Notes under the pieces: generated by a model
The model's input: only the letters and a program-made list of their open reading frames with translations
The model's database searches: none
Told to the model about the DNA's origin: nothing
Program-made: the position numbers and the translations under genes
Assembly (NCBI GenBank): GCA_041661985.1
Contig: JBAZTK010000008.1
Coordinates: 12,383 to 76,382 of the forward strand
Origin: Sulfuricurvum sp.
Lineage (GTDB): Bacteria > Campylobacterota > Campylobacteria > Campylobacterales > Sulfurimonadaceae
Reading direction: 5' to 3'
Length of the DNA: 64,000 nucleotides
Shown here: positions 1 through 64,000 of the stretch, piece after piece
Layout of the letters: each line of letters begins with the position of its first letter
How positions within the stretch are numbered: the first letter of the stretch is position 1

Positions 1-242
1 TGGTCAAAGAGGGGAAATACGCGCAAATTATCGGTATTCTCTACGACAACACAGCAAAAGTCAAAAACAAAAATATCTCTTTAGCCTATTTTGGACGTGC
101 AGAAAAAGTGACAAATGAGCTCAAATGTAATATTATCGCTTTTGTTCTGGGATGGCGTTTTGAGAAAAGTTTTCGTACGCTAGAACACTATCATAATCTT
201 ATGGCACAGTTAGAAAAATTACCGCGTGAGGGTGCATGCTGA
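1..242 (+). CDS. 3' end of an unidentified CDS (5'-truncated by window edge)
   Basis: Open frame from position 3 (VKEGKYAQIIGILYDN...LEKLPREGAC) ends at TGA 240-242 and overlaps the ATG at 236. Family not recognised. Confidence 0.6.
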   Translation, partial: VKEGKYAQIIGILYDNTAKVKNKNISLAYFGRAEKVTNELKCNIIAFVLGWRFEKSFRTLEHYHNLMAQLEKLPREGAC

Positions 243-940
243 TTTTTTTTGATACCGAAACGACTGGGCTGGAGGTAAATGATCGCCTTTGTGCTGTTGG
301 TTTGATTGAGGGGGATGAGGTTCATTATGAACTCATTAATCCGCTTAAAAAAATTCCGCCGGCCGCCAGTGCCATTCATCATATCACCAATGAGATGCTT
401 AAAGACGCACCTGTTTTTACAGTTTCTAAAAGTTACGAAAAGCTTATGGAACTTAATACTCCTGAGACTATTATGGTGTCGCATAATACTCCGTTTGATT
501 TGACAATGCTTCAAAAAGAGGGGATTGCATGGCAGGGACGTGTGATTGATACGCTCAAATGTTCCAAAGCATTAATGGATGATTTGGATGGGTATTCTTT
601 ACAGTTTTTACGTTATGAACTCAGACTGTATCGCAATGAAGCTAAAGTTTTTAGCGACTACGGAATTGATATAGTCCCTCATCATCCTGTGAGTGATGCA
701 TTGCATGCAAAAATGATTTATGAGTACTTGTTGGATCTGTCCGATGAGGAAACATTGATTGCAATGTCTCAAAGTCATATTTTATTGACACGTTTGCCGT
801 TTGGCAAATACGCCAAACGGCGTATTGAAGAAATAGCCCTTAAAGATGCGGCATACTTAAAATGGATGTTAGAGAGCTTGATGGATATGGATGAGGATTT
901 GCGTTACAGCATTGAACATCATTTACGCAGTTCGTTATAA
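236..940 (+). CDS. DEDDh 3'-5' exonuclease (DnaQ/ExoX-like) with C-terminal LPFGKY motif
   Basis: ExoI motif FFDTETTGL, SHNTPFD, HHPVSDA; C-terminal LPFGKY...YLKWM as in ExoX/DUF3820-type domains. Confidence 0.85.
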   Translation: MLIFFDTETTGLEVNDRLCAVGLIEGDEVHYELINPLKKIPPAASAIHHITNEMLKDAPVFTVSKSYEKLMELNTPETIMVSHNTPFDLTMLQKEGIAWQGRVIDTLKCSKALMDDLDGYSLQFLRYELRLYRNEAKVFSDYGIDIVPHHPVSDALHAKMIYEYLLDLSDEETLIAMSQSHILLTRLPFGKYAKRRIEEIALKDAAYLKWMLESLMDMDEDLRYSIEHHLRSSL

Positions 941-982
941 GGTATAATGATTAACTTAATTTAAGAGACAGGAACATCGATA

Positions 983-2302
983 ATGCAATGTGAACAGTAT
1001 GCGATTATCAGCAGTCATTGCAAAACAATTAAGCACATACTGATCATTGATGATTCTGTCAGTTTATCAAATCATCTTAAAGAGATGATCGAGGAATATT
1101 TTTTGTTTCGTTGTGATATTGCTATGACTGAGGCTCAAGCAAAAGAGATGATTGAGTGCAAGCGATATGACTTAATTATTACCGATGTTTATTTACCTGA
1201 CAGTAGCGGAAATTTTCTGGGTGAATTGGTACGAAGTGATCTATGTCTTATCGTCATGACTGCCAGTGAAAATGAGGAGCTTCGAGCGGGAATTCTGACA
1301 TTGCCGATTATTGATTATGTTTTGAAAAATGATGTTAAAACTTTGGTTGATTATTTGATTAATACGATACGGCGTTTGAATGAAAACCGCAATACAGTCA
1401 TAGGGATTTGTGATGATTCAAAAGGTTCACGTCACATTATGGCAGAATTGGTCAAATCCCAAAACCTCCCATATATAGAATTTACCAATGGGCAGGAGGT
1501 TTACAATTGTCTCGTGAAAGAAAATTGTAAAATTGATATTCTTCTGAGCGATTATGAAATGCCAAAAATGAATGGGCTTGAGCTGATTGGGCATCTTCGT
1601 CATGAATTTTTACCAAGCGAACTCCCAATCATTGCTATTTCATCGTCAGATAAACCTAATTTGACGGTTCAGTTTTTAAAAGCCGGAGCCAATGATTACA
1701 TCAAAAAACCTTTTGGAAATGAGGAACTTTGCACACGTCTCAATCTAACATTGGATCAGCTGTATGTTCACCGACGTAATATTGCCTTGCGTATTGCACT
1801 TGAAAAAGCGGCTACCCATGATTTTTTAACACAGCTGTACAATCGTAATTTCTTCTTTACTCAAATTCATCATATTACGTCTGATGCGATGCGGCAAAAA
1901 AAACCGTATGGCATTTTGATGATTGATATTGATCATTTCAAGCGTATCAATGATACACATGGACACCATTCGGGAGATGTAGCCATCACTCATCTTGCTT
2001 CTATACTTAAAAATACGGCCCGAACGTCGGATTATTGCATACGATGGGGCGGAGAAGAATTTTTGATTTTGATTCCGCATACGAGTATTTCTGAATTGCG
2101 TAAATTTGGAGAACGGCTGCGCAGTGCCGTTGAAAAATCACTTGTTTGTGTTGTTGATGAAAAAATCACTTTTCCCATTACTGTCAGTATCGGCGGTGCG
2201 GTGGGTCTGAGTGAAACAGCCAAAGAATTGATATTAGAAGCAGATAAGTTTTTGTATGAGGCGAAAAACTCGGGGCGTAATTGTGTTAAGACAGGAATTT
2301 AA
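983..2302 (+). CDS. Response-regulator diguanylate cyclase (REC-REC-GGDEF)
   Basis: Two receiver domains (IITDVYLPD; LLSDYEMPKMNG), DIDHFKRINDTHGH, and RTSD I-site before RWGGEEF. Confidence 0.92.
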   Translation: MQCEQYAIISSHCKTIKHILIIDDSVSLSNHLKEMIEEYFLFRCDIAMTEAQAKEMIECKRYDLIITDVYLPDSSGNFLGELVRSDLCLIVMTASENEELRAGILTLPIIDYVLKNDVKTLVDYLINTIRRLNENRNTVIGICDDSKGSRHIMAELVKSQNLPYIEFTNGQEVYNCLVKENCKIDILLSDYEMPKMNGLELIGHLRHEFLPSELPIIAISSSDKPNLTVQFLKAGANDYIKKPFGNEELCTRLNLTLDQLYVHRRNIALRIALEKAATHDFLTQLYNRNFFFTQIHHITSDAMRQKKPYGILMIDIDHFKRINDTHGHHSGDVAITHLASILKNTARTSDYCIRWGGEEFLILIPHTSISELRKFGERLRSAVEKSLVCVVDEKITFPITVSIGGAVGLSETAKELILEADKFLYEAKNSGRNCVKTGI

Positions 2303-2338
2303 ATCTATGTTAAAATACGAAAAATATATGGAGGTCTC

Positions 2339-2722
2339 GTGAAAGTAGCCATTGCGTGTGAATCTCCATTATTGCAGCGTTCATTAGAGCTTTTTTTAGA
2401 GGGGCGTTTGAGCTCGCAGCGTCATTGTGATATTGTTGTTCGAGATCGCGAGGTCCATAATGACGAGCATCTATCCTTGATTATTGGAACATCTCAGAGT
2501 GCAGATTTGATCAAGCCATTTTCTAAAGCGCAACTGTTTCACGCACTTGGACAAAAACTGGATGGGGTTAAGCACGAGGTATCTTTAAGTGCTTCTCCGC
2601 CTATTGAAGAGGATGAAGAAACGGAAGTGAGTTTTGACATACTGGAACGCCATATTGAAAAATTGACACGCGAGTATCAGGCGAATGTTCTTAAAGCGGT
2701 TCGGGCATTTTATGAAAAGTGA
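2339..2722 (+). CDS. Conserved hypothetical protein upstream of rsmD
   Basis: 127-aa ORF with GGAGG RBS and GTG start; stop overlaps rsmD start; position matches the Campylobacterota rsmD-flgI neighbourhood. Confidence 0.7.
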   Translation: MKVAIACESPLLQRSLELFLEGRLSSQRHCDIVVRDREVHNDEHLSLIIGTSQSADLIKPFSKAQLFHALGQKLDGVKHEVSLSASPPIEEDEETEVSFDILERHIEKLTREYQANVLKAVRAFYEK

Positions 2723-3299
2723 CACGGTGCTAACCAAGCGGATTGTCGCCGGTAAATACAAAGGTAAAGTATTGAAGCTCCCTTCCAAGGAAACCACCCG
2801 AAGCTCTAAATCGATTGTGTTAGAATCGTTTTTTAATACGCTGCAATTTGATGTGATCGATTCGGTCTTGGTCGAAGTATTTTCAGGAAGCGGATCTATA
2901 GGATTGGAAGCGCTGAGTCGCGGTGCTAAGAGAATACTCTTTATGGAAAAAGATCGCGATGCGATTAAAGCGCTTCGCAGTAATATTGCTCAAACCGACG
3001 CGAGCGCGTGTGAAGTGTACGAGGGTGATAGTTTTACTAATATCGTACAGGTCAGAAAACGGCTTGAGAACCTGGATGCAAGTGCTTTTATCTATGTTGA
3101 CCCTCCTTTTTCCTTTCGTGATGGAATGGAGGAGATTTACGACAAAATGTTGCTGTTGATTGCTTCATTGCCTCTGAGTGTGGTTCAATTGATTACTATT
3201 GAGCATATGAGTACCTTGGAACTGCCTGATTCTATCGGTGAATTTAACCGTATAAAGTCCAAACGTTTCGGAAAAACCTCACTTACCTATTACGCCTAA
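2712..3299 (+). CDS. rsmD: 16S rRNA (guanine966-N2)-methyltransferase RsmD
   Basis: RIVAGKYKG, EVFSGSGSIGLEALSRGA, YVDPPF. Start placed at ATG 2712 rather than the track's 2685. Confidence 0.88.
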   Translation: MKSDTVLTKRIVAGKYKGKVLKLPSKETTRSSKSIVLESFFNTLQFDVIDSVLVEVFSGSGSIGLEALSRGAKRILFMEKDRDAIKALRSNIAQTDASACEVYEGDSFTNIVQVRKRLENLDASAFIYVDPPFSFRDGMEEIYDKMLLLIASLPLSVVQLITIEHMSTLELPDSIGEFNRIKSKRFGKTSLTYYA

Positions 3300-3325
3300 A
3301 TTTCCTCATCTAAGCCTTTAAAACA

Positions 3326-3341
3326 TGGAACAATGTTTGCT
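3326..3341 (+). promoter_or_regulatory. Sigma54 (RpoN) -24/-12 promoter of the flgI operon
   Basis: TGGAACAATGTTTGCT has GG-N10-GC spacing and matches the Campylobacterota TGGAAC-N-TTGC consensus; it lies upstream of flgI. Confidence 0.85.
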
Positions 3342-3369
3342 ATATCTTTGGATATAGCAAAGGATATCG

Positions 3370-4416
3370 ATGAAATTACTGGCTCTTTTTTTCCTTTTAT
3401 TTAGTTCACTATACGCAACCCGTATCAGTGAAGTAGCCAACATCGTCGGCGTTCGCGACAACCAAATTATAGGTTACTCGCTGGTCGTGGGTTTGAAAAA
3501 AACCGGGGATGGAACAACGTCTAAATTTACTCTCCAATCTATTGCCAATATGCTTAAAGCTATGAATATTGACATGAATCCCGTTGACATTAAATCTAAA
3601 AACGTTGCGGCTGTTGTCGTAACAGCTAAATTTGCTCCGTTTGCACGACAGGGTGATGCATTTGATGTCACGGTATCCTCTATAGGAGATGCTAAATCGT
3701 TAGAGGGCGGAACACTTCTCATGACTCCTCTAAAAGGGGTTGACGGAAAGATCTATGCATTGGCCCAAGGTGCCGTGAGCATTGGCGGAAAAAATGAAAA
3801 AGGGGCCGGGGCAGAGTCGCATCCAACGGCCGGAATGGTCTATGGCGGCGGTTTGGTTGAACGTGAAATAGCCCAAGACCTTGCACATCAAGAAACTGCA
3901 ACGCTTTCTCTCAAGACGTCAAATTTTGCCAATGCTGTAGCCATTCAAAATGCAGTCAATGCCCGTTTTAATGGAGAAATTTCGAATGCAATTGATTCAC
4001 GTACGATTTTAATCAAGCGCCCTAAAAATAAAAGTATGGTTGAGTTTATCGCTGAGGTTGAAAATCTCTCCATTGATTATTCGGTGGAACAAAAAATTAT
4101 CATCAATGAGCGTACGGGTACGATTATTGCTGGTGTTGATGTAGAGATCAAGCCGGTGGTGATAACACAAGGGGAGATAACAGTGAAGATCCTCTCGCAA
4201 GATGCGGTTTCAAAACCAAACGGAAGTGTTGCAATGGATAAGTCACTGGTGATTGGTCTTAATGAAAATGAAGTGTATACCCAAAAAGGGACAACAACCG
4301 TGGCCAATATCGTACGTTCTCTTCAAAAACTTGGAGCAAGTCCAAAAGCGATGATTTCCATTTTACAAGCGATGAAAAGTGCTGGTGCCATTTCGGTTGA
4401 ATTGGAAGTCATCTGA
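3370..4416 (+). CDS. flgI: Flagellar P-ring protein FlgI
   Basis: Signal peptide, GVRDNQIIGYSLVVGL, SIGDAKSLEGGTLLMTPL, INERTGTII. Confidence 0.96.
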   Translation: MKLLALFFLLFSSLYATRISEVANIVGVRDNQIIGYSLVVGLKKTGDGTTSKFTLQSIANMLKAMNIDMNPVDIKSKNVAAVVVTAKFAPFARQGDAFDVTVSSIGDAKSLEGGTLLMTPLKGVDGKIYALAQGAVSIGGKNEKGAGAESHPTAGMVYGGGLVEREIAQDLAHQETATLSLKTSNFANAVAIQNAVNARFNGEISNAIDSRTILIKRPKNKSMVEFIAEVENLSIDYSVEQKIIINERTGTIIAGVDVEIKPVVITQGEITVKILSQDAVSKPNGSVAMDKSLVIGLNENEVYTQKGTTTVANIVRSLQKLGASPKAMISILQAMKSAGAISVELEVI

Positions 4417-4700
4417 TGGAAATTACAAATGTTAATGCGCAAAAAGCACTTCCGACGATCGGCTCAAAAGATAGCGATAAAGCACTTCGAGAAAAAACAG
4501 ATCAATTTGAATCTATTATTGTCAAGATGATGTTAGATGAGGCGATGAAAGATGAAAAAAATCTTTATACCACCAATGATCCTGGAGACAAAATTTTCAA
4601 ATCGATGTATCGTGAAGAACTATCCAATGCGAGTGCGGGAGGATTTGGATTTTCTCAAATGCTTTTCGAACACCTGACTCAAAAAGGGGTGAAACATTAA
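4416..4700 (+). CDS. flgJ: Rod-binding protein FlgJ (short form, no muramidase domain)
   Basis: EKTDQFESIIVKMML...GGFGFSQMLFEHL; 94 aa; coupled to flgI. Confidence 0.8.
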   Translation: MEITNVNAQKALPTIGSKDSDKALREKTDQFESIIVKMMLDEAMKDEKNLYTTNDPGDKIFKSMYREELSNASAGGFGFSQMLFEHLTQKGVKH

Positions 4701-4724
4701 ATTTTTTGCAACTTTTGCCGATAT
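4698..4724 (+). promoter_or_regulatory. Sigma28 (FliA) promoter for flgM-flgN-flgK
   Basis: TAAA (4698-4701), 15-nt spacer, GCCGATAT (4717-4724). Confidence 0.88.
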
Positions 4725-4765
4725 GATGAATAGACATCATAAACGTAAAAAAATAAGGATTTAAC

Positions 4766-4972
4766 ATGATTTCAAGCGTTAATGGCTCACTCATTAGAGG
4801 GGCTTATCCGGAAACAGTATTAAAGAATAAAGAGCAGGAAAAAACTGCTCAGACCGTAACAAAGCAAGGTGATACAAGCCGGATCGAAGAGCTTAAAGCT
4901 TCTATCGAAAAAGGGGAGTATCGGGTGGATATAGAAGCGTTAGCTAAGCGTATTGCGCACGAGCTAACCTGA
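4766..4972 (+). CDS. flgM: Anti-sigma28 factor FlgM
   Basis: C-terminal RIEELKASIEKGEYRVDIEALAKRIA; 68 aa; follows a sigma28 promoter. Confidence 0.9.
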   Translation: MISSVNGSLIRGAYPETVLKNKEQEKTAQTVTKQGDTSRIEELKASIEKGEYRVDIEALAKRIAHELT

Positions 4973-4986
4973 ATCTTTAGGAGTTT

Positions 4987-5418
4987 ATGATGTTGTCTTT
5001 CCAATTACAAAGTGCAATCAAAGAGTTAGATACTTTGATCGCACTCTCGCTCGAAGATATTGAAAATATCAAAGAAGCTAAGCACAATCCACAATTTGAC
5101 AGATTATCAATTAAAGAAGAAAAGATTAAGAGCTTTGAACATAAAAAAGCGATGATCGATCATGAAATTTCTAAATTGATGACACAAGAACCTGTCAAAC
5201 CATTATCTGAGCTTTTGGATGAAGAACAACATCAACAATTAGAGACTCTTAAATTACGCCTTAGTACGCTTCGTACAGTCAATCAGCAATACGCAAAAAT
5301 GGTATTAAGTGTAGGCGCATTTTTTAATACGCTGTTAGAGAAAATTATGCCAACACAGATGCATGGATATCGCAGTGTAGCAACAAGAGAGTCTGCATTT
5401 TTGGAAGTGAGAGCATAA
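4987..5418 (+). CDS. flgN: Flagellar export chaperone FlgN
   Basis: Helical 143-aa protein between flgM and flgK; conserved synteny. Confidence 0.75.
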   Translation: MMLSFQLQSAIKELDTLIALSLEDIENIKEAKHNPQFDRLSIKEEKIKSFEHKKAMIDHEISKLMTQEPVKPLSELLDEEQHQQLETLKLRLSTLRTVNQQYAKMVLSVGAFFNTLLEKIMPTQMHGYRSVATRESAFLEVRA

Positions 5419-5419
5419 C

Positions 5420-7294
5420 ATGGCATCTATATTTAATGCACTTCATATTGGATACAGCGGACTTAACGCTGCTCAAGTCGGTATCGATACTACGGGGCAT
5501 AATATTGCTAATGCTGAAACAGAAGGCTACTCTCGTCAGAGAGTCGTTACATCCGAAGCAACCCCTATTAGTATTACTCCAGGTGGTAGAGGTAACGGTG
5601 TACAAATTGCCGAGATTGTTCGTGTCTTTGATTCTTTTGTGAATGCACGTTTTGAAACTGCCGCTCAAAACAAAGAATATTCGGATACGCTCAAAAAAAA
5701 TCTAGAAGAGCTTTCAACCTATTTTCCTGATATTGATAATGTTGGAATTAAACAAGACCTGCAAAATTATTTTAATTCATGGCAGTCACTTGCAGCCAAT
5801 CCAAGCAACACAGCTATCAAAGTGGATTTGGCACAAAAAACTCAAGTATTAACGCAGCATCTTTCTCAAACACGTTCCAAAATAGGGGCACTGCAAGGTT
5901 CTTTAGACAGTCAGATTAAAGTGAGTGTTGACGAAGTAAATAGAATCGGTCAACAAATCGCAAATATGAATAAAGCAATTAATCTTGCTGAAAGTGATGG
6001 TGTCAGCAATGCAAATGATTTACGTGATCAGCGCGGCGTATTGGAAATGTCACTTAAAAAATTAGTTGGGGCGAGTGTCTTTTCAGGGAATATTCAAAGT
6101 AACATGCCTGTAGATAGTAATATCGCAATTGAAAACGGGACCTATAATGTTCAAGTTGCTGGATTTAATCTCGTTGATGGTTCTTCATTTCATCCAATTG
6201 GTATGGACAGTAAAAATAATGCCGGTAATTTTAATGATATTTATTATGAGCGCCAAGATGGAGTCCGTTTTCCTGTAGGAGATAAGCTTGCTGGTGGTAA
6301 AATTGGTGCGATGCTCGAATTGCGTGGAAGCAAATTAGGAAGCGATGGCATATTTGAGAATGGATTTTTGCAAGAAACAATGAATAATCTAGATATTTTT
6401 TCAAAAGGATTAATTGAATCAACCAATAATGTTTATGCACAGACAGCTACGAATGCGATGCAGTCAAATTCATTATCTTTTAATGATAAGCAGGCATTGT
6501 TAAGTACAAATGAAAACTTCAAATCAGGCAGTTTTGATCTGGTGGCTTACGATATAAATGGAAATGAAGTTGGGCGTAGAAGTGTTAATATCAATACCAG
6601 TACAGTTATTGATAATGCGAGTGGGACTAATCTTTTGAGCGATGGTGTTACTCCAAACAGTATCGCAGAGCAACTAAGAGCTCAAAAAGATGACAACAAT
6701 GATCAGAATGCTCTTAATGACATCGATGATATGATTAGCCCCTCATTTGTAACACCCAGCAATATTTTTTCCATTTCTATGAAAGGGCAATACGCATCGG
6801 CCGGATATACTTTTGCAATACAGGATCATGGTTCTAATTTTGCCGGTGTAACTGGCTTGAACCGTTTTTTAGATGGTAACAGTGCGAAAAATATTACACT
6901 CAATGCGTCACTGCAAAGCAATGCCTCTGATATACGTGGATTTAAATCTCCCTCGCAGGGAGATAATCAAACCGCTTTAGAGATGGTACAGTTGCAATTT
7001 TCAGCAGTAGATTTTAAAGAAGGGTACAATAAAAACAGTGTTGATACGATTTATGGCAGATTTGATAATTTGGCTACACAAGTTGGAACGCGAACCAATG
7101 CCGTAATTACGAATAATGATAGCATAACTGCACAGTTTAATGCTGTGAAACAGGAACAGGATTCTATTAGTAAAGTAAGCATTGATGAAGAAATGGCCAA
7201 TCTTATTCGTTATCAAACCTCTTATGGTGCAGCTGCAAAGGTTATCACTACAATCGATCAGATGATGACAACGCTTTTAGGACTCAAGCAGTAA
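5420..7294 (+). CDS. flgK: Flagellar hook-associated protein FlgK
   Basis: N-terminal GHNIANAETEGYSRQRV; C-terminal VSIDEEMANLIRYQTSYGAAAKVI. Confidence 0.96.
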   Translation: MASIFNALHIGYSGLNAAQVGIDTTGHNIANAETEGYSRQRVVTSEATPISITPGGRGNGVQIAEIVRVFDSFVNARFETAAQNKEYSDTLKKNLEELSTYFPDIDNVGIKQDLQNYFNSWQSLAANPSNTAIKVDLAQKTQVLTQHLSQTRSKIGALQGSLDSQIKVSVDEVNRIGQQIANMNKAINLAESDGVSNANDLRDQRGVLEMSLKKLVGASVFSGNIQSNMPVDSNIAIENGTYNVQVAGFNLVDGSSFHPIGMDSKNNAGNFNDIYYERQDGVRFPVGDKLAGGKIGAMLELRGSKLGSDGIFENGFLQETMNNLDIFSKGLIESTNNVYAQTATNAMQSNSLSFNDKQALLSTNENFKSGSFDLVAYDINGNEVGRRSVNINTSTVIDNASGTNLLSDGVTPNSIAEQLRAQKDDNNDQNALNDIDDMISPSFVTPSNIFSISMKGQYASAGYTFAIQDHGSNFAGVTGLNRFLDGNSAKNITLNASLQSNASDIRGFKSPSQGDNQTALEMVQLQFSAVDFKEGYNKNSVDTIYGRFDNLATQVGTRTNAVITNNDSITAQFNAVKQEQDSISKVSIDEEMANLIRYQTSYGAAAKVITTIDQMMTTLLGLKQ

Positions 7295-8088
7295 TGTTCT
7301 ACGCTAGTGTCGTCCTGCTCGTGGGCGTCCTGCTCCTCTCATTTTTCGGGAATACTTTTTACTTAATAGACCCTTCCCATCTGGATAAAAACAGTATTTT
7401 ATTGCATCCTTCTCTTGAACATTATTTCGGTACAGATAGGTTAGGACGCGATCTTTTTGCTCGCCTGATTGAAGGTGGACAGGTATCACTGATTATTGGT
7501 TTTGCAAGTGCTTTGCTATCTACCTTTGTGGGCCTTTTATACGGCGTAAGCGCAGCGTTGATAAGAGGCGGTTTTGATAAGCTTTTTATTGTGATCGTAG
7601 ACTTATTTTTGACATTTCCAACACTCTTTTTATTACTTACACTCGTAAGTTATGTGAATGCGTCTGTATGGGTGTTGATACTGATCATCTCGATAACAGG
7701 ATGGATGGGGACGGCACGTCTTATCCGATCTGAGAGTTTTGCTATTGCCTCGAAGCCATTTATCCGGATTTTGCATATTGGTAAAGTGCATCCGATTAAA
7801 ATAATTTTCAAGTATTATGCGCCATTGCTTGCGCCGATAGTGCTGGTTAGTTTTACAATTGGGGTAGGGGGGGCAATTTTGGCCGAATCGGGGCTCTCAT
7901 TTTTAGGGCTTGGGATCGTCGCGCCTCAAATGAGCTGGGGAAGTATTTTAAGTAATGGAAAAGAAGTCATTGATATTGCATGGTGGGTAAGCTTTTTTCC
8001 TGGTCTTATGATCTTTATTGTCACTTTTTCACTGATGAATATTTCCAATACATTGCAGGCACGGCTGAATCAAAAAGAGATTCGTTAG
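7294..8088 (+). CDS. ABC transporter permease (OppC/DppC type)
   Basis: HYFGTDRLGRDLFARL, EAA-like loop ARLIRSE, AILAESGLSFLGLG...SWGSILS. Confidence 0.88.
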   Translation: MFYASVVLLVGVLLLSFFGNTFYLIDPSHLDKNSILLHPSLEHYFGTDRLGRDLFARLIEGGQVSLIIGFASALLSTFVGLLYGVSAALIRGGFDKLFIVIVDLFLTFPTLFLLLTLVSYVNASVWVLILIISITGWMGTARLIRSESFAIASKPFIRILHIGKVHPIKIIFKYYAPLLAPIVLVSFTIGVGGAILAESGLSFLGLGIVAPQMSWGSILSNGKEVIDIAWWVSFFPGLMIFIVTFSLMNISNTLQARLNQKEIR

Positions 8089-9266
8089 CGCAGTATATGC
8101 CCGACAAATTTTGACATATTGTTTAAAATTTTTCCTCCACGTCGAAAACCTAGCCCACACGCTTCATAGGCAAAAAAGACACCTGCTTGATAGCTGTTTC
8201 CCTGAGCATCTTTTGGTAATTCGACGTATTCTTGATAGATGGCTTTGAAATTGCCATAAGGACCATCATTGGCTTCAATTGTCTTTCCTGATGCATCCAT
8301 AATACGGACGTTGGCTCCTTCGCGACCGAACACTCTTTTCTCGACACATTCAATTCCTTGTAATGGTTCAAAAGAAGTTTTGAGCAGGTATTGGGAATCT
8401 GGAAAAAGGTCACATAAGATTTTGAGCATTCCTTTGGATTGAAACAACAAGGTATAGGCAGGATTCAATATAATCGCTTTTTGATTATTGACAATGGTAC
8501 TGAGTAAAACAGCGAGTTCAGGTTCATCAATCGCAATGTCTTCCCATGGAAAGAGCTTGAACCAATATTCATAAGGGGTATCGTCACTGTCGTATATCCC
8601 TTCATCATCGAATTTTACACCACCCATAGATTCAAAGCCTGTTTCAAAACCGGTGTCTATTGCCATTTGCTGAAGCAATCTTACGGTTTGTTCTTCTTCG
8701 ACGTTATCGTTGATAGAACTAAAAAGTATTTTCCACCCATCATAGTGTTCATCGAATATTTCGGTATCGTCAAAGAGGGTAACCAGCCTGCGAAAATTCT
8801 CGCTGATCGCTTCGTACACATTGTTAAATTGGCGCTCTTCATCCATTTCGTTGTGCTTGAGAATGGCCCATTGTAAAATAGCGGTTTCGAATAGCGAAGT
8901 TGGGGTATCTGCATTGAATTCGATCAGTTTGATCGGTTTACCGTCAATCCCGCCTGCGAGGTCAAAACGACCATACAGATGCCAGTGAACATCATTGTCC
9001 CAGCTTTTTTTGATCAATTCGATCAGGTTGAAAGGAATGCCAAGCTCAAAAAAGAGGTTATTATCGATGACGTGTTGTGCTGCAGTGGCGTACATGTCAT
9101 AGAGCTCGTTAACTGCCTCATAATACGCCTCTGCTTCTTGGTCACTAACGATGACGAGTTCATCAGCAACGTATTTGCTTTGATCACTGTCGGTATGCCA
9201 GTGGAATCCAATGGTTTCCAGTACGGTATCATTAATGGGTTGTATTTTTTGCAGGTTTACCATCAT
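8085..9266 (-). CDS. Glutathionylspermidine synthase-family ATP-grasp protein
   Basis: YGRFDLAGG, KLIEFNADTPTSLFE, KRVFGREGANV. Confidence 0.9.
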   Translation of the reverse strand: MMVNLQKIQPINDTVLETIGFHWHTDSDQSKYVADELVIVSDQEAEAYYEAVNELYDMYATAAQHVIDNNLFFELGIPFNLIELIKKSWDNDVHWHLYGRFDLAGGIDGKPIKLIEFNADTPTSLFETAILQWAILKHNEMDEERQFNNVYEAISENFRRLVTLFDDTEIFDEHYDGWKILFSSINDNVEEEQTVRLLQQMAIDTGFETGFESMGGVKFDDEGIYDSDDTPYEYWFKLFPWEDIAIDEPELAVLLSTIVNNQKAIILNPAYTLLFQSKGMLKILCDLFPDSQYLLKTSFEPLQGIECVEKRVFGREGANVRIMDASGKTIEANDGPYGNFKAIYQEYVELPKDAQGNSYQAGVFFAYEACGLGFRRGGKILNNMSKFVGHILR

Positions 9267-9847
9267 CAGCCTCCGAAGCTACTAGATGAACTACTACTTC
9301 TAGAGCTTGAGCTTCCAAAAAAACTTTTTTTAGGACTTCCGCCAGAGGCTTTGCTACCGCTTTGATTGGCTGAGCGATGATAGGCTGATTTATTGGAAGC
9401 ATCTTGATTTTTGCGGAAGTTGGAGTTATTCATGAGGGCATTACCAATCATATTACCTAGTAATGCACCCCCGGCTGCTGCGAGGATCGTTCCGCCTAGA
9501 CCCATCCCCTCGCTTTTTGGCTCTGAGTTGAGTTCGGACTTACCTTCCTGCATTTTTTTGTACTCTTGGTCGGCCATCGCTTTGAGTTCAGCTTCGCTCA
9601 TAACACGTTCGTGTACGGTACCATTTTCATCGGTTTCATGGATAATTGCGCGGCTTGGTCCTGTTGTTGGCATCTCTTCGATAACCACATATTTTCCATT
9701 TGGCTGTTGCTCTACGACCAAAAATTTATTAGGGGCCTCTTCATTTTTTGTCTCATCTTGAGAACTTTGGCATCCGCTTAAAGCACTTAAGACGGCTAAT
9801 CCTACTGTCCCCATTATGACATTACGCGCACTTATACTGTGTTTCAT
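9266..9847 (-). CDS. UPF0323-family lipoprotein
   Basis: ATG at 9847 with AGGAG RBS; lipobox LSGC; Gly/Ser-rich tail; coupled to the Gsp-synthase gene as in Campylobacter. Confidence 0.8.
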   Translation of the reverse strand: MKHSISARNVIMGTVGLAVLSALSGCQSSQDETKNEEAPNKFLVVEQQPNGKYVVIEEMPTTGPSRAIIHETDENGTVHERVMSEAELKAMADQEYKKMQEGKSELNSEPKSEGMGLGGTILAAAGGALLGNMIGNALMNNSNFRKNQDASNKSAYHRSANQSGSKASGGSPKKSFFGSSSSRSSSSSSSFGG

Positions 9848-9857
9848 GGTAATTCTC

Positions 9858-10286
9858 CTATCGTAGTTGTTTAAATTGTGTGGAAGTGAGTTTAAAAATC
9901 TTTGAAGGAGCGCGTTCTTGAAAACCCTGCGCATCTTCTATGATAAGATCGCTGTGCGCTTCACAAAAACGGCGATCAAAGTATTTCCCGCTCTCGTTGG
10001 CTGAAGTCGAATAGAGCCACCCATATTTTGCAATCAATGATGCATGAGGCTCTTCGCTTACATAACGGAAAGCCTGATTTTTGAGGACAAAGGTTGTCTT
10101 TCGTGTATGACGAAACCATGCCCGATATTTGAGAGGAATGCGGGTATGCTCTTGTAAAATTTTGAGAGAGGCAAACACTTTCAAGTAGGGTTTCCCCTCC
10201 TTGCGCCCTTTGACAATATTTAATCGCGATTCATCTTGGGAAAGAAATCCGACAGTGGTGTCGGTCTGAGCGAGAATGAGATGCAT
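9858..10286 (-). CDS. Sua5/YrdC-family protein (short form)
   Basis: ILAQTDTTVGFLS and LYSTSANESG motifs of the YrdC fold. Confidence 0.75.
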   Translation of the reverse strand: MHLILAQTDTTVGFLSQDESRLNIVKGRKEGKPYLKVFASLKILQEHTRIPLKYRAWFRHTRKTTFVLKNQAFRYVSEEPHASLIAKYGWLYSTSANESGKYFDRRFCEAHSDLIIEDAQGFQERAPSKIFKLTSTQFKQLR

Positions 10287-10290
10287 TAGC

Positions 10291-13200
10291 TTATTGGATT
10301 AGGTAATCTTGCAATGCCTGTGGCTTCATCCAGCCATCATCATGCATCTGAGCCATAGCTTCAATGGCAGCACGAGCAGCGCTGAGGGTAGTGAAATACG
10401 GTATTCCCATACGCAATACGATTTGTCGAATTTGCTCTGCATCCTTTTTTGCTGTTTGATTATCGGATGTATTAATGGCAAGAGAAATATCGCCATTTTT
10501 CATGATGTCTTCAATGTTAGGACGACCCTCAGAGATTTTGAGAACTTTTTGACAGGCAATTCCGGCATCCGCAATAATTTTTTGAGTTCCACCGGTTGCT
10601 ACGAGTGTAAAGCCTTGTGTCGTCAACCCACGTGCAATTTCAACGGCATGTTTTTTATCGGCATCGATAAAGGAGAGGAAACACGTACCTGATGTCGGAA
10701 TTTTATTGCCCGCAGCCAGTTGACTTTTGGCAAAACTGACCCCAAAGTTCTGGCTGATTCCCATGACCTCACCGGTTGATTTCATCTCAGGCGAGAGGAC
10801 GAGATCGGCACCGTAAAGTTTGTTGAACGGGAATACGGCTTCTTTAATCGCAACGTGCCCTTTGAGGCGAGGTTTGAGTAAACCATCCTCTTCCATGACG
10901 ACATCGTAGTTATCGTAATATTTGAGGGCATTGCGCAGGGTATCTCCCAGCATAACACGTGTGGCAATTTTAGCCAATGGCATACCAGTCGCTTTTGAGA
11001 CAAATGGCACGGTACGCGACGCTCTTGGATTCACTTCAATAATGTAAACTTCATTTTGATAAATTGCATATTGAATATTGAGAAGTCCAATGACCCCAAG
11101 TCCCAGTGCGATCACTTTGGTTTGTTGCTCTACTTCATACTTTAGCTCATCGCTCAATCCTACCGGAGGAAGAGAACATGCGCTGTCGCCAGAGTGTATT
11201 CCTGCTTCTTCGATGTGCTGCATAACAGATCCGATATAGACTTCAGTTCCATCAGAAATTGCATCAACATCAAGTTCAACGGCTTGATCAAGGAATTTAT
11301 CAACGAGTACCGGAGAATCGTTGCTTACCGATACGGCGACGTCCATATATGTACGCAAGTCATCTTCATTGTACACGATACGCATTGCGCGTCCGCCCAA
11401 AACGTAGGATGGGCGAACGAGTACAGGATAACCCAGTTTTTCGGCAACGACAAATGCTTGCTCTTTGGTCATGGCAATGCCGTTCTCTGGTTGCTTAAGC
11501 CCTTTTTCAACGACAAAAGCAGAGAACTTTTCACGATTTTCAGCCAAATCAATCACAGCAGCAGACGTTCCGGCGATAACGGCACCCATCTCTTCCAAAG
11601 AATTCGCCAATTTCAAGGGTGTTTGACCGCCGAAGTGGACGATAATACCGTTTGGTTGTTCTGCTTCAACAACGGCACGGACGTGTTCAAAATCAATTGG
11701 TTCGAAATAGAGGACGTCGGAGGTGTCATAGTCGGTAGAAACGGTTTCGGGATTACAGTTGTACATGATTGTCTCGATCCCCATCTCTTTGAGAGCAAAT
11801 GCGGCATGGACACAACAGTAATCAAATTCGATTCCCTGACCGATACGGTTTGGTCCGCCGCCTAAGATAAGAACTTTTTTCTTATCGCTTTTACGTGGCT
11901 CTTGAACCCCGAGTCGAGAGATATTGGTAGTTGAATACAGATACGGAGTCAGTGCCCCAAACTCTGCGGCACACGTATCGACTTCGTTGTATTCAAAGGC
12001 AATTTGGAGTGATTTTCTAGCATTATAGACATCATTTTCTTTTGCATTGCCACCATTTTGAGTGATAAGACGTGCAATATTTTTATCTGAAAACCCTTCG
12101 GTTTTAAGGCGTCGTAATTGGTTCTCATCTTTGAGCGTTGCAGAAGTAATTACGGATTCTTGAGTCACAAGTTCTTCGATTTGTGTCAGGAACCATGGAT
12201 CGATTTTGGAGAGTTCAAAGATATCACTATGGCTCAGACCCATGCGGAACCCTTGCGCAACATAGAGGATACGCTCAGCGTTTGGACGACGGATTTCGTG
12301 CTTAACAAATTCTAAATCACCGTCTATCGGGTCAAATCCGCTCAGACCTGTTTCGAGGGAGCAAAGTGCTTTTTGGACAGACTCTTTGAAAGTACGGCCG
12401 ATGGCCATGGCTTCTCCTACCGATTTCATACTGGTAGTAAGCGTTGACTCCGCTTCAGGGAATTTTTCAAATGTGAAACGGGGAACTTTGGTGACGATGT
12501 AGTCAATAACCGGTTCAAAACTCGCAGGCGTTCCGGTAATGTCGTTGGTAAGTTCATCGAGGGTAAATCCAACTGCAAGCATGGTAGCGATTTTGGCAAT
12601 TGGATAACCGGTCGCTTTGGATGCCAGTGCGGATGAACGGGAAACACGCGGATTCATCTCGATAACGATCATACGTCCCGTTTTTGGATCAACCGAGAAT
12701 TGCACGTTCGATCCGCCGGTGTCTACTCCTACTTCACGCAAAATGGCAAATGAGGCGTCACGCATACGCTGATATTCTTTGTCGGTGAGGGTGAGGGCAG
12801 GGGCTACGGTGATGGAATCACCTGTATGAACGCCCATAGGGTCAAAGTTTTCAATGGAACAAACAATGATACAGTTATCGTTACGGTCACGTATAACTTC
12901 CATTTCGTATTCTTTCCATCCAAGGAGGGATTCTTCGATCAAAATCTCAGTAACGGGGCTTTCGTCTAAGCCTCTTTGTGCGAGTAATTTGAACTCATCA
13001 ATGTTATAAGCAACACCGCTTCCTCCACCTGCAAGGGTGTAAGATGCTCGGATTATGAGTGGAAAACCTATCGTATTGGCAGCATTAAGAGCTTCGTCCA
13101 TATTGTACGCATATTGGGAAATTGGAAGATCCATTCCAATTTTGATCATGCACTCTTTGAAGGCTTGTCGGTCTTCCCCTTTTTTAATGGCAGAAGGACT

Positions 13201-13548
13201 TGCACCCAAAAATTCAACACCCTCCAACATTCCTGCTTCATGCATTAACATAGCGGCATTGAGTGCTGTTTGCCCTCCCATTGTCGGCAGGATGGCATCA
13301 ACGTTTTCTTGTTTAATAATTTGAGCAATAATTTCAGGTTTGATTGGTTCGATATAGGTGCGATCGGCAAACTCAGGATCGGTCATAATAGTAGCTGGAT
13401 TGGAGTTGATCAAAACAACGCGATAGCCTAACTCTTTAAGCGTTTTTACGGCTTGCGTTCCAGAGTAGTCAAATTCGCACGCCTGACCGATGACAATCGG
13501 GCCTGATCCGATAAGGAGTATGGTTTTGATGTCGTCGCGTTTTGGCAT
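10291..13548 (-). CDS. carB: Carbamoyl-phosphate synthase large subunit
   Basis: [30 protein letters not shown]; duplicated ATP-grasp domains; MGS domain. Confidence 0.98.
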
Positions 13549-13617
13549 TAGTGTCCCTCATAATCAATAAATTTGCTAATTATAGGGCAAAAGCACTTAA
13601 AATCGGATTATTGAGGG

Positions 13618-14385
13618 CTATCTCACTTTGGTTATAATGTGAAAATAAGCAGGTTTTTTGGAGTAAAAATAGGGTTCCAATACGGCACTTTGGTAACCGC
13701 TTGCCCGTGACATGGAAATGACTTTTCCTACCTGTAATCCGGAGAGAAAGATTTGGTCCAAGCCTGATGTAGTCACTTCATCTCCAATGGCAATGGGAAC
13801 CCATGTAGGTATAAAATCGACGATTAAATGACGTTCATTATTTCCGCGAACAATACCCGGTGCCATCGAGCTTCCAATCGAGACGGCATACGTGCATTTT
13901 ACATCACCGTTGAGCAATGCCATTGGGCGATTATTACTTGAGACTACTATGCCTGCTGCATATCCGCGGTATAAAAGTCCATACACCTGCTTAGGGTTAA
14001 AGTGATCCATTTCTAGCCACAGTTTATGAGGGTCACCCATGCGAACATAGGAAATTGTACGTACTAGACCAAGTGCGGGAAGCGTTTTAATTGAACTGTT
14101 TTGCTCTCGCATTATATTGTTGTATTCATCTGCTACTTGATGCATGGTTAAGAGCTCACGTTCATAATAACGATTTTCACGCTGCAGTTTTATGATGGTG
14201 TTTTTTTGATCAACATGTTCAATGACAGATTGATTAAATCTCTGAATCTGATCAAGATAGGAAGTCTTAATCGTTTGCGACAGTTTTAGAAAAGGGGACT
14301 GAAGAAAAGGGCTGAAATAAAGAGCTCCGCTCACGCATCCTATAAAGAAAAGTGTGAGCCAAAGGCGCTGTTTATTCATTATCAA
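13618..14385 (-). CDS. mreC: Rod shape-determining protein MreC
   Basis: N-terminal TM and coiled coil; GDEVTTSGLDQIFLSGLQVGKV; downstream of mreB. Confidence 0.9.
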   Translation of the reverse strand: MIMNKQRLWLTLFFIGCVSGALYFSPFLQSPFLKLSQTIKTSYLDQIQRFNQSVIEHVDQKNTIIKLQRENRYYERELLTMHQVADEYNNIMREQNSSIKTLPALGLVRTISYVRMGDPHKLWLEMDHFNPKQVYGLLYRGYAAGIVVSSNNRPMALLNGDVKCTYAVSIGSSMAPGIVRGNNERHLIVDFIPTWVPIAIGDEVTTSGLDQIFLSGLQVGKVISMSRASGYQSAVLEPYFYSKKPAYFHIITKVR

Positions 14386-15409
14386 AAAGTTCGTGAAGCT
14401 GATCTATCTCTTCCAATGCACGTCCGGTTCCACGAGCAACACATAGCAATGGTTCATCTGCTACGTACACAGGGATTTTAATGGTTTCTGAGAGGAACTT
14501 GTCCAGCTGACGGATCAATGCTCCACCACCTGTCAGGATAACTCCATTGTTAACAATATCACCCGCAAGGTCAGGTGGCATATTCTCGAGTACATCACGA
14601 ACAGCTTCTAATATCTCTTTGAGAGGATCACGCATCGCTTCACGGGCATCTTCACTACTGAGTTCAAGTGACGTTAAGAGACCTTCAACCTGGTCACGAC
14701 CGTTGACGATCATCTTGAGCTCTTGTGCCAATGGCATTGCTGTACCAATATTGATCTTGATGTCCTCAGCGATACGCTCACCGATGAGAAGATTGTATTT
14801 ACGCTTTACATAGTCCATGATAGCACGGTCGATTTTATCACCTGCTACACGGATAGAGCGGCATAATACTAAACCGCCCAAAGAGATAACACCGATTTCA
14901 GTAGTTCCCCCTCCGATATCGACAATGATATTACCTTTAGGTTCACGAATATCAATGCCTGCACCAATAGCAGCGGCCATTGGCTCATCAATAAGATACA
15001 CTTCACGGGCACCCGCACTCATCGCGGATTCACGAACTGCTTTACGCTCGACTTGGGTAAGCCCATAAGGGATACAGATAATGATACGAGGAGAGATCAG
15101 GCTGCTACGTCCGTGCGCTTTTTCAATGAATTTGCGAATCATTTTTTCTGTCATATCGAAGTCAGCGATGACACCATCTTTCATTGGACGGATTGCTTTA
15201 ATATTTCCAGGAGTTTTCCCTACCATCTCCTTGGCCTCACGGCCTACGGCAAGAACTCTTTGATGACCATTCTTTTCTGTTTTGACAGCAACTACAGAGG
15301 GCTCATTAATAACAATACCTTTGCCTTTAACAATGACAAGAGTATTTGCGGTCCCCAAGTCGATGGAGAGATCATTGGAGAACATACCGATAAATTTATT
15401 AAATAACAT
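14372..15409 (-). CDS. mreB: Rod shape-determining protein MreB
   Basis: SIDLGTANT, VDIGGGTTE, LTGGGAL. Confidence 0.98.
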   Translation of the reverse strand: MLFNKFIGMFSNDLSIDLGTANTLVIVKGKGIVINEPSVVAVKTEKNGHQRVLAVGREAKEMVGKTPGNIKAIRPMKDGVIADFDMTEKMIRKFIEKAHGRSSLISPRIIICIPYGLTQVERKAVRESAMSAGAREVYLIDEPMAAAIGAGIDIREPKGNIIVDIGGGTTEIGVISLGGLVLCRSIRVAGDKIDRAIMDYVKRKYNLLIGERIAEDIKINIGTAMPLAQELKMIVNGRDQVEGLLTSLELSSEDAREAMRDPLKEILEAVRDVLENMPPDLAGDIVNNGVILTGGGALIRQLDKFLSETIKIPVYVADEPLLCVARGTGRALEEIDQLHELFDNE

Positions 15410-15418
15410 TTTTGTGTC

Positions 15419-16651
15419 CTATGCGCTTTTTTTAGTAGTTTTTTTGATGTATACGGGCTTGATTCTCTCTTCTACCACTTCTTTGGTAATGAGGACCTCA
15501 TATCCCGGGTATTCAGGAAGCTCGTACATGATGTCTCCCATGATCTCTTCCAAAATAGCACGTAATCCACGTGCTCCTGTTTTACGAGCCAATGCTTTTG
15601 CTCCGATTGCACTGAGTGCTTCTTTTTCAAAGGTGAGTTCAACATCATCAATGGCAAAAAGTTTAGTGTATTGTTTGATCAATGAGTTTTTAGGTTCTGT
15701 AAGAATACGAACCATCTCTTCTTCACTTATTTTATTCAGTGAAGCGATGATCGGTAGACGCCCGATAAGTTCAGGGATGAGTCCGTAGTTAACGAGATCA
15801 TCAGGTTCAACATTTTCAAAACTGTCGTCAATTTCGGTAGTTGAGCGCTTGTCATGACCAAAGCCCATAATATTATTGCCGCGTTTACGTTCTAATATCT
15901 GACCCAATCCATCAAACGCACCGCCGCAGATAAAGAGAATACCTGAGGTGTCGATTTGAATGAAGTCTTGATTAGGGTGTTTTCGTCCACCCTTTGGAGG
16001 GATATTGACAATCGCCCCTTCGATGATTTTTAGAAGCGCTTGCTGTACACCTTCGCCTGAGACGTCACGGGTGATGGAGCGGTTTTCGCTCATGCGCGAA
16101 ATTTTATCAATCTCATCGATAAAGACGATTCCCTGCTGTGCCCGCTCAATATCACCATCGGCTGCTTGCAGAAGTTTGGTCAAAATGTTTTCAACGTCTT
16201 CTCCTACGTATCCAGCTTCCGTAAGGCTTGTGGCATCGGCAATAGCAATTGGAACATTAAGGACACGGGCGATGGTTTGTGCCATAAGTGTTTTTCCGCT
16301 TCCGGTTGGTCCGATAAGAAGAACATTAGATTTGGCAATTTCAGTCTCATCATCCACCAAATGACGTTTAAAGATACGCTTGTAATGATTGTAGACAGCT
16401 ACTGATAAGAGTTTACGTGCACGCTCTTGACCAATGATGTATTGTCCTAAAAAGAGGTTGAGCTCTTTTGGGGTGAGCAATTCGGTTGCTGTAATTTCGG
16501 AAGTTTCAGGTGTGTTAGCATCACTGTCTCCAAACATGATCTTGTAGGCTGAGAATACACAGTTTTTACAAATATAGACAGCTGTTCCTGCAATGAGCGG
16601 GTTATGTTCACTCTCTTGGGCTTCACAAAAACTGCAATGGCGATGAATCAT
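15419..16651 (-). CDS. clpX: ATP-dependent Clp protease ATP-binding subunit ClpX
   Basis: Zinc-binding CSFC...[26 protein letters not shown]. Start at ATG 16651 overlaps the lpxA stop (ATGA). Confidence 0.97.
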
Positions 16652-17433
16652 CCTTGAATCCTTTCGTAGGGAATACCCCGTTTGGTGTTGATTATAAAGG
16701 TACACATAGTTTTGACATACTCACTGGAAGTGCTACTTAAAAGCTCAGAAGCGACTTCTTGAAGCGGTTTACCTGATTCAAATAATTCACGGTAGGCATT
16801 TCGAAGGGCATCGATGTCTTCACGCTCAACATGACGGCGAAGACCATTGAGATTTAGACCTCGCAATACGGCACGGTTCCCCTCTACCAGACAATATGGG
16901 GGTACGTCTTGAGAGAGAGCTGAAGCGCCTGCAACCATCGCGTAGTCTCCTATTTTTACAAATTGATGAACCGGGGTCATACCGCCGATAACAGCATGAT
17001 TTCCCATCTCTACATGTCCTGCCAAGGTCGCTGCATTGGCTAAAATACAGTGGTCCCCAATAATAACGTCATGCCCTAAATGGACATAACCCATAAATAA
17101 ATTATGAGATCCAACGACGGTTTTTCCACCACCGCCCGCAGTACCGGGATTAAAGAGGGTGAACTCACGGATCGTGTTATGGTCGCCGATGATCAGCTCT
17201 ACTTCTTCTCCTGCATATTTTAGGTCTTGAGGAATCGATCCTAAAACGGCATGGGAAAAAATGGTGTTATTTTCGCCGATCGTTGTGTTGCCGTAGATGC
17301 ATGCACCCTGAGCGATTTTTGTCCCTTTGCCTATTTTGGACTTGCCTGAGATGAAACAAAAGGCTCCGATTTCAACATTATCGGCAATCATAGCACCTTC
17401 TTCAATAATGGCGTGAGGAGAGATTAAGCTCAT
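16648..17433 (-). CDS. lpxA: UDP-N-acetylglucosamine acyltransferase LpxA
   Basis: Hexapeptide repeats, [19 protein letters not shown]. Confidence 0.96.
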
Positions 17434-17439
17434 TGTGAC

Positions 17440-17883
17440 CTACTTGTCTACGATCATGGCTTTGAGTTCGGCTTCAGAGACGAGTGCATCATCTACGTAG
17501 GCTTTACCTTCGAGTACCCAGATTGAACCTTTGTGCTTGATTACTTTCATACGGTATTCAAGGCGATCTCCCGGACGGACAGGTGCGCGAAATTTCGCGC
17601 CGTCAATGCTCATGAAATAAACTACCTTTTGAGCTGCCTCTTCTTCGGTCATGTCCATGCTTTGAAATGCGAGAATTCCACCTGCTTGTGCCATCCCCTC
17701 TAGAATCATAACACCCGGATAAATCGGGTGACCTGGAAAGTGCCCTTCGAATATTTGCTCACCAATGGTGACATTTTTAAACCCAATAAGGGATTCATTT
17801 GGAGTGAGATCTGTCACTCTATCGACGAGGAGAAATGGAAAACGGTGAGGCAAAATTTTTTGTATTTGAATAACATCTATCAT
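17440..17883 (-). CDS. fabZ: 3-hydroxyacyl-ACP dehydratase FabZ
   Basis: [32 protein letters not shown]. Confidence 0.97.
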
Positions 17884-17945
17884 TTGTAATAGTACCTTAG
17901 TGAATTAAGTCGCCCAATTTTATCGTAAAAACGGTTAATTGATAA

Positions 17946-19565
17946 TTATAAGTTTTTAAGCGTATGTTTGACTAGCAGGTCAGCTACTTCAAAACTTGCA
18001 TCCACGAATTTCAATTCAGGCAGGTCTCTCATACTTTTTCGCTCTTCAGCACTGTCGATTTTGATAATAATATTGGCTTTTTTATCATAATTTAGCACGG
18101 CTTCACTGATGAGACGCCTATTTTGCTCACTGCTCATCGTGACAATGATTGCTTTTGCCTCTTTGACCATTAAGGACTCCAAAACGGGGAGTTTGTTCAA
18201 GTGACCGAAGTAGGCCATGTAACCGAGTTTTCTTGCATGCAAAACATGTTTAAGGTTATCGGAGATGATGATAAAGTTTGCCCCTTTGGCTTGCAAAGAG
18301 GCGGCGACAATCTTTCCAAGCATCGCAAATCCCGCGACGATAATATGATCTTTACGCTCGATGGGGGTAATGACGTCCGACTCATAAAACTCTTTCTCAA
18401 AATAGGAGGAGAGTTTATAAATATTCCCGACAATAAACGGGGTGAGGATCATGGATATGACGCTCACGAGGATCAAGAAACTTGCCATCTCTTCGCTAAT
18501 CAGTTTTTGCGCCCCTGCAAGGGCAAAAACGGCAAAGGAAAACTCCCCGATCTGTGCAAGGGAAAGCGCCGTTTTGGCTGAGGTGTTTTTATCGGAATTG
18601 CGTCGGATGATGGCATAGATAACCACCGCTTTAAAGAGCATGGCAAAGAGAAAAACAAAGGTGATAATGTGGATGTTTTCCAAAAAGTAGAGCATATTGA
18701 TCTTCGTCCCCACGCCGAAGAAAAAAGCACCTAAAAGGAGATCTTTATAGCTGGCAATGTCGGACTCAACTTTGACGTTAAAACGGGTATCGGCGATGAT
18801 CATCCCTGCGATAAACGCCCCCAGAGAGTAGGTAAAACCCATCGTATGTGCAAGAAGCGAAGCACCGATAAGAATAGAGAATACCGAACCCAAAAAGAGC
18901 TCTTCAAGCTCGGTTTTCGCTGAAAACTGCAAAAGGGCATTGACAATCTTTTCTCCGAGTGTAAACATAAATAGCACAACAAAAACGGCTGAGATGAGGG
19001 TTTGCACAAGGACTTCCCCTAGCGAGAGGGAGTGATTGGACAAAAAGGTGATGAGGAGCAAAATAGGGATAACGGCCAAATCTTGAAAGATCAAAATCCC
19101 CATCGATTTTTGACCGTAGGGGGTGTGGATATCTTTGGACTCTTTGAGATAGGTGAGGACGATGGCGGTGGACGAGAGGGAAAACGCCAAAGAGACGATG
19201 AGCGATGTGTTGAAATCGAGATGAAAAAGATAAAAGGAGAGTAAAAAGATCACCACGACGCTGAACACGACTTGCAGTACACCGTTGGTGAGGAGGATAT
19301 CTTTCATCTTTTTGATTTTCTCTAAACTCAGTTCCAGTCCGATGGTAAACATCAAAAAGACGATCCCAAACTCCCCGATTAAGTCTAACGAATCATTTTC
19401 AAGCCCATTGAATCCGAAAAGATAGCTGATGATGGTTCCTGTGGCAATATAGCCCAAGATATGAGAGACGCCGAAGCGTTTGAGGATGATGTTGAGAACC
19501 GTAGCGATGGCAATGGTTAAAAATATTGATAAGAGTAGCTTTTCCATATGGATATTATAGTGCAA
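17946..19565 (-). CDS. Cation:proton antiporter (CPA2, KefB/KefC-like) with TrkA-N domain
   Basis: GIVFLMFTIGLE, GILIFQDLAV, LAQIGEFSF; C-terminal HIIVAGFAMLG KTN domain. Confidence 0.9.
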   Translation of the reverse strand: MHYNIHMEKLLLSIFLTIAIATVLNIILKRFGVSHILGYIATGTIISYLFGFNGLENDSLDLIGEFGIVFLMFTIGLELSLEKIKKMKDILLTNGVLQVVFSVVVIFLLSFYLFHLDFNTSLIVSLAFSLSSTAIVLTYLKESKDIHTPYGQKSMGILIFQDLAVIPILLLITFLSNHSLSLGEVLVQTLISAVFVVLFMFTLGEKIVNALLQFSAKTELEELFLGSVFSILIGASLLAHTMGFTYSLGAFIAGMIIADTRFNVKVESDIASYKDLLLGAFFFGVGTKINMLYFLENIHIITFVFLFAMLFKAVVIYAIIRRNSDKNTSAKTALSLAQIGEFSFAVFALAGAQKLISEEMASFLILVSVISMILTPFIVGNIYKLSSYFEKEFYESDVITPIERKDHIIVAGFAMLGKIVAASLQAKGANFIIISDNLKHVLHARKLGYMAYFGHLNKLPVLESLMVKEAKAIIVTMSSEQNRRLISEAVLNYDKKANIIIKIDSAEERKSMRDLPELKFVDASFEVADLLVKHTLKNL

Positions 19566-19609
19566 GGTTCGTGCTAAGGGTGGTTAAAAAGTAGGCGAGG
19601 CGGAAAGTT

Positions 19610-20689
19610 TTACAAAAGAATGAGCTTTTCTCTCGTATCATCATACGTTTTTGTCTCTAAAATGAGAGTAATTTTAGCGGTTGGTATTTCATCAACAACG
19701 ATGATGGCTGAGGTATTAAAAGATGTTCCTGTTAGCTGCGTTCGTAACGCTATTTCAAGCTCGGATGAAGGGGCATTGAAGATCAGTTCTTGTGTGTTTT
19801 TATAGACTGATGAGGTGAGGGTATTGAACGTTTTTAGAGTGATAAAACGGACTTCTTCACGGTTGAGAAAATGTTGATCGTTAAGTTCAAAATCAATTTT
19901 TCCTTCGGTACGTGTACGATTGATCGTTGAGTAAATGAGTGGGTAGGAAGGGATGATTTGGCTGTCTGCTTTAAGGGATGCGCGCATAAGGCGATAGTTT
20001 AAAAAGCGTTCTCGGATGATTTTATAGGGGATATTGTTATCTTCTAAATCCATACGTTTGGAATAAAGTTCAATGCGCTCTTCGATGGAGGCAGGAAGGA
20101 TTTGTTTGGACAAGGGAGAGAACATCTCATCCATCAAACGGTGCTGTTGGTCGCGTTGCATGGTGAGGCCGAAAATACAGCCGCAGTAGTCCTGACGGTA
20201 GAGCTGTTCTTCTTTACTGACACGACTTTGATCATTGGTTCCGCCATTTTTACGGTAATCAAACGCGATGAATTCAACACCGTGCGAGGCATGAAAGGTA
20301 TCGCCTGATTTTTTGAGTTGATCTTGGGATTTTTGGGGACTCACAAGCAGGGTAGTCGTCATAGACGTTTCACCAAGCTCCAGTGCTTTATGCGCACTTA
20401 CTTCAAAACGGCGGTCAAAGCAGACTTCGCAGCGCGCACCTTTTTCAGGCTCTTTTTCGAGTCCTCGGACGGCATCCATCCAGTTTTCATAATCGTATTC
20501 GCCTTCGATGAGCTCAATCCCCAGTTTTTTACAGCTACGCGCTACGTCAAGAAGTCGGAGTTGATATTCGCTGTAGGGGTGGATATTGGGATCATAGAAG
20601 AACCCGACGAGCTTTTCATCGGGGTATTCCTGCTGCAGCTTCTCCATAAAAAAATGGGAATCAACGCTGCAGCAGATGTGGACGAGCAT
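19610..20689 (-). CDS. queH: Epoxyqueuosine reductase QueH
   Basis: MLVHICCSVDS, FYDPNIHPYSEY, RCEVCFDRR, YRQDYCGC. Confidence 0.9.
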   Translation of the reverse strand: MLVHICCSVDSHFFMEKLQQEYPDEKLVGFFYDPNIHPYSEYQLRLLDVARSCKKLGIELIEGEYDYENWMDAVRGLEKEPEKGARCEVCFDRRFEVSAHKALELGETSMTTTLLVSPQKSQDQLKKSGDTFHASHGVEFIAFDYRKNGGTNDQSRVSKEEQLYRQDYCGCIFGLTMQRDQQHRLMDEMFSPLSKQILPASIEERIELYSKRMDLEDNNIPYKIIRERFLNYRLMRASLKADSQIIPSYPLIYSTINRTRTEGKIDFELNDQHFLNREEVRFITLKTFNTLTSSVYKNTQELIFNAPSSELEIALRTQLTGTSFNTSAIIVVDEIPTAKITLILETKTYDDTREKLILL

Positions 20690-20692
20690 GGT

Positions 20693-21199
20693 TTAGTTTT
20701 TTTCCGCCAAAATTTCTACTTTTTCAATGACGTCGCGCATAGCGATACTGTCAAGAACTGCCATAGACTCTTTATCATCCGCTTCAATTCCGCCAAATAC
20801 GGTGTGGACACCGTCAAGGTGAGGAGTTGCAGCAAAACAGATGAAGAACTGGCTTCCACCTGTGTTTGGTCCAGCATGTGCCATAGAGAGGGTCCCTTTG
20901 ACATGCTTGTGTTTGTTGAGTGATGTCTCGCAAGCAATTGCCCATCCTGGACCGCCTGTACCTGTACCCGTAGGACATCCGCCTTGCGCCATGAATCCTG
21001 GAATTACGCGGTGGAAATTAAGACCGTTATAATAGCCATCGTTTACGAGTGCCGCGAAGTTTGCAACGGTATTAGGTGTCTCTTCATTGTACAGTTTGAT
21101 CCAGATAACCCCTTTTGCAGTGGTCATTTTTGCCCATTGGTAGCTTGCTAACTCTTCGGCAGTTGGTGTATACGTTTTAAGTTCTTTGCGTCCGAACAT
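20693..21199 (-). CDS. Cyclophilin-type peptidyl-prolyl isomerase
   Basis: [34 protein letters not shown]. Confidence 0.95.
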
Positions 21200-21300
21200 G
21201 TGTTTGTCCTTGAGGGAATTTTTTGCAATTATAGTGGATAAATCTTAACCAATCGGGTGGAATGGGTTATAATAGAGCGAATTAATTTGGAAGGAGTCGT

Positions 21301-22494
21301 ATGGAATCGTGGTTACAGCGCCGATTGTCACATATCTCTCTTCGGGAACTGAATTTTTATACAATTGTTTTTATTTTATTGCTTACCGTTGTTTTTTCAT
21401 CGTTGCTGATTTATGACGAATATCAACAATTCGCTCACGATTCATACGCAGCCGCTACAAATACTGTTGGGGGGAACCATAAGCTCAAAGGGCAGTTGAT
21501 TAAGGTAATGGTTGAGATTGCTACCTTGGCACTCATCATATTCGGATTTATTGTCGGCATCTCAAAAATCGTTAACAGTATGATTGCACGGGATATGGAG
21601 CGATTTTTAACATTTTTCGAGTCAGCGCATGAAAAAAAGATGTCTATCCTTGCAAATGATCTTTATTTCAATGAGTTTAAAAAGATGGCGGTGTATGCCA
21701 ACGAGATGGCAGCGATGATTTATGAGCAAAAAGACTCCCTTTATACCCTCAATGTTACGCTGGAAGAAAAAGTACGTCAAAAAACGGCTGCTTTGGAGGT
21801 GAAAAATTTTGCGCTTGAAGAAGAAAAAAAGTTTTCACAAGAACTTTTGGCCTCGCAAAAACAGTTTATCCGATATGCGATTCATGAGACCAATACCCCT
21901 CTCTCTGTGATTATGACCAACATAGAACTGTACACGATGAATGAAGGGCGCAACCGCTATTTGGCCAAGATTGAAGCAGCGGTGAAAAATATCTTCAGTA
22001 TTTACGATGATTTGGGATATTTGGTCAAAAAAGATCAGGTGGAATATCCCAAACGGCATATAGAAGTAGAGGAATATGTCAGCAGCAGAATCTATTTTTT
22101 TGATGAGGTTGCCCAGCATGCCGGATTGTCTTTTGAATTCATCAGCGAATGTTCTGGATGTGTCATTGAATTTAATGAAACGAAGCTGCAGCGCATCATT
22201 GACAACAATCTGACCAATGCGATCAAATACACGCAACCGGGTGAAACGATTCGCGTTTGGCTGGTTGCAGAGGCTGATGCAATACGTTTCTCGGTAGAAA
22301 GCCGATCCCAGCGGATACTGGATACCGATAAAATTTTTGAAGCGTATTATCGGGAGCGGAAAAAAACCGACGGATTCGGGTTGGGATTGAATCTGGTTAA
22401 ATCGATTTGTGACGAGGAGGGGGTGCACATCGCGATCACGTCGGATGACGCAATGACCCGTTTTGAGTACTGGTTTGCAAAAGGGGTGTCATGA
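21301..22494 (+). CDS. Sensor histidine kinase
   Basis: Two TM segments; H-box IHETNTPLSVI; N-box NNLTNAIKY; G2 GFGLGL. Confidence 0.92.
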   Translation: MESWLQRRLSHISLRELNFYTIVFILLLTVVFSSLLIYDEYQQFAHDSYAAATNTVGGNHKLKGQLIKVMVEIATLALIIFGFIVGISKIVNSMIARDMERFLTFFESAHEKKMSILANDLYFNEFKKMAVYANEMAAMIYEQKDSLYTLNVTLEEKVRQKTAALEVKNFALEEEKKFSQELLASQKQFIRYAIHETNTPLSVIMTNIELYTMNEGRNRYLAKIEAAVKNIFSIYDDLGYLVKKDQVEYPKRHIEVEEYVSSRIYFFDEVAQHAGLSFEFISECSGCVIEFNETKLQRIIDNNLTNAIKYTQPGETIRVWLVAEADAIRFSVESRSQRILDTDKIFEAYYRERKKTDGFGLGLNLVKSICDEEGVHIAITSDDAMTRFEYWFAKGVS

Positions 22495-23156
22495 AAATAT
22501 TGCTGTTGGAAGATGAAAAGATGCTCAGTGACGCGATTTGCGAATATCTGTTGGGGCTAGGGCACTGCGTCGTTGCCTCGTATGATGGAGAAGATGCGAG
22601 GGAACGGATCAAAGGGGAAAGCTTTGATTTGCTTCTTTTGGACATTAATGTGCCAAAGCTTGATGGTTTGGATCTTCTCGAACAGCTTCACATCCTTAAA
22701 ATCCGTCCACCCGTCATTTACATCAGCGCCTTGGTCGATATTGAGGGGATTAGCCGTGCCTATGATTTGGGGTGTTACGACTATCTCAAAAAACCGTTTC
22801 ATCTCAAAGAACTCTCTCTTAGGATTGCGAAAGTGATGCAGGGGAATCAGCTTCCTCAAACCCATCTTCGCCTTTCTAAAAGTTACAGTTATGATGCCCA
22901 ACATTCAACCTTGCTGTGTGAGAATGAAATCCATTCTCTGACCAAACGGCAATCGCAGATCATTGATCTTTTGGCCCGTAATCGAGGCAGGGTGGTTGAT
23001 TTTGAACAATTTCGCGAGTATGTCTGGGATGAAGAGTATGTCGATAACGCAACCATCCGTGCCGAAGTAAGCCGCCTGAAAAAAAGCCTTAAAGAGGATT
23101 TCATCCAAAATATTCGTGCGATGGGTTACATGATCGATATACCCAAGATGTATTAG
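22491..23156 (+). CDS. OmpR-family response regulator
   Basis: LLLEDE, DINVPKLDG, KKPF; C-terminal winged helix ATIRAEVSRLKK...IRAMGY; ATGA overlap with the kinase. Confidence 0.93.
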   Translation: MKILLLEDEKMLSDAICEYLLGLGHCVVASYDGEDARERIKGESFDLLLLDINVPKLDGLDLLEQLHILKIRPPVIYISALVDIEGISRAYDLGCYDYLKKPFHLKELSLRIAKVMQGNQLPQTHLRLSKSYSYDAQHSTLLCENEIHSLTKRQSQIIDLLARNRGRVVDFEQFREYVWDEEYVDNATIRAEVSRLKKSLKEDFIQNIRAMGYMIDIPKMY

Positions 23157-23224
23157 TGTTACTTATCTACTCATGTGTTTTTTTCTCTCCTTAATAGCGG
23201 CGCTTAATGTTACCAATTTAGCAA

Positions 23225-23258
23225 TTGCTACGTTCGTGCTACGTTTGCTCCTTATGAT
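23225..23258 (+). promoter_or_regulatory. Tandem-repeat operator plus -10 box upstream of the porin-actP-acs operon
   Basis: TGCTACGTT at 23226 and 23237 (11-bp period); TATGAT at 23253-23258; the same 18-mer occurs at 60363-60380 on the minus strand. Confidence 0.7.
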
Positions 23259-23288
23259 GGTAGTGTGAAAAACTTGTAAGGAGTTAGC

Positions 23289-24620
23289 ATGAGAGGTACG
23301 ATATCGCTTTTCACAGCGGCTTTGGCAGTTAATGCTTTTGCAGCTGATGATTTGGCCAGTCTGTTTAATAATGGAAAAGTAAGCGGTCAGCTCCGCGAAT
23401 TTTCCATTAGTCGTGATTATAACGGAGCGAGTGATTACACTCGAAGAGCAAACGCTATCGGCGGTTATGTGAAATATGAAACCGGTGTGTGGAACGGTTT
23501 GAGTTTAGGTGCGGCAGCGTATACGACAATCGGATTTGATTTGGGTGCTCGTTCTGATTTGAACGCGGTTGACCCTACGTTATTGAGTAAAAATAATGAA
23601 AATGATTTTTATCTTGGTGAAGCCTATTTGCAATATAAAAATGGGAATACCACCTTTAAAGGGGGACGCCAAAAATTAGATACTCCAATGGCCGGAAGTG
23701 ATGATGCCCGTATGCTTCCAAACCTTTTTGAAGCATATGTGTTAAGTAATACGGACGTTAAAGATACGACGTTGATCGCAGCACATGTAACGAAATTTTC
23801 TCAGGGGACGTTTGGCCGGGTTTACAATGCGGCTGCGAGTACCAGCGATGCGCTTTTGAGTGTAACATCGGGCTATTCATTGGTTGATTCACGTAATCAG
23901 ACCGGTGATTTTGTCAATATGGGAAAATATGCGATTGGTGAAAGTAATGGTGGAGTGAGTGTTGCTGCAGCCATCTATTCAGGCATTCCTGGCTTAAAAT
24001 TACAGCTGTGGGATTATTATGCACATGATATTCTCAATGCGATCTATGCAGAAGCTAACTATGGCTGGACCTATACAAACGGGTTAGCTCCGTATGCAGC
24101 GGCACAGTATATTAAAGAAGACAATATTGGCAGCAACTATGCCGGTAACGTAAACAGCGATTTTGTCGCTGGGAAAATAGGTGTTAAAGTTGCTAATTTT
24201 GATCTTTACACAGCTGTATCGCACAATAGCAAAGATGCAAACGCAGCAGTCAATGGAGGGACGATCTCACCATGGGGAGGGATGAGTGCATATACGCAGG
24301 GGATGGTAACACGTCATCAGTTTATGGCAGGAACCGACGCGTTTAAAGTTGCGGGAAGCTATGACTGGAAAAACTTTGAAATTAATCTTAATACGGGTCT
24401 TTATTATACACAGTACAATATGGACGGTTTGAACGGATATTCAACAGCAGGGTATGAATGGACTGCAAGTGAATCCGGTTTTGATGTCATTTATAATTCA
24501 CAAACAATCAAAAATTTGCAATTGCGTCTACGTGGAAATTATACACGTGATTTTAAGCAAACAGCAACAACGCATACCGATTGGGATGAATACCGTTTTA
24601 TCGCTAATTACAACTTTTAA
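23289..24620 (+). CDS. OprD-family outer-membrane porin
   Basis: Signal peptide; GEAYLQY..GNTTFKGGRQKLDTP; C-terminal EYRFIANYNF. Confidence 0.85.
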   Translation: MRGTISLFTAALAVNAFAADDLASLFNNGKVSGQLREFSISRDYNGASDYTRRANAIGGYVKYETGVWNGLSLGAAAYTTIGFDLGARSDLNAVDPTLLSKNNENDFYLGEAYLQYKNGNTTFKGGRQKLDTPMAGSDDARMLPNLFEAYVLSNTDVKDTTLIAAHVTKFSQGTFGRVYNAAASTSDALLSVTSGYSLVDSRNQTGDFVNMGKYAIGESNGGVSVAAAIYSGIPGLKLQLWDYYAHDILNAIYAEANYGWTYTNGLAPYAAAQYIKEDNIGSNYAGNVNSDFVAGKIGVKVANFDLYTAVSHNSKDANAAVNGGTISPWGGMSAYTQGMVTRHQFMAGTDAFKVAGSYDWKNFEINLNTGLYYTQYNMDGLNGYSTAGYEWTASESGFDVIYNSQTIKNLQLRLRGNYTRDFKQTATTHTDWDEYRFIANYNF

Positions 24621-24632
24621 AGGAGCTTTATT

Positions 24633-24947
24633 ATGAAACAAGAACTCGTCAATCGGATCAAAAATGATCCTGATTATCTTCAGCTCGTTAGTGAACGCAG
24701 CCGTTTCGCATGGATATTGACCCTTGTGATGCTCGTGATCTATTTTGGATTTGTATTAATCATCGCATTTGATCCTGCGTTTTTGGGGACACCGCTTTTT
24801 AAGGGTTCCGTAACGACTATCGGTATTCCTATCGGAGTTGGGGTGATACTCAGTGCTTTTATCCTCACGGGGATTTACGTACAACGTGCAAACGGCAGGT
24901 TTGATGAACTCACTCGCCGTATCAAAGAAAAAGTAAAGGGAGAGTAA
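24633..24947 (+). CDS. DUF485 (YjcH-like) small membrane protein
   Basis: Two TM helices; [11 protein letters not shown] motif; directly precedes actP. Confidence 0.88.
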
Positions 24948-26608
24948 TGAAACCGATCATCTTTTTGCTCCTTGCATCCGCGGGTATTTATGCCGGTGAA
25001 GCATTATCGGGAGCCGTTGAAAAACAGCCGTTGAACATGTCTGCGATTATCATGTTTTTGATCTTTGTCGGCGCGACATTGGGGATCACCTATTGGGCGG
25101 CAAAACGAACCAAAACAGCCAAAGACTTTTACACCGCAGGCGGTGGAATTACCGGTTTTCAAAACGGTATGGCGATTGCGGGAGATTATATGTCTGCGGC
25201 ATCGTTTTTGGGGATTTCAGCACTCGTATATGCCAAAGGGTATGACGGTCTGATCTATTCGATCGGATTTTTGGTCGGTTGGCCGATCATTTTATTTATG
25301 GTGGCGGAGCGTCTGCGTAATCTTGGAAAATACACGTTTGCCGATGTAGCTTCGTACCGTTTACAGCAAACACAGATTCGTACATTGGCAGCCTTTGGCT
25401 CTATCGCTACGGTTATTTTGTATCTGATTGCTCAAATGGTGGGTGCGGGTAAGCTGATCCAGCTTCTGTTCGGGCTTGATTATGAGATAGCGGTTATTAT
25501 GGTCGGTGTTTTGATGATTTTGTATGTGACGTTTGGCGGTATGTTGGCGACGACATGGGTACAGATTATCAAAGCGTTTTTGTTACTCTCGGGGGCAACG
25601 TTTATGGCGATTGCAGTTATGGCACATTATGATTTTAACTTTGAGTCGTTATTTGCTACCGCCGTTAGTATGAAAGATGTAACCATCATGGCTCCTGGGG
25701 CTTTGATTAGTGACCCGATATCAGCACTCTCGTTAGGGATCGCATTGATGTTCGGTACGGCGGGATTACCGCATATCTTGATGCGCTTTTTCACCGTAAG
25801 TGATGCCAAAGAGGCACGTAAATCTGTTTTTTACGCGACAGGATTCATCGGTTACTTTTATATCTTGACCTTCATCATCGGATTCGGTGCGATTGTCATG
25901 GTGTTCAATAATCCTCAGTATCTCGACCTTGCAAAACAAGCAGTTGATGGAGGTAAGCCGATTCTTGGCGGCGATAACATGGCGGCAATTCACCTTTCAC
26001 ATGCGGTAGGGGGCGATTTCTTCCTTGGATTTATCTCAGCGGTAGCATTTGCAACGATCCTTGCGGTTGTTTCAGGCCTTACCCTCGCAGGGGCCTCGGC
26101 GATTTCTCACGATTTGTATGCCAGCGTTATCCGTAAAGGTAAAACAGATGGATTGATGGAGATGAAAGTCTCTAAAGTAGCGACCGTTGTGTTGGGTATT
26201 ATTGCGATCTTTTTGGGGATCACCTTTGAAGATCAAAACATTGCGTTCATGGTTGGACTTGCATTTGCCATTGCGGCGAGTGCAAATTTCCCGATTTTGT
26301 TCCTCTCTATGTACTGGTCGAAACTCACCACGCGCGGTGCTTTGCTGGGCGGCTCATTGGGTCTTCTAACGGCAGCGGTATTGGTGATTTTAGGACCGAC
26401 CGTATGGGTAGATGTTTTAGGCAATGCGGAAGCAATCTTCCCTTATAAATATCCGGCTCTTTTCTCTGTGAGCGCAGCGTTTATCGGTATCTGGTTTTTC
26501 TCGATCACCGATAAAAGCGATACGGCAGCGCGTGAGCGTGAAGCATTCGAAGCGCAATACATTCGTTCTCAAACGGGTATTGGTGCCGAGGGCGCGGCAG
26601 AACATTGA
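24947..26608 (+). CDS. actP: Cation/acetate symporter ActP (SSS family)
   Basis: [39 protein letters not shown]. Confidence 0.93.
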
Positions 26609-26699
26609 TTGAACGCCAAAGGAATTCATCCCTTTGGCTACGCTGGCCGCTAAGGCACTGAAGCTTGCCTCTTTAGAGGCAGAATTTTAGGAGTTACCT

Positions 26700-28523
26700 T
26701 TGAGTCTTTTTGATCAAAAAGCATTGCTAATGTCGATTCACCCTTTCGATCTGCTAAGCGAGCGGATGATCGAAAAGCTGATGACGCAGATGGACATTGC
26801 CTATTATCCTAAGGAGACGGTTTTAATCGCTCCGAGAGTTCAGGCGCAATCACTTTGTATTATTATCAAAGGGATTGTTCATGAGACGATTGAGGATGAA
26901 TTGCAAAATGTGTATACAGAGGGGGACAGCTTTGATGCTAATTCCCTGATTTATGGCAATACCCAAAGCACCTTTTGTGTTATCGAAGACCTGATTTGTT
27001 ACGAGCTTCCCAAAGAGTGTTTTTTAGGGCTTCTTCAGGATGCCGAGTCGTTTCAAAACTATTACATGCAAGATTTCATTACCAAACATCAACATCTCAA
27101 AGAGCGTCACCATCAAAACGAGCTAACTCCGTTTATGCTTTCGCGCGTGGATGAAATTTATGTGCATGCTCCCTGTATCGTCAAGGCATCGCAATCCATC
27201 AAAGAGTCGCTGCACCTCATGAGCGATCAAAACGCGCAGGTGATATTGGTCAATGATGAAAAGCGTATGGGGATCGTGACCGATACCAACTTGCGCCAAC
27301 GCGTCCTTTTAACCGATAAAAGCACGGATGATGCTATCGGCGAAATCGCAACCTACGGACTCATTACGATTGAGAAGAGTGATTTTTTATTCAATGCCCT
27401 TCTGCTTTTCACCAAACACGGTGTTAAACGACTCGTGGTTGTTGAGGAGGATAAAGTTGTCGGGATTTTAGAACAGCTTGATCTTCTCAGCCATTTTGCA
27501 AATCATACTCATTTGATCGCGGCTTCCATTGAGCGTGCTTCCAGTATCGAAGAACTCGAAACCACACAGCGTTCGCTTACCTATCTTGTCCGCTCCCTCA
27601 CTTCCAAAGGGGTACGAGTGCGATACGTTTCCAAATTGGTGAGTGAACTCAATGCCAAGGTGTACGCAAAAGTGTTTGAGATGGTTTTGCCTTCTGCTAT
27701 GCAAGAGCGCTGTGCTTTGATCGTGATGGGGAGCGAGGGGAGAGGTGAGCAGATATTACGTACCGATCAGGACAATGCATTGATTATTCGTGATGGTGAA
27801 AATGAAGAGGACTTTGAACCCTATATGATGCAGGTCAATAGCTATCTGATTCGATTGGGATTTCCAAAATGCAGTGGCGATGTGATGGTGAGTAACCCCT
27901 ATTGGCGGCAAAACGTTTCAAGCTACAAAGGGATGATTCATGAGTGGATGAAAACGTTTAACGAAGATGTGCTTCGGTCGCTTTCGATTTTTGCTGATGC
28001 GCAGTGTGTGGCAGGTGATAATACATTGCTGGATGAGTGTCGTAATTATCTGAGAGAACGTTTTGAAGGACGCAGCGATATGCTGGCCCATTTGGCAAAA
28101 GCAGCATTGGCTTTTGAGACGCCGTTGAGCCTTTTTTCTGGTTTTGTACTGGGACATGCAGAGCATGAAAGAGAACTGGATATCAAAAAGGGAGGGATAT
28201 TCGCGATTGTCCATGGAATACGGATTTTGGCATTGGAATACAAAATTGTTTCTACCAATACAACGCAGCGAATCAAAGAACTCAATAACGTTGGAGTGTT
28301 CGATAAAGATTTTGCCAGTGAGCTGATCGAGGCGTACGATACGCTTTTGAGTATTCGGTTGCGCGCGATGCTTTCTCAAAACGCCCTTGGCGAAGAGCAA
28401 AACTATGTCAACCCGAAGCTTTTTAGTAAAACCGATCGAGATTTGCTTAAAGATGCTTTTAAAATCGTTAATACGTTTAAAAAATTTCTGATTTACCACT
28501 TTCATCTTGAAATGGTTGTCTAA
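26700..28523 (+). CDS. cNMP-CBS-DUF294 putative nucleotidyltransferase
   Basis: cNMP-like N-terminus, CBS pair, GSEGRGEQILRTDQDNAL NTase motif, DIKKGGIFAIVHGIR substrate-binding domain. Confidence 0.85.
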   Translation: MSLFDQKALLMSIHPFDLLSERMIEKLMTQMDIAYYPKETVLIAPRVQAQSLCIIIKGIVHETIEDELQNVYTEGDSFDANSLIYGNTQSTFCVIEDLICYELPKECFLGLLQDAESFQNYYMQDFITKHQHLKERHHQNELTPFMLSRVDEIYVHAPCIVKASQSIKESLHLMSDQNAQVILVNDEKRMGIVTDTNLRQRVLLTDKSTDDAIGEIATYGLITIEKSDFLFNALLLFTKHGVKRLVVVEEDKVVGILEQLDLLSHFANHTHLIAASIERASSIEELETTQRSLTYLVRSLTSKGVRVRYVSKLVSELNAKVYAKVFEMVLPSAMQERCALIVMGSEGRGEQILRTDQDNALIIRDGENEEDFEPYMMQVNSYLIRLGFPKCSGDVMVSNPYWRQNVSSYKGMIHEWMKTFNEDVLRSLSIFADAQCVAGDNTLLDECRNYLRERFEGRSDMLAHLAKAALAFETPLSLFSGFVLGHAEHERELDIKKGGIFAIVHGIRILALEYKIVSTNTTQRIKELNNVGVFDKDFASELIEAYDTLLSIRLRAMLSQNALGEEQNYVNPKLFSKTDRDLLKDAFKIVNTFKKFLIYHFHLEMVV

Positions 28524-29137
28524 TGTTTGACTCCCTTAAGCGCCGATGGAATCGCAGGGTGCTCAAAGATCCGAGCTACGCATGGCTGCTTGAAGCGTAT
28601 AATGGGGATGAAGTCGTCGTATTCGATACAGAAACGACGGGATTGGATACAAAAACCGATGCCGTTTTGAGTATTGGAGCGGTTAAGATCAGAGGGGGTA
28701 AAATCTTGACATCTCAGAGTTTTGAGATTTTTTTAAAACCTTCCTATGAAATCAGTGTGGAGAGTATCAAAATTCACCATATACGTCCGTGTGATTTAAA
28801 ACAGGCTTATGAGCCATTGGAGGGGGTAAAAAAGTTTTTGGAATTCATTGGAAATCGTCCGCTGGTAGGGTATTACCTTGAGTTTGACGTTGCGATGATA
28901 AACCGTATGATCAAGCCGTGGTTAGGGATCAATTTGCCCAATGCGCAAACGGAGATTTCTGGATTATATTTTGATAAAAAAATTGCTTTGATTCCGCAAG
29001 GAAACATTGATTTACGCTTTGATACAATCCTGTCCGATTTGAATATCCCGAGGATGGGTCAGCACAACGCACTCAACGATGCCATCATGACCGCAATGGT
29101 CTATCTAAAATTGAAACAACCATTTAAATTACACTAA
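28523..29137 (+). CDS. DEDDh 3'-5' exonuclease-family protein
   Basis: VVFDTETTGLD and HNALNDAIMTA; TAATG coupling to the DUF294 gene. Confidence 0.88.
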   Translation: MFDSLKRRWNRRVLKDPSYAWLLEAYNGDEVVVFDTETTGLDTKTDAVLSIGAVKIRGGKILTSQSFEIFLKPSYEISVESIKIHHIRPCDLKQAYEPLEGVKKFLEFIGNRPLVGYYLEFDVAMINRMIKPWLGINLPNAQTEISGLYFDKKIALIPQGNIDLRFDTILSDLNIPRMGQHNALNDAIMTAMVYLKLKQPFKLH

Positions 29138-29149
29138 GGAACATGAATT

Positions 29150-31108
29150 ATGAGCGAAGTAAAAAAACCTGTTTTTCAGCCAAACCCTGAGTTTGCAGCG
29201 CAAGCGCGCATTAAAAGTATGAGTGAATATCATGAGTTGCAAAAAATGGCTCATGATGATTATGAAGGGTTTTGGGGAAAATTTGCCAATGAAAAGATCG
29301 ATTGGTTTAAACCCTATACGCAGGTACTCGATGAGAGCGATGCCCCTTTTTACAAGTGGTTTGTTAATGGTAAGCTCAATGTTGCGCACCAATGTATCGA
29401 CCGTCATTTGGCAACGCGTAAAAACAAAGCGGCGATCATTTTTGAAGGTGATCGCGGAGATAAGCAAATCATTACCTATCTTGAGCTTTATTACAATGTT
29501 AATAAATTTGCGAATCTTCTTAAAAATGAGTTTCATGTCAAAAAAGGGGATCGTGTTGTTATCTACATGCCGATGATTCCTGAAGCTGCGTACGCGATGT
29601 TGGCATGTGCCCGTATCGGTGCGATTCACTCGATCGTATTCGGAGGATTTTCTGCTGAAGCGCTCAAAGACAGAATCGAAGATGCGGATGCAAAAGTAGT
29701 GATTACAGCAGATGGCGCATTTAGAAAAGACAAGCCTTATATGCTAAAAAACGTTGTCGATGAAGCGATTGATGGGAAGTCACCGGTAGAAAAAGTCTTG
29801 GTTGTTGAGCGAAATAACGAAGACATTACATGGGTGGCAGGACGTGATTACTCGTACAACGAACTCATAAAAAATCAGTCAAGTAAATGTGAAGCAGAAG
29901 TGATGGATGCAGAAGATCCTCTTTTCTTGCTTTATACATCAGGTTCAACGGGCAAACCAAAAGGGGTACAGCACAACAGTGCGGGTTATATCCTCTGGGC
30001 GCAAATGACGATGGAGTGGGTTTTCGATGTCAAAGAAAACGATACCTACTGGTGTACAGCAGACGTCGGCTGGATTACCGGACATACCTATATCGTATAC
30101 GGTCCTCTTGCTATGGGGGCTACTACCGTGATGTTTGAGGGTGTACCGACCTATCCTGATGCAGGACGTCCGTGGAAAATGGTTGAAGAGTATAAAATCA
30201 ACCAATTCTACACTGCTCCGACCGCAATCCGTGTATTGCACAAAATGGGTGAAGATGAGCCCGCTAAATACGATCTCTCCTCTCTAAAAGTCTTGGGTAC
30301 GGTTGGTGAGCCGATCGACCCTCCGGCATGGAAATGGTACTATGAGGCAGTCGGCGGAAGTAAATGTGCGATTGTTGATACCTACTGGCAAACGGAGACG
30401 GGCGGTCACATCATTTCTCCGCTTCCTGGTGCTACACCAATTAAACCGGGATGTGCGACGTTTGCCCTCCCTGGGATTATTGCAGAGATTCTTGATCCGC
30501 AAACAGGCGAGAAAGTGGAAGTAGGCGAGGGCGGTTATATGTGTATCACACGTCCATGGCCTTCTATGATTCGTGGTATTTGGGGTGATCCTGAGCGTTT
30601 TGTAAAATCCTATTTCGGTGATGTCAAAAAAGAGGGTAAGGCGGTATACTTTACAGGTGATGGCGCAAACTATGATGAGGACGGATACATTACGATCACG
30701 GGTCGTACCGATGATGTTATCAACGTATCCGGTCACCGTATGGGAACCGCTGAAGTAGAAGCCGCTTGTAAAAAGCACCCTAACGTCGCGGAAGTAGCTG
30801 TTGTCGGTAAACCGCACGAACTCAAAGGCGAGGGGATCTTTGCCTACATCGTTCTCAAAAGCGATGACACTGTGGCAGAAGAGATGGAGATGGTCAAAGA
30901 GATCAACAAAGTGATCATGAAAGAGATCGGTAATATTGCGGTTTGTGATGATATCGTTTTCGTTCCCGGATTACCAAAAACACGCTCTGGTAAAATTATG
31001 CGTAGAATCTTGCGTTCAATTGCTAAGGGTGAAGCGATCACTCAGGATATTTCGACTCTCGAAGATCCGAGCATCGTCGCAACCATCGCGGCGAAAGTTA
31101 AAGGGTAA
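29150..31108 (+). CDS. acs: Acetyl-CoA synthetase
   Basis: [33 protein letters not shown]. Confidence 0.97.
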
Positions 31109-31118
31109 GTCCCTTCCT

Positions 31119-31136
31119 ATTCCCCTGATGGGGAAT
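31119..31136 (+). terminator. Hairpin after acs, possible terminator
   Basis: ATTCCCC-TGAT-GGGGAAT, 7-bp stem; no clear U-tract. Confidence 0.4.
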
Positions 31137-31203
31137 CAATACAACTGCAAATTTTCCAACCATGCGTTATACTTATGCCTAAACTTTAGAATAATGGATT
31201 TTT

Positions 31204-31926
31204 ATGAGATATAAAATTGGACGACTTCAGAACAGCATTTCGACACTTGAACTGAAAGAGAGAAGTCTGTATCAAAACACGTTAATCTTGGGGGAAGAGG
31301 GTTCAGGAAAAACCCATTTGGCGAATAAAATTCGTCATTATGTGATGGCAAACGGCATTCCTACTCTTTATCTGGATTTTTCAAACCCATCCATCGAAAA
31401 AATCGAAGAGAAATTCAAGGACTCAGATACGTTCTTTTATCTTCGTTTTGAGGAGAGCGACGAATTTGAAGCCTCTTTAGATAAGGCAATTGCGGAGCGT
31501 CGTAACATTTATATGGCGGCTAACCCTTCGTATTTTGCAAGTAAGCGGAATGTAAAAAGCAAGCTTTCCCGTATGATTCAAAAGCACGACTTATTGGAAA
31601 ATTATTACTACTTTTTTCATGAAATCGAGAGTTTGAATGGATTTTATACAAAATTTGAAGATTTTATTTATTATATTTTCGATCTTGTTAATATGAAGAA
31701 ATACGGATTTACTTTTCTCGCACAGCCAAATGAAATCTTTGAAGATTCACGTATCAAGCTCCTTTTCACATTTCTTTATTTGGGGCGTTGTTCAAATGCG
31801 CACTATTACAATACGTCGGTCTTGCGAAGTTTGAAAACGAACACCTTTTATTATCAGTATCGTATGGACAACCGCTCGCTGTTGTTTAATCAGATACAAA
31901 GTGATATTGCCATAATTGATGCCTAA
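31204..31926 (+). CDS. Hypothetical P-loop NTP-binding protein
   Basis: Walker A LILGEEGSGKT; rest not recognised. Confidence 0.65.
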   Translation: MRYKIGRLQNSISTLELKERSLYQNTLILGEEGSGKTHLANKIRHYVMANGIPTLYLDFSNPSIEKIEEKFKDSDTFFYLRFEESDEFEASLDKAIAERRNIYMAANPSYFASKRNVKSKLSRMIQKHDLLENYYYFFHEIESLNGFYTKFEDFIYYIFDLVNMKKYGFTFLAQPNEIFEDSRIKLLFTFLYLGRCSNAHYYNTSVLRSLKTNTFYYQYRMDNRSLLFNQIQSDIAIIDA

Positions 31927-31935
31927 GGGTTCGGC

Positions 31936-32793
31936 TTGAACCCCTTATTTGCGTGGATGGTTTTTTCCATGATGATGTGGGGGGCAGGTTGGCCTGTACT
32001 TAAAATTCTATCTGAAAGTGTTTCATGGGAAGTGGCGACTTTCTGGCGATTAGCACTTATGTCTATCGCTTTTATTCCCGTATTGTGGTGGAATAAAAAG
32101 CCTTTGCGTTTAAATAGATCGGCATGGATTTCGGTTAGCGCAAGCGGTTTGTTGTATACATTGTTTATGGTACTTTCCTTTTTAGGGGTCCAAGTTGCCA
32201 CTGCGGGAGCAGGGGGGATGATCATTACGACATTAAGTCCGGTACTCACCGTCGTCATCACCATTATTTTTATCGGTTTTCGCCCCTCAAAGCAGCACAT
32301 TTTTGGATTAGCTCTGGGTTTGATCGGCGGTACTATCATGGTTGAGTTGTGGGATGGAAAAATTTTGACGCATCTGGGTAATCTTATTTTTATGCTTGCA
32401 GCATTGACATGGAGCATTTTAAGTGTACTGGCCTCACGCAGGCACCTTGATCCCATCCAGTATACTTTTGTTTTGGGATTGGTTGCGACAGTCTTTATGT
32501 TCTTTGTGGCGTATGGACATGGGATACTCTGTGTGTTTGATCAGGGAATCCGCTTTTGGAGTGCTTTGTTATTTTTGGCCATTATGACGCAGACCGTGGC
32601 TTCGACGATCTATTTTGTGGCTTCAGGGAAGATGGGAGCTGGAAATGCAAGTTCATTTATGCTTTTAGTGCCTGTATTTGCCCTGCTAAGCAGTTATGTA
32701 CTATTAGGGGAGATTCCTTCGATTTCACTTGTTGTTGGCGGCGCTATGAGCATAGCAGCCGTTTATTGGATCAATCATACCAAAACGGCGTAA
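31936..32793 (+). CDS. DMT/EamA-family transporter
   Basis: About 10 hydrophobic helices in two EamA repeats; LLVPVFALLSSYVLLGE. Confidence 0.88.
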   Translation: MNPLFAWMVFSMMMWGAGWPVLKILSESVSWEVATFWRLALMSIAFIPVLWWNKKPLRLNRSAWISVSASGLLYTLFMVLSFLGVQVATAGAGGMIITTLSPVLTVVITIIFIGFRPSKQHIFGLALGLIGGTIMVELWDGKILTHLGNLIFMLAALTWSILSVLASRRHLDPIQYTFVLGLVATVFMFFVAYGHGILCVFDQGIRFWSALLFLAIMTQTVASTIYFVASGKMGAGNASSFMLLVPVFALLSSYVLLGEIPSISLVVGGAMSIAAVYWINHTKTA

Positions 32794-32805
32794 GAGAAGA
32801 GACGC

Positions 32806-34734
<1,929 letters not shown>

Positions 34735-34735
<1 letters not shown>

Positions 34736-37700
34736 TATTTCTCCTTTTGGTATGTTTTAATAAATGATTCAAATTGCTCAGGCGACAGAGGCTTACTGTA
34801 ATAATATCCTTGTATCTCATCGCACCCTTGTTCTCGAAGGTACTTGAGCTGTGCTATGGTTTCCACCCCTTCGGCAATCGTTATAAGCCCAAGGCTACGC
34901 GCCATTTGGATGACAGCGGCTATGATGGCTTTGTCCTCAGGATCGGTACTGATGTCACGGACAAATGATTGATCGATTTTGAGTTTGTAGACTTTGAATT
35001 TTTTGAGGTAAGCCAGTGAAGAGTATCCGGTGCCAAAATCATCAATTGACATGCGGATACCACGCTCATGCAGATTGTTCATAATGCTAATTGCAGCTTG
35101 TGGATTGTGCATGGCCATACCTTCGGTAAGCTCTAGTTCAAGATATTCCGGAGGCAAGCCAACCTCTTCGAGAATATTTGTGATGAGATCAGGCAGATTC
35201 GGATGGCGAAATTGCACTGTGGATATGTTTATTGCCATAATCATTGGGGGATAACCTTTATCTATCCAATGTTTTGCTTGTAAGATTGCAGTACGCAGCA
35301 CCCATTCTCCAATGGAGAGGATCATTCCGTTCTCTTCGGCAATGGGTATAAATTCACCCGGAGATACCGTACCGAATTCAGGATGTTGCCAGCGTAATAA
35401 CGATTCTGTTCCGATTATTTGTAATCCTGATGCTGAAATTTGCGGCTGATAAACAACGTGCAGTTCATTGCGCTCGAGTGCTGTATGCAATGCATTGGAC
35501 AATTTTAGCTTGCGCTGAGAGTTAATTTGCATCTCCTCAGTGTAGAAACAATAGGTGTTACGCCCCTCTTGTTTCGCTCGATACATCGCAGCATCGGCAT
35601 TTTTAAAGAGTATTTCTATGTCGGATCCATCCGCGGGATAGAGGGCAATTCCGATGGAAGCGGTGACGGAGAGTTCATGAGCTTCCAGCAAAAATGGCTG
35701 TGCTATGGATTCCAGTATTTTTTGGGCCACTTGGGCCGCTGCATCTACGTCCGACATGGGCAGTAATAGGACAAACTCATCCCCGCCCATACGAGAAATG
35801 GTGTCTTCCTCCCGTAATAATCCTGTGAACCGTTTGGCCAGTTCTGCGAGCAAGAGATCTCCGATACTGTGGCCGAGGGTATCGTTAATATCTTTGAAAT
35901 GGTCAAGATCGAGGAACATCAAAGTGAAGTTTTCCTCATTACGCTTTGCCAAACTCAGTGTATAGTGTAAATGATCGTCCATTTGCACTCGGTTAGGCAA
36001 GCCCGTGAGTGAATCAAAGTTGGCGAGATAGTTGATACGTTCTTCATTTATTTTTCGTTCACTGATATCTTCTTCGATGGCAATGTAGTGAGTTGTACGA
36101 CCATCACTATCGATTACCGGAGCTATGTTGGTAGAGTGGATGTACTCTGTACCGTCTTTTCGGCGATTGGTGAGTTCTCCATGCCACGTTTCACCACGTG
36201 TGAGGTGTGCCCACATATCATCGTAAACAGCCCGAGGTGTTATCCCGGATTTAAGGAAACGCGGATTTTGGCCTATTACCTCTGATTGTGTATATCTGGT
36301 GATTTTGAGAAAAGCGGTATTAACGTATTCAATTCTTCCTTGAAAATCGGTAATAATAATAGCGTTAAAACTTTGTTCGATTGCTTGTGAAAGTTTTAAT
36401 AATTCACCTTCTGATTTCTTTCGTTGTATGTCATGATCAAAATTGTTCAATGCAAAGTCGATGTCAGACGCCATTTCTAGGAGAAGTCTTTGAGCGGCTT
36501 CATCAAAAGCATTAATTTCACCGGCATAGAGGGTCAAAACACCGCATGGAACACCACCGCGGTGCAGAGGTACTGAGGCAGAGGCTCCCCATCCAAATTG
36601 CTTACCTTTATCATGCCACAGTGCAGTGGCGGAATCATGGGCAAAATCTTGGCACCAAAATGGTCGATCTTCACGGAAGGTAGTTCCCGTAGGGCCGTGT
36701 GAAGAGGGATGTGAAGCGTCTACTGAAATGTGAAGCTCACGTAGGTAATTGGCATCATCACCGGTATGAGCAGCTATTTTTAGCTCTTTGGTCTTTTCAT
36801 CAACCAGCCCGATCCATGCCATCTTCATTCCACCAAATGCAACGGCATCTTTGCAGATTTGTTCGAAGAGTTCTGTCTCATTTGTACAGCGGACGATAGC
36901 TTGATTGCATTGGCTTAATGCGGCGTATAAATCGCGCATGCGATTAGCATCTTTTTGTGCTTTAGTGCGCTCAACATCGATTTGGGAAAGTTTGTTTTTG
37001 GTTTCGGATAACCACCCTAAAACACTGTTTTCCATCCCTTTGTTTATCTGAATATCAGACGATAAGTCTCCGCTTCCAATTTTGACAATGTGAGAGTGAA
37101 GCAGTTTTAATGAACCTCCCAATGTCGAATGCAATGCACGATAAACTTGCCACAGTGTCCATATCAACACCAAGCCAAAGAAAACAAAAACAATACGCAT
37201 AAGATCAGCCATTTTTATTGCGGCATTAACTATCATTTGTGTCCGTTGATCCATCAGCGAATGAGCATCATTAATGGGTTTCATAATAGCGTATTTAGCT
37301 TGGTGGTATTGGCCATTGTGCAGCATTTCGAATGCTTTATGACGATTCTCATCCGTTGTCGGAGTTGTTGATTCGACAATAGCTATGGCATCGAATTCAA
37401 TTTTTGTGAGCTCGTCTGAATTGCTCTTTGCTTCAGAGAGCAGAGCAAATTCTTGGGGAGTAAATCCCAGTTTCCGCATACTATCTAATAATGCAATAGA
37501 AGTTGAAGTTGCTGGATAGGGGCGTTTGTCATCGGATAATACGAGATCCCAATAAATATCTTCGTAATGAAGCGGGCGCGGTTTTACTCCATTGCGGATA
37601 TCGAGAATCTCTTGGTAATGCTGTTTGTAGAGCGGATCACCGGTAAGGACATACGTACGTACCATACGGGTCAAATCATCGGAGGATTGACGAAGCTCAT

Positions 37701-37860
37701 CCGCTATTTGATGAGATGCATAACGCTTTTCATTGGCCCTGTCGATCGCTTTTTCGGAGCGGACATAGAGCACAAAGGTAAGAGAAAAAATGATAAATAC
37801 GATTACGGATCCCAATAAAGAACGATTAAAGAGAGATAAAGATTTAGCAGATGAGAACAT
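34735..37860 (-). CDS. Membrane sensor-GAF-PAS-GGDEF-EAL protein
   Basis: Two TM segments, GAF, PAS, SRMGGDEF, ESLLRW, DDFGTGYSSL. Confidence 0.92.
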
Positions 37861-37991
37861 TTAAATTCACTTGGTTTTTAAATAATAGATGTAATAACGT
37901 TGTAATTGTACCGTAAGATTGATGATATAACGGTTTGGTATAATCGTTTAAAATGGCTATAATTTCACTAATTATTTATGGGAGTCTGTGT

Positions 37992-38699
37992 ATGGGTAGA
38001 GCGTTTGAATATCGTAAGGCAGCAAAAGAGAAGCGCTGGGGCAATATGTCCAGAATCTTCCCAAAGCTGGGCAAAATGATCACATTAGCGGCAAAAGAAG
38101 GAGGAGCTGATCCGGATATGAATCCGAAGCTTCGCTCTGCGATTTTGAGTGCTAAAACGCAAAACATGCCAAAAGACAACATAGAAGCAGCAATCAAACG
38201 TGCTTCCGGCAAAGATGCCTCAACGATTTTTGAGATGAATATCGAGGGGAAAGCTCCTCATGGTGCCTTGATTTTTGTCGAGTGTGCTACGGATAACAAT
38301 GCCCGTACCGTTTCCAATATTCGCACTTGTTTTGGTCGTGCCAAGGGTGAGACGCTCAACAATGGTGCATTAGAGTTTATGTTCAGCCGAAAAGCAGTAT
38401 TTCGATTTCCAAAGCCTGCGATGGATTTGGATGAACTCGAATTTGCGCTTATCGATGCGGGAATCGAGAGCATCGAAGAAGAAGAAGGTGAAGTGAGCGT
38501 GTACGGCGACTACACCGCATTTGGCGCTTTGTCGGTAGAACTGGAAAAAATGGGAATTACCCCTGACAGTGCCGCGCTAGAGCGTATTGCGAACTCTCCG
38601 GTAGAATTTACCGATGAGCAGATGGTGGATATCGAAAAACTGATCGAAAAGCTAGAAGACGATGAAGATGTTCAATTCGTCTACACCAACATCGCCTAA
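37992..38699 (+). CDS. YebC/PmpR family protein
   Basis: [34 protein letters not shown]; start placed at ATG 37992. Confidence 0.93.
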
Positions 38700-38714
38700 T
38701 AAATTCTCTACGTA

Positions 38715-39929
38715 TTAATCAGAGAGTCGCCGTGCGGCGACCATCCCTCCCAATAGCATCACTATCGTAAAACCAACCAACACCGAAAAGCCAAATGTTT
38801 CCAAAATAACTGCTCCTGGAATCGCGAAAAACAGCCCGATTGAGGTGATATTGGACTGCAATGCGAGGTAGACAGGGCGTAAATGCTCAGGGGCAATAAT
38901 CAAAATATTATTGGAAAATGCCAGACGCATTCCATCCATACCGGCACCCAGTAAAAAGAAGAGCAGTGCGTAATGCCACAGCTCATTGGCAAACAGTGCA
39001 AGGAGATTGGCAGTGATATAGCCGATGAAAGAGACCGTGATGATAAGGCGGATTCTTCCGTGTGATGAGAGTTTGCCCCACAGAAGGTTGCTGAGCATCC
39101 CGCCGATGACTTGGGATGTGAGAAGATAGCCGATTTGGACACCGCCAAGATGCAAACCGGATTGAGCATGCAAGATGATGAAGGGAAGTGAAAACAGGTG
39201 GCTGTAGGCGAGTAAATAGGTACGGATTTGCCGTCTTAGCTGCCCATCACTGTGTAATAGTGCCAAAGAGTTGAAGAGAAAGGTCCGAAAGTGGGGCTCT
39301 TTTTGTTTGACGTTTTCTTTGATGGGCTCATGGATAAGGGAATAGGGGATAACGCCCAAAAGCATCACAAAGGCACTGAACATAAACAAATAGGCGAAGC
39401 TATACGGTACAGGAGTATATTCCAAGATCACCCCCGCACTCACACCGCTGATAAGCGCACCGACACCTGCGGCAAATTGGCGTTGTGCAAACACACGTCC
39501 CCGATAGCGATGGGAGAAAACTTTGCCCAATATCTCGTTAAAATAGATGGAACCAAAACCCGCTGTAAATGAGAAAATAAAAAGGCCTATTCCGATACAC
39601 CACAACGTGTATACAGGGTTGGTAGCGCCAAAAATATAGATCCCAACACCGATACCAAACCACGAGAGAAAGCGTGCCAAGAAGACAAACCGCAGGTATG
39701 GCATAACACGCGTGTAGCTTTGAGCACTGAAGGCAGCGAATAGCTGAACGATAATGGCTCCACCTTTGAGTAATGAGGAGAGCAGCCCGATAATGAGCGA
39801 CGATGCGCCAAAGAAATGCAGTATCAACGGCAAAATGATAGCGGGTTCGGCAATGGTGGTGGTGATGGAGAGAAAAAATCCATGTGTGACTGCTTTGAGT
39901 CGTGAGGATCGGGAGTCAATTTGGGACAT
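38715..39929 (-). CDS. MFS transporter
   Basis: About 12 hydrophobic segments; 404 aa. Confidence 0.8.
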   Translation of the reverse strand: MSQIDSRSSRLKAVTHGFFLSITTTIAEPAIILPLILHFFGASSLIIGLLSSLLKGGAIIVQLFAAFSAQSYTRVMPYLRFVFLARFLSWFGIGVGIYIFGATNPVYTLWCIGIGLFIFSFTAGFGSIYFNEILGKVFSHRYRGRVFAQRQFAAGVGALISGVSAGVILEYTPVPYSFAYLFMFSAFVMLLGVIPYSLIHEPIKENVKQKEPHFRTFLFNSLALLHSDGQLRRQIRTYLLAYSHLFSLPFIILHAQSGLHLGGVQIGYLLTSQVIGGMLSNLLWGKLSSHGRIRLIITVSFIGYITANLLALFANELWHYALLFFLLGAGMDGMRLAFSNNILIIAPEHLRPVYLALQSNITSIGLFFAIPGAVILETFGFSVLVGFTIVMLLGGMVAARRLSD

Positions 39930-40585
39930 CAGGGAGTGTCATTATCCGATTTGGTATGGTGAATAGTGGCATCCAAAAGGAGTGTTTTGCAAAAATGGTT
40001 TTTCGTTCCCTTTGGAAACTCGGGATCTTTGATCAAGACAGAGATTTTGTTACTTCCGTTTTTACGGATCAGACGTTGCAGTTTGATCTCTCCCATGCCG
40101 TAGGCAAAATCAGCCAAGTACCAGCTGCCAAATATGCTTTTGAGGTCTTTGATGTAGCGAATGGCGGCATCGGTGGAGAGGCAGACATTGGTACGTTCAT
40201 CGTTTCCTTTTTCAATCTTTAATCCGTAGGTGCGACCTGATTGTGCCATAAACTGCCATAGCCCTGCAGTTCCATGCCCGTAAGCGTCGGATTTGAAATT
40301 GGACTCGCAATAGGGGATAAGAGAAAAGAAGAGAGGAACCCCTGCTTCTTTAAACTTTTTTGCGATCTTTTGGTGTTCTTCTTGGGTATTTTTGTATCGA
40401 TTGTAGAGAGCTTTGTATCCTGTTTTATAGTCATCATTGATGTTTAAGAGAGTGTGTATCTCATCCAAGGACTCTGGAGACCCTAATGAAGAAAGCGACG
40501 CATTGATAGAAGACTCGCTAGGTCCTGCATATAAGGAGGTACATCCAAGCACAAAGAGTAAAAGAAGAGTGCGTAAAGTGTTCAT
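39929..40585 (-). CDS. Lytic transglycosylase (SLT domain)
   Basis: Signal peptide; catalytic ES motif (YCESNF), AGLWQFM, STDAAIRYIKDL. Confidence 0.82.
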   Translation of the reverse strand: MNTLRTLLLLFVLGCTSLYAGPSESSINASLSSLGSPESLDEIHTLLNINDDYKTGYKALYNRYKNTQEEHQKIAKKFKEAGVPLFFSLIPYCESNFKSDAYGHGTAGLWQFMAQSGRTYGLKIEKGNDERTNVCLSTDAAIRYIKDLKSIFGSWYLADFAYGMGEIKLQRLIRKNGSNKISVLIKDPEFPKGTKNHFCKTLLLDATIHHTKSDNDTP

Positions 40586-41817
40586 TATGCCTCGATGTAA
40601 TCCAAGTCTTTATGAAACGTTTCATGGGTGTAATACAAAGCAACTAGGGCAAGTGCAAAACAAACAGATCCAACAATCGCTGCGGATGGAAGAAAACCGT
40701 AATGTCCTTTTAATGCCATAAAAGACAAGGTAATGGGAACCACTGATCCTCGGACAAAATTAGGTACGGTAGTCGCAACCGTCGCACGGATATTGGTGCC
40801 GAACTGTTCTGCCGCCATGGTGATAAAAAGAGCCCAGTAGCCGCAGAAGACGCCAAGAGCAAAACATGACCAATAGAAGTCTTGGACACTCGCACCTTTG
40901 AGCGTGTACATCCATGCGACACTGATGAGTGACAAGAGCATGAAAAAAGTAAATGCTTTTTTGCGACTTTTGAGTTTTTGGGAGAGGTATCCGCTGGCAA
41001 AATCACCGACAGAGAGACCGATGTAGCAATACATCAACGCTTGACCTGCAGTTACTTCACCTGTAATCTCTAGGGATTTGGCAAACTCAGGGGAAAACAT
41101 GACCAAGATTCCTACAACAAACCACAGTGGAATCCCGATTGCGATGGCTTTGAGGTATTTTCCCAAAAGAGCGCGATGGGAGAAGAGGGAAAAGAAATCG
41201 CCTCGATGGATATTTTTACTCAAATTTTGCTCAAACATTCCGGACTCACGTACTTTTAGACGAAGTACAAGCAGTGAAAAGCCTAGAAATCCACCCAAAA
41301 TATAGGCATTGCGCCAGTCAAAATTTTGCGCGACAACATTGGCCGCCACAACCCCAAGTACACCGACACCGGCGATGGTCATGACGCCATACCCGCGAAG
41401 GTGTTTGGGGAGGATCTCAGCCACGAGTGTTACCCCCGCACCCAGCTCACCTGCCAAACCGATACCCGCGATAAAACGAAGTGCGGCATATTGTTCCACA
41501 TTGGTGACGAATGCATTGAGAAAATTGGCAACGGAGTAAAGGATAATCGAGGCAAAAAGGACTGAAAGACGTCCTCTCTTATCTCCCAAAATTCCCCACA
41601 AAATTCCTCCGATGAGCATACCTCCCATTTGCATATTTAAAATTGTCGTTCCCCATAGAGTAACTTGCTCAGGGTTGAGACCAAGCTCGGTGAGGCTGGC
41701 AACACGGACAACGCCAAACAAAATAAGATCGTAAATATCAACAAAATAGCCCATTGCGATAACGATGACGGGGAGGGTCAATACTTGGCGGATTATGGAA
41801 AGAGATGAGGTCGGCAT
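40585..41817 (-). CDS. MFS transporter
   Basis: GILGDKRGR (motif A) and RFIAGIGLAGE; start placed at ATG 41817. Confidence 0.88.
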   Translation of the reverse strand: MPTSSLSIIRQVLTLPVIVIAMGYFVDIYDLILFGVVRVASLTELGLNPEQVTLWGTTILNMQMGGMLIGGILWGILGDKRGRLSVLFASIILYSVANFLNAFVTNVEQYAALRFIAGIGLAGELGAGVTLVAEILPKHLRGYGVMTIAGVGVLGVVAANVVAQNFDWRNAYILGGFLGFSLLVLRLKVRESGMFEQNLSKNIHRGDFFSLFSHRALLGKYLKAIAIGIPLWFVVGILVMFSPEFAKSLEITGEVTAGQALMYCYIGLSVGDFASGYLSQKLKSRKKAFTFFMLLSLISVAWMYTLKGASVQDFYWSCFALGVFCGYWALFITMAAEQFGTNIRATVATTVPNFVRGSVVPITLSFMALKGHYGFLPSAAIVGSVCFALALVALYYTHETFHKDLDYIEA

Positions 41818-41913
41818 TAAAACTCCGTGATAAAAATAGTGTTTTATTATATAGGGTTTCAACTTAGGAGAGCTTATAAGTGCTGATATGTCATAGTTAC
41901 GCAACTACAAGGA

Positions 41914-42450
41914 GTGAGAATGGCCGCTGGTTCGACGATTTGCAAAGCACAGCTCAGTATGGCTGACATGGATCGAAATTATTATGAAACGCATGAGATT
42001 ACCATCGCGCAACACCCCTCTGAAACCCAACAGCGTCTTATGATTCGATTGGCGGCATTTGCACTCAATGCTGCGGACAGGCTGACGATTAGCAAGGGAA
42101 TCGGCGGTGATGACGAAGAGCCGGAACTGTGGGAGAAAAACTACGGCGGCGACATCGAACTGTGGATTGATTTGGGGCAAGTGGATGAGAAGCGACTGCG
42201 AAAAGCCTGCGGCAGAGCGGATAAGGTTATCGTCTATACCTATAATTTCAAAAGTGCAGAAGCATGGTGGAAGCAAAACAGTGCAACCTATGCACGGTTT
42301 AAAAATTTGAGTGTTATTCATTTACATGCAGAGGGAATCGAAAAACTGTGTGCACGCTCTATGCGGTTGCAGTGCAATATCAGCGACGGAGAACTAACAT
42401 TTCACAGTGATCTTGGTGACGTCCATATCACGCAAGAAAAATGGCAGTAA
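41914..42450 (+). CDS. YaeQ-family protein
   Basis: AQHPSETQQRLMIRL, EPELW, LWIDLGQVDEKRLRKACGRA. Confidence 0.88.
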   Translation: MRMAAGSTICKAQLSMADMDRNYYETHEITIAQHPSETQQRLMIRLAAFALNAADRLTISKGIGGDDEEPELWEKNYGGDIELWIDLGQVDEKRLRKACGRADKVIVYTYNFKSAEAWWKQNSATYARFKNLSVIHLHAEGIEKLCARSMRLQCNISDGELTFHSDLGDVHITQEKWQ

Positions 42451-42520
42451 ATTAAGTTTGATAATACATTAAGCGCTATTGATTTAGTATAATGAAAGAT
42501 ATACTATTGGGAATAAAATC

Positions 42521-42775
42521 ATGCTACAGGAAATACAAAAAAAGATCATTCATTTTTCTATTGATTTGGATATTGACAGTGTCAATACCTATGCAGGATA
42601 CAAAGGAGATCTAATCGTCAAAATGCTCACAAAGAGTAAAACAGACGTTTTGGAAATTCGGAAATTCTCACTTGGAGCAGGGGCAAAAGAAGTCGTTATC
42701 AAAGAGAGACTGGATACTGCGCAATTTGAAATCTATTGTGTGACGGCTGACGATGGTATGTATACCCTGCGGTAG
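42521..42775 (+). CDS. Hypothetical protein (paralog 1 of tandem pair)
   Basis: 84 aa; TATAAT at 42488-42493; clear similarity to the next ORF. Confidence 0.75.
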   Translation: MLQEIQKKIIHFSIDLDIDSVNTYAGYKGDLIVKMLTKSKTDVLEIRKFSLGAGAKEVVIKERLDTAQFEIYCVTADDGMYTLR

Positions 42776-42851
42776 TTGCGGCTATAAAGGTATCATTTTT
42801 TGCTATAATAGATAATATTGAATTTATTGGTTTATAGGAAAGGATTTTCTG

Positions 42852-43175
42852 ATGCAAGAAGAGCGAAAAAAAATTATTCGGTTTGCGATGGATTATAACA
42901 TCGTGAATGTTCATTCGTATTCAGGATACAAGGGTGATTTGGTAGTACGAATCACTGTAAAAGATAAAGATGCGGTGCTTGCAATACGCAGATTTGCTCT
43001 TGATCTTGGGATAAAGGAAGTCGTCATCAAGGAAAATAAAGATCTTTCGCAATATGAATTGTATTGTATTACTGAAGATGAAGGTGCATATCATATAAAA
43101 AGTAAAGACGTTCTAGATGAAATCCATACTGATCACAAAGTGAAAGATATATGGAATAATCAACAGGAAGAATAG
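42852..43175 (+). CDS. Hypothetical protein (paralog 2 of tandem pair)
   Basis: 107 aa; TATAAT at 42804-42809; shares GYKGDL, KEVVIKE and YC-T-D motifs with the previous ORF. Confidence 0.75.
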   Translation: MQEERKKIIRFAMDYNIVNVHSYSGYKGDLVVRITVKDKDAVLAIRRFALDLGIKEVVIKENKDLSQYELYCITEDEGAYHIKSKDVLDEIHTDHKVKDIWNNQQEE

Positions 43176-44111
43176 TTAAGAAATAGAATGAATTTTTGTT
43201 CCCGTTAAAAACACATAATCTTTGCCCGTGAGGGTTACCCGAAATTTTTTCTGCTGTAAATATTTTTTACAATAATAAACGTCTTTGTACAGCAGCGTCA
43301 TCTCCGAATAGGGATAATTGGGCGCTTTGGCTCCGTAAATCATCTCCCCTCCCATCCATCGACAATTTGGAAATCCCAAGATCAGTGCGCCATCGGGTGT
43401 CAGATACTCTTGAACGAGCTTCATAAATAGCGGTTTGAACTCGATGCCGGGGCTTTGCAATGTCCCGATCGTGATGATGAGGTCAAAACGTCCAAGATCA
43501 AGCGATGACAGGTCGTTGATATCGTGGACGTAAAAGGTTGCGTTACCCTCACTGAACCGTGCTCTCGCATGCTTTATGGCCGAAGAGGAGTGATCGATCC
43601 CGACCAGCTCTATTTTTTCGTAGGTCTCAGAGGGGAGGATTGTACGAATCAAATCAAACTCATCCCCCGTATTGATCCCTAGATTTAATATCCGTTTTTT
43701 TTCTCCCACTTTGACACTGCGCAGCGCTCTGAGATACGGAGAGAGAAAAGCAGGCTCTTCGTTTTTGTGAATAGCGGAAAAACGTGACTCTACACCGTAC
43801 TTTTCCTCTTTGGCGTCACTGTGATGAAACGAGTCGTTAAGATCAAGTTTCTCATAGGTGATTTGTACGGTATGTTCAGAAACACTCTTGGGGGTCAGCA
43901 TACGGCAAAAGAGGATTTCTCCCAAATCACTGAGCGCTTTGTAGCTGCGATACACATAGGTGACATCGTCAATCGTTACCGATTCTCCGGCATAGCTTCC
44001 ACGTCCGATATCGGGGTTGAGGATTTCAAAGGTGAGGGTGTCGGACTCTTTGAGGGATTCGGTTGCCCATGTGAGAATGTTGTTAAGGGGTTGAGTGGTG
44101 AAGGTTTTCAT
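43176..44111 (-). CDS. Class I SAM-dependent methyltransferase-domain protein
   Basis: ILNLGINTGDE, LVGIDHS, FDLIITIGTLQ. Confidence 0.8.
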   Translation of the reverse strand: MKTFTTQPLNNILTWATESLKESDTLTFEILNPDIGRGSYAGESVTIDDVTYVYRSYKALSDLGEILFCRMLTPKSVSEHTVQITYEKLDLNDSFHHSDAKEEKYGVESRFSAIHKNEEPAFLSPYLRALRSVKVGEKKRILNLGINTGDEFDLIRTILPSETYEKIELVGIDHSSSAIKHARARFSEGNATFYVHDINDLSSLDLGRFDLIITIGTLQSPGIEFKPLFMKLVQEYLTPDGALILGFPNCRWMGGEMIYGAKAPNYPYSEMTLLYKDVYYCKKYLQQKKFRVTLTGKDYVFLTGTKIHSIS

Positions 44112-44182
44112 GGTGCGATTTTATCATATATGAGAACGATTTTTGCTTGTTAGATCTATTAAACCAAGAGTAGGAATTTGTC

Positions 44183-44731
44183 ATGAATATAGATTCTGTT
44201 TCGAATATCTCTATGAGTACAGCCTCTGCTGTTACCAAAGATGAGAGTGTTGACCAAGATTATATGACGCTGATTGGACAGTTTTATCAGGCACAACCGT
44301 ATAAAACGAGAGATGAGATCAATGCCGAAGATGGTGAACTTGGGAAATTTAAAAAGGATTTGACAACGAAAGGCGCAGCTGTTTTTCTCAAAGATCTAAA
44401 CGAAGAAAAAATCGAAGCACTGGTCGAAGAGTACCGCCAAAAACTGCTCAAAGAAAAAGAGAAAAATCCCGAGCAGCCGATGGATATTAACCAAATGGTA
44501 AACGATTTCCGTAAACAGCTCCTTAAAGAGCTGATGGAAGCGCAAAAAGCACAGCAGGAGAACAAGCCGACGGAGACTAGTGCATTGATGAGCAACGATA
44601 TTCTCGAAAAGATCAGAACCGTTCGTAATGATGAGCAAAAATCGGGGTTAGCAGAGATCGGATTTTTGGAGCAGATGTTGAGTTCTTCGAACAGTGAAGC
44701 CAAACAGAAAGATACAGATAGATTCTTTTGA
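44183..44731 (+). CDS. Hypothetical protein (charged, helical)
   Basis: 182-aa ORF with AGGA RBS; family not recognised. Confidence 0.7.
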   Translation: MNIDSVSNISMSTASAVTKDESVDQDYMTLIGQFYQAQPYKTRDEINAEDGELGKFKKDLTTKGAAVFLKDLNEEKIEALVEEYRQKLLKEKEKNPEQPMDINQMVNDFRKQLLKELMEAQKAQQENKPTETSALMSNDILEKIRTVRNDEQKSGLAEIGFLEQMLSSSNSEAKQKDTDRFF

Positions 44732-44743
44732 AAGGGTGTTGAT

Positions 44744-44977
44744 TTGCAGGACCCCTTAAAAAAGTGCTATGATGAGAAAAAATTGTTAGTAAGGAATCCT
44801 ATGGATGGGTACAATAGTAACGATAAGAGAATAGTGGATATCTCTTCCGATAAACATGACTGTACTCATACACAGCTCAAATATGAAGTTAAAGAGGCGA
44901 TGGAGCAGATTGAGTGTGGTGAATACATGAGTATTGATGAAGCATTTGATCGAGTGAGTGTAAAATATGTTGATTAA
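44744..44977 (+). pseudogene. Possible degenerate type II antitoxin
   Basis: C-terminus EVKEAMEQIECGEYMSIDEAFDRVSVKYVD resembles RelB/ParD-type antitoxin tails; an overlapping ATG at 44967 runs into the repeat elements. Confidence 0.35.
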
Positions 44978-44983
44978 GTCTTT

Positions 44984-45010
44984 CCCGCTCGCCTTGAGCT
45001 TGTCGAAGGG
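44984..45010. repeat. REP-like element (CCCTTCGACAAGCTCAAGGCGAGCGGG on the minus strand)
   Basis: Resembles the widespread CTTCGACAAGCTCAG-type extragenic repeat, recognised from memory; single copy in this window. Confidence 0.5.
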
Positions 45011-45022
45011 TGGAAATATTTT

Positions 45023-45053
45023 CCTCGTTCCCACTCTCTGAGTGGGAACGAGG
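45023..45053. repeat. Perfect 14-bp inverted repeat, REP-like
   Basis: CCTCGTTCCCACTC-TCT-GAGTGGGAACGAGG. Confidence 0.75.
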
Positions 45054-45054
45054 G

Positions 45055-45101
45055 AAGCTCAGCCTCCGCTTTTATAGGTCGGCTGGAGCGCCTTGTTAGG
45101 C
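45055..45101 (-). mobile_element. Integron attC site (right end apparently truncated)
   Basis: Minus strand: R'' GCCTAAC, 5-nt spacer AAGGC, L'' GCTCCAGC with one extra base, loop, L' GCTGAGC. The expected R' GTTRRRY is absent and the 14-bp hairpin follows. Confidence 0.75.
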
Positions 45102-45619
45102 GCGTTTTTACTGCTGTTTATCTGGATTTTATTTATTTCATCTACTATTCGCTCTAGTTGCTCACCTCTAGTGATTGTATTTGGTATAGCTGAGGCAGCG
45201 AGTATTGCAACTCTATATTCTTTATTTGCTAAAGAATGTGTTACCACTTTAGTTAGCGACTCTCCGCAACTTATAGTATTTGGGATTTTTAGAGCGGATG
45301 CATACATTAGTTCACTGGCAGTGGATTCAGAATTGACAGTGAATGGTATTGCTATCTTGTATTCTTGCTTGCTGCTCGATGAGCTAGCCATATTACTTGT
45401 TATCCAGGAAAAAGCCCAAATAAATGCTGGGAAGGCCAGCATAAATAACAAAACGCCAACTAGATCAAATAGCGCAGAAAACGTTGATTCATTTTTCTTT
45501 GCTTTACTAGGTTCTCCATTAGTCGTAACCGCCTTTTCTCTATGAAACGTTGCCGCTTTATAGAGACCAACCAAGGCTGTGGCCAAAATTACGATTTGAG
45601 TAACAAGTTCAGTTGTCAT
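45059..45619 (-). CDS. Cassette-borne hypothetical membrane protein
   Basis: Two N-terminal hydrophobic segments; reads through attC (ends PNKALQPTYKSGG); GTTAGGC core site 10 nt upstream of the ATG. Confidence 0.7.
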   Translation of the reverse strand: MTTELVTQIVILATALVGLYKAATFHREKAVTTNGEPSKAKKNESTFSALFDLVGVLLFMLAFPAFIWAFSWITSNMASSSSSKQEYKIAIPFTVNSESTASELMYASALKIPNTISCGESLTKVVTHSLANKEYRVAILAASAIPNTITRGEQLERIVDEINKIQINSSKNAPNKALQPTYKSGG

Positions 45620-45949
45620 TTTTTTATGCGCCTAACTATTTATTCATACCAAAAATATACCATTTTGATAGAAATTCACAAGATAATCGGACATTCAAAA
45701 TGTCCTACTATCAGAAACATCCAATCAGAATATTACATATTGATATATTTTAAACATTCTACACCGTTTTTCTTAAAATAATTTCCGTAAACACCTTAAT
45801 CGGAGGTTCGATCCCATCTCATTCACCCCCTGAATACTCCTTTGCAAGATAGGGCTTGATTTCCGTTTGTAGAGGGTAAAAATTTACCGAAAGAGCGGTA
45901 CGATACACTTATCAAACACATAGAAGCGCGAAACGGAATAATGGACAGA

Positions 45950-46363
45950 ATGAATATTAACTACAAAATTAATCCGACACTCTCTACGGAAGAGTTCATC
46001 AATATTCTTAACCGTTCCACATTGGGCGAACGCAGACCTGTCGATGATTTAGAATGTATTGAGAGTATGATCAAAAATGCTGATATTATTGTCACGGCAG
46101 TCATAGATGATAAGATTGTAGGAGTAGCGCGAGCAGTCACAGACTTTAGTTATTGCTGCTATTTGTCGGATTTGGCAGTAGATGCTGATTTCCAGCATCA
46201 TGGAATCGGTAAAAGGCTCATTCAAAAAGTGAGGGAGCAGTTAGGAGCTAAATGTAAAGTAATTTTGCTTTCTGCCCCCATAGCGGTGGAGTATTATCCG
46301 AAAATCGGTTTTATGCAACATTCGTCAGCATGGGTATTGGACAGTACTCAAGAAATTTTATGA
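45950..46363 (+). CDS. GNAT-family N-acetyltransferase
   Basis: YLSDLAVDADFQHHGIGKRLI, YYPKIGF; start ATG 45950 or 45941. Confidence 0.9.
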   Translation: MNINYKINPTLSTEEFINILNRSTLGERRPVDDLECIESMIKNADIIVTAVIDDKIVGVARAVTDFSYCCYLSDLAVDADFQHHGIGKRLIQKVREQLGAKCKVILLSAPIAVEYYPKIGFMQHSSAWVLDSTQEIL

Positions 46364-46968
46364 GCATCCAAAATAGCATCACCGACACCATGGACGTATT
46401 CGCCGAGAAATTCGAGGGGGTTGATCTGCACGGCAAAAAGATCAGTAAAGCAGAATTCGATGACTGCACCTTCGTCTCCTGTGATTTTAGCGAAACCTTT
46501 TTCTCCTCCTGCAAATTTACCGAATGCCGTTTTGAAAACTGTAATCTGAGCCTAATGAAACTGACCAATACCAAAATGAGCGATGTCGAGTTTGTTTCGT
46601 GCAAGATGATAGGGATTGATTGGACGATGGCGGATTGGAAGAGTTTGCTCAATGCCGATCCGCTGCGTATTCGTGAGTGTATCCTCAATGATGGCAATTT
46701 TTTCGGTCTGAATTTAGAGGGATTAGTGATGCGGGAGTGCCGAGCCAAAGAGGTCGATTTTCGTAATGGATCGTTTCAAAAAGCTGATTTTACAGGGAGT
46801 GATTTCAAGGGGGCATTGTTTGGTAATACCCACCTCGAAGGTGCCAATTTTACCGACACGAGCAACACGATGATCGATGTACGCTCCAACCACGTCAAAG
46901 GGGCAATGTTCAGCCGCTATGAGGCTCTGTTTTTACTTGAATCGATGGGGATTGTGTTGGTCGATTAA
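46360..46968 (+). CDS. Pentapeptide-repeat protein
   Basis: Tandem pentapeptides (FDDCT FVSCD FSETF FSSCK FTECR FENCN); ATGA overlap with the GNAT gene. Confidence 0.88.
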   Translation: MSIQNSITDTMDVFAEKFEGVDLHGKKISKAEFDDCTFVSCDFSETFFSSCKFTECRFENCNLSLMKLTNTKMSDVEFVSCKMIGIDWTMADWKSLLNADPLRIRECILNDGNFFGLNLEGLVMRECRAKEVDFRNGSFQKADFTGSDFKGALFGNTHLEGANFTDTSNTMIDVRSNHVKGAMFSRYEALFLLESMGIVLVD

Positions 46969-46983
46969 GGGTTTGGTATGGCG

Positions 46984-47574
46984 TTAGAGGGATACCACAT
47001 CCGTTGAAAGCAAGATGCGCATCGTATCATAGGCGTTTCCTATCTCGCCCACTTGCAAAGAGGTAGGGTTGATCCCTAGGGCATTGAGACACAATCCGCA
47101 GCTGTAGATGATAACCCCGCGAGATGCCAGAGCTTGTAAAGATTCGATGATTTCACTGTTTTCTTGCTGTGTCGTGAGCAGTACCCCTTCGTTGACGAAG
47201 AGGATGTAGCGGGGAAGTGCCTCAAATTCCAACGTGGTTTTTAAAAAGCCGTTCATCAGTTTTTTCCCAAGCTCCCCATTGCCGATTCGATCCGTTTTGA
47301 TAAAAATAGTTCGATTTAAAAGGTTTTCTTTTTTCTCATTAACGGCAATATCACATCCAAATCCTTTCACGATCTTCATCACCGTGATACCGTCGGGGCG
47401 TTTCTCCTCTGTAGCAGTGCATCCTTGTGATAGGGCGAACCTTCGACAGTTCTCAACCGATGAAACGCTGTTAAGCTCGAGATCAATGATTCCATCAGTG
47501 GGTAGAGCTTCGAGGGCTTTTTTGAGTTCCAGCACGGGTTTGGGACAGTCTAAGTCTTTGCAGTCTAGGTTCAT
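46984..47574 (-). CDS. YedF-like sulfurtransferase (TusA plus DsrE domains)
   Basis: LDCKDLDCPKPV TusA motif; FVNEGVLL...SCGLCL DsrE-like domain. Confidence 0.82.
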   Translation of the reverse strand: MNLDCKDLDCPKPVLELKKALEALPTDGIIDLELNSVSSVENCRRFALSQGCTATEEKRPDGITVMKIVKGFGCDIAVNEKKENLLNRTIFIKTDRIGNGELGKKLMNGFLKTTLEFEALPRYILFVNEGVLLTTQQENSEIIESLQALASRGVIIYSCGLCLNALGINPTSLQVGEIGNAYDTMRILLSTDVVSL

Positions 47575-48503
47575 GTGATTGCTCCTTTTTTAAATATCAG
47601 ATTTTTGAGACTTCTCTCTTCATCACTTGCAGAGAAGCTCTCCAGATTATTCAGTCTCTCAATATAACAGAATTCGGGAGCATTTTCGCTAAAAAGTGTT
47701 TTGATAAATGCGGTATGCAGTTCTGGAGCGTTGAGCGCTGACAAAACGGTGCACTCAGGGCTTGCAAATTCATGGAGTCTTCGGATGATCTTCACGTAGT
47801 CACTTGTTGCCGCAAACGACCCTTTTTGAAAACTGGGGGGATCGATGATGATGAGGTCATAGGGTCCCTCCTTGCGGATACGGCCCCACGATTTAAGGAT
47901 GTTGTAGGGCATGAATTGCACATTTTTCGTATCCAGACCGTTAAGTCGGTGGTTCTCTCTTCCGATGGTGAGGACGTTTTTGTTCATATCGACATTGACG
48001 ACCGATGCGGCACCGCCCTTGATTGCCGCAACGGAGAAAGAGCAGGTGTAAGAGAAGAGATTGAGAACGTTTTTCCCTTTCGCATTCTCGCGGATAAATG
48101 ATCTCCCTATCTTCATATCGGGGAAGAAGCCGATGTTTTGGGCGTTAAGAAAATTGATATGGTATTTGAGACCGTTCTCGATGGCATAAGTCTCCTTAGG
48201 GAGTTCCCCTGCAAACACTACCGAGGGTGACAAGGGGAGATAGCGTTGCTGGATAACCAGTGCCTCCCATTGGAGCTGACGCGCATAAAATTTTTGTAAC
48301 ATAGTGATGATTTTTTCTTCATCATCGTCCGCTTCAAAAAAGACGGCAAAGAGAACCTTGTCAACACTGTCTATCGTGAGAAACCCATAGCCATCATAAG
48401 CGTTTCCACGTCCGTGAAACAATCGGAGGTATTCCTCTGTTTTGTTTTGCGCGTTGGCGGTTAAGAGTTGATGCAGCTCCTCTAAATTCAAAACAGTTCC
48501 CAC
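47571..48503 (-). CDS. RlmI/RlmK-type SAM-dependent methyltransferase
   Basis: VLNLFSYTCSFSVAA, NVDM, IIIDPPSF; start codon uncertain. Confidence 0.78.
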   Translation of the reverse strand: MGTVLNLEELHQLLTANAQNKTEEYLRLFHGRGNAYDGYGFLTIDSVDKVLFAVFFEADDDEEKIITMLQKFYARQLQWEALVIQQRYLPLSPSVVFAGELPKETYAIENGLKYHINFLNAQNIGFFPDMKIGRSFIRENAKGKNVLNLFSYTCSFSVAAIKGGAASVVNVDMNKNVLTIGRENHRLNGLDTKNVQFMPYNILKSWGRIRKEGPYDLIIIDPPSFQKGSFAATSDYVKIIRRLHEFASPECTVLSALNAPELHTAFIKTLFSENAPEFCYIERLNNLESFSASDEERSLKNLIFKKGAIT

Positions 48504-49261
48504 GGTTTATTCCAAATCTCAAGTTGTGTTGTGCACTCAGAACTCACAAACCGTTCCCCCTCATCGGGAGGTGAAACAAAGCTGAACTCTTCATCGACCA
48601 AACGAAAGCGCAATGCATAGGCGTGCAGATACCCTCTCTCTTCTTTTTTGGCTTCTTGGGCATGAGCATAGCGATTATCTCCGGCGATAGGGGAACCGAG
48701 GCTTTTTAGAGCGACACGGATTTGGTGCGTTTTTCCCGTATGGGGCTTGATCAAAAAGAAGCGTTCATGGGTGCGCAATGCACAGCTTATAAACTGCGAG
48801 ATGGCGGGATTGTCCATGGTGGACAGGAGTTTATAATCACCGCGTCTGGCGCTTCCCATGTCCCCTTTGACCCACCCCTGTTTTTTTTTCGGTTTGCGCA
48901 TCGAGATGGCGAGGTAGTATTTTTCTACCTCTCGATTTTCAAACATTTTTCCAAACAGTGCGGCAACTTCGGAACTTTTAGCCAAGATCACCAGACCAGA
49001 GGTCATTTTATCCAGACGGTGAACGGGGAAGAGGGGGATGCCCTCTTGTTGGCTTACTTGGACAACAAAGCCTGCTTCTTCTTCGGAGTGAAAATTGACC
49101 CCTGCATTTTTAATGGCGATAATAAAGTCATTGTTTTCAAATGCAATAGGTATTGTTTTCGGATCGTCGGCCAAGCAGTCTCTTTGAGCATAATAGATGC
49201 GTAATTGTACCGCAATGGTGGTACAATCTGTGTGAATGGCAGTTGATTTTATCTCGATCAT
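48488..49261 (-). CDS. RluA-family pseudouridine synthase
   Basis: [26 protein letters not shown]. True start may be TTG 49174 because copA diverges only 16 bp beyond 49261. Confidence 0.85.
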
Positions 49262-49277
49262 ATTCAGGAGGTCGGTT

Positions 49278-51395
49278 ATGGATTCTCAAATTTACACGTG
49301 TCCCATGCATCCCGAAGTTCAGCAGAAAGGTCCGGGGGACTGTCCAAAGTGTGGTATGGCCCTTGAACCTAGTGTAGTCCAGATCCAAGAGGATACCGAT
49401 GAAATAGAAGAGATGACACGTCGTTTTTGGGTCAGTACCTTTTTAGCAATGCTGGTCTTTATCAGTGCTATGGGTTCCGAGATGTGGCCTGAAGCTTTTG
49501 ATACCCTAATCAATCCAAAAAGTCGTCAGTGGTTTGAACTATTAGTCTCCACCCCCGTTGTGTGGTGGGGTGGATGGATCTTTTTTGTGCGCGGCTGGCA
49601 ATCGATTATGACGCGAAATCTTAATATGTTTACCCTCATAGCTTTGGGTGTCAGTACAGCATGGAGTTACAGTTTCATCGCGGTGGTGTCACCCTCCATC
49701 TTTCCCGCAGAGATACGAATGATGGGCGTTGTTCCGGTCTATTTTGAGGCGGCATCGGTCATCATTGCGCTGGTTTTATTGGGGCAGGTGTTGGAACTGC
49801 GTGCGCGAAGTCAGACCAACTCAGCGATCAAACTGCTGATGGGATTGGCACCCAAAACGGCACGTATCATTCGAGAGGACGGGAGAGAAGAGGATATTGA
49901 ACTTGAGCATGTCCAAAGGGGTGATCATTTGCGTGTCCGACCGGGTGAAAAAATACCGGTGGACGGTGAGGTGGTTGAGGGACAGAGCAATGTGGATGAA
50001 TCGATGGTGACCGGTGAACCCATAGCCGTCTCCAAGAAAAAGGGAGAATGGCTGATCGGTGCCACGATCAACGGTACAGGAAGCCTCATTATGCGCGCGG
50101 ATAAGGTTGGCTCTGATACGTTACTCTCACAGATAGTCAAGATGGTATCTCGGGCTCAGCGTTCTCGTGCACCGATACAAAAACTCGTGGATACGGTTGC
50201 AGGATATTTTGTCCCTGCGGTTGTTTTGACCGCTATTGCAACTTTTTTTGGATGGTATATTTTTGGTCCTCAACCCTCTCTAAGTTTGGCGCTTATAAAT
50301 GCAGTGGCGGTGATGATCATTGCCTGCCCTTGTGCCCTTGGGCTAGCAACACCCATGTCGATTATGGTGGGTACTGGCAAGGGGGCGATGCTGGGTGTAT
50401 TGATCAAAAATGCCGAAGCGTTGGAAGTGATGGAAAAAGTGGACACTCTAGTCGTAGATAAGACGGGAACATTGACAGAGGGTAAGCCAACGTTGATTTC
50501 TATTGAAGTTACCAAAGGTTATGAAGAGAATGAGTGTCTACGCTTAGCAGCTATATTGGAACATTCCAGTGAGCACCCTCTGGCTGAGGCTATTGTGCAA
50601 GGGGCACAGAACCGAGGGTTGGAACTCGGTCATACAGAGAGCTTTCAGTCCGTAACCGGAAAGGGAATTGTCGGTGCAGTAGAAGGGCATAAGGTGGCAT
50701 TTGGAAATGTGCAACTTTTAGAGAGTTTGGGTATCGAATCTACTGTGCTGTCTGCACGTGCGGATGATTTACGCACTCAGGGACAAACAGTGATGTTTTT
50801 GGCTATTGATGGAGCCCTCGCAGCGGTTATGGGTGTTGCTGATCCACTCAAAGAATCTACGCCCGAAGCAATCCGTGATCTTCATGCACTGGGCATTCGT
50901 GTCGTGATGCTGACGGGTGATAATATTGTTACGGCACAGGTGGTTGCTTCAAAATTAGGTATTGATGAGGTGCAAGCAGAAGTCATGCCTCAACAAAAAG
51001 CCCAAATAGTCAAACAGCTTCAGGTCAGTGGACACATTGTAGCGATGGCGGGTGATGGGATCAACGATGCACCTGCGCTGGCACAGGCTCATGTGGGCAT
51101 TGCGATGGGGACAGGGACGGATATTGCGATTGAGAGTGCGGGGATGACCCTCATAAAAGGGGATCTGCGTGGAATCGTCCGTGCCCGTCGTCTAAGTCTC
51201 GCTACGATGCAAAATATTCGTCAAAATCTCTTTTTTGCTTTTCTGTACAACACCGTTGGGATTGCGATAGCCGCTGGGGCTTTATATCCATTTTTTGGGA
51301 TACTACTTTCACCGATGATCGCGGCGGCGGCGATGAGCTTTAGCTCTGTATCGGTGATTGCCAATGCACTTAGATTACGAAGTCAAAAACTATAG
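49278..51395 (+). CDS. copA: Cu(I)/Ag(I)-type P1B ATPase
   Basis: YTCPMHP...[39 protein letters not shown] and MSFSS; AGGAGG RBS before ATG 49278. Confidence 0.92.
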
Positions 51396-52106
51396 TAAAT
51401 CAGTTGCAGGATTGATAAGTCTATATTCACCGGATTTTAAATCTCTCAGCGTCAAATTCCCGATGCGAGAACGGTGCAATACTGTGACATGGTTACCTAC
51501 CGCGGCAAACATACGGCGTACTTGATGATATCGCCCCTCGGTGATTTCGAGTGTTGCATGAGTCTCATCGATTACACAAAGTTTTGCAGGAAGACACGCT
51601 GTTTTCTCACCGTTCAGCATCAAGGTGCCTGATGCAAAAATAGTGCTTTCATCTCCGTTTAACGGTCGATCAAGCGTTACTTCATACAGTTTTGGAATAT
51701 GAAATTTTGGCGATGTGAGGCGATGAAGCAACTGGCCATCATCGGTAAGTAATAACAGCCCGCTTGTCTCTTTATCCAATCGTCCTATTGTGGAAATTTT
51801 TGGATCACGATTACGCCATCGAGTAGGAAGCAGATCATAGACGAGCTGGCCTTCTCCATCATCATGTGAGCAGACCAAGTCCAGTGGTTTGTTCATTAGA
51901 ATAACGATTCCCTGCAAGGGATCAAGCGGTTCGCCATCAAACAGTACTTCATGATGAAACGCTTTGAAATCACTTTTTGTAATCATCTTACCATCGACCG
52001 TGACAAGCCCAGAAGCAATGAGCTTTTTGGACTCGTTACGACTTGCGTATCCTAGACTGGTGAGAAGTTGATCGAGACGTTGTTTAGAGGGCTTCAAGTT
52101 TTTCAT
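51390..52106 (-). CDS. RsuA-family pseudouridine synthase
   Basis: S4 domain QRLDQLL; [14 protein letters not shown]; [11 protein letters not shown]. Confidence 0.9.
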
Positions 52107-53916
52107 CTGTCTCTTTGGTGATGCGCTCGAATTCATCACTGGCTACTTCCAACCGCTCAAACAGCTCTTCAATCATTTTTTCATCCGCAGCGACACTTTT
52201 GGAAAGCTCCATCAGCTTACTGCTATCGCCACTGTTGGAATAAGTGATCAGTTGGGCGTGTGAAGTTTTGAGTTTTTCTTCGAGTTGCATGATCGTATTT
52301 TCACAATAATCGATCTCTTTTTTAAGAGGATTTAGAAGACGTGATCGCTCTTGGATAATCTCGGTACGTTGTTGTTTTTGCTCTTTTTTAGAACCTTGCT
52401 GGACAGACTTTTGTGCTTTTGGTGCATCGCTGATATCGTCTTCCCAGCCAATTTTTGCTAAAAATTCATCGTAGGTACCATTAAAAAACTCAGCACCGCC
52501 CTCACGAAAAATGATAAGCTGATCAGCCAGCTCACGCAACAGCATTTCGGAGTGGGTAACGATGACTGTGGAGCCTTCAAAACGTTTGACCGCATCGCAC
52601 AGCGAATCAATGGATTGCATGTCGAGGTGATTGGTCGGTTCATCCAAAAAGAGAAGATTGGCAGGGGTGGCGATAATTTTACCCAACATGACACGGCTGC
52701 GCTCTCCTCCTGAGAGGATACTGATCTTTTTCTCACCGTCGTCACCGCTGAACATCATCGTTCCGCAGATGCCGCGTACTTTGACATTGGGCAAGGTATT
52801 GTCGGCACTTTGGATTTCATCGATGATAGTACTGCTCATATTCAGCCGCTCGATATTGGTTTGACCGAAATGGGCAATTTTTGTTGAGGGGTGCACAGTG
52901 ATCTCACCCTGTGGCGTCAGTACGCCTGCAAGGGTATTGAGCAGGGTTGATTTTCCTTTGCCGTTTTTACCGATGATGGCAAGGCATTTATTTTTTTCCA
53001 AGTTAAAGGAGAGATTTTGAAAGAGCAGTTCATTTGGCGTATATCCAAAGGAGAGATCTTTGACACTCATGATCACTTTGGCAGGAATCGGAGAATAAGA
53101 GAATGAAAACGACAAATCGCTGTCCGATTCAAGATTCTCCATGATCCCCATTTTATCCAGCTCTTTTTGTTTGGATTGTGCCATGACAGCTGTGGAAGCA
53201 CGGGCTTTGTTTCGAGCGATAAAATCGATGAGTTCCGCACGCTTTTTGTCATGATTGATCTTACTTTTTTCGTACAGCTCGTCTTCTTGGGCAATGTGCG
53301 CGTAATACTTGATACTGTTACCTTTGATGATTGAAACGTTTTTACGGCGCAAACCCATCGTATGAGTGCTTACAGAGTCCATAAAATCGCGATCATGGGT
53401 GATGAGGATCACTTCACCCTCAAAGGCACGTATAAAGGCTCCTAGCCATCGCAGAGAGACGATGTCGAGATAGTTAGTAGGTTCGTCCAACAGCAGGAGA
53501 TTGGGTTCGGTAACGAGGAGTTTTACGAGATTCATACGGATTTGATATCCGCCCGAAAAACTCAAGGGGTCTTTGTCCAAATCTTCTTGGGTAAACCCTA
53601 ATCCAAACAAGATCTTTTCTACTTTGTAGACATCATGTTGCGCATCGCCCTCAAGGACGGAAGCACACTCGTCACGAACAGTTTTATGGGTGAAATGAAG
53701 ATGTTGGCGCAAAGTACCGATACGGTAGTTTTTGGGGATAATGATCTCACCGCTATCGTACGGTTCTTCGCCCAAGATGATTTTAAAAAGAGTCGATTTT
53801 CCCGAGCCGTTACGTCCGACGAAACCGAGTTTATTGCCAGAAAAGAGTTTGAGATTGAGATCTTGAAAAAGAACTCTCCCTCCGTAGCTTTTGGTGAGAT
53901 TGTTGATTTGGATCAT
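52084..53916 (-). CDS. ABC-F family ATP-binding protein
   Basis: Two ABC domains (GRNGSGKST, GKNGKGKST; DEPTNYLD, DEPTNHLD), no TM segments, C-terminal coiled coil. Confidence 0.92.
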   Translation of the reverse strand: MIQINNLTKSYGGRVLFQDLNLKLFSGNKLGFVGRNGSGKSTLFKIILGEEPYDSGEIIIPKNYRIGTLRQHLHFTHKTVRDECASVLEGDAQHDVYKVEKILFGLGFTQEDLDKDPLSFSGGYQIRMNLVKLLVTEPNLLLLDEPTNYLDIVSLRWLGAFIRAFEGEVILITHDRDFMDSVSTHTMGLRRKNVSIIKGNSIKYYAHIAQEDELYEKSKINHDKKRAELIDFIARNKARASTAVMAQSKQKELDKMGIMENLESDSDLSFSFSYSPIPAKVIMSVKDLSFGYTPNELLFQNLSFNLEKNKCLAIIGKNGKGKSTLLNTLAGVLTPQGEITVHPSTKIAHFGQTNIERLNMSSTIIDEIQSADNTLPNVKVRGICGTMMFSGDDGEKKISILSGGERSRVMLGKIIATPANLLFLDEPTNHLDMQSIDSLCDAVKRFEGSTVIVTHSEMLLRELADQLIIFREGGAEFFNGTYDEFLAKIGWEDDISDAPKAQKSVQQGSKKEQKQQRTEIIQERSRLLNPLKKEIDYCENTIMQLEEKLKTSHAQLITYSNSGDSSKLMELSKSVAADEKMIEELFERLEVASDEFERITKETDEKLEAL

Positions 53917-54992
53917 TATTCTTCTATTTTATGAGGAAGTTTACCCGGCATCGCCTCTTTGGTAGAGAGCATGTTCTCGATTTGGAGTTTTACCTTGTCA
54001 TAACGAAACTGTTCTTTGAACCCTTGGATTCTGCCACCCGCTGCATTGGGGTGTCCGCCACCGCCAACCCATTCGCCGGACATCATCGCGACATCCACAC
54101 GGTTATGTCCACGAAGACTCATCGTACCGCGTGTTCCTACATCTAAAAAGAAATCAAACTCGCCGTAAGTGGTCAAAAATCCGTTTCCGATGATAGAGGT
54201 ATTGCCCAAACCATAGCTCAAATAACCGCGCCATCCTTTGTAATAAATGGTCATAGAAGAGCGTTTAGTTCCTAGCAGTCCGACAATATGCTTGGTTGAA
54301 AGATTGTCCAGAGTATTGTCCACACCGTCTTTAAAGAAATCTTTTTTCATTTTATGCAGCGTTTCGTCCAATGCGATGTTGGCGTTAGGCTCAAAGCGCA
54401 TAAGTGCTGCTTGTTCCAGCATCGCGAGTTTATAAGCACGATCTTCGGATGCAAACATAACCCGATTAATCTCTTTGGCATCGCTGATCAGACGCATACA
54501 GACTTTGCCGTATTCAAAATCTTCTACTTCATCTTGGTGCCATAAATCGACTGCATTGACCACTTTGACAAAGGCTTCGAGCCATCCGCCTCCTTGCAGT
54601 CCGTAATGCTCTTGAGCGTACTCATAAACGATTTTAGTAGCACAACGCTCGGTATCCAAAAAATACCATTGGTATTGCGCCGCAGTGTCTTTTCCACTAC
54701 CGTGGTGATCGAGTAAATTGATAGTGATTTTCCAGCCCGTGTCATTGAGTCGGTTCACTTCATTATTCAGCCATTTGGCCTCTTCGGGGTAAAGATTTAG
54801 ATCGGTGATTAAAATAGTGGCTTCTTGCTTCTCTTTTTTGATGAGTTCCACAATCTCTGTAAGTCGCTCCATCACTTCTGCACCGTAATTGGCGTTATAA
54901 CTGATCATTGTATGGGAAGTCTGCGCCATAACGAGCTGACAGCTGTAGCCATCTAAATCGATGTGCGAAAGGTGGTAAATAATTTTGTTCAT
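53916..54992 (-). CDS. DHH-family phosphoesterase
   Basis: HIDLDG, ITDL, LDHH, GGGHPNAAGG. Confidence 0.88.
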   Translation of the reverse strand: MNKIIYHLSHIDLDGYSCQLVMAQTSHTMISYNANYGAEVMERLTEIVELIKKEKQEATILITDLNLYPEEAKWLNNEVNRLNDTGWKITINLLDHHGSGKDTAAQYQWYFLDTERCATKIVYEYAQEHYGLQGGGWLEAFVKVVNAVDLWHQDEVEDFEYGKVCMRLISDAKEINRVMFASEDRAYKLAMLEQAALMRFEPNANIALDETLHKMKKDFFKDGVDNTLDNLSTKHIVGLLGTKRSSMTIYYKGWRGYLSYGLGNTSIIGNGFLTTYGEFDFFLDVGTRGTMSLRGHNRVDVAMMSGEWVGGGGHPNAAGGRIQGFKEQFRYDKVKLQIENMLSTKEAMPGKLPHKIEE

Positions 54993-54999
54993 GAATATC

Positions 55000-57192
55000 C
55001 TATTTATCTAATGTTATGGAGCCTAGTACTTCAAACTTAGCACTGGAATCGATTTCGGCGTGAGAGAGGACGACAATTTCAAGATTGAAGCGTTCGTAAA
55101 TCTCTGCCAACGGTCTGCGAAGTTTTGGATCAACGATAATAACGATGGGTGATACCCCTTTTTGTAGTAGTTCACTTGCTTTTTCACTGGTAGCTTGGAT
55201 GAGAGCGTTGATCTCTCCCACATTGAGCATGAGCTGTTTAATACCGTCGTGTTCTTGGGATTTTTCAAGCAATCGCTGTTCGCTCATAGCGTCGAACGTC
55301 AACAATTTAATAATTCCGTCTGCCCCCGTATAGGCTTGGGTAATAATACGGGAAAGTTTTGAGCGTACATGCTCTGTGATCACATCTACATTTTTGGTAT
55401 ATTCGCTTACATCGGCAATGGTCTCAAGAATGGTGATCATGTCTTTAAGCGGAACGCGTTCGTGTAAAAGGGCTTTGAAAACTCTTTGAATGAGACCTAT
55501 GTTCGCCACTTTGAGCAAGTCATCAATGACCACTGGATAATCATTTTTGATTTTATCAATGAGTATTTGCGTCTCTTGTCGAGTCAAGAGTTCTTCAGCG
55601 TATTTTTTGATCAATTCACTCATGTGCGTAGAAATAACGGTTGCGGGATCAACAACTGTATAGCCATTGATAATCGCATCTTCTTTGAGTTCAGGAGCGA
55701 TCCAAAACGCATCGAGTCCAAATGCAGGTTCTTTAGTGGGTTCTCCCTCGATCTCTCCGATGGCCATTCCACTGTCCATAGCAAGATATCGGTCTGGTTC
55801 GATAGTACCATCGCCGATGGATACCCCTTTGAGCAAAATCGAGTATTGGTTTGGTTTTAGATGAAGATTGTCTCGAATACGAACTTGCGGCATCAAAAAT
55901 CCAAAATCAGATGCTATTTTACGGCGCATAGAACGAATGCGTTCCAATAAATCGCCCCCTTGAGTCCCATCAGCAAGACGGATCAGCTGATACCCAAGTG
56001 TGAGCTCGAGCATCTCGATTTTGAGGATATCTTCGAGGGCGGCTTCTTCTTCTTTTGCAACTTCTTCATTGGATTTTTTACGAGGAGCTGAGGAAGATGG
56101 GGCACCGGGAATGGCGGCATCGTCACTTGAATATCCCTTGCTGCCGCCTTCTCCAATTGATGAAGATTTGGTGAGGACAAAGGCCCCTGTTTCAAATTTA
56201 TGCAGTGCATAGCCAAGCCCTAAGAAAACCAAACCGACAAATCCCATGGAGAGGGTAGGCAGACCTGGGACAGCGGCAAACATCATCATGATGACACCCA
56301 CGATAATCATGACTTTTGCATTCCCCATGAGCTGTTTGATACTGCCCTCGGCAAAGTTCCCCTCGTCATTGGAAGCACGGGTAATCATAATACCCGTTGC
56401 CGTAGAGATAATCAGGGCAGGAATCTGGGAAACGAGACCGTCCCCGATGGTTAAAATCGTATAGGTTTGTGCGCTTGCGGATACATCCAGATCAAACTGA
56501 AAAATACCGATGAGAAAACCGCCGATGATGTTGATCGTGGTGATGATAATCCCCGCAATCGCATCCCCCTTGATAAACTTACCCGACCCGTCCATCGCTC
56601 CGTAAAAATTGGCATCTTGGAGGATTTCGGCACGTCGGCGTTTTGCTTCACCCTCTTCGATAAGTCCGCTGTTGAGGTCTGCATCGATCGCCATTTGTTT
56701 ACCCGGCATCGCATCAAGGGTGAATCGCGCCGCAACTTCAGCAACGCGATTCGAACCCTTGGTGATAACCATAAAGTTGATCAAAACGATGATACTGAAA
56801 ATAATCACCCCAATGACGTAATTGCCGCCGATAACGAAGTTTCCGAAACTCGTAACAATATCACTGACGGCTTCAGGTCCCTCGTGTCCGTGAGAGAGAA
56901 TCATCCTCGTCGTGGCAATATTTAGGGATAGACGAAATAAGGTGATGATCAGCAACAGAGTTGGAAACGTGGTTAGATCGGTAGGACGTGGAATGTAAAG
57001 AGAGATTAAGAGTATAAGAACTGAAATTGCGATAACAACTGCGAGCAGCATATCGAGCATTGCACTTGGCAAGGGGACGATAATGATCGCCAAAATGGCC
57101 ATGACAAAAATGACCATACTGAGGTCGCGTGATGCAAATATGGCTGATAGGATGGTGCTGGCGTTAAGGGCGTTTTTTTTTGCTTTAGCCAA
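55000..57192 (-). CDS. flhA: Flagellar export gate protein FlhA
   Basis: RVAEVAARFTLDAMPGKQMAIDADL, FYGAMDGSGKFIKGDAIAG, IGDGLVSQIPAL. Confidence 0.97.
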   Translation of the reverse strand: MAKAKKNALNASTILSAIFASRDLSMVIFVMAILAIIIVPLPSAMLDMLLAVVIAISVLILLISLYIPRPTDLTTFPTLLLIITLFRLSLNIATTRMILSHGHEGPEAVSDIVTSFGNFVIGGNYVIGVIIFSIIVLINFMVITKGSNRVAEVAARFTLDAMPGKQMAIDADLNSGLIEEGEAKRRRAEILQDANFYGAMDGSGKFIKGDAIAGIIITTINIIGGFLIGIFQFDLDVSASAQTYTILTIGDGLVSQIPALIISTATGIMITRASNDEGNFAEGSIKQLMGNAKVMIIVGVIMMMFAAVPGLPTLSMGFVGLVFLGLGYALHKFETGAFVLTKSSSIGEGGSKGYSSDDAAIPGAPSSSAPRKKSNEEVAKEEEAALEDILKIEMLELTLGYQLIRLADGTQGGDLLERIRSMRRKIASDFGFLMPQVRIRDNLHLKPNQYSILLKGVSIGDGTIEPDRYLAMDSGMAIGEIEGEPTKEPAFGLDAFWIAPELKEDAIINGYTVVDPATVISTHMSELIKKYAEELLTRQETQILIDKIKNDYPVVIDDLLKVANIGLIQRVFKALLHERVPLKDMITILETIADVSEYTKNVDVITEHVRSKLSRIITQAYTGADGIIKLLTFDAMSEQRLLEKSQEHDGIKQLMLNVGEINALIQATSEKASELLQKGVSPIVIIVDPKLRRPLAEIYERFNLEIVVLSHAEIDSSAKFEVLGSITLDK

Positions 57193-57195
57193 GCG

Positions 57196-57600
57196 TTACT
57201 CTTCTAAAATAGCTTCGAGGGTGAGAATGCCTAAAAAAGCATCCACTTTTCCCTGCAATCGGTTTAAAAATGGCCATAAACCACATGTCGTGGCTTGGTT
57301 TGAAGGGCAGCTCTCTTTTGATGGGGCACAGTTAAAGACGGCAGGCATTTTCCCCTCAGCAGCTTCCATAACATCAAGCATGGTGATTTCACTGGTCTTA
57401 CGGGCGAGTTCAAATCCGCCATTGACCCCTTTAAAAGAGTTTAAAATCCCTTTTCGAGCTAAGGATTGGAGAATTTTTGCTAAAAAACTTTTGGAGATAT
57501 CGAGTTCACGAGAAAGAGTGTCAGCATCGAGCGGTTTTTCTGCTTTAGCTAAAGCGATCAGTGACAATAGAGCATATTCGCTGGCTTTTGTCATCAACAT
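57196..57600 (-). CDS. Rrf2-family transcriptional regulator
   Basis: SEYALLSL, LKSLARKG-like helix, GVNGGFELA; three C-terminal Cys. Confidence 0.9.
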   Translation of the reverse strand: MLMTKASEYALLSLIALAKAEKPLDADTLSRELDISKSFLAKILQSLARKGILNSFKGVNGGFELARKTSEITMLDVMEAAEGKMPAVFNCAPSKESCPSNQATTCGLWPFLNRLQGKVDAFLGILTLEAILEE

Positions 57601-57765
57601 CGCTTGACCTCCTGTGTTTCTTTTATGAAAGCTATTATAGCCAAAAACTATTAGAGGTTACTTTGTGAGGTTTTTATAGCAAATAGAGAGTTTTTTGGCT
57701 ATAATTCCGACCTGCTTTGAGAAAATTATTTTTCAAGTAAATTTACTACCCATCAGGAGGCTATT

Positions 57766-58041
57766 ATGGCTTTAGATACGGCTAAAAAAATAGAAATTAT
57801 CAAAGAATTTCAACGAACAGAGGGTGATACCGGTTCAAGTGAAGTGCAAATTGCATTGCTTTCAAAGCGTATCGGTGATCTTACTGAGCACCTTAAAATT
57901 TTCAAAAAAGATCACTCTTCACGTTTGGGCCTTTTGAAATTGGTTGGACAACGTCGTCGTTTGATGCGTTATTTGAAGCGTACAAACCGTGCAAGCTACA
58001 ACAAATTAATTGCTGAGCTTAACATCCGCGACAATATCTAA
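57766..58041 (+). CDS. rpsO: 30S ribosomal protein S15
   Basis: [31 protein letters not shown]. Confidence 0.98.
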
Positions 58042-58057
58042 GTTTTACTCCTAAATT

Positions 58058-58081
58058 TCTGCCTCTTTATAATGAGGCAGA
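58058..58081 (+). terminator. Probable rpsO terminator
   Basis: TCTGCCTC-N8-GAGGCAGA followed by a pyrimidine-rich run. Confidence 0.55.
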
Positions 58082-58196
58082 CTCTTCTTCATTCTCTCAT
58101 TCTTTTTTAACAAACTCTTTTTTTTATAGGTAACGTACACAGTCCATTTTTAAGAACAATAAGGCATAATAATCACAAATATGTGGAGAGCTTATT

Positions 58197-58589
58197 ATGA
58201 AAATTGCAATACCTGTAATAGATGAAACATTGAAAATGGCTGGAAATGCGGGGCACACCCCTTATTTTGCGGTTTTTACCCTTCAAGGTGGGATGTTTCG
58301 ATCGTTTGCTTTCGAGGGATTACGGGCCAATCCTAAAGTTGCCGGAGAAGAAGATCAGCATGAGCATGATGAGCACCATACGTGCGACCATGATGAAAGT
58401 GATATGGAACATATCAAAGCCCACGACACGATGGCGGATGCTATCCACGATTGTGATTATCTTGTGGTTAAAATGGCGTGTAAAAATACGGCTAAAAGCA
58501 TGAGCAACTTAGGGATAAAAATCAAAAAATACAATGGAACTGAAATACTGGCAGGCAAAATCTTAACAGAACTGGCAGCGCAGTTTTAA
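58197..58589 (+). CDS. NifB/NifX-like (FeMo-co biosynthesis fold) protein with His-rich insert
   Basis: MKIAIPV, GHTPYFAVF, DCDYLVV; insert HEHDEHHTCDHD. Confidence 0.7.
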   Translation: MKIAIPVIDETLKMAGNAGHTPYFAVFTLQGGMFRSFAFEGLRANPKVAGEEDQHEHDEHHTCDHDESDMEHIKAHDTMADAIHDCDYLVVKMACKNTAKSMSNLGIKIKKYNGTEILAGKILTELAAQF

Positions 58590-58601
58590 TTTATACGAGA
58601 T

Positions 58602-59816
58602 TCATATTTTATCTTTATCGATCTCTATTCCGCCGCATTCAAGCGTATTGACCAGATCTGTTGTGTAAAGTTTATCGAAATTGGCGATCATAATTTTTCT
58701 AAGGTACTCTTTTTCCGCTTGTTCTGCCCGCATTAAGCTTCCTGCAAAGATCCCTTTTTTCTCCAAGACCAAAGAGGTGATGTCGCTGTCCATCTTAATG
58801 TGGTTCATCAGCTCTTTGATATTGGTTTCAAAGATGGAGCCAAGGAGAGAAAACATTCCCGCTAAATAGGCTTTATCTTTATTTTTTTGTGATGCTTCAG
58901 CTTCCATACTTTCGGCTCTTTTGATCGCAAGGTCGAGCAGTGTTTTAGATGCAAGATTTCTTGAAAGTTCCGAATACAAATAGACCATAAGCCATCGGAG
59001 CAGTTTTTGTCTCCCCATTAGGTTGATTACTTGTGTCAAAGATTCGACTTTGGTGTTGAGCTTTTCTGAGTTATTGAAAAACTGGATCAGTTTAAAAGAT
59101 AAATCGGCCTGTTGTTTCAAAAAGAGTTCAAGTTGCTCGTTGGCGGTATTGTCCTCTTTGATGATTTTTATGAGTTGAAGAATGACAAATTGGGCAGCTT
59201 CTTTTGGGCCGACGATTTCGATCACTTGGGGTCGGTCAAGATAGTATCCTTGAAACAAATGAAACCCTAGTTCTTGATACTTTTTATAATCTTCTTTAGT
59301 CTCAATATTTTGAGCTAACAGTTGGATACGCGAGCCTTCAAATTTTTTCATCACTTTTTCAAGATTTTCAGGTTGAGATAGGACAACATCCATTTTGATA
59401 ATATCGATAAAATTGAACAGCCGTACAAATTTATTAATCATATCGGCACTGGAGTCAAAACGCTCTAATGAGAGCATAAACCCTCTTTTTTTGTACTGGA
59501 TAATCTTATTGATGATGTTATCATCGAGCTTGATGTCTTCGTGGATATTGAGAACAAATCGATCTTTATCGAGAACATCCAAAATCCCTTTAGTAAGGGT
59601 AAATTCATCAATATTGACAAATCCAAGACTGCGTTTTCCAAGCAGTTTGTCGAGTTCGGGACTGGTTATCGAGCTCATGATAAGCTGGGATGTACCTTTG
59701 ACGCTGTCTGATAGACCGGTATCCCTGTCAGAGCTGTCTTTAAAAAGGAGCTCATAGGCAAAAATTTCGTTTTTCCTATTGAAAATTTTTTGTATTGAGA
59801 GGCGTACAATATTCAT
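58602..59816 (-). CDS. EAL-like plus HDOD domain protein
   Basis: QKIFN...YELLF degenerate EAL; FQGYY; HDOD-type helical C-terminus with AYLAGMFSLL. Confidence 0.85.
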   Translation of the reverse strand: MNIVRLSIQKIFNRKNEIFAYELLFKDSSDRDTGLSDSVKGTSQLIMSSITSPELDKLLGKRSLGFVNIDEFTLTKGILDVLDKDRFVLNIHEDIKLDDNIINKIIQYKKRGFMLSLERFDSSADMINKFVRLFNFIDIIKMDVVLSQPENLEKVMKKFEGSRIQLLAQNIETKEDYKKYQELGFHLFQGYYLDRPQVIEIVGPKEAAQFVILQLIKIIKEDNTANEQLELFLKQQADLSFKLIQFFNNSEKLNTKVESLTQVINLMGRQKLLRWLMVYLYSELSRNLASKTLLDLAIKRAESMEAEASQKNKDKAYLAGMFSLLGSIFETNIKELMNHIKMDSDITSLVLEKKGIFAGSLMRAEQAEKEYLRKIMIANFDKLYTTDLVNTLECGGIEIDKDKI

Positions 59817-59971
59817 AATTTATCCTTCTTTATGATAGATTATGGCATAAAATATTGTGATTTTTCTTGAAGAATTTAATTTTAATATCCATTGCACCTA
59901 TGGTGAAATAGAAGCTCAAGTACAGAAATTTTTATGTAATCAGATTCTTCGTTATTCTAAAACTTTTTTAA

Positions 59972-60313
59972 TTACACATTATGATGATAGTGTTCTAATA
60001 CCCGTGTGTATTCTTCATGGATATTTCTCGGAGTAAGTGACCCTGTATACATTCTGAGAATTTGGTGAACAAATTCGAGAGGATATTCGATAGTCAATCC
60101 GGAATCGCGTGCATATATTGCATTTAATGTTGTGTACATTGCCTCGTAAATTTTCGGGTCTTCAATTTTTAGACGATCTAGATTCTCCTGAGCTTGGAGT
60201 AATTTAGTATCGTTAAATTCTCCGCGTTCATTGGTTGTTTTACGGTATTGCACATAATCTTTCAGATCTTTTCGGTTTAGGACATAATCAGTAAATGTTT
60301 CGATAAGTGTCAT
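59972..60313 (-). CDS. Hypothetical protein
   Basis: ATG 60313 with AAGGAG RBS; 113 aa; carries the shared operator upstream. Confidence 0.75.
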   Translation of the reverse strand: MTLIETFTDYVLNRKDLKDYVQYRKTTNERGEFNDTKLLQAQENLDRLKIEDPKIYEAMYTTLNAIYARDSGLTIEYPLEFVHQILRMYTGSLTPRNIHEEYTRVLEHYHHNV

Positions 60314-60346
60314 GATTGCTCCTTGCAAAACGATTGTGATGCAATT

Positions 60347-60380
60347 ATTGTACGCTCTAAGTGTAGCACGAACGTAGCAA
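60347..60380 (-). promoter_or_regulatory. Second copy of the 18-bp operator plus -10 box
   Basis: Minus strand TTGCTACGTTCGTGCTAC (60380-60363), 10-nt spacer, TACAAT. Confidence 0.7.
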
Positions 60381-60384
60381 AATG

Positions 60385-61104
60385 TTAAATACCGAAAATC
60401 TTTTTAGCACGTTCCAAATCTTTTACCGTATCGATTCCAAATCCGCTACTTGCTACTTTTACCATCGAAATCTTTTTACCGTGATACAACGCACGAAGCT
60501 GTTCGAGTTTTTCGATGTCTTCGAGTGGTGCTTCACCAAGGGCACAGAAATCGTGGAGAGATTTTTTCGTAAATCCGTAAATACCAATATGACCGAAATA
60601 GTTCGCCTCCCCGCTGCGATTAAAGGGGATAGGACTGCGAGAGAAATAGATGGCATTGTGCGCATCATCAGTGATGACTTTGACCATATTGGGATCATTG
60701 GCAGATTCGGTGTTGATAGCGTTGTAACAGCTTGCCATGATGAAGGGTACGTTTTGGGCTTTGAGGCTGTTAAGCCGCTCGATTAAGAGGGTCAATACTT
60801 CGGTTTCGATGAATGGTTCATCGGCTTGAACATTGATGATGAGTTCATCGTCAGGAATGTCGAGCAACTGCGCACACTCATTGATACGGTCTGTTCCGCT
60901 TTTATGGGTTGTAGAGGTGAGTCGTGCTTCGATCCCGTGCGTGGCACATATTTTGAGTATAGCTTCATCATCACACGCGACAACAACACGGTCAATGGAT
61001 TCGACTCTCTTGGCAGTACGGATCACCATCGGCAAACCGCCGATATCCGCGAGGACTTTTTGAGGAAAACGGGTAGAGGCTAAGCGGGCAGGGATGATAA
61101 TCAT
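60385..61104 (-). CDS. kdsB: 3-deoxy-manno-octulosonate cytidylyltransferase
   Basis: IIIPARLASTRFPQK, SGTDRI, NVQADEP, YFSRSPIP, EKLEQLRAL. Confidence 0.95.
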   Translation of the reverse strand: MIIIPARLASTRFPQKVLADIGGLPMVIRTAKRVESIDRVVVACDDEAILKICATHGIEARLTSTTHKSGTDRINECAQLLDIPDDELIINVQADEPFIETEVLTLLIERLNSLKAQNVPFIMASCYNAINTESANDPNMVKVITDDAHNAIYFSRSPIPFNRSGEANYFGHIGIYGFTKKSLHDFCALGEAPLEDIEKLEQLRALYHGKKISMVKVASSGFGIDTVKDLERAKKIFGI

Positions 61105-61236
61105 AGTAAAACCTAATATAGTGATATAATTAAACAATTATATCCCAAAGGCTAGAAGATTGGGTGGTTTAGGGTTGGTAGAGGAGGTTCATGGATGAAG
61201 TTTTTAAGTTTTAGAGTCATTGAAGATTTTTTTGAT

Positions 61237-61292
61237 TATAATTTTGCCAACATACTTCCCCCACCTCTTGTAAAAGTGCAAATGGGGGAGTG
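61237..61292 (+). promoter_or_regulatory. Promoter and structured leader of the Abi-family gene
   Basis: TATAAT at 61237-61242; CTTCCCCCA (61255-61263) can pair with TGGGGGAG (61283-61290), which contains the likely SD. Confidence 0.55.
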
Positions 61293-62168
61293 CTTTTGAC
61301 TTCGTATAACAAACCCCATTTAACCTATCAACAACAGTTAGAACTCCTTAAAAGCCGTGGACTTATTGTCAAAGATGAAAATTTTGCAATCATAAAATTA
61401 CAGCATATAAGTTACTATCGCCTTAGCGCATACTTTTTACCTTTTCAATCAACAAAAGATAGGTTTGATGAGGGTGTGACGTTTGAAACAATAATAGAAC
61501 TTTACCATTTTGATAAAGAACTTAGAATTTTGACCTTTAGCGCAATAGAAAAAATAGAGATATTCTTGAGAACTTCCGTAGCCTACAACTTTTCTAAAAA
61601 TCATACGATCTTTGGTTATACCGATAGTAAAAATTTTTGTTGTGATGAGAAAGATTTTGAGTGGTTAATGAGCGACATCACAAAAGAGACAAGTCGTTCC
61701 AAAGAGACTTTTGTTAAACATTTTAGAGACAGTTATACAGATGATGATTTACCTATATGGATGGTGGTAGAAATCATCTCGTTTGGAACACTCTCTAAAC
61801 TTTATACAATGCTTTGTACTCAAACAGAAAAAGAGATACTAAACGGGATAAATCTGCCATCATTTGTCTTTAAAAACTGGCTTCACGTATTGTCGTATGT
61901 ACGAAATCTATCCGCTCATCACAGCAGACTTTGGAATAGACAGTTTGTCATAAAAGCAAAAATCCCGAAACACAAAAAAGAGTTTAACGGAATCGTTAAC
62001 GATAAGTATCACACGTTTGCGATCATGGTTCATCATATTTTAAAAGCCATTAATGATACGTTCGAGTTCAAGACAGAACTAAAAAATCTGCTCGACAAAT
62101 ATCCGCAAGTGGATAGAAAAGCTATGGGATTTGTCGATGGTTGGGAAGAGTTGGAGGTGTGGAAATGA
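61290..62168 (+). CDS. Abi family protein (AbiD/AbiF, Abi_2; HEPN)
   Basis: KPHLTYQQQLELLKSRGL, ISYYRLSAY, EKIEIFLR, LPIWMVVEIISFGTLSKLY; Rx4H motif RNLSAH. Start GTG 61290 or TTG 61296. Confidence 0.88.
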   Translation: MLLTSYNKPHLTYQQQLELLKSRGLIVKDENFAIIKLQHISYYRLSAYFLPFQSTKDRFDEGVTFETIIELYHFDKELRILTFSAIEKIEIFLRTSVAYNFSKNHTIFGYTDSKNFCCDEKDFEWLMSDITKETSRSKETFVKHFRDSYTDDDLPIWMVVEIISFGTLSKLYTMLCTQTEKEILNGINLPSFVFKNWLHVLSYVRNLSAHHSRLWNRQFVIKAKIPKHKKEFNGIVNDKYHTFAIMVHHILKAINDTFEFKTELKNLLDKYPQVDRKAMGFVDGWEELEVWK

Positions 62169-62257
62169 ATATAAACTATTTTGTATCCACATATCAGCTC
62201 TATTTACCGACAGAAGAAGAGTTTAGAGCGGAGATAGTTACAAAAAGAAATTTATAA
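62165..62257 (+). pseudogene. Remnant C-terminus of a DUF1016/YhcG-type gene
   Basis: 30-codon ORF MNINYFVSTYQLYLPTEEEFRAEI resembles the YQLYLPTEEEL tail of YhcG-family PD-(D/E)XK proteins. Confidence 0.55.
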
Positions 62258-62287
62258 GTGAATATATAAAAAAAAGGGCTTAATAAA

Positions 62288-63442
62288 ATGTTTTCAAAGA
62301 ATAATTTTAATCATAATAATTTTAATCAAGTTTTGGTAGATGCTGTAGGTAATCGCTTGCAAAATGAGAATTATGAAGATGCAGTAAAACAGGCACTTTT
62401 GTTTATTACAGATGTATTTAGAGAGAAAAGTGGTTTAACGGAAGATGGTGTTAGCCTTGTTTCAAAAGCATTAAGCTTAAATAGTCCTCTAATCAAAATA
62501 AACGAACTTCTAAATGATACTGATCAAAATGAACAAAAAGGAGTTATGTTTTTAGCACAGGGTATATACTCTGCTTTCAGAAATCCTCTTAATCATACAA
62601 TTCACACAAAGATCTCAGAAAAAGATTGTATGCGTCAATTGACAATCATTGATATGATTTACGATTACATAACTCGTGACATTCAAACGGAAAATAAAAT
62701 TTCTAAAGCATTATTTGATTTGGTAGATGATAATAATAAAGATTTTTATTTTTTTAGAAATGATTATGATGAAAAAATTAATAAAGTTCTAAATGTAGAT
62801 AATCTTTGGTTATATGGCGAATCAGGACTTGGAAAAACAAATTCAGCTATATATTACACCTTAGTGAAAAAGTATCCATTCTCATTTACAGTTTATTGTT
62901 CTGATTTACCAGATTATAAAATTGGAACGATTATTCAAAATATTTTTGAAAGTTTACATGCAAAAATATTAGGTGAAAAATCAGATTTATTAAATGATAT
63001 AGATATTAACAAAAGTAATGATAAAAAAGAATTACAAAAATTGCTAAATCTTATTGTAGAACATTTTACAAGTGTTATTTTAATTTTTGATGATATTCCA
63101 GAGTTGGATGATGACGAATTTAAAGATTTTTATCTATTTTTATTGTTTTTGTTTAAGAACTCATCAAATAGCAGCAAGCTAATCATCACAAGTATTGTTG
63201 ATCCTACAAGTAAATTAGAATTATTAAGTGAGAGAGACAAAGATAAACTATGCGATGAAACATTAAAGTTTATAGAATTTCAGAATTGGGATGATAGCGA
63301 AATTATTGGACTAAAAAAACATATTGAAGCTTCTATTGGGAATAATATAATATCTGATGAGGATGCTAAAAATCATTCACAAGGGAAGCCAAGAAAGTTA
63401 AAACGATTAATGAAAGATCAAGTTACAGGAGATAATGTATGA
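62288..63442 (+). CDS. Ymh/TIGR02391 (HEPN-like) domain fused to a P-loop NTPase
   Basis: YEDAV...REKSGLTEDGVSLVSKAL...EQKGVMFLAQGIYSAFRNPLNH; Walker A GESGLGKT; Walker B LIFDD. Confidence 0.72.
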   Translation: MFSKNNFNHNNFNQVLVDAVGNRLQNENYEDAVKQALLFITDVFREKSGLTEDGVSLVSKALSLNSPLIKINELLNDTDQNEQKGVMFLAQGIYSAFRNPLNHTIHTKISEKDCMRQLTIIDMIYDYITRDIQTENKISKALFDLVDDNNKDFYFFRNDYDEKINKVLNVDNLWLYGESGLGKTNSAIYYTLVKKYPFSFTVYCSDLPDYKIGTIIQNIFESLHAKILGEKSDLLNDIDINKSNDKKELQKLLNLIVEHFTSVILIFDDIPELDDDEFKDFYLFLLFLFKNSSNSSKLIITSIVDPTSKLELLSERDKDKLCDETLKFIEFQNWDDSEIIGLKKHIEASIGNNIISDEDAKNHSQGKPRKLKRLMKDQVTGDNV

Positions 63443-64000
63443 AAATTTTAAAATCTACGACCATAATACCTCAAAATTTATATGTTGAAAGAAAAGCTGA
63501 TATTCAATTAAGAAATGTGATTAATGATATGGGTCGCCCTGCATCAATACTTGTTTCTAGACAAATGGGGAAAACAAATCTCCTTTTAAATGCAAAAAGT
63601 ACATTGGCAAATGAAAATAAATTATTTATATATATCGATCTTTCAAGTACATTTTTCCCAAGCGTCAAAGAGTGTTTTAGATATATAATTGATTCAGCTA
63701 TAGATACCAATCCTATTTTTGAAGAAATTGAAGAAAAAATAACAGAAAATAGAGAAAAAAACAAGCTTCCAAATCGAGAACATGAACAAGAGTTGTTATT
63801 ACTGTTGCGGCAAGTTAACGGCGATATAGTTATCGTATTAGATGAAATTGATTCGATGATAAAATATGATTTTTCAGATCAATTTTTCTCACAAATCAGA
63901 AGTGTGTATTTCGCAAGTAGGACAAATTATCCTGAGTTTAATAGATTGACTTATGTGTTGTCTGGTGTGCTTGAGCCATCAGAAATTATTCATGATAAAA
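63439..64000 (+). CDS. AAA_35-like STAND NTPase (3'-truncated; absent from the ORF track)
   Basis: Translated by hand: MKILKSTTIIPQNLYVERKAD...LVSRQMGKT...IVLDEID...FFSQIRSVY...EFNRLTYVLSGV...; open to the window end; ATGA overlap with the previous gene. Confidence 0.78.
   Translation, partial: MKILKSTTIIPQNLYVERKADIQLRNVINDMGRPASILVSRQMGKTNLLLNAKSTLANENKLFIYIDLSSTFFPSVKECFRYIIDSAIDTNPIFEEIEEKITENREKNKLPNREHEQELLLLLRQVNGDIVIVLDEIDSMIKYDFSDQFFSQIRSVYFASRTNYPEFNRLTYVLSGVLEPSEIIHDK

Follow-up and report, generated by a model that had tools for sequence, protein, structure and literature searches.

What is encoded by the two overlapping genes that lie in very AT-rich DNA at the far end of the window (the whole 64,000-nucleotide stretch analysed here), and do they form a defence system of their own? 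An earlier sequence-only reading had proposed that the first gene, here called gene A, joins a Ymh/TIGR02391-like domain to a Walker-type NTPase, that the second, gene B, begins with an AAA_35-type NTPase, and that the two constitute an undescribed sensor-effector module. Among the pattern-recognition proteins of bacterial immunity, STAND/NLR receptors are those best understood. We examined what the genes encode, where relatives of the pair are found, and how the pair compares with systems already named.

Two overlapping genes on an AT-rich insert

Gene A (62288..63442, plus strand) is an open reading frame of 384 codons with domain matches in Pfam, NCBIfam and PADLOC. Gene B begins at 63439, and the window holds the first 187 of its 847 codons (63439..64000, plus strand); because it runs off the end of the window, it is missing from the ORF lists, as had been noticed. 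The downstream sequence, which the sequence-only reading did not have, is supplied by a metagenome contig (L001) that agrees with the window at every position over 2,983 nt and carries all of gene B at its positions 2422-4965, with the gene ending 2,544 nt after its start and the contig stopping 89 nt past the stop codon. The stop codon of gene A and the start codon of gene B share an ATGA overlap (63439..63442, plus strand; GTATGAAAA), as first described, and this arrangement suggests that the two genes are translationally coupled. At the local base composition, stop-free runs of 384 and 847 codons would arise by chance with probabilities of 5e-17 and 9e-37, and since both genes also have many conserved homologues, neither is a chance reading frame.

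The pair lies in an AT-rich cassette (62237..64000, no strand assigned) that runs past the end of the window. GC content is 26.7% in gene A and 25.8% in full-length gene B, compared with 34.5% in the neighbouring Abi gene and 42.4% in the window as a whole, so that the abrupt compositional shift reported earlier was evident. In a contig of a related organism (run X2), the sequence matches the window from 61085 to 62236, keeps the AbiD gene, and diverges from 62237, directly after that gene. Judged by composition (26% versus 42% GC) and by this point of divergence at 62236/62237, the gene pair is carried on foreign, horizontally acquired DNA. No att-like direct repeats or tRNA genes were found at the cassette borders, and a promoter and terminator scan gave results at chance level (31 promoter-like sites versus 33.6 expected).

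The N-terminal part of gene A is a Hypoth_Ymh domain (PF09509; aa 11-124, 62318..62659, plus strand), matched by Pfam with an E-value of 1.7e-28 and 99.3 bits (curated cut-off 25) and by TIGR02391 with 75.3 bits (cut-off 39.45; E 4e-21). Ymh has been listed among the HEPN families, with Rx4-6H as its conserved motif (Anantharaman et al., 2013; PMC3710099), in agreement with the sequence-only reading. The candidate catalytic motif is RNPLNH (aa 98-103; 62579..62596, plus strand), and in an alignment of 18 gene A homologues, with identities down to 25%, R98, N99, P100 and H103 are invariant. In the AlphaFold2 model of gene A (pLDDT 87), the HEPN domain is all-helical over aa 14-129, as judged within the whole-protein prediction, and the loop with the catalytic histidine is the least confident part (pLDDT <50 at residues 102-104).

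The rest of gene A is a small NTPase module (aa 150-384; 62735..63439, plus strand), which consists of a nucleotide-binding domain (NBD) and a helical lid, without a winged helix and without a sensor. Its Pfam matches are weak (AAA_22, NPHP3_N, NACHT and ATPase_2), and Foldseek relates it to CED-4, Cdc6/Orc1, 2qen and 2fna. The expected nucleotide-binding motifs are present: Walker A is GESGLGKT (aa 177-184; 62816..62839, plus strand), where G182 is invariant and G177, G180, K183 and T184 are nearly invariant among the 18 aligned homologues, with the GxxGxGK positions conserved in the wider family too, and Walker B is VILIFDD (aa 263-269; 63074..63094, plus strand), whose hhhhD[DE] column is conserved across the family. 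A further motif in the lid, GKPRKLK (aa 366-372; 63383..63403, plus strand), falls in conserved family columns: with 76 and with 145 members aligned, those of P368, R369 and K372 show 90% conservation or more. It is probably the GxP/sensor-2 arginine motif, and its counterpart in gene B is G234-H-P236-R237. From its domains and motifs, gene A is probably an RNA-cutting enzyme fused to a small ATPase.

Full-length gene B comprises an AAA_35 NTPase, a winged helix, a TPR solenoid and a SEC-C zinc tail. The 187 residues within the window already match AAA_35 with 39.8 bits (Pfam cut-off 27; E 3e-10), and the full protein matches it (PF14516) with 71.9 bits and an E-value of 5e-20, with aa 13-328 aligned to profile positions 11-319 of 331; TPRs were matched as well, as was SEC-C (E 9e-9). 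The YVER, RQMGKT and LDEID motifs named earlier were all located. LYVER occupies aa 14-18, and Walker A is VSRQMGKT (aa 39-46; 63553..63576, plus strand), a deviant P-loop typical of AAA_35, with a non-canonical first position, in which R41, Q42, M43, G44, K45 and T46 are invariant in 17 homologues. As this P-loop is deviant (V-S-R-Q-M-G-K-T), hydrolysis, as opposed to binding, is uncertain. Walker B is VIVLDEID (aa 131-138; 63829..63852, plus strand), with L134, D135, E136 and D138 invariant, and the GxP motif (G234-x-P236-R237) is invariant in the 17 homologues.

In the AlphaFold2 model of gene B (pLDDT 88), an NBD (aa 1-200) is followed by a helical domain (aa 205-253), a beta hairpin among helices (aa 320-330) and TPRs (aa 354-814), and the best Foldseek match in the PDB is Avs3 bound to phage terminase (8dgc; E 7e-8), followed by Orc1 and SAMD9. 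The predicted structure has the STAND layout of NBD, helical domain, winged helix and then repeats, as the sequence-only reading had supposed. A sequence search of the PDB gave no match for the gene B NTPase, only matches to the TPR part and the SecA zinc tail. The SEC-C tail occurs in 5 of 78 gene B proteins.

An operon family with exchangeable effectors

A word-indexed protein search with the small-NTPase profile returned Ymh-type proteins only and missed the Aliarcobacter lanthieri protein; hence, an exhaustive HMMER search was used, which gave 382 representative clusters, with the module C-terminal in every one. Whether the two genes occur together elsewhere had been set beforehand as a test that could refute the proposal, and in the loci examined they were found together without exception. 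The small NTPase is encoded in the ORF directly upstream of the gene B relative in 77 of 80 GTDB loci, the other three being cut at a contig edge, so that all 77 testable loci, from many bacterial phyla, have a gene A-type gene and then gene B on the same strand. The same arrangement was seen in loci L002-L005, L086 and L087. Abutting or overlapping genes are common to related loci, and in the Ymh-type loci examined gene B always follows gene A at once, with an overlap or a gap of no more than a few nucleotides. The family is spread sporadically over Bacteroidota, Proteobacteria, Campylobacterota and other phyla.

The N-terminal domain of gene A varies. Among 76 genomic copies it is PNP in 20, DUF676/abhydrolase in 16, Mrr in 13+4, DUF7379 in 14, trypsin in 4, Ymh in 3, and GT4-conflict and Metallophos in 1 each; among 97 representatives it is PNP in 36 and DUF676 in 23, with kinase, caspase and SMEK domains also present. 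PADLOC recognises gene A N-termini of the family as effector domains of LmuA, Avs2 and CBASS. Effector interchange is also seen in individual comparisons: the NTPases of three DUF676-type proteins (L005A, P0155 and P0156) share 41-55% identity with one Ymh subgroup, which is itself only 26-31% identical to the window protein, and A. lanthieri gene B is 53% identical to window gene B, yet stands behind a lipase-type gene A. By these comparisons, the window pair belongs to a large family of operons whose effectors are interchangeable, and the HEPN-bearing version is a rare one: among 5.8 billion proteins, gene A homologues clustered at 90% identity gave 29 clusters.

The NTPases of the two proteins are themselves related. 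Profile alignment of the small NTPase with the gene B NTPase gave an hhalign probability of 93% (E 2.6e-7), and both have YxxR..D, Walker A, Walker B and S-x-x-x-P motifs; as judged from this alignment, the two modules are paralogues. Their pairwise identities co-vary (Mantel r 0.84; 0 of 999 permutations reach this r), although inheritance of the two genes as a single operon would also produce such a signal. Within gene B, identities of the NBD, helical and winged-helix part (aa 1-345) versus the TPR part were 91/73, 72/45 and 56/25% in the pairs compared, and by this measure the TPR part evolves fastest.

The relatives of the pair sit among defence and mobile-element genes, in keeping with the island setting first proposed. 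In the window, the gene directly upstream (61290..62168, plus strand) had been called AbiF; an abortive-infection HEPN gene is indeed present (Pfam Abi_2, E 4e-59, 200.5 bits against a cut-off of 25.6), but the specific name did not hold, since PADLOC assigns AbiD (E 4e-81), and it is best described as a member of the AbiD/AbiF family. An Abi_2 gene also lies beside the pair in L087 and is absent in L002, L004 and L086; this neighbour is a separate single-gene abortive-infection system and no obligatory partner of the pair. In L087, pair and Abi_2 gene are nested between hsdR and hsdM/hsdS, while L086 has an integrase upstream of the pair and T4SS-DNA_transf, TraH and TraG downstream. The L002 pair lies between Fic/SoFic and RhuM genes, with restriction-modification genes near the pair in L005 and integrases near it in L004. 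In a qualitative, uncontrolled survey of other loci, neighbours gave matches to LmuA, Old, DRT, AriA, type I MTase, Avs1a, NsnB and PtuA. A phage origin was rejected, as GenBank phages gave no match to the pair, and viral contigs carried it in two IMG/VR loci only. A plasmid origin was rejected likewise: plasmid matches were mostly cyanobacterial AAA_35 proteins whose annotation names other repeats (WD40, CHASE2), and coverage of gene B stayed below 80% in all of them.

Comparison with named systems

The pair matches no named anti-phage system among the PADLOC v2.0.0 models: gene B and the small NTPase are both without a match there. Literature searches for AAA_35, PF14516, TIGR02391, nSTAND and two-gene STAND systems returned no description of the pair and no paper linking AAA_35/PF14516 with phage, and the pair is not described in Kaur 2020, Kaur 2021, Lee 2026 or the nuclease-NTPase preprint. 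The claim that it could not be matched to a named system was thus upheld within the sources searched.

The closest likeness is to the Avs (AVAST) systems (Avs1-5, Avs7-21), which also place a long TPR-like sensor behind a STAND NTPase, carry interchangeable N-terminal effectors (nuclease, protease, PNP, HEPN and others), lie in defence islands, and include the best structural match of gene B, Avs3. In the Avs proteins characterised by Lee et al. (2026; PMC13581612), however, the effector is on the sensor polypeptide, whereas here it is on a separate protein with a paralogous mini-NTPase of its own, and the gene B NTPase is of the Pfam AAA_35 type. Membership of Avs was rejected on the separate chain and because no PADLOC Avs model matches gene B in six diverse members; the PADLOC Avs2 and Avs1b matches fall solely within N-terminal effector regions, in some of the gene A proteins. 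Lamassu (the effector LmuA with the SMC-like ATPase LmuB) resembles the family in combining a constant ATPase partner with a swapped N-terminal effector cassette, and PADLOC LmuA models gave N-terminal matches in 24, 10 and 4 of the 76 gene A proteins. These matches cover effector domains only, the partner is always the AAA_35-TPR protein, and in place of an LmuB/SMC protein the constant parts are two AAA+/STAND modules and a TPR sensor, so that membership of Lamassu was rejected as well.

The PrrC and RloC anticodon nucleases likewise fuse an NTPase to a HEPN-type RNase, the L087 relative is nested in a type I restriction-modification operon as prrC is, and Ymh domains fused to paraMORC ATPases were earlier proposed as PrrC analogues (PMC3710099). 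In contrast to PrrC and RloC, the domain order is reversed, with HEPN N-terminal, the NTPase is AAA+/STAND-like and not ABC, a second, sensor gene is obligatory, and embedding in restriction-modification operons is not general. PD-Lambda-3 and the short-pAgo-associated HEPN (Aga_HEPN) have a Ymh-type HEPN domain too (PADLOC E 4e-17 and 4e-15), but the gene A match is limited to aa 7-128 (Aga_HEPN 7-128, PD-Lambda-3_B 22-128). PD-Lambda-3 was rejected, as only the C-terminal part of the PD-Lambda-3_B model is matched and PD-Lambda-3_A was found in none of the AbiD neighbour, gene A and gene B; a short pAgo/SPARTA-like system was rejected because the window, L001-L004, L086 and L087 contain no Argonaute gene. 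Cdc6/Orc1 and the archaeal ATPase_2 proteins (PF01637) are closest to the small NTPase, by sequence (2qby, E 0.001) and by fold (2qby, 1w5s, 2qen and 2fna), but the small NTPase is without their winged-helix DNA-binding domain and is fused to toxin-type effectors.

Proposed mechanism and rival explanations

With a probability of roughly 0.6, we consider the pair to be a two-gene STAND/NLR-type anti-phage (abortive-infection) system on horizontally acquired DNA, with gene B as sensor and gene A as executor. It is best read as an Avs-like STAND defence system split over two proteins, whose TPR sensor NTPase would recruit or release an effector-carrying mini-NTPase. Gene B, with its AAA_35 NBD, helical domain, winged helix, TPR solenoid of ∼460 aa and, in this clade, SEC-C zinc tail, would be the sensor, and its fast-evolving TPR part may bind a phage-derived protein, as Avs proteins do. 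Such binding would switch its NTPase to an assembly-competent state, the mini-NTPase of gene A, the executor, would co-assemble with activated gene B through NTPase-NTPase contacts, and co-assembly would bring the N-terminal HEPN domains of gene A together. In HEPN RNases the active site is formed across a dimer, so that HEPN domains brought together would be expected to cleave RNA, and the infected cell would stop growing. That the two proteins make contact via their NTPase modules is proposed from gene order, paralogy and co-variation. Sensing of a phage protein, assembly into a hetero-oligomer, RNA cleavage with its choice of targets, and an abortive outcome are likewise inferred steps of the model.

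Intact Walker A and B motifs in both proteins across all phyla fit such an NTP-driven assembly switch better than they fit passive sequestration, which would be expected if gene A were an intrinsically active HEPN toxin held off by gene B in a constitutive complex, in the manner of a guard or a toxin-antitoxin pair, and freed when infection or loss of the element removes or remodels gene B. We regard this alternative, with its two parts unchanged but the sign of regulation reversed, as unlikely, even though coupling at the ATGA would fix the stoichiometry of the two proteins, the pair is found on mobile elements and, like PrrC, within a type I restriction-modification operon, and many HEPN toxins are restrained by a partner (Anantharaman et al., 2013; PMC3710099). 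A sensor of ∼850 aa with a fast-diverging TPR solenoid is typical of trigger-binding receptors, and the structurally closest solved protein, Avs3, is activated by its ligand, not released.

The mobile setting also raises the question of whether the pair is a conflict system directed primarily at something other than phage, such as the addiction of mobile elements or competition between them, in which it would stabilise integrative elements or exclude rival plasmids. The integrase and type IV secretion genes that flank the pair in L086, the integrases near it in L004, its foreign base composition, its rarity in viral contigs (two loci) and its absence from GenBank phages are all consistent with this idea. 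Yet the effectors (PNP, Mrr, lipase-like, trypsin and HEPN) are the repertoire of phage-defence islands, the neighbours (R-M, Abi, Lamassu, Old, DRT and Avs) are those of such islands, and most loci are chromosomal, with no mobility genes among the annotated neighbours in L002 or L087, which makes a role outside anti-phage defence rather improbable. Hardly credible is an incidental or regulatory adjacency, in which gene B would serve as a MalT/AfsR-like STAND transcription regulator or as a housekeeping scaffold, and the gene A enzyme would process RNA independently of it. STAND proteins that act as transcription factors do exist in bacteria (Lee et al., 2026; PMC13581612), but neither a domain search nor the AlphaFold2 model revealed a DNA-binding domain in gene B, adjacency holds in every testable locus across phyla (77/77) while the two NTPases co-vary, and sporadic distribution, foreign GC content and the interchange of toxic effector domains do not suit such a role.

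The split, sensor-executor reading invites a comparison with plants. In plant paired sensor/helper NLRs, e.g., the NRC network, two related NTPase immune proteins, often encoded by adjacent genes, divide sensing from executing. The likeness to the bacterial pair lies in this division of labour between two related NTPase proteins and is an analogy only: there is no sequence kinship beyond the STAND/AAA+ fold, and the bacterial executor is without a winged helix and without repeats. More tentatively, and with some doubt, we suggest that the family could be a bacterial counterpart of these pairs, in which a full STAND receptor (AAA_35-TPR) and a truncated, paralogous mini-STAND protein bearing the effector form a mixed, NTP-dependent oligomer and the effector, as a separate gene product, is exchangeable independently of the receptor. 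Such a mode of STAND immunity would so far have escaped description, would occur in many bacterial phyla and would be lacking from today's defence catalogues.

If the split reading is true, a widespread system with sensor and effector placed on two proteins, each with its related NTPase, would illustrate effector exchange that leaves the receptor unaltered, and bacteria would offer a simple model for the way in which plant NLR pairs divide their labour between sensor and helper. Defence annotation would also gain a family of Bacteroidota, Proteobacteria, Campylobacterota and other phyla, whose gene B proteins are currently labelled only 'AAA-like domain-containing protein' or 'SEC-C domain-containing protein'.

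Domain structure of the two genes

Gene A (window 62288..63442, + strand) is an ORF of 384 aa; Hypoth_Ymh (PF09509, E 1.7e-28) and TIGR02391 (E 4e-21) both match it at residues 11-124, while residues ~171-302 give weak matches, all under curated cut-offs, to AAA_22, NPHP3_N, ATPase_2, NACHT and AAA_16. In PMC3710099, Ymh is grouped with the HEPN families and its Rx4-6H motif is given as conserved. Among 18 homologues, down to 25% identity, R98, N99, P100 and H103 of the RNPLNH (Rx4H) motif were invariant, as was G182 in Walker A, with G177, G180, K183 and T184 nearly invariant, and a GKPRxLK motif near the C-terminus was also conserved. The sequence-only reading had described gene 1 as a Ymh/TIGR02391-like domain carrying RNPLNH and fused to an NTPase, and the profile matches and invariant residues agree with it. 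An AF2 model (pLDDT 87) contained a helical N-domain, an alpha/beta nucleotide-binding domain and a terminal helical lid, with no winged helix; Foldseek comparison of this model with the PDB returned CED-4, Cdc6/Orc1, TnsC and the archaeal ATPase_2 proteins 2qen and 2fna, and the sole PDB relative by sequence was Cdc6 (E 0.001). Ymh proteins have been described as solo or fused to paraMORC, AbiJ-NTD1 or AbiTii, and in R-M neighbourhoods (PMC3710099), and a gene A-type NTPase is absent from the fusions given there. Ymh-bearing relatives of gene A were rare, forming 29 clusters at 90% identity in a search of 5.8 billion proteins. A perfect 14-nt tandem repeat at window 62300-62328 (AATAATTTTAATCA, two copies, start-to-start spacing 15 nt) encodes an NNFNHNNFNQ duplication at the gene A N-terminus.

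Gene B starts at window 63439 (+), where its ATG overlaps the gene A TGA in GTATGAAAA, just as had been claimed for the ATGA junction, and it was missing from the ORF list because it runs past the window end. A stop is expected every ~11 codons at this base composition, and therefore the chance of open frames of 384 and 847 codons is 5e-17 and 9e-37, respectively. The whole gene, encoding 847 aa, is present on a 5,054-bp groundwater metagenome contig (L001) that is identical to the window over 2,983 shared nt. The full protein matches AAA_35 at aa 13-328 (E 5e-20), the NTPase type assigned earlier from the start of the gene, followed by TPRs around aa 355-455. Its AF2 model (pLDDT 88) comprised a nucleotide-binding domain (1-200), a helical domain (205-253), helices and a beta hairpin at 258-345 that fit a winged helix, and an uninterrupted alpha-solenoid (354-814). 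The top PDB match was Avs3 bound to phage terminase (E 7e-8), then Orc1 and SAMD9. R41-Q-M-G-K-T46, L134-D-E-x-D138 and G234-x-P-R237 were invariant in 17 homologues. Relatives of gene B are plentiful (>822 matches, ~860 aa each), and their TPR part diverges faster than the nucleotide-binding, helical and winged-helix region (NBD-HD-WHD, the first 345 aa), with identities of 73 vs 91% in a close relative, and 45 vs 72% and 25 vs 56% in more distant ones. The protein ends in a SecA-type SEC-C zinc motif (CPCNSGKKYKKCCGK; aa 829-847, L001:4906-4965, beyond the window; Pfam E 9e-9), which is a clade-specific addition, since only 5/78 gene B proteins of the loci carry it.

The two NTPase modules are paralogous. 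In profile-profile alignment, positions 2-159 of the small C-terminal NTPase of gene A aligned to gene B 13-185 (probability 93%, E 2.6e-7), and both modules contain a YxxR..D motif before the P-loop, Walker A, Walker B, S-x-x-x-P and a G-x-P-R motif in the lid. Across 67 loci, pairwise identities among the gene A NTPases correlated with those among the N-terminal NTPase regions (first 345 aa) of gene B (r = 0.84, reached by 0/999 permutations), which argues that the modules have been inherited and have diverged together; plain co-inheritance of one operon would be expected to give the same.

An operon family with interchangeable effectors

The pair belongs to a large family of operons. A gene B profile scan of one genome per GTDB species found 80 loci, and in 77/80 the small-NTPase HMM matched the ORF that immediately precedes the gene B relative and either adjoins or overlaps its start; in the other three the gene was at a contig edge. 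The co-occurrence across genomes that the sequence-only reading had proposed to check is thus borne out. In addition, 11 gene A/gene B match pairs agreed in the listed size of their longest source contig. Most of the 80 loci were in Bacteroidota, with others in Gamma-, Beta- and Alphaproteobacteria (Pseudomonas, Aeromonas, Shewanella, Stenotrophomonas, Delftia, Bradyrhizobium, Caulobacter, Sphingomonas and others), Myxococcota, Acidobacteriota, Planctomycetota, Chlorobiaceae and a few Bacillota MAGs, and the family was nearly absent from viral collections. Exhaustive HMMER searching with the small-NTPase profile gave 382 representative clusters (239 at E up to 1e-10), and in all of the best 150 of these the small NTPase was C-terminal, behind 10-420 variable residues. 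At one locus (L072:7001-11626) the tblastn match to gene B begins at 7001, ahead of gene A (7524-9065) and gene B (9062-11626), so gene A may be preceded by an additional gene B-like fragment. Many AAA_35 proteins of cyanobacterial plasmids (H2-H20) are annotated with other repeats (WD40, TPR, CHASE2); their similarity to gene B is limited to its NTPase part (~27% of the query), and they seem to form a distinct AAA_35 branch.

The variable residues of gene A proteins are exchangeable effectors. Pfam classification of the N-terminus in 76 genomic copies of gene A gave PNP_UDP_1 in 20, DUF676/alpha-beta hydrolase in 16, DUF7379 in 14, Mrr_cat in 13 (with Mrr_cat_2 in 4 more), Trypsin_2 in 4, Hypoth_Ymh in 3, and GT4-conflict and Metallophos in 1 each. 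PNP (36) and DUF676 (23) were again commonest among 97 representatives, in which kinase, caspase and SMEK domains occurred in single proteins. PADLOC identified the N-termini as effector regions of LmuA, Avs2, CBASS PN-superfamily effectors and PDC-M60C, and in gene A proteins with inspected match coordinates the significant matches were confined to the N-terminal effector part. Swapping is also apparent, from sequence comparison, inside the closest clade. The Aliarcobacter lanthieri gene B, 53% identical to that of the window (69% over NBD-HD-WHD), follows a gene for a 497-aa protein that combines a lipase-like DUF676/PGAP1 domain with a small NTPase homologous to that of gene A (29% identity, E 3e-18). 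Furthermore, three hydrolase-type (DUF676) proteins have NTPases that share 41-55% identity with one Ymh subgroup, whereas between that subgroup and the window gene A protein identity is only 26-31%. Across 67 complete loci the N-termini formed nine unrelated clusters, and the nearest gene B neighbour had a different effector in 7/67, so that swaps are occasional.

Proposed mechanism and relation to named systems

We favor the idea, with a probability of about 0.6, that the pair is a split Avs-like system. Gene B would be the receptor, its TPR solenoid binding a phage protein and its NTPase being switched to an assembly state, and gene A the executor, whose small NTPase would be incorporated into the gene B assembly, so that the HEPN domains would come together as an active RNase; growth of the infected cell would then cease. 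The active sites of HEPN proteins are formed across a dimer (PMC3710099). The anatomy, linkage, paralogy, effector exchange and context of the pair are established here, and trigger sensing, hetero-assembly, RNase activity and an abortive outcome are the proposed part of the model. The main rival uses the same parts with the sign reversed, such that gene B keeps gene A inactive, and we consider it unlikely. The earlier interpretation of the pair as a sensor NTPase with an NTPase-gated RNase effector holds, and the observation behind it is real.

Among known systems the pair is inferred to work most like Avs, but it was rejected as an Avs member because its effector is not fused to the sensor and gene B matches no PADLOC Avs model. 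Lamassu has the effector cassettes of LmuA in common with the gene A family, whereas LmuB is absent from the pair. The Ymh domain is likewise found in PD-Lambda-3_B and in short-pAgo HEPN partners, whose other components are absent here. PrrC/RloC also couple an NTPase to a HEPN RNase, and like prrC the pair lies, in one case, inside a type I R-M operon, but their NTPase class and domain order are unlike those of gene A. PADLOC placed no system model over the window gene B beyond its SEC-C tail (PDC-S12), and returned nothing for gene B from five other diverse members. In the literature searched there was no paper with PF14516 and none with AAA_35 together with phage, and no such pair appears in the main text of the eLife surveys (Kaur et al.) or of the 2026 STAND census (Lee et al., PMC13581612). 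These results fit the claim of an arrangement without a match to a named system. The wider finding is a two-gene STAND system, widespread and apparently still unnamed, of which the pair is one representative and which is distinguished by a separate, effector-carrying mini-NTPase; a recent catalogue may already include it.

Island border and genomic neighbours

The abrupt shift to AT-rich DNA noticed earlier is evident, as GC is ~0.44-0.46 in housekeeping genes, drops to 0.33 over the Abi gene, and is 0.24-0.30 from ~62250 to the window end (window 42.4%; AbiD, the Abi_2 gene at 61290..62168 (+), 34.5%; gene A 26.7%; full gene B 25.8%). Pair GC was below flank GC in every locus checked. To the left of AbiD are genes of normal GC, a KdsB-like cytidylyltransferase (60385-61137, - strand; E 1e-54) and, further left, an EAL/HDOD-like gene (58602-59816, - strand), and because these form the housekeeping side of the border, the island starts between 61138 and 61290. 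A 2,534-bp contig from a sequencing run of a different, related organism (X2) matches window 61085-62236, the cytidylyltransferase end and AbiD, with 72 differences, and is unrelated from 62237, exactly at the GC drop. This relative has AbiD at the same site, with the pair not behind it in the same form, and the departure at 62236/62237 argues that the pair is a cassette separable from AbiD. A 30-aa ORF (MNINYFVSTYQLYLPTEEEFRAEIVTKRNL) at window 62165-62257 (+), whose ATG overlaps the AbiD stop codon as ATGA, gave no match in a Pfam search; it is probably not functional, since only 62 nt separate Abi_2 from gene A at a related locus (L087), too short a gap for such an ORF.

At that locus, whose gene A is 76% identical, a type I R-M system encloses Abi_2 and the pair, with hsdR on one side and hsdM/hsdS on the other (L087:376-10119), and a large AAA_11/AAA_12 helicase comes next. 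Elsewhere, an integrase lies upstream of the pair and conjugative-transfer genes (T4SS-DNA_transf, TraH, TraG) downstream (L086), and integrases (L004) or R-M genes (L005) are nearby. The largest neighbouring ORFs of the GTDB loci, surveyed with no matched control, gave strong matches to, among others, LmuA, Old, DRT reverse transcriptase, AriA, type I methyltransferase, Avs1a, NsnB, PtuA and AbiLi. No conserved third gene was found across the loci examined. In two loci (L002 and L003) the pair comes shortly after two Fic genes, one of them SoFic-type, and a RhuM-family gene (L002:13689-14690, L003:6228-7229) overlaps the gene B end by 4 nt, suggesting that it is co-transcribed with gene B.
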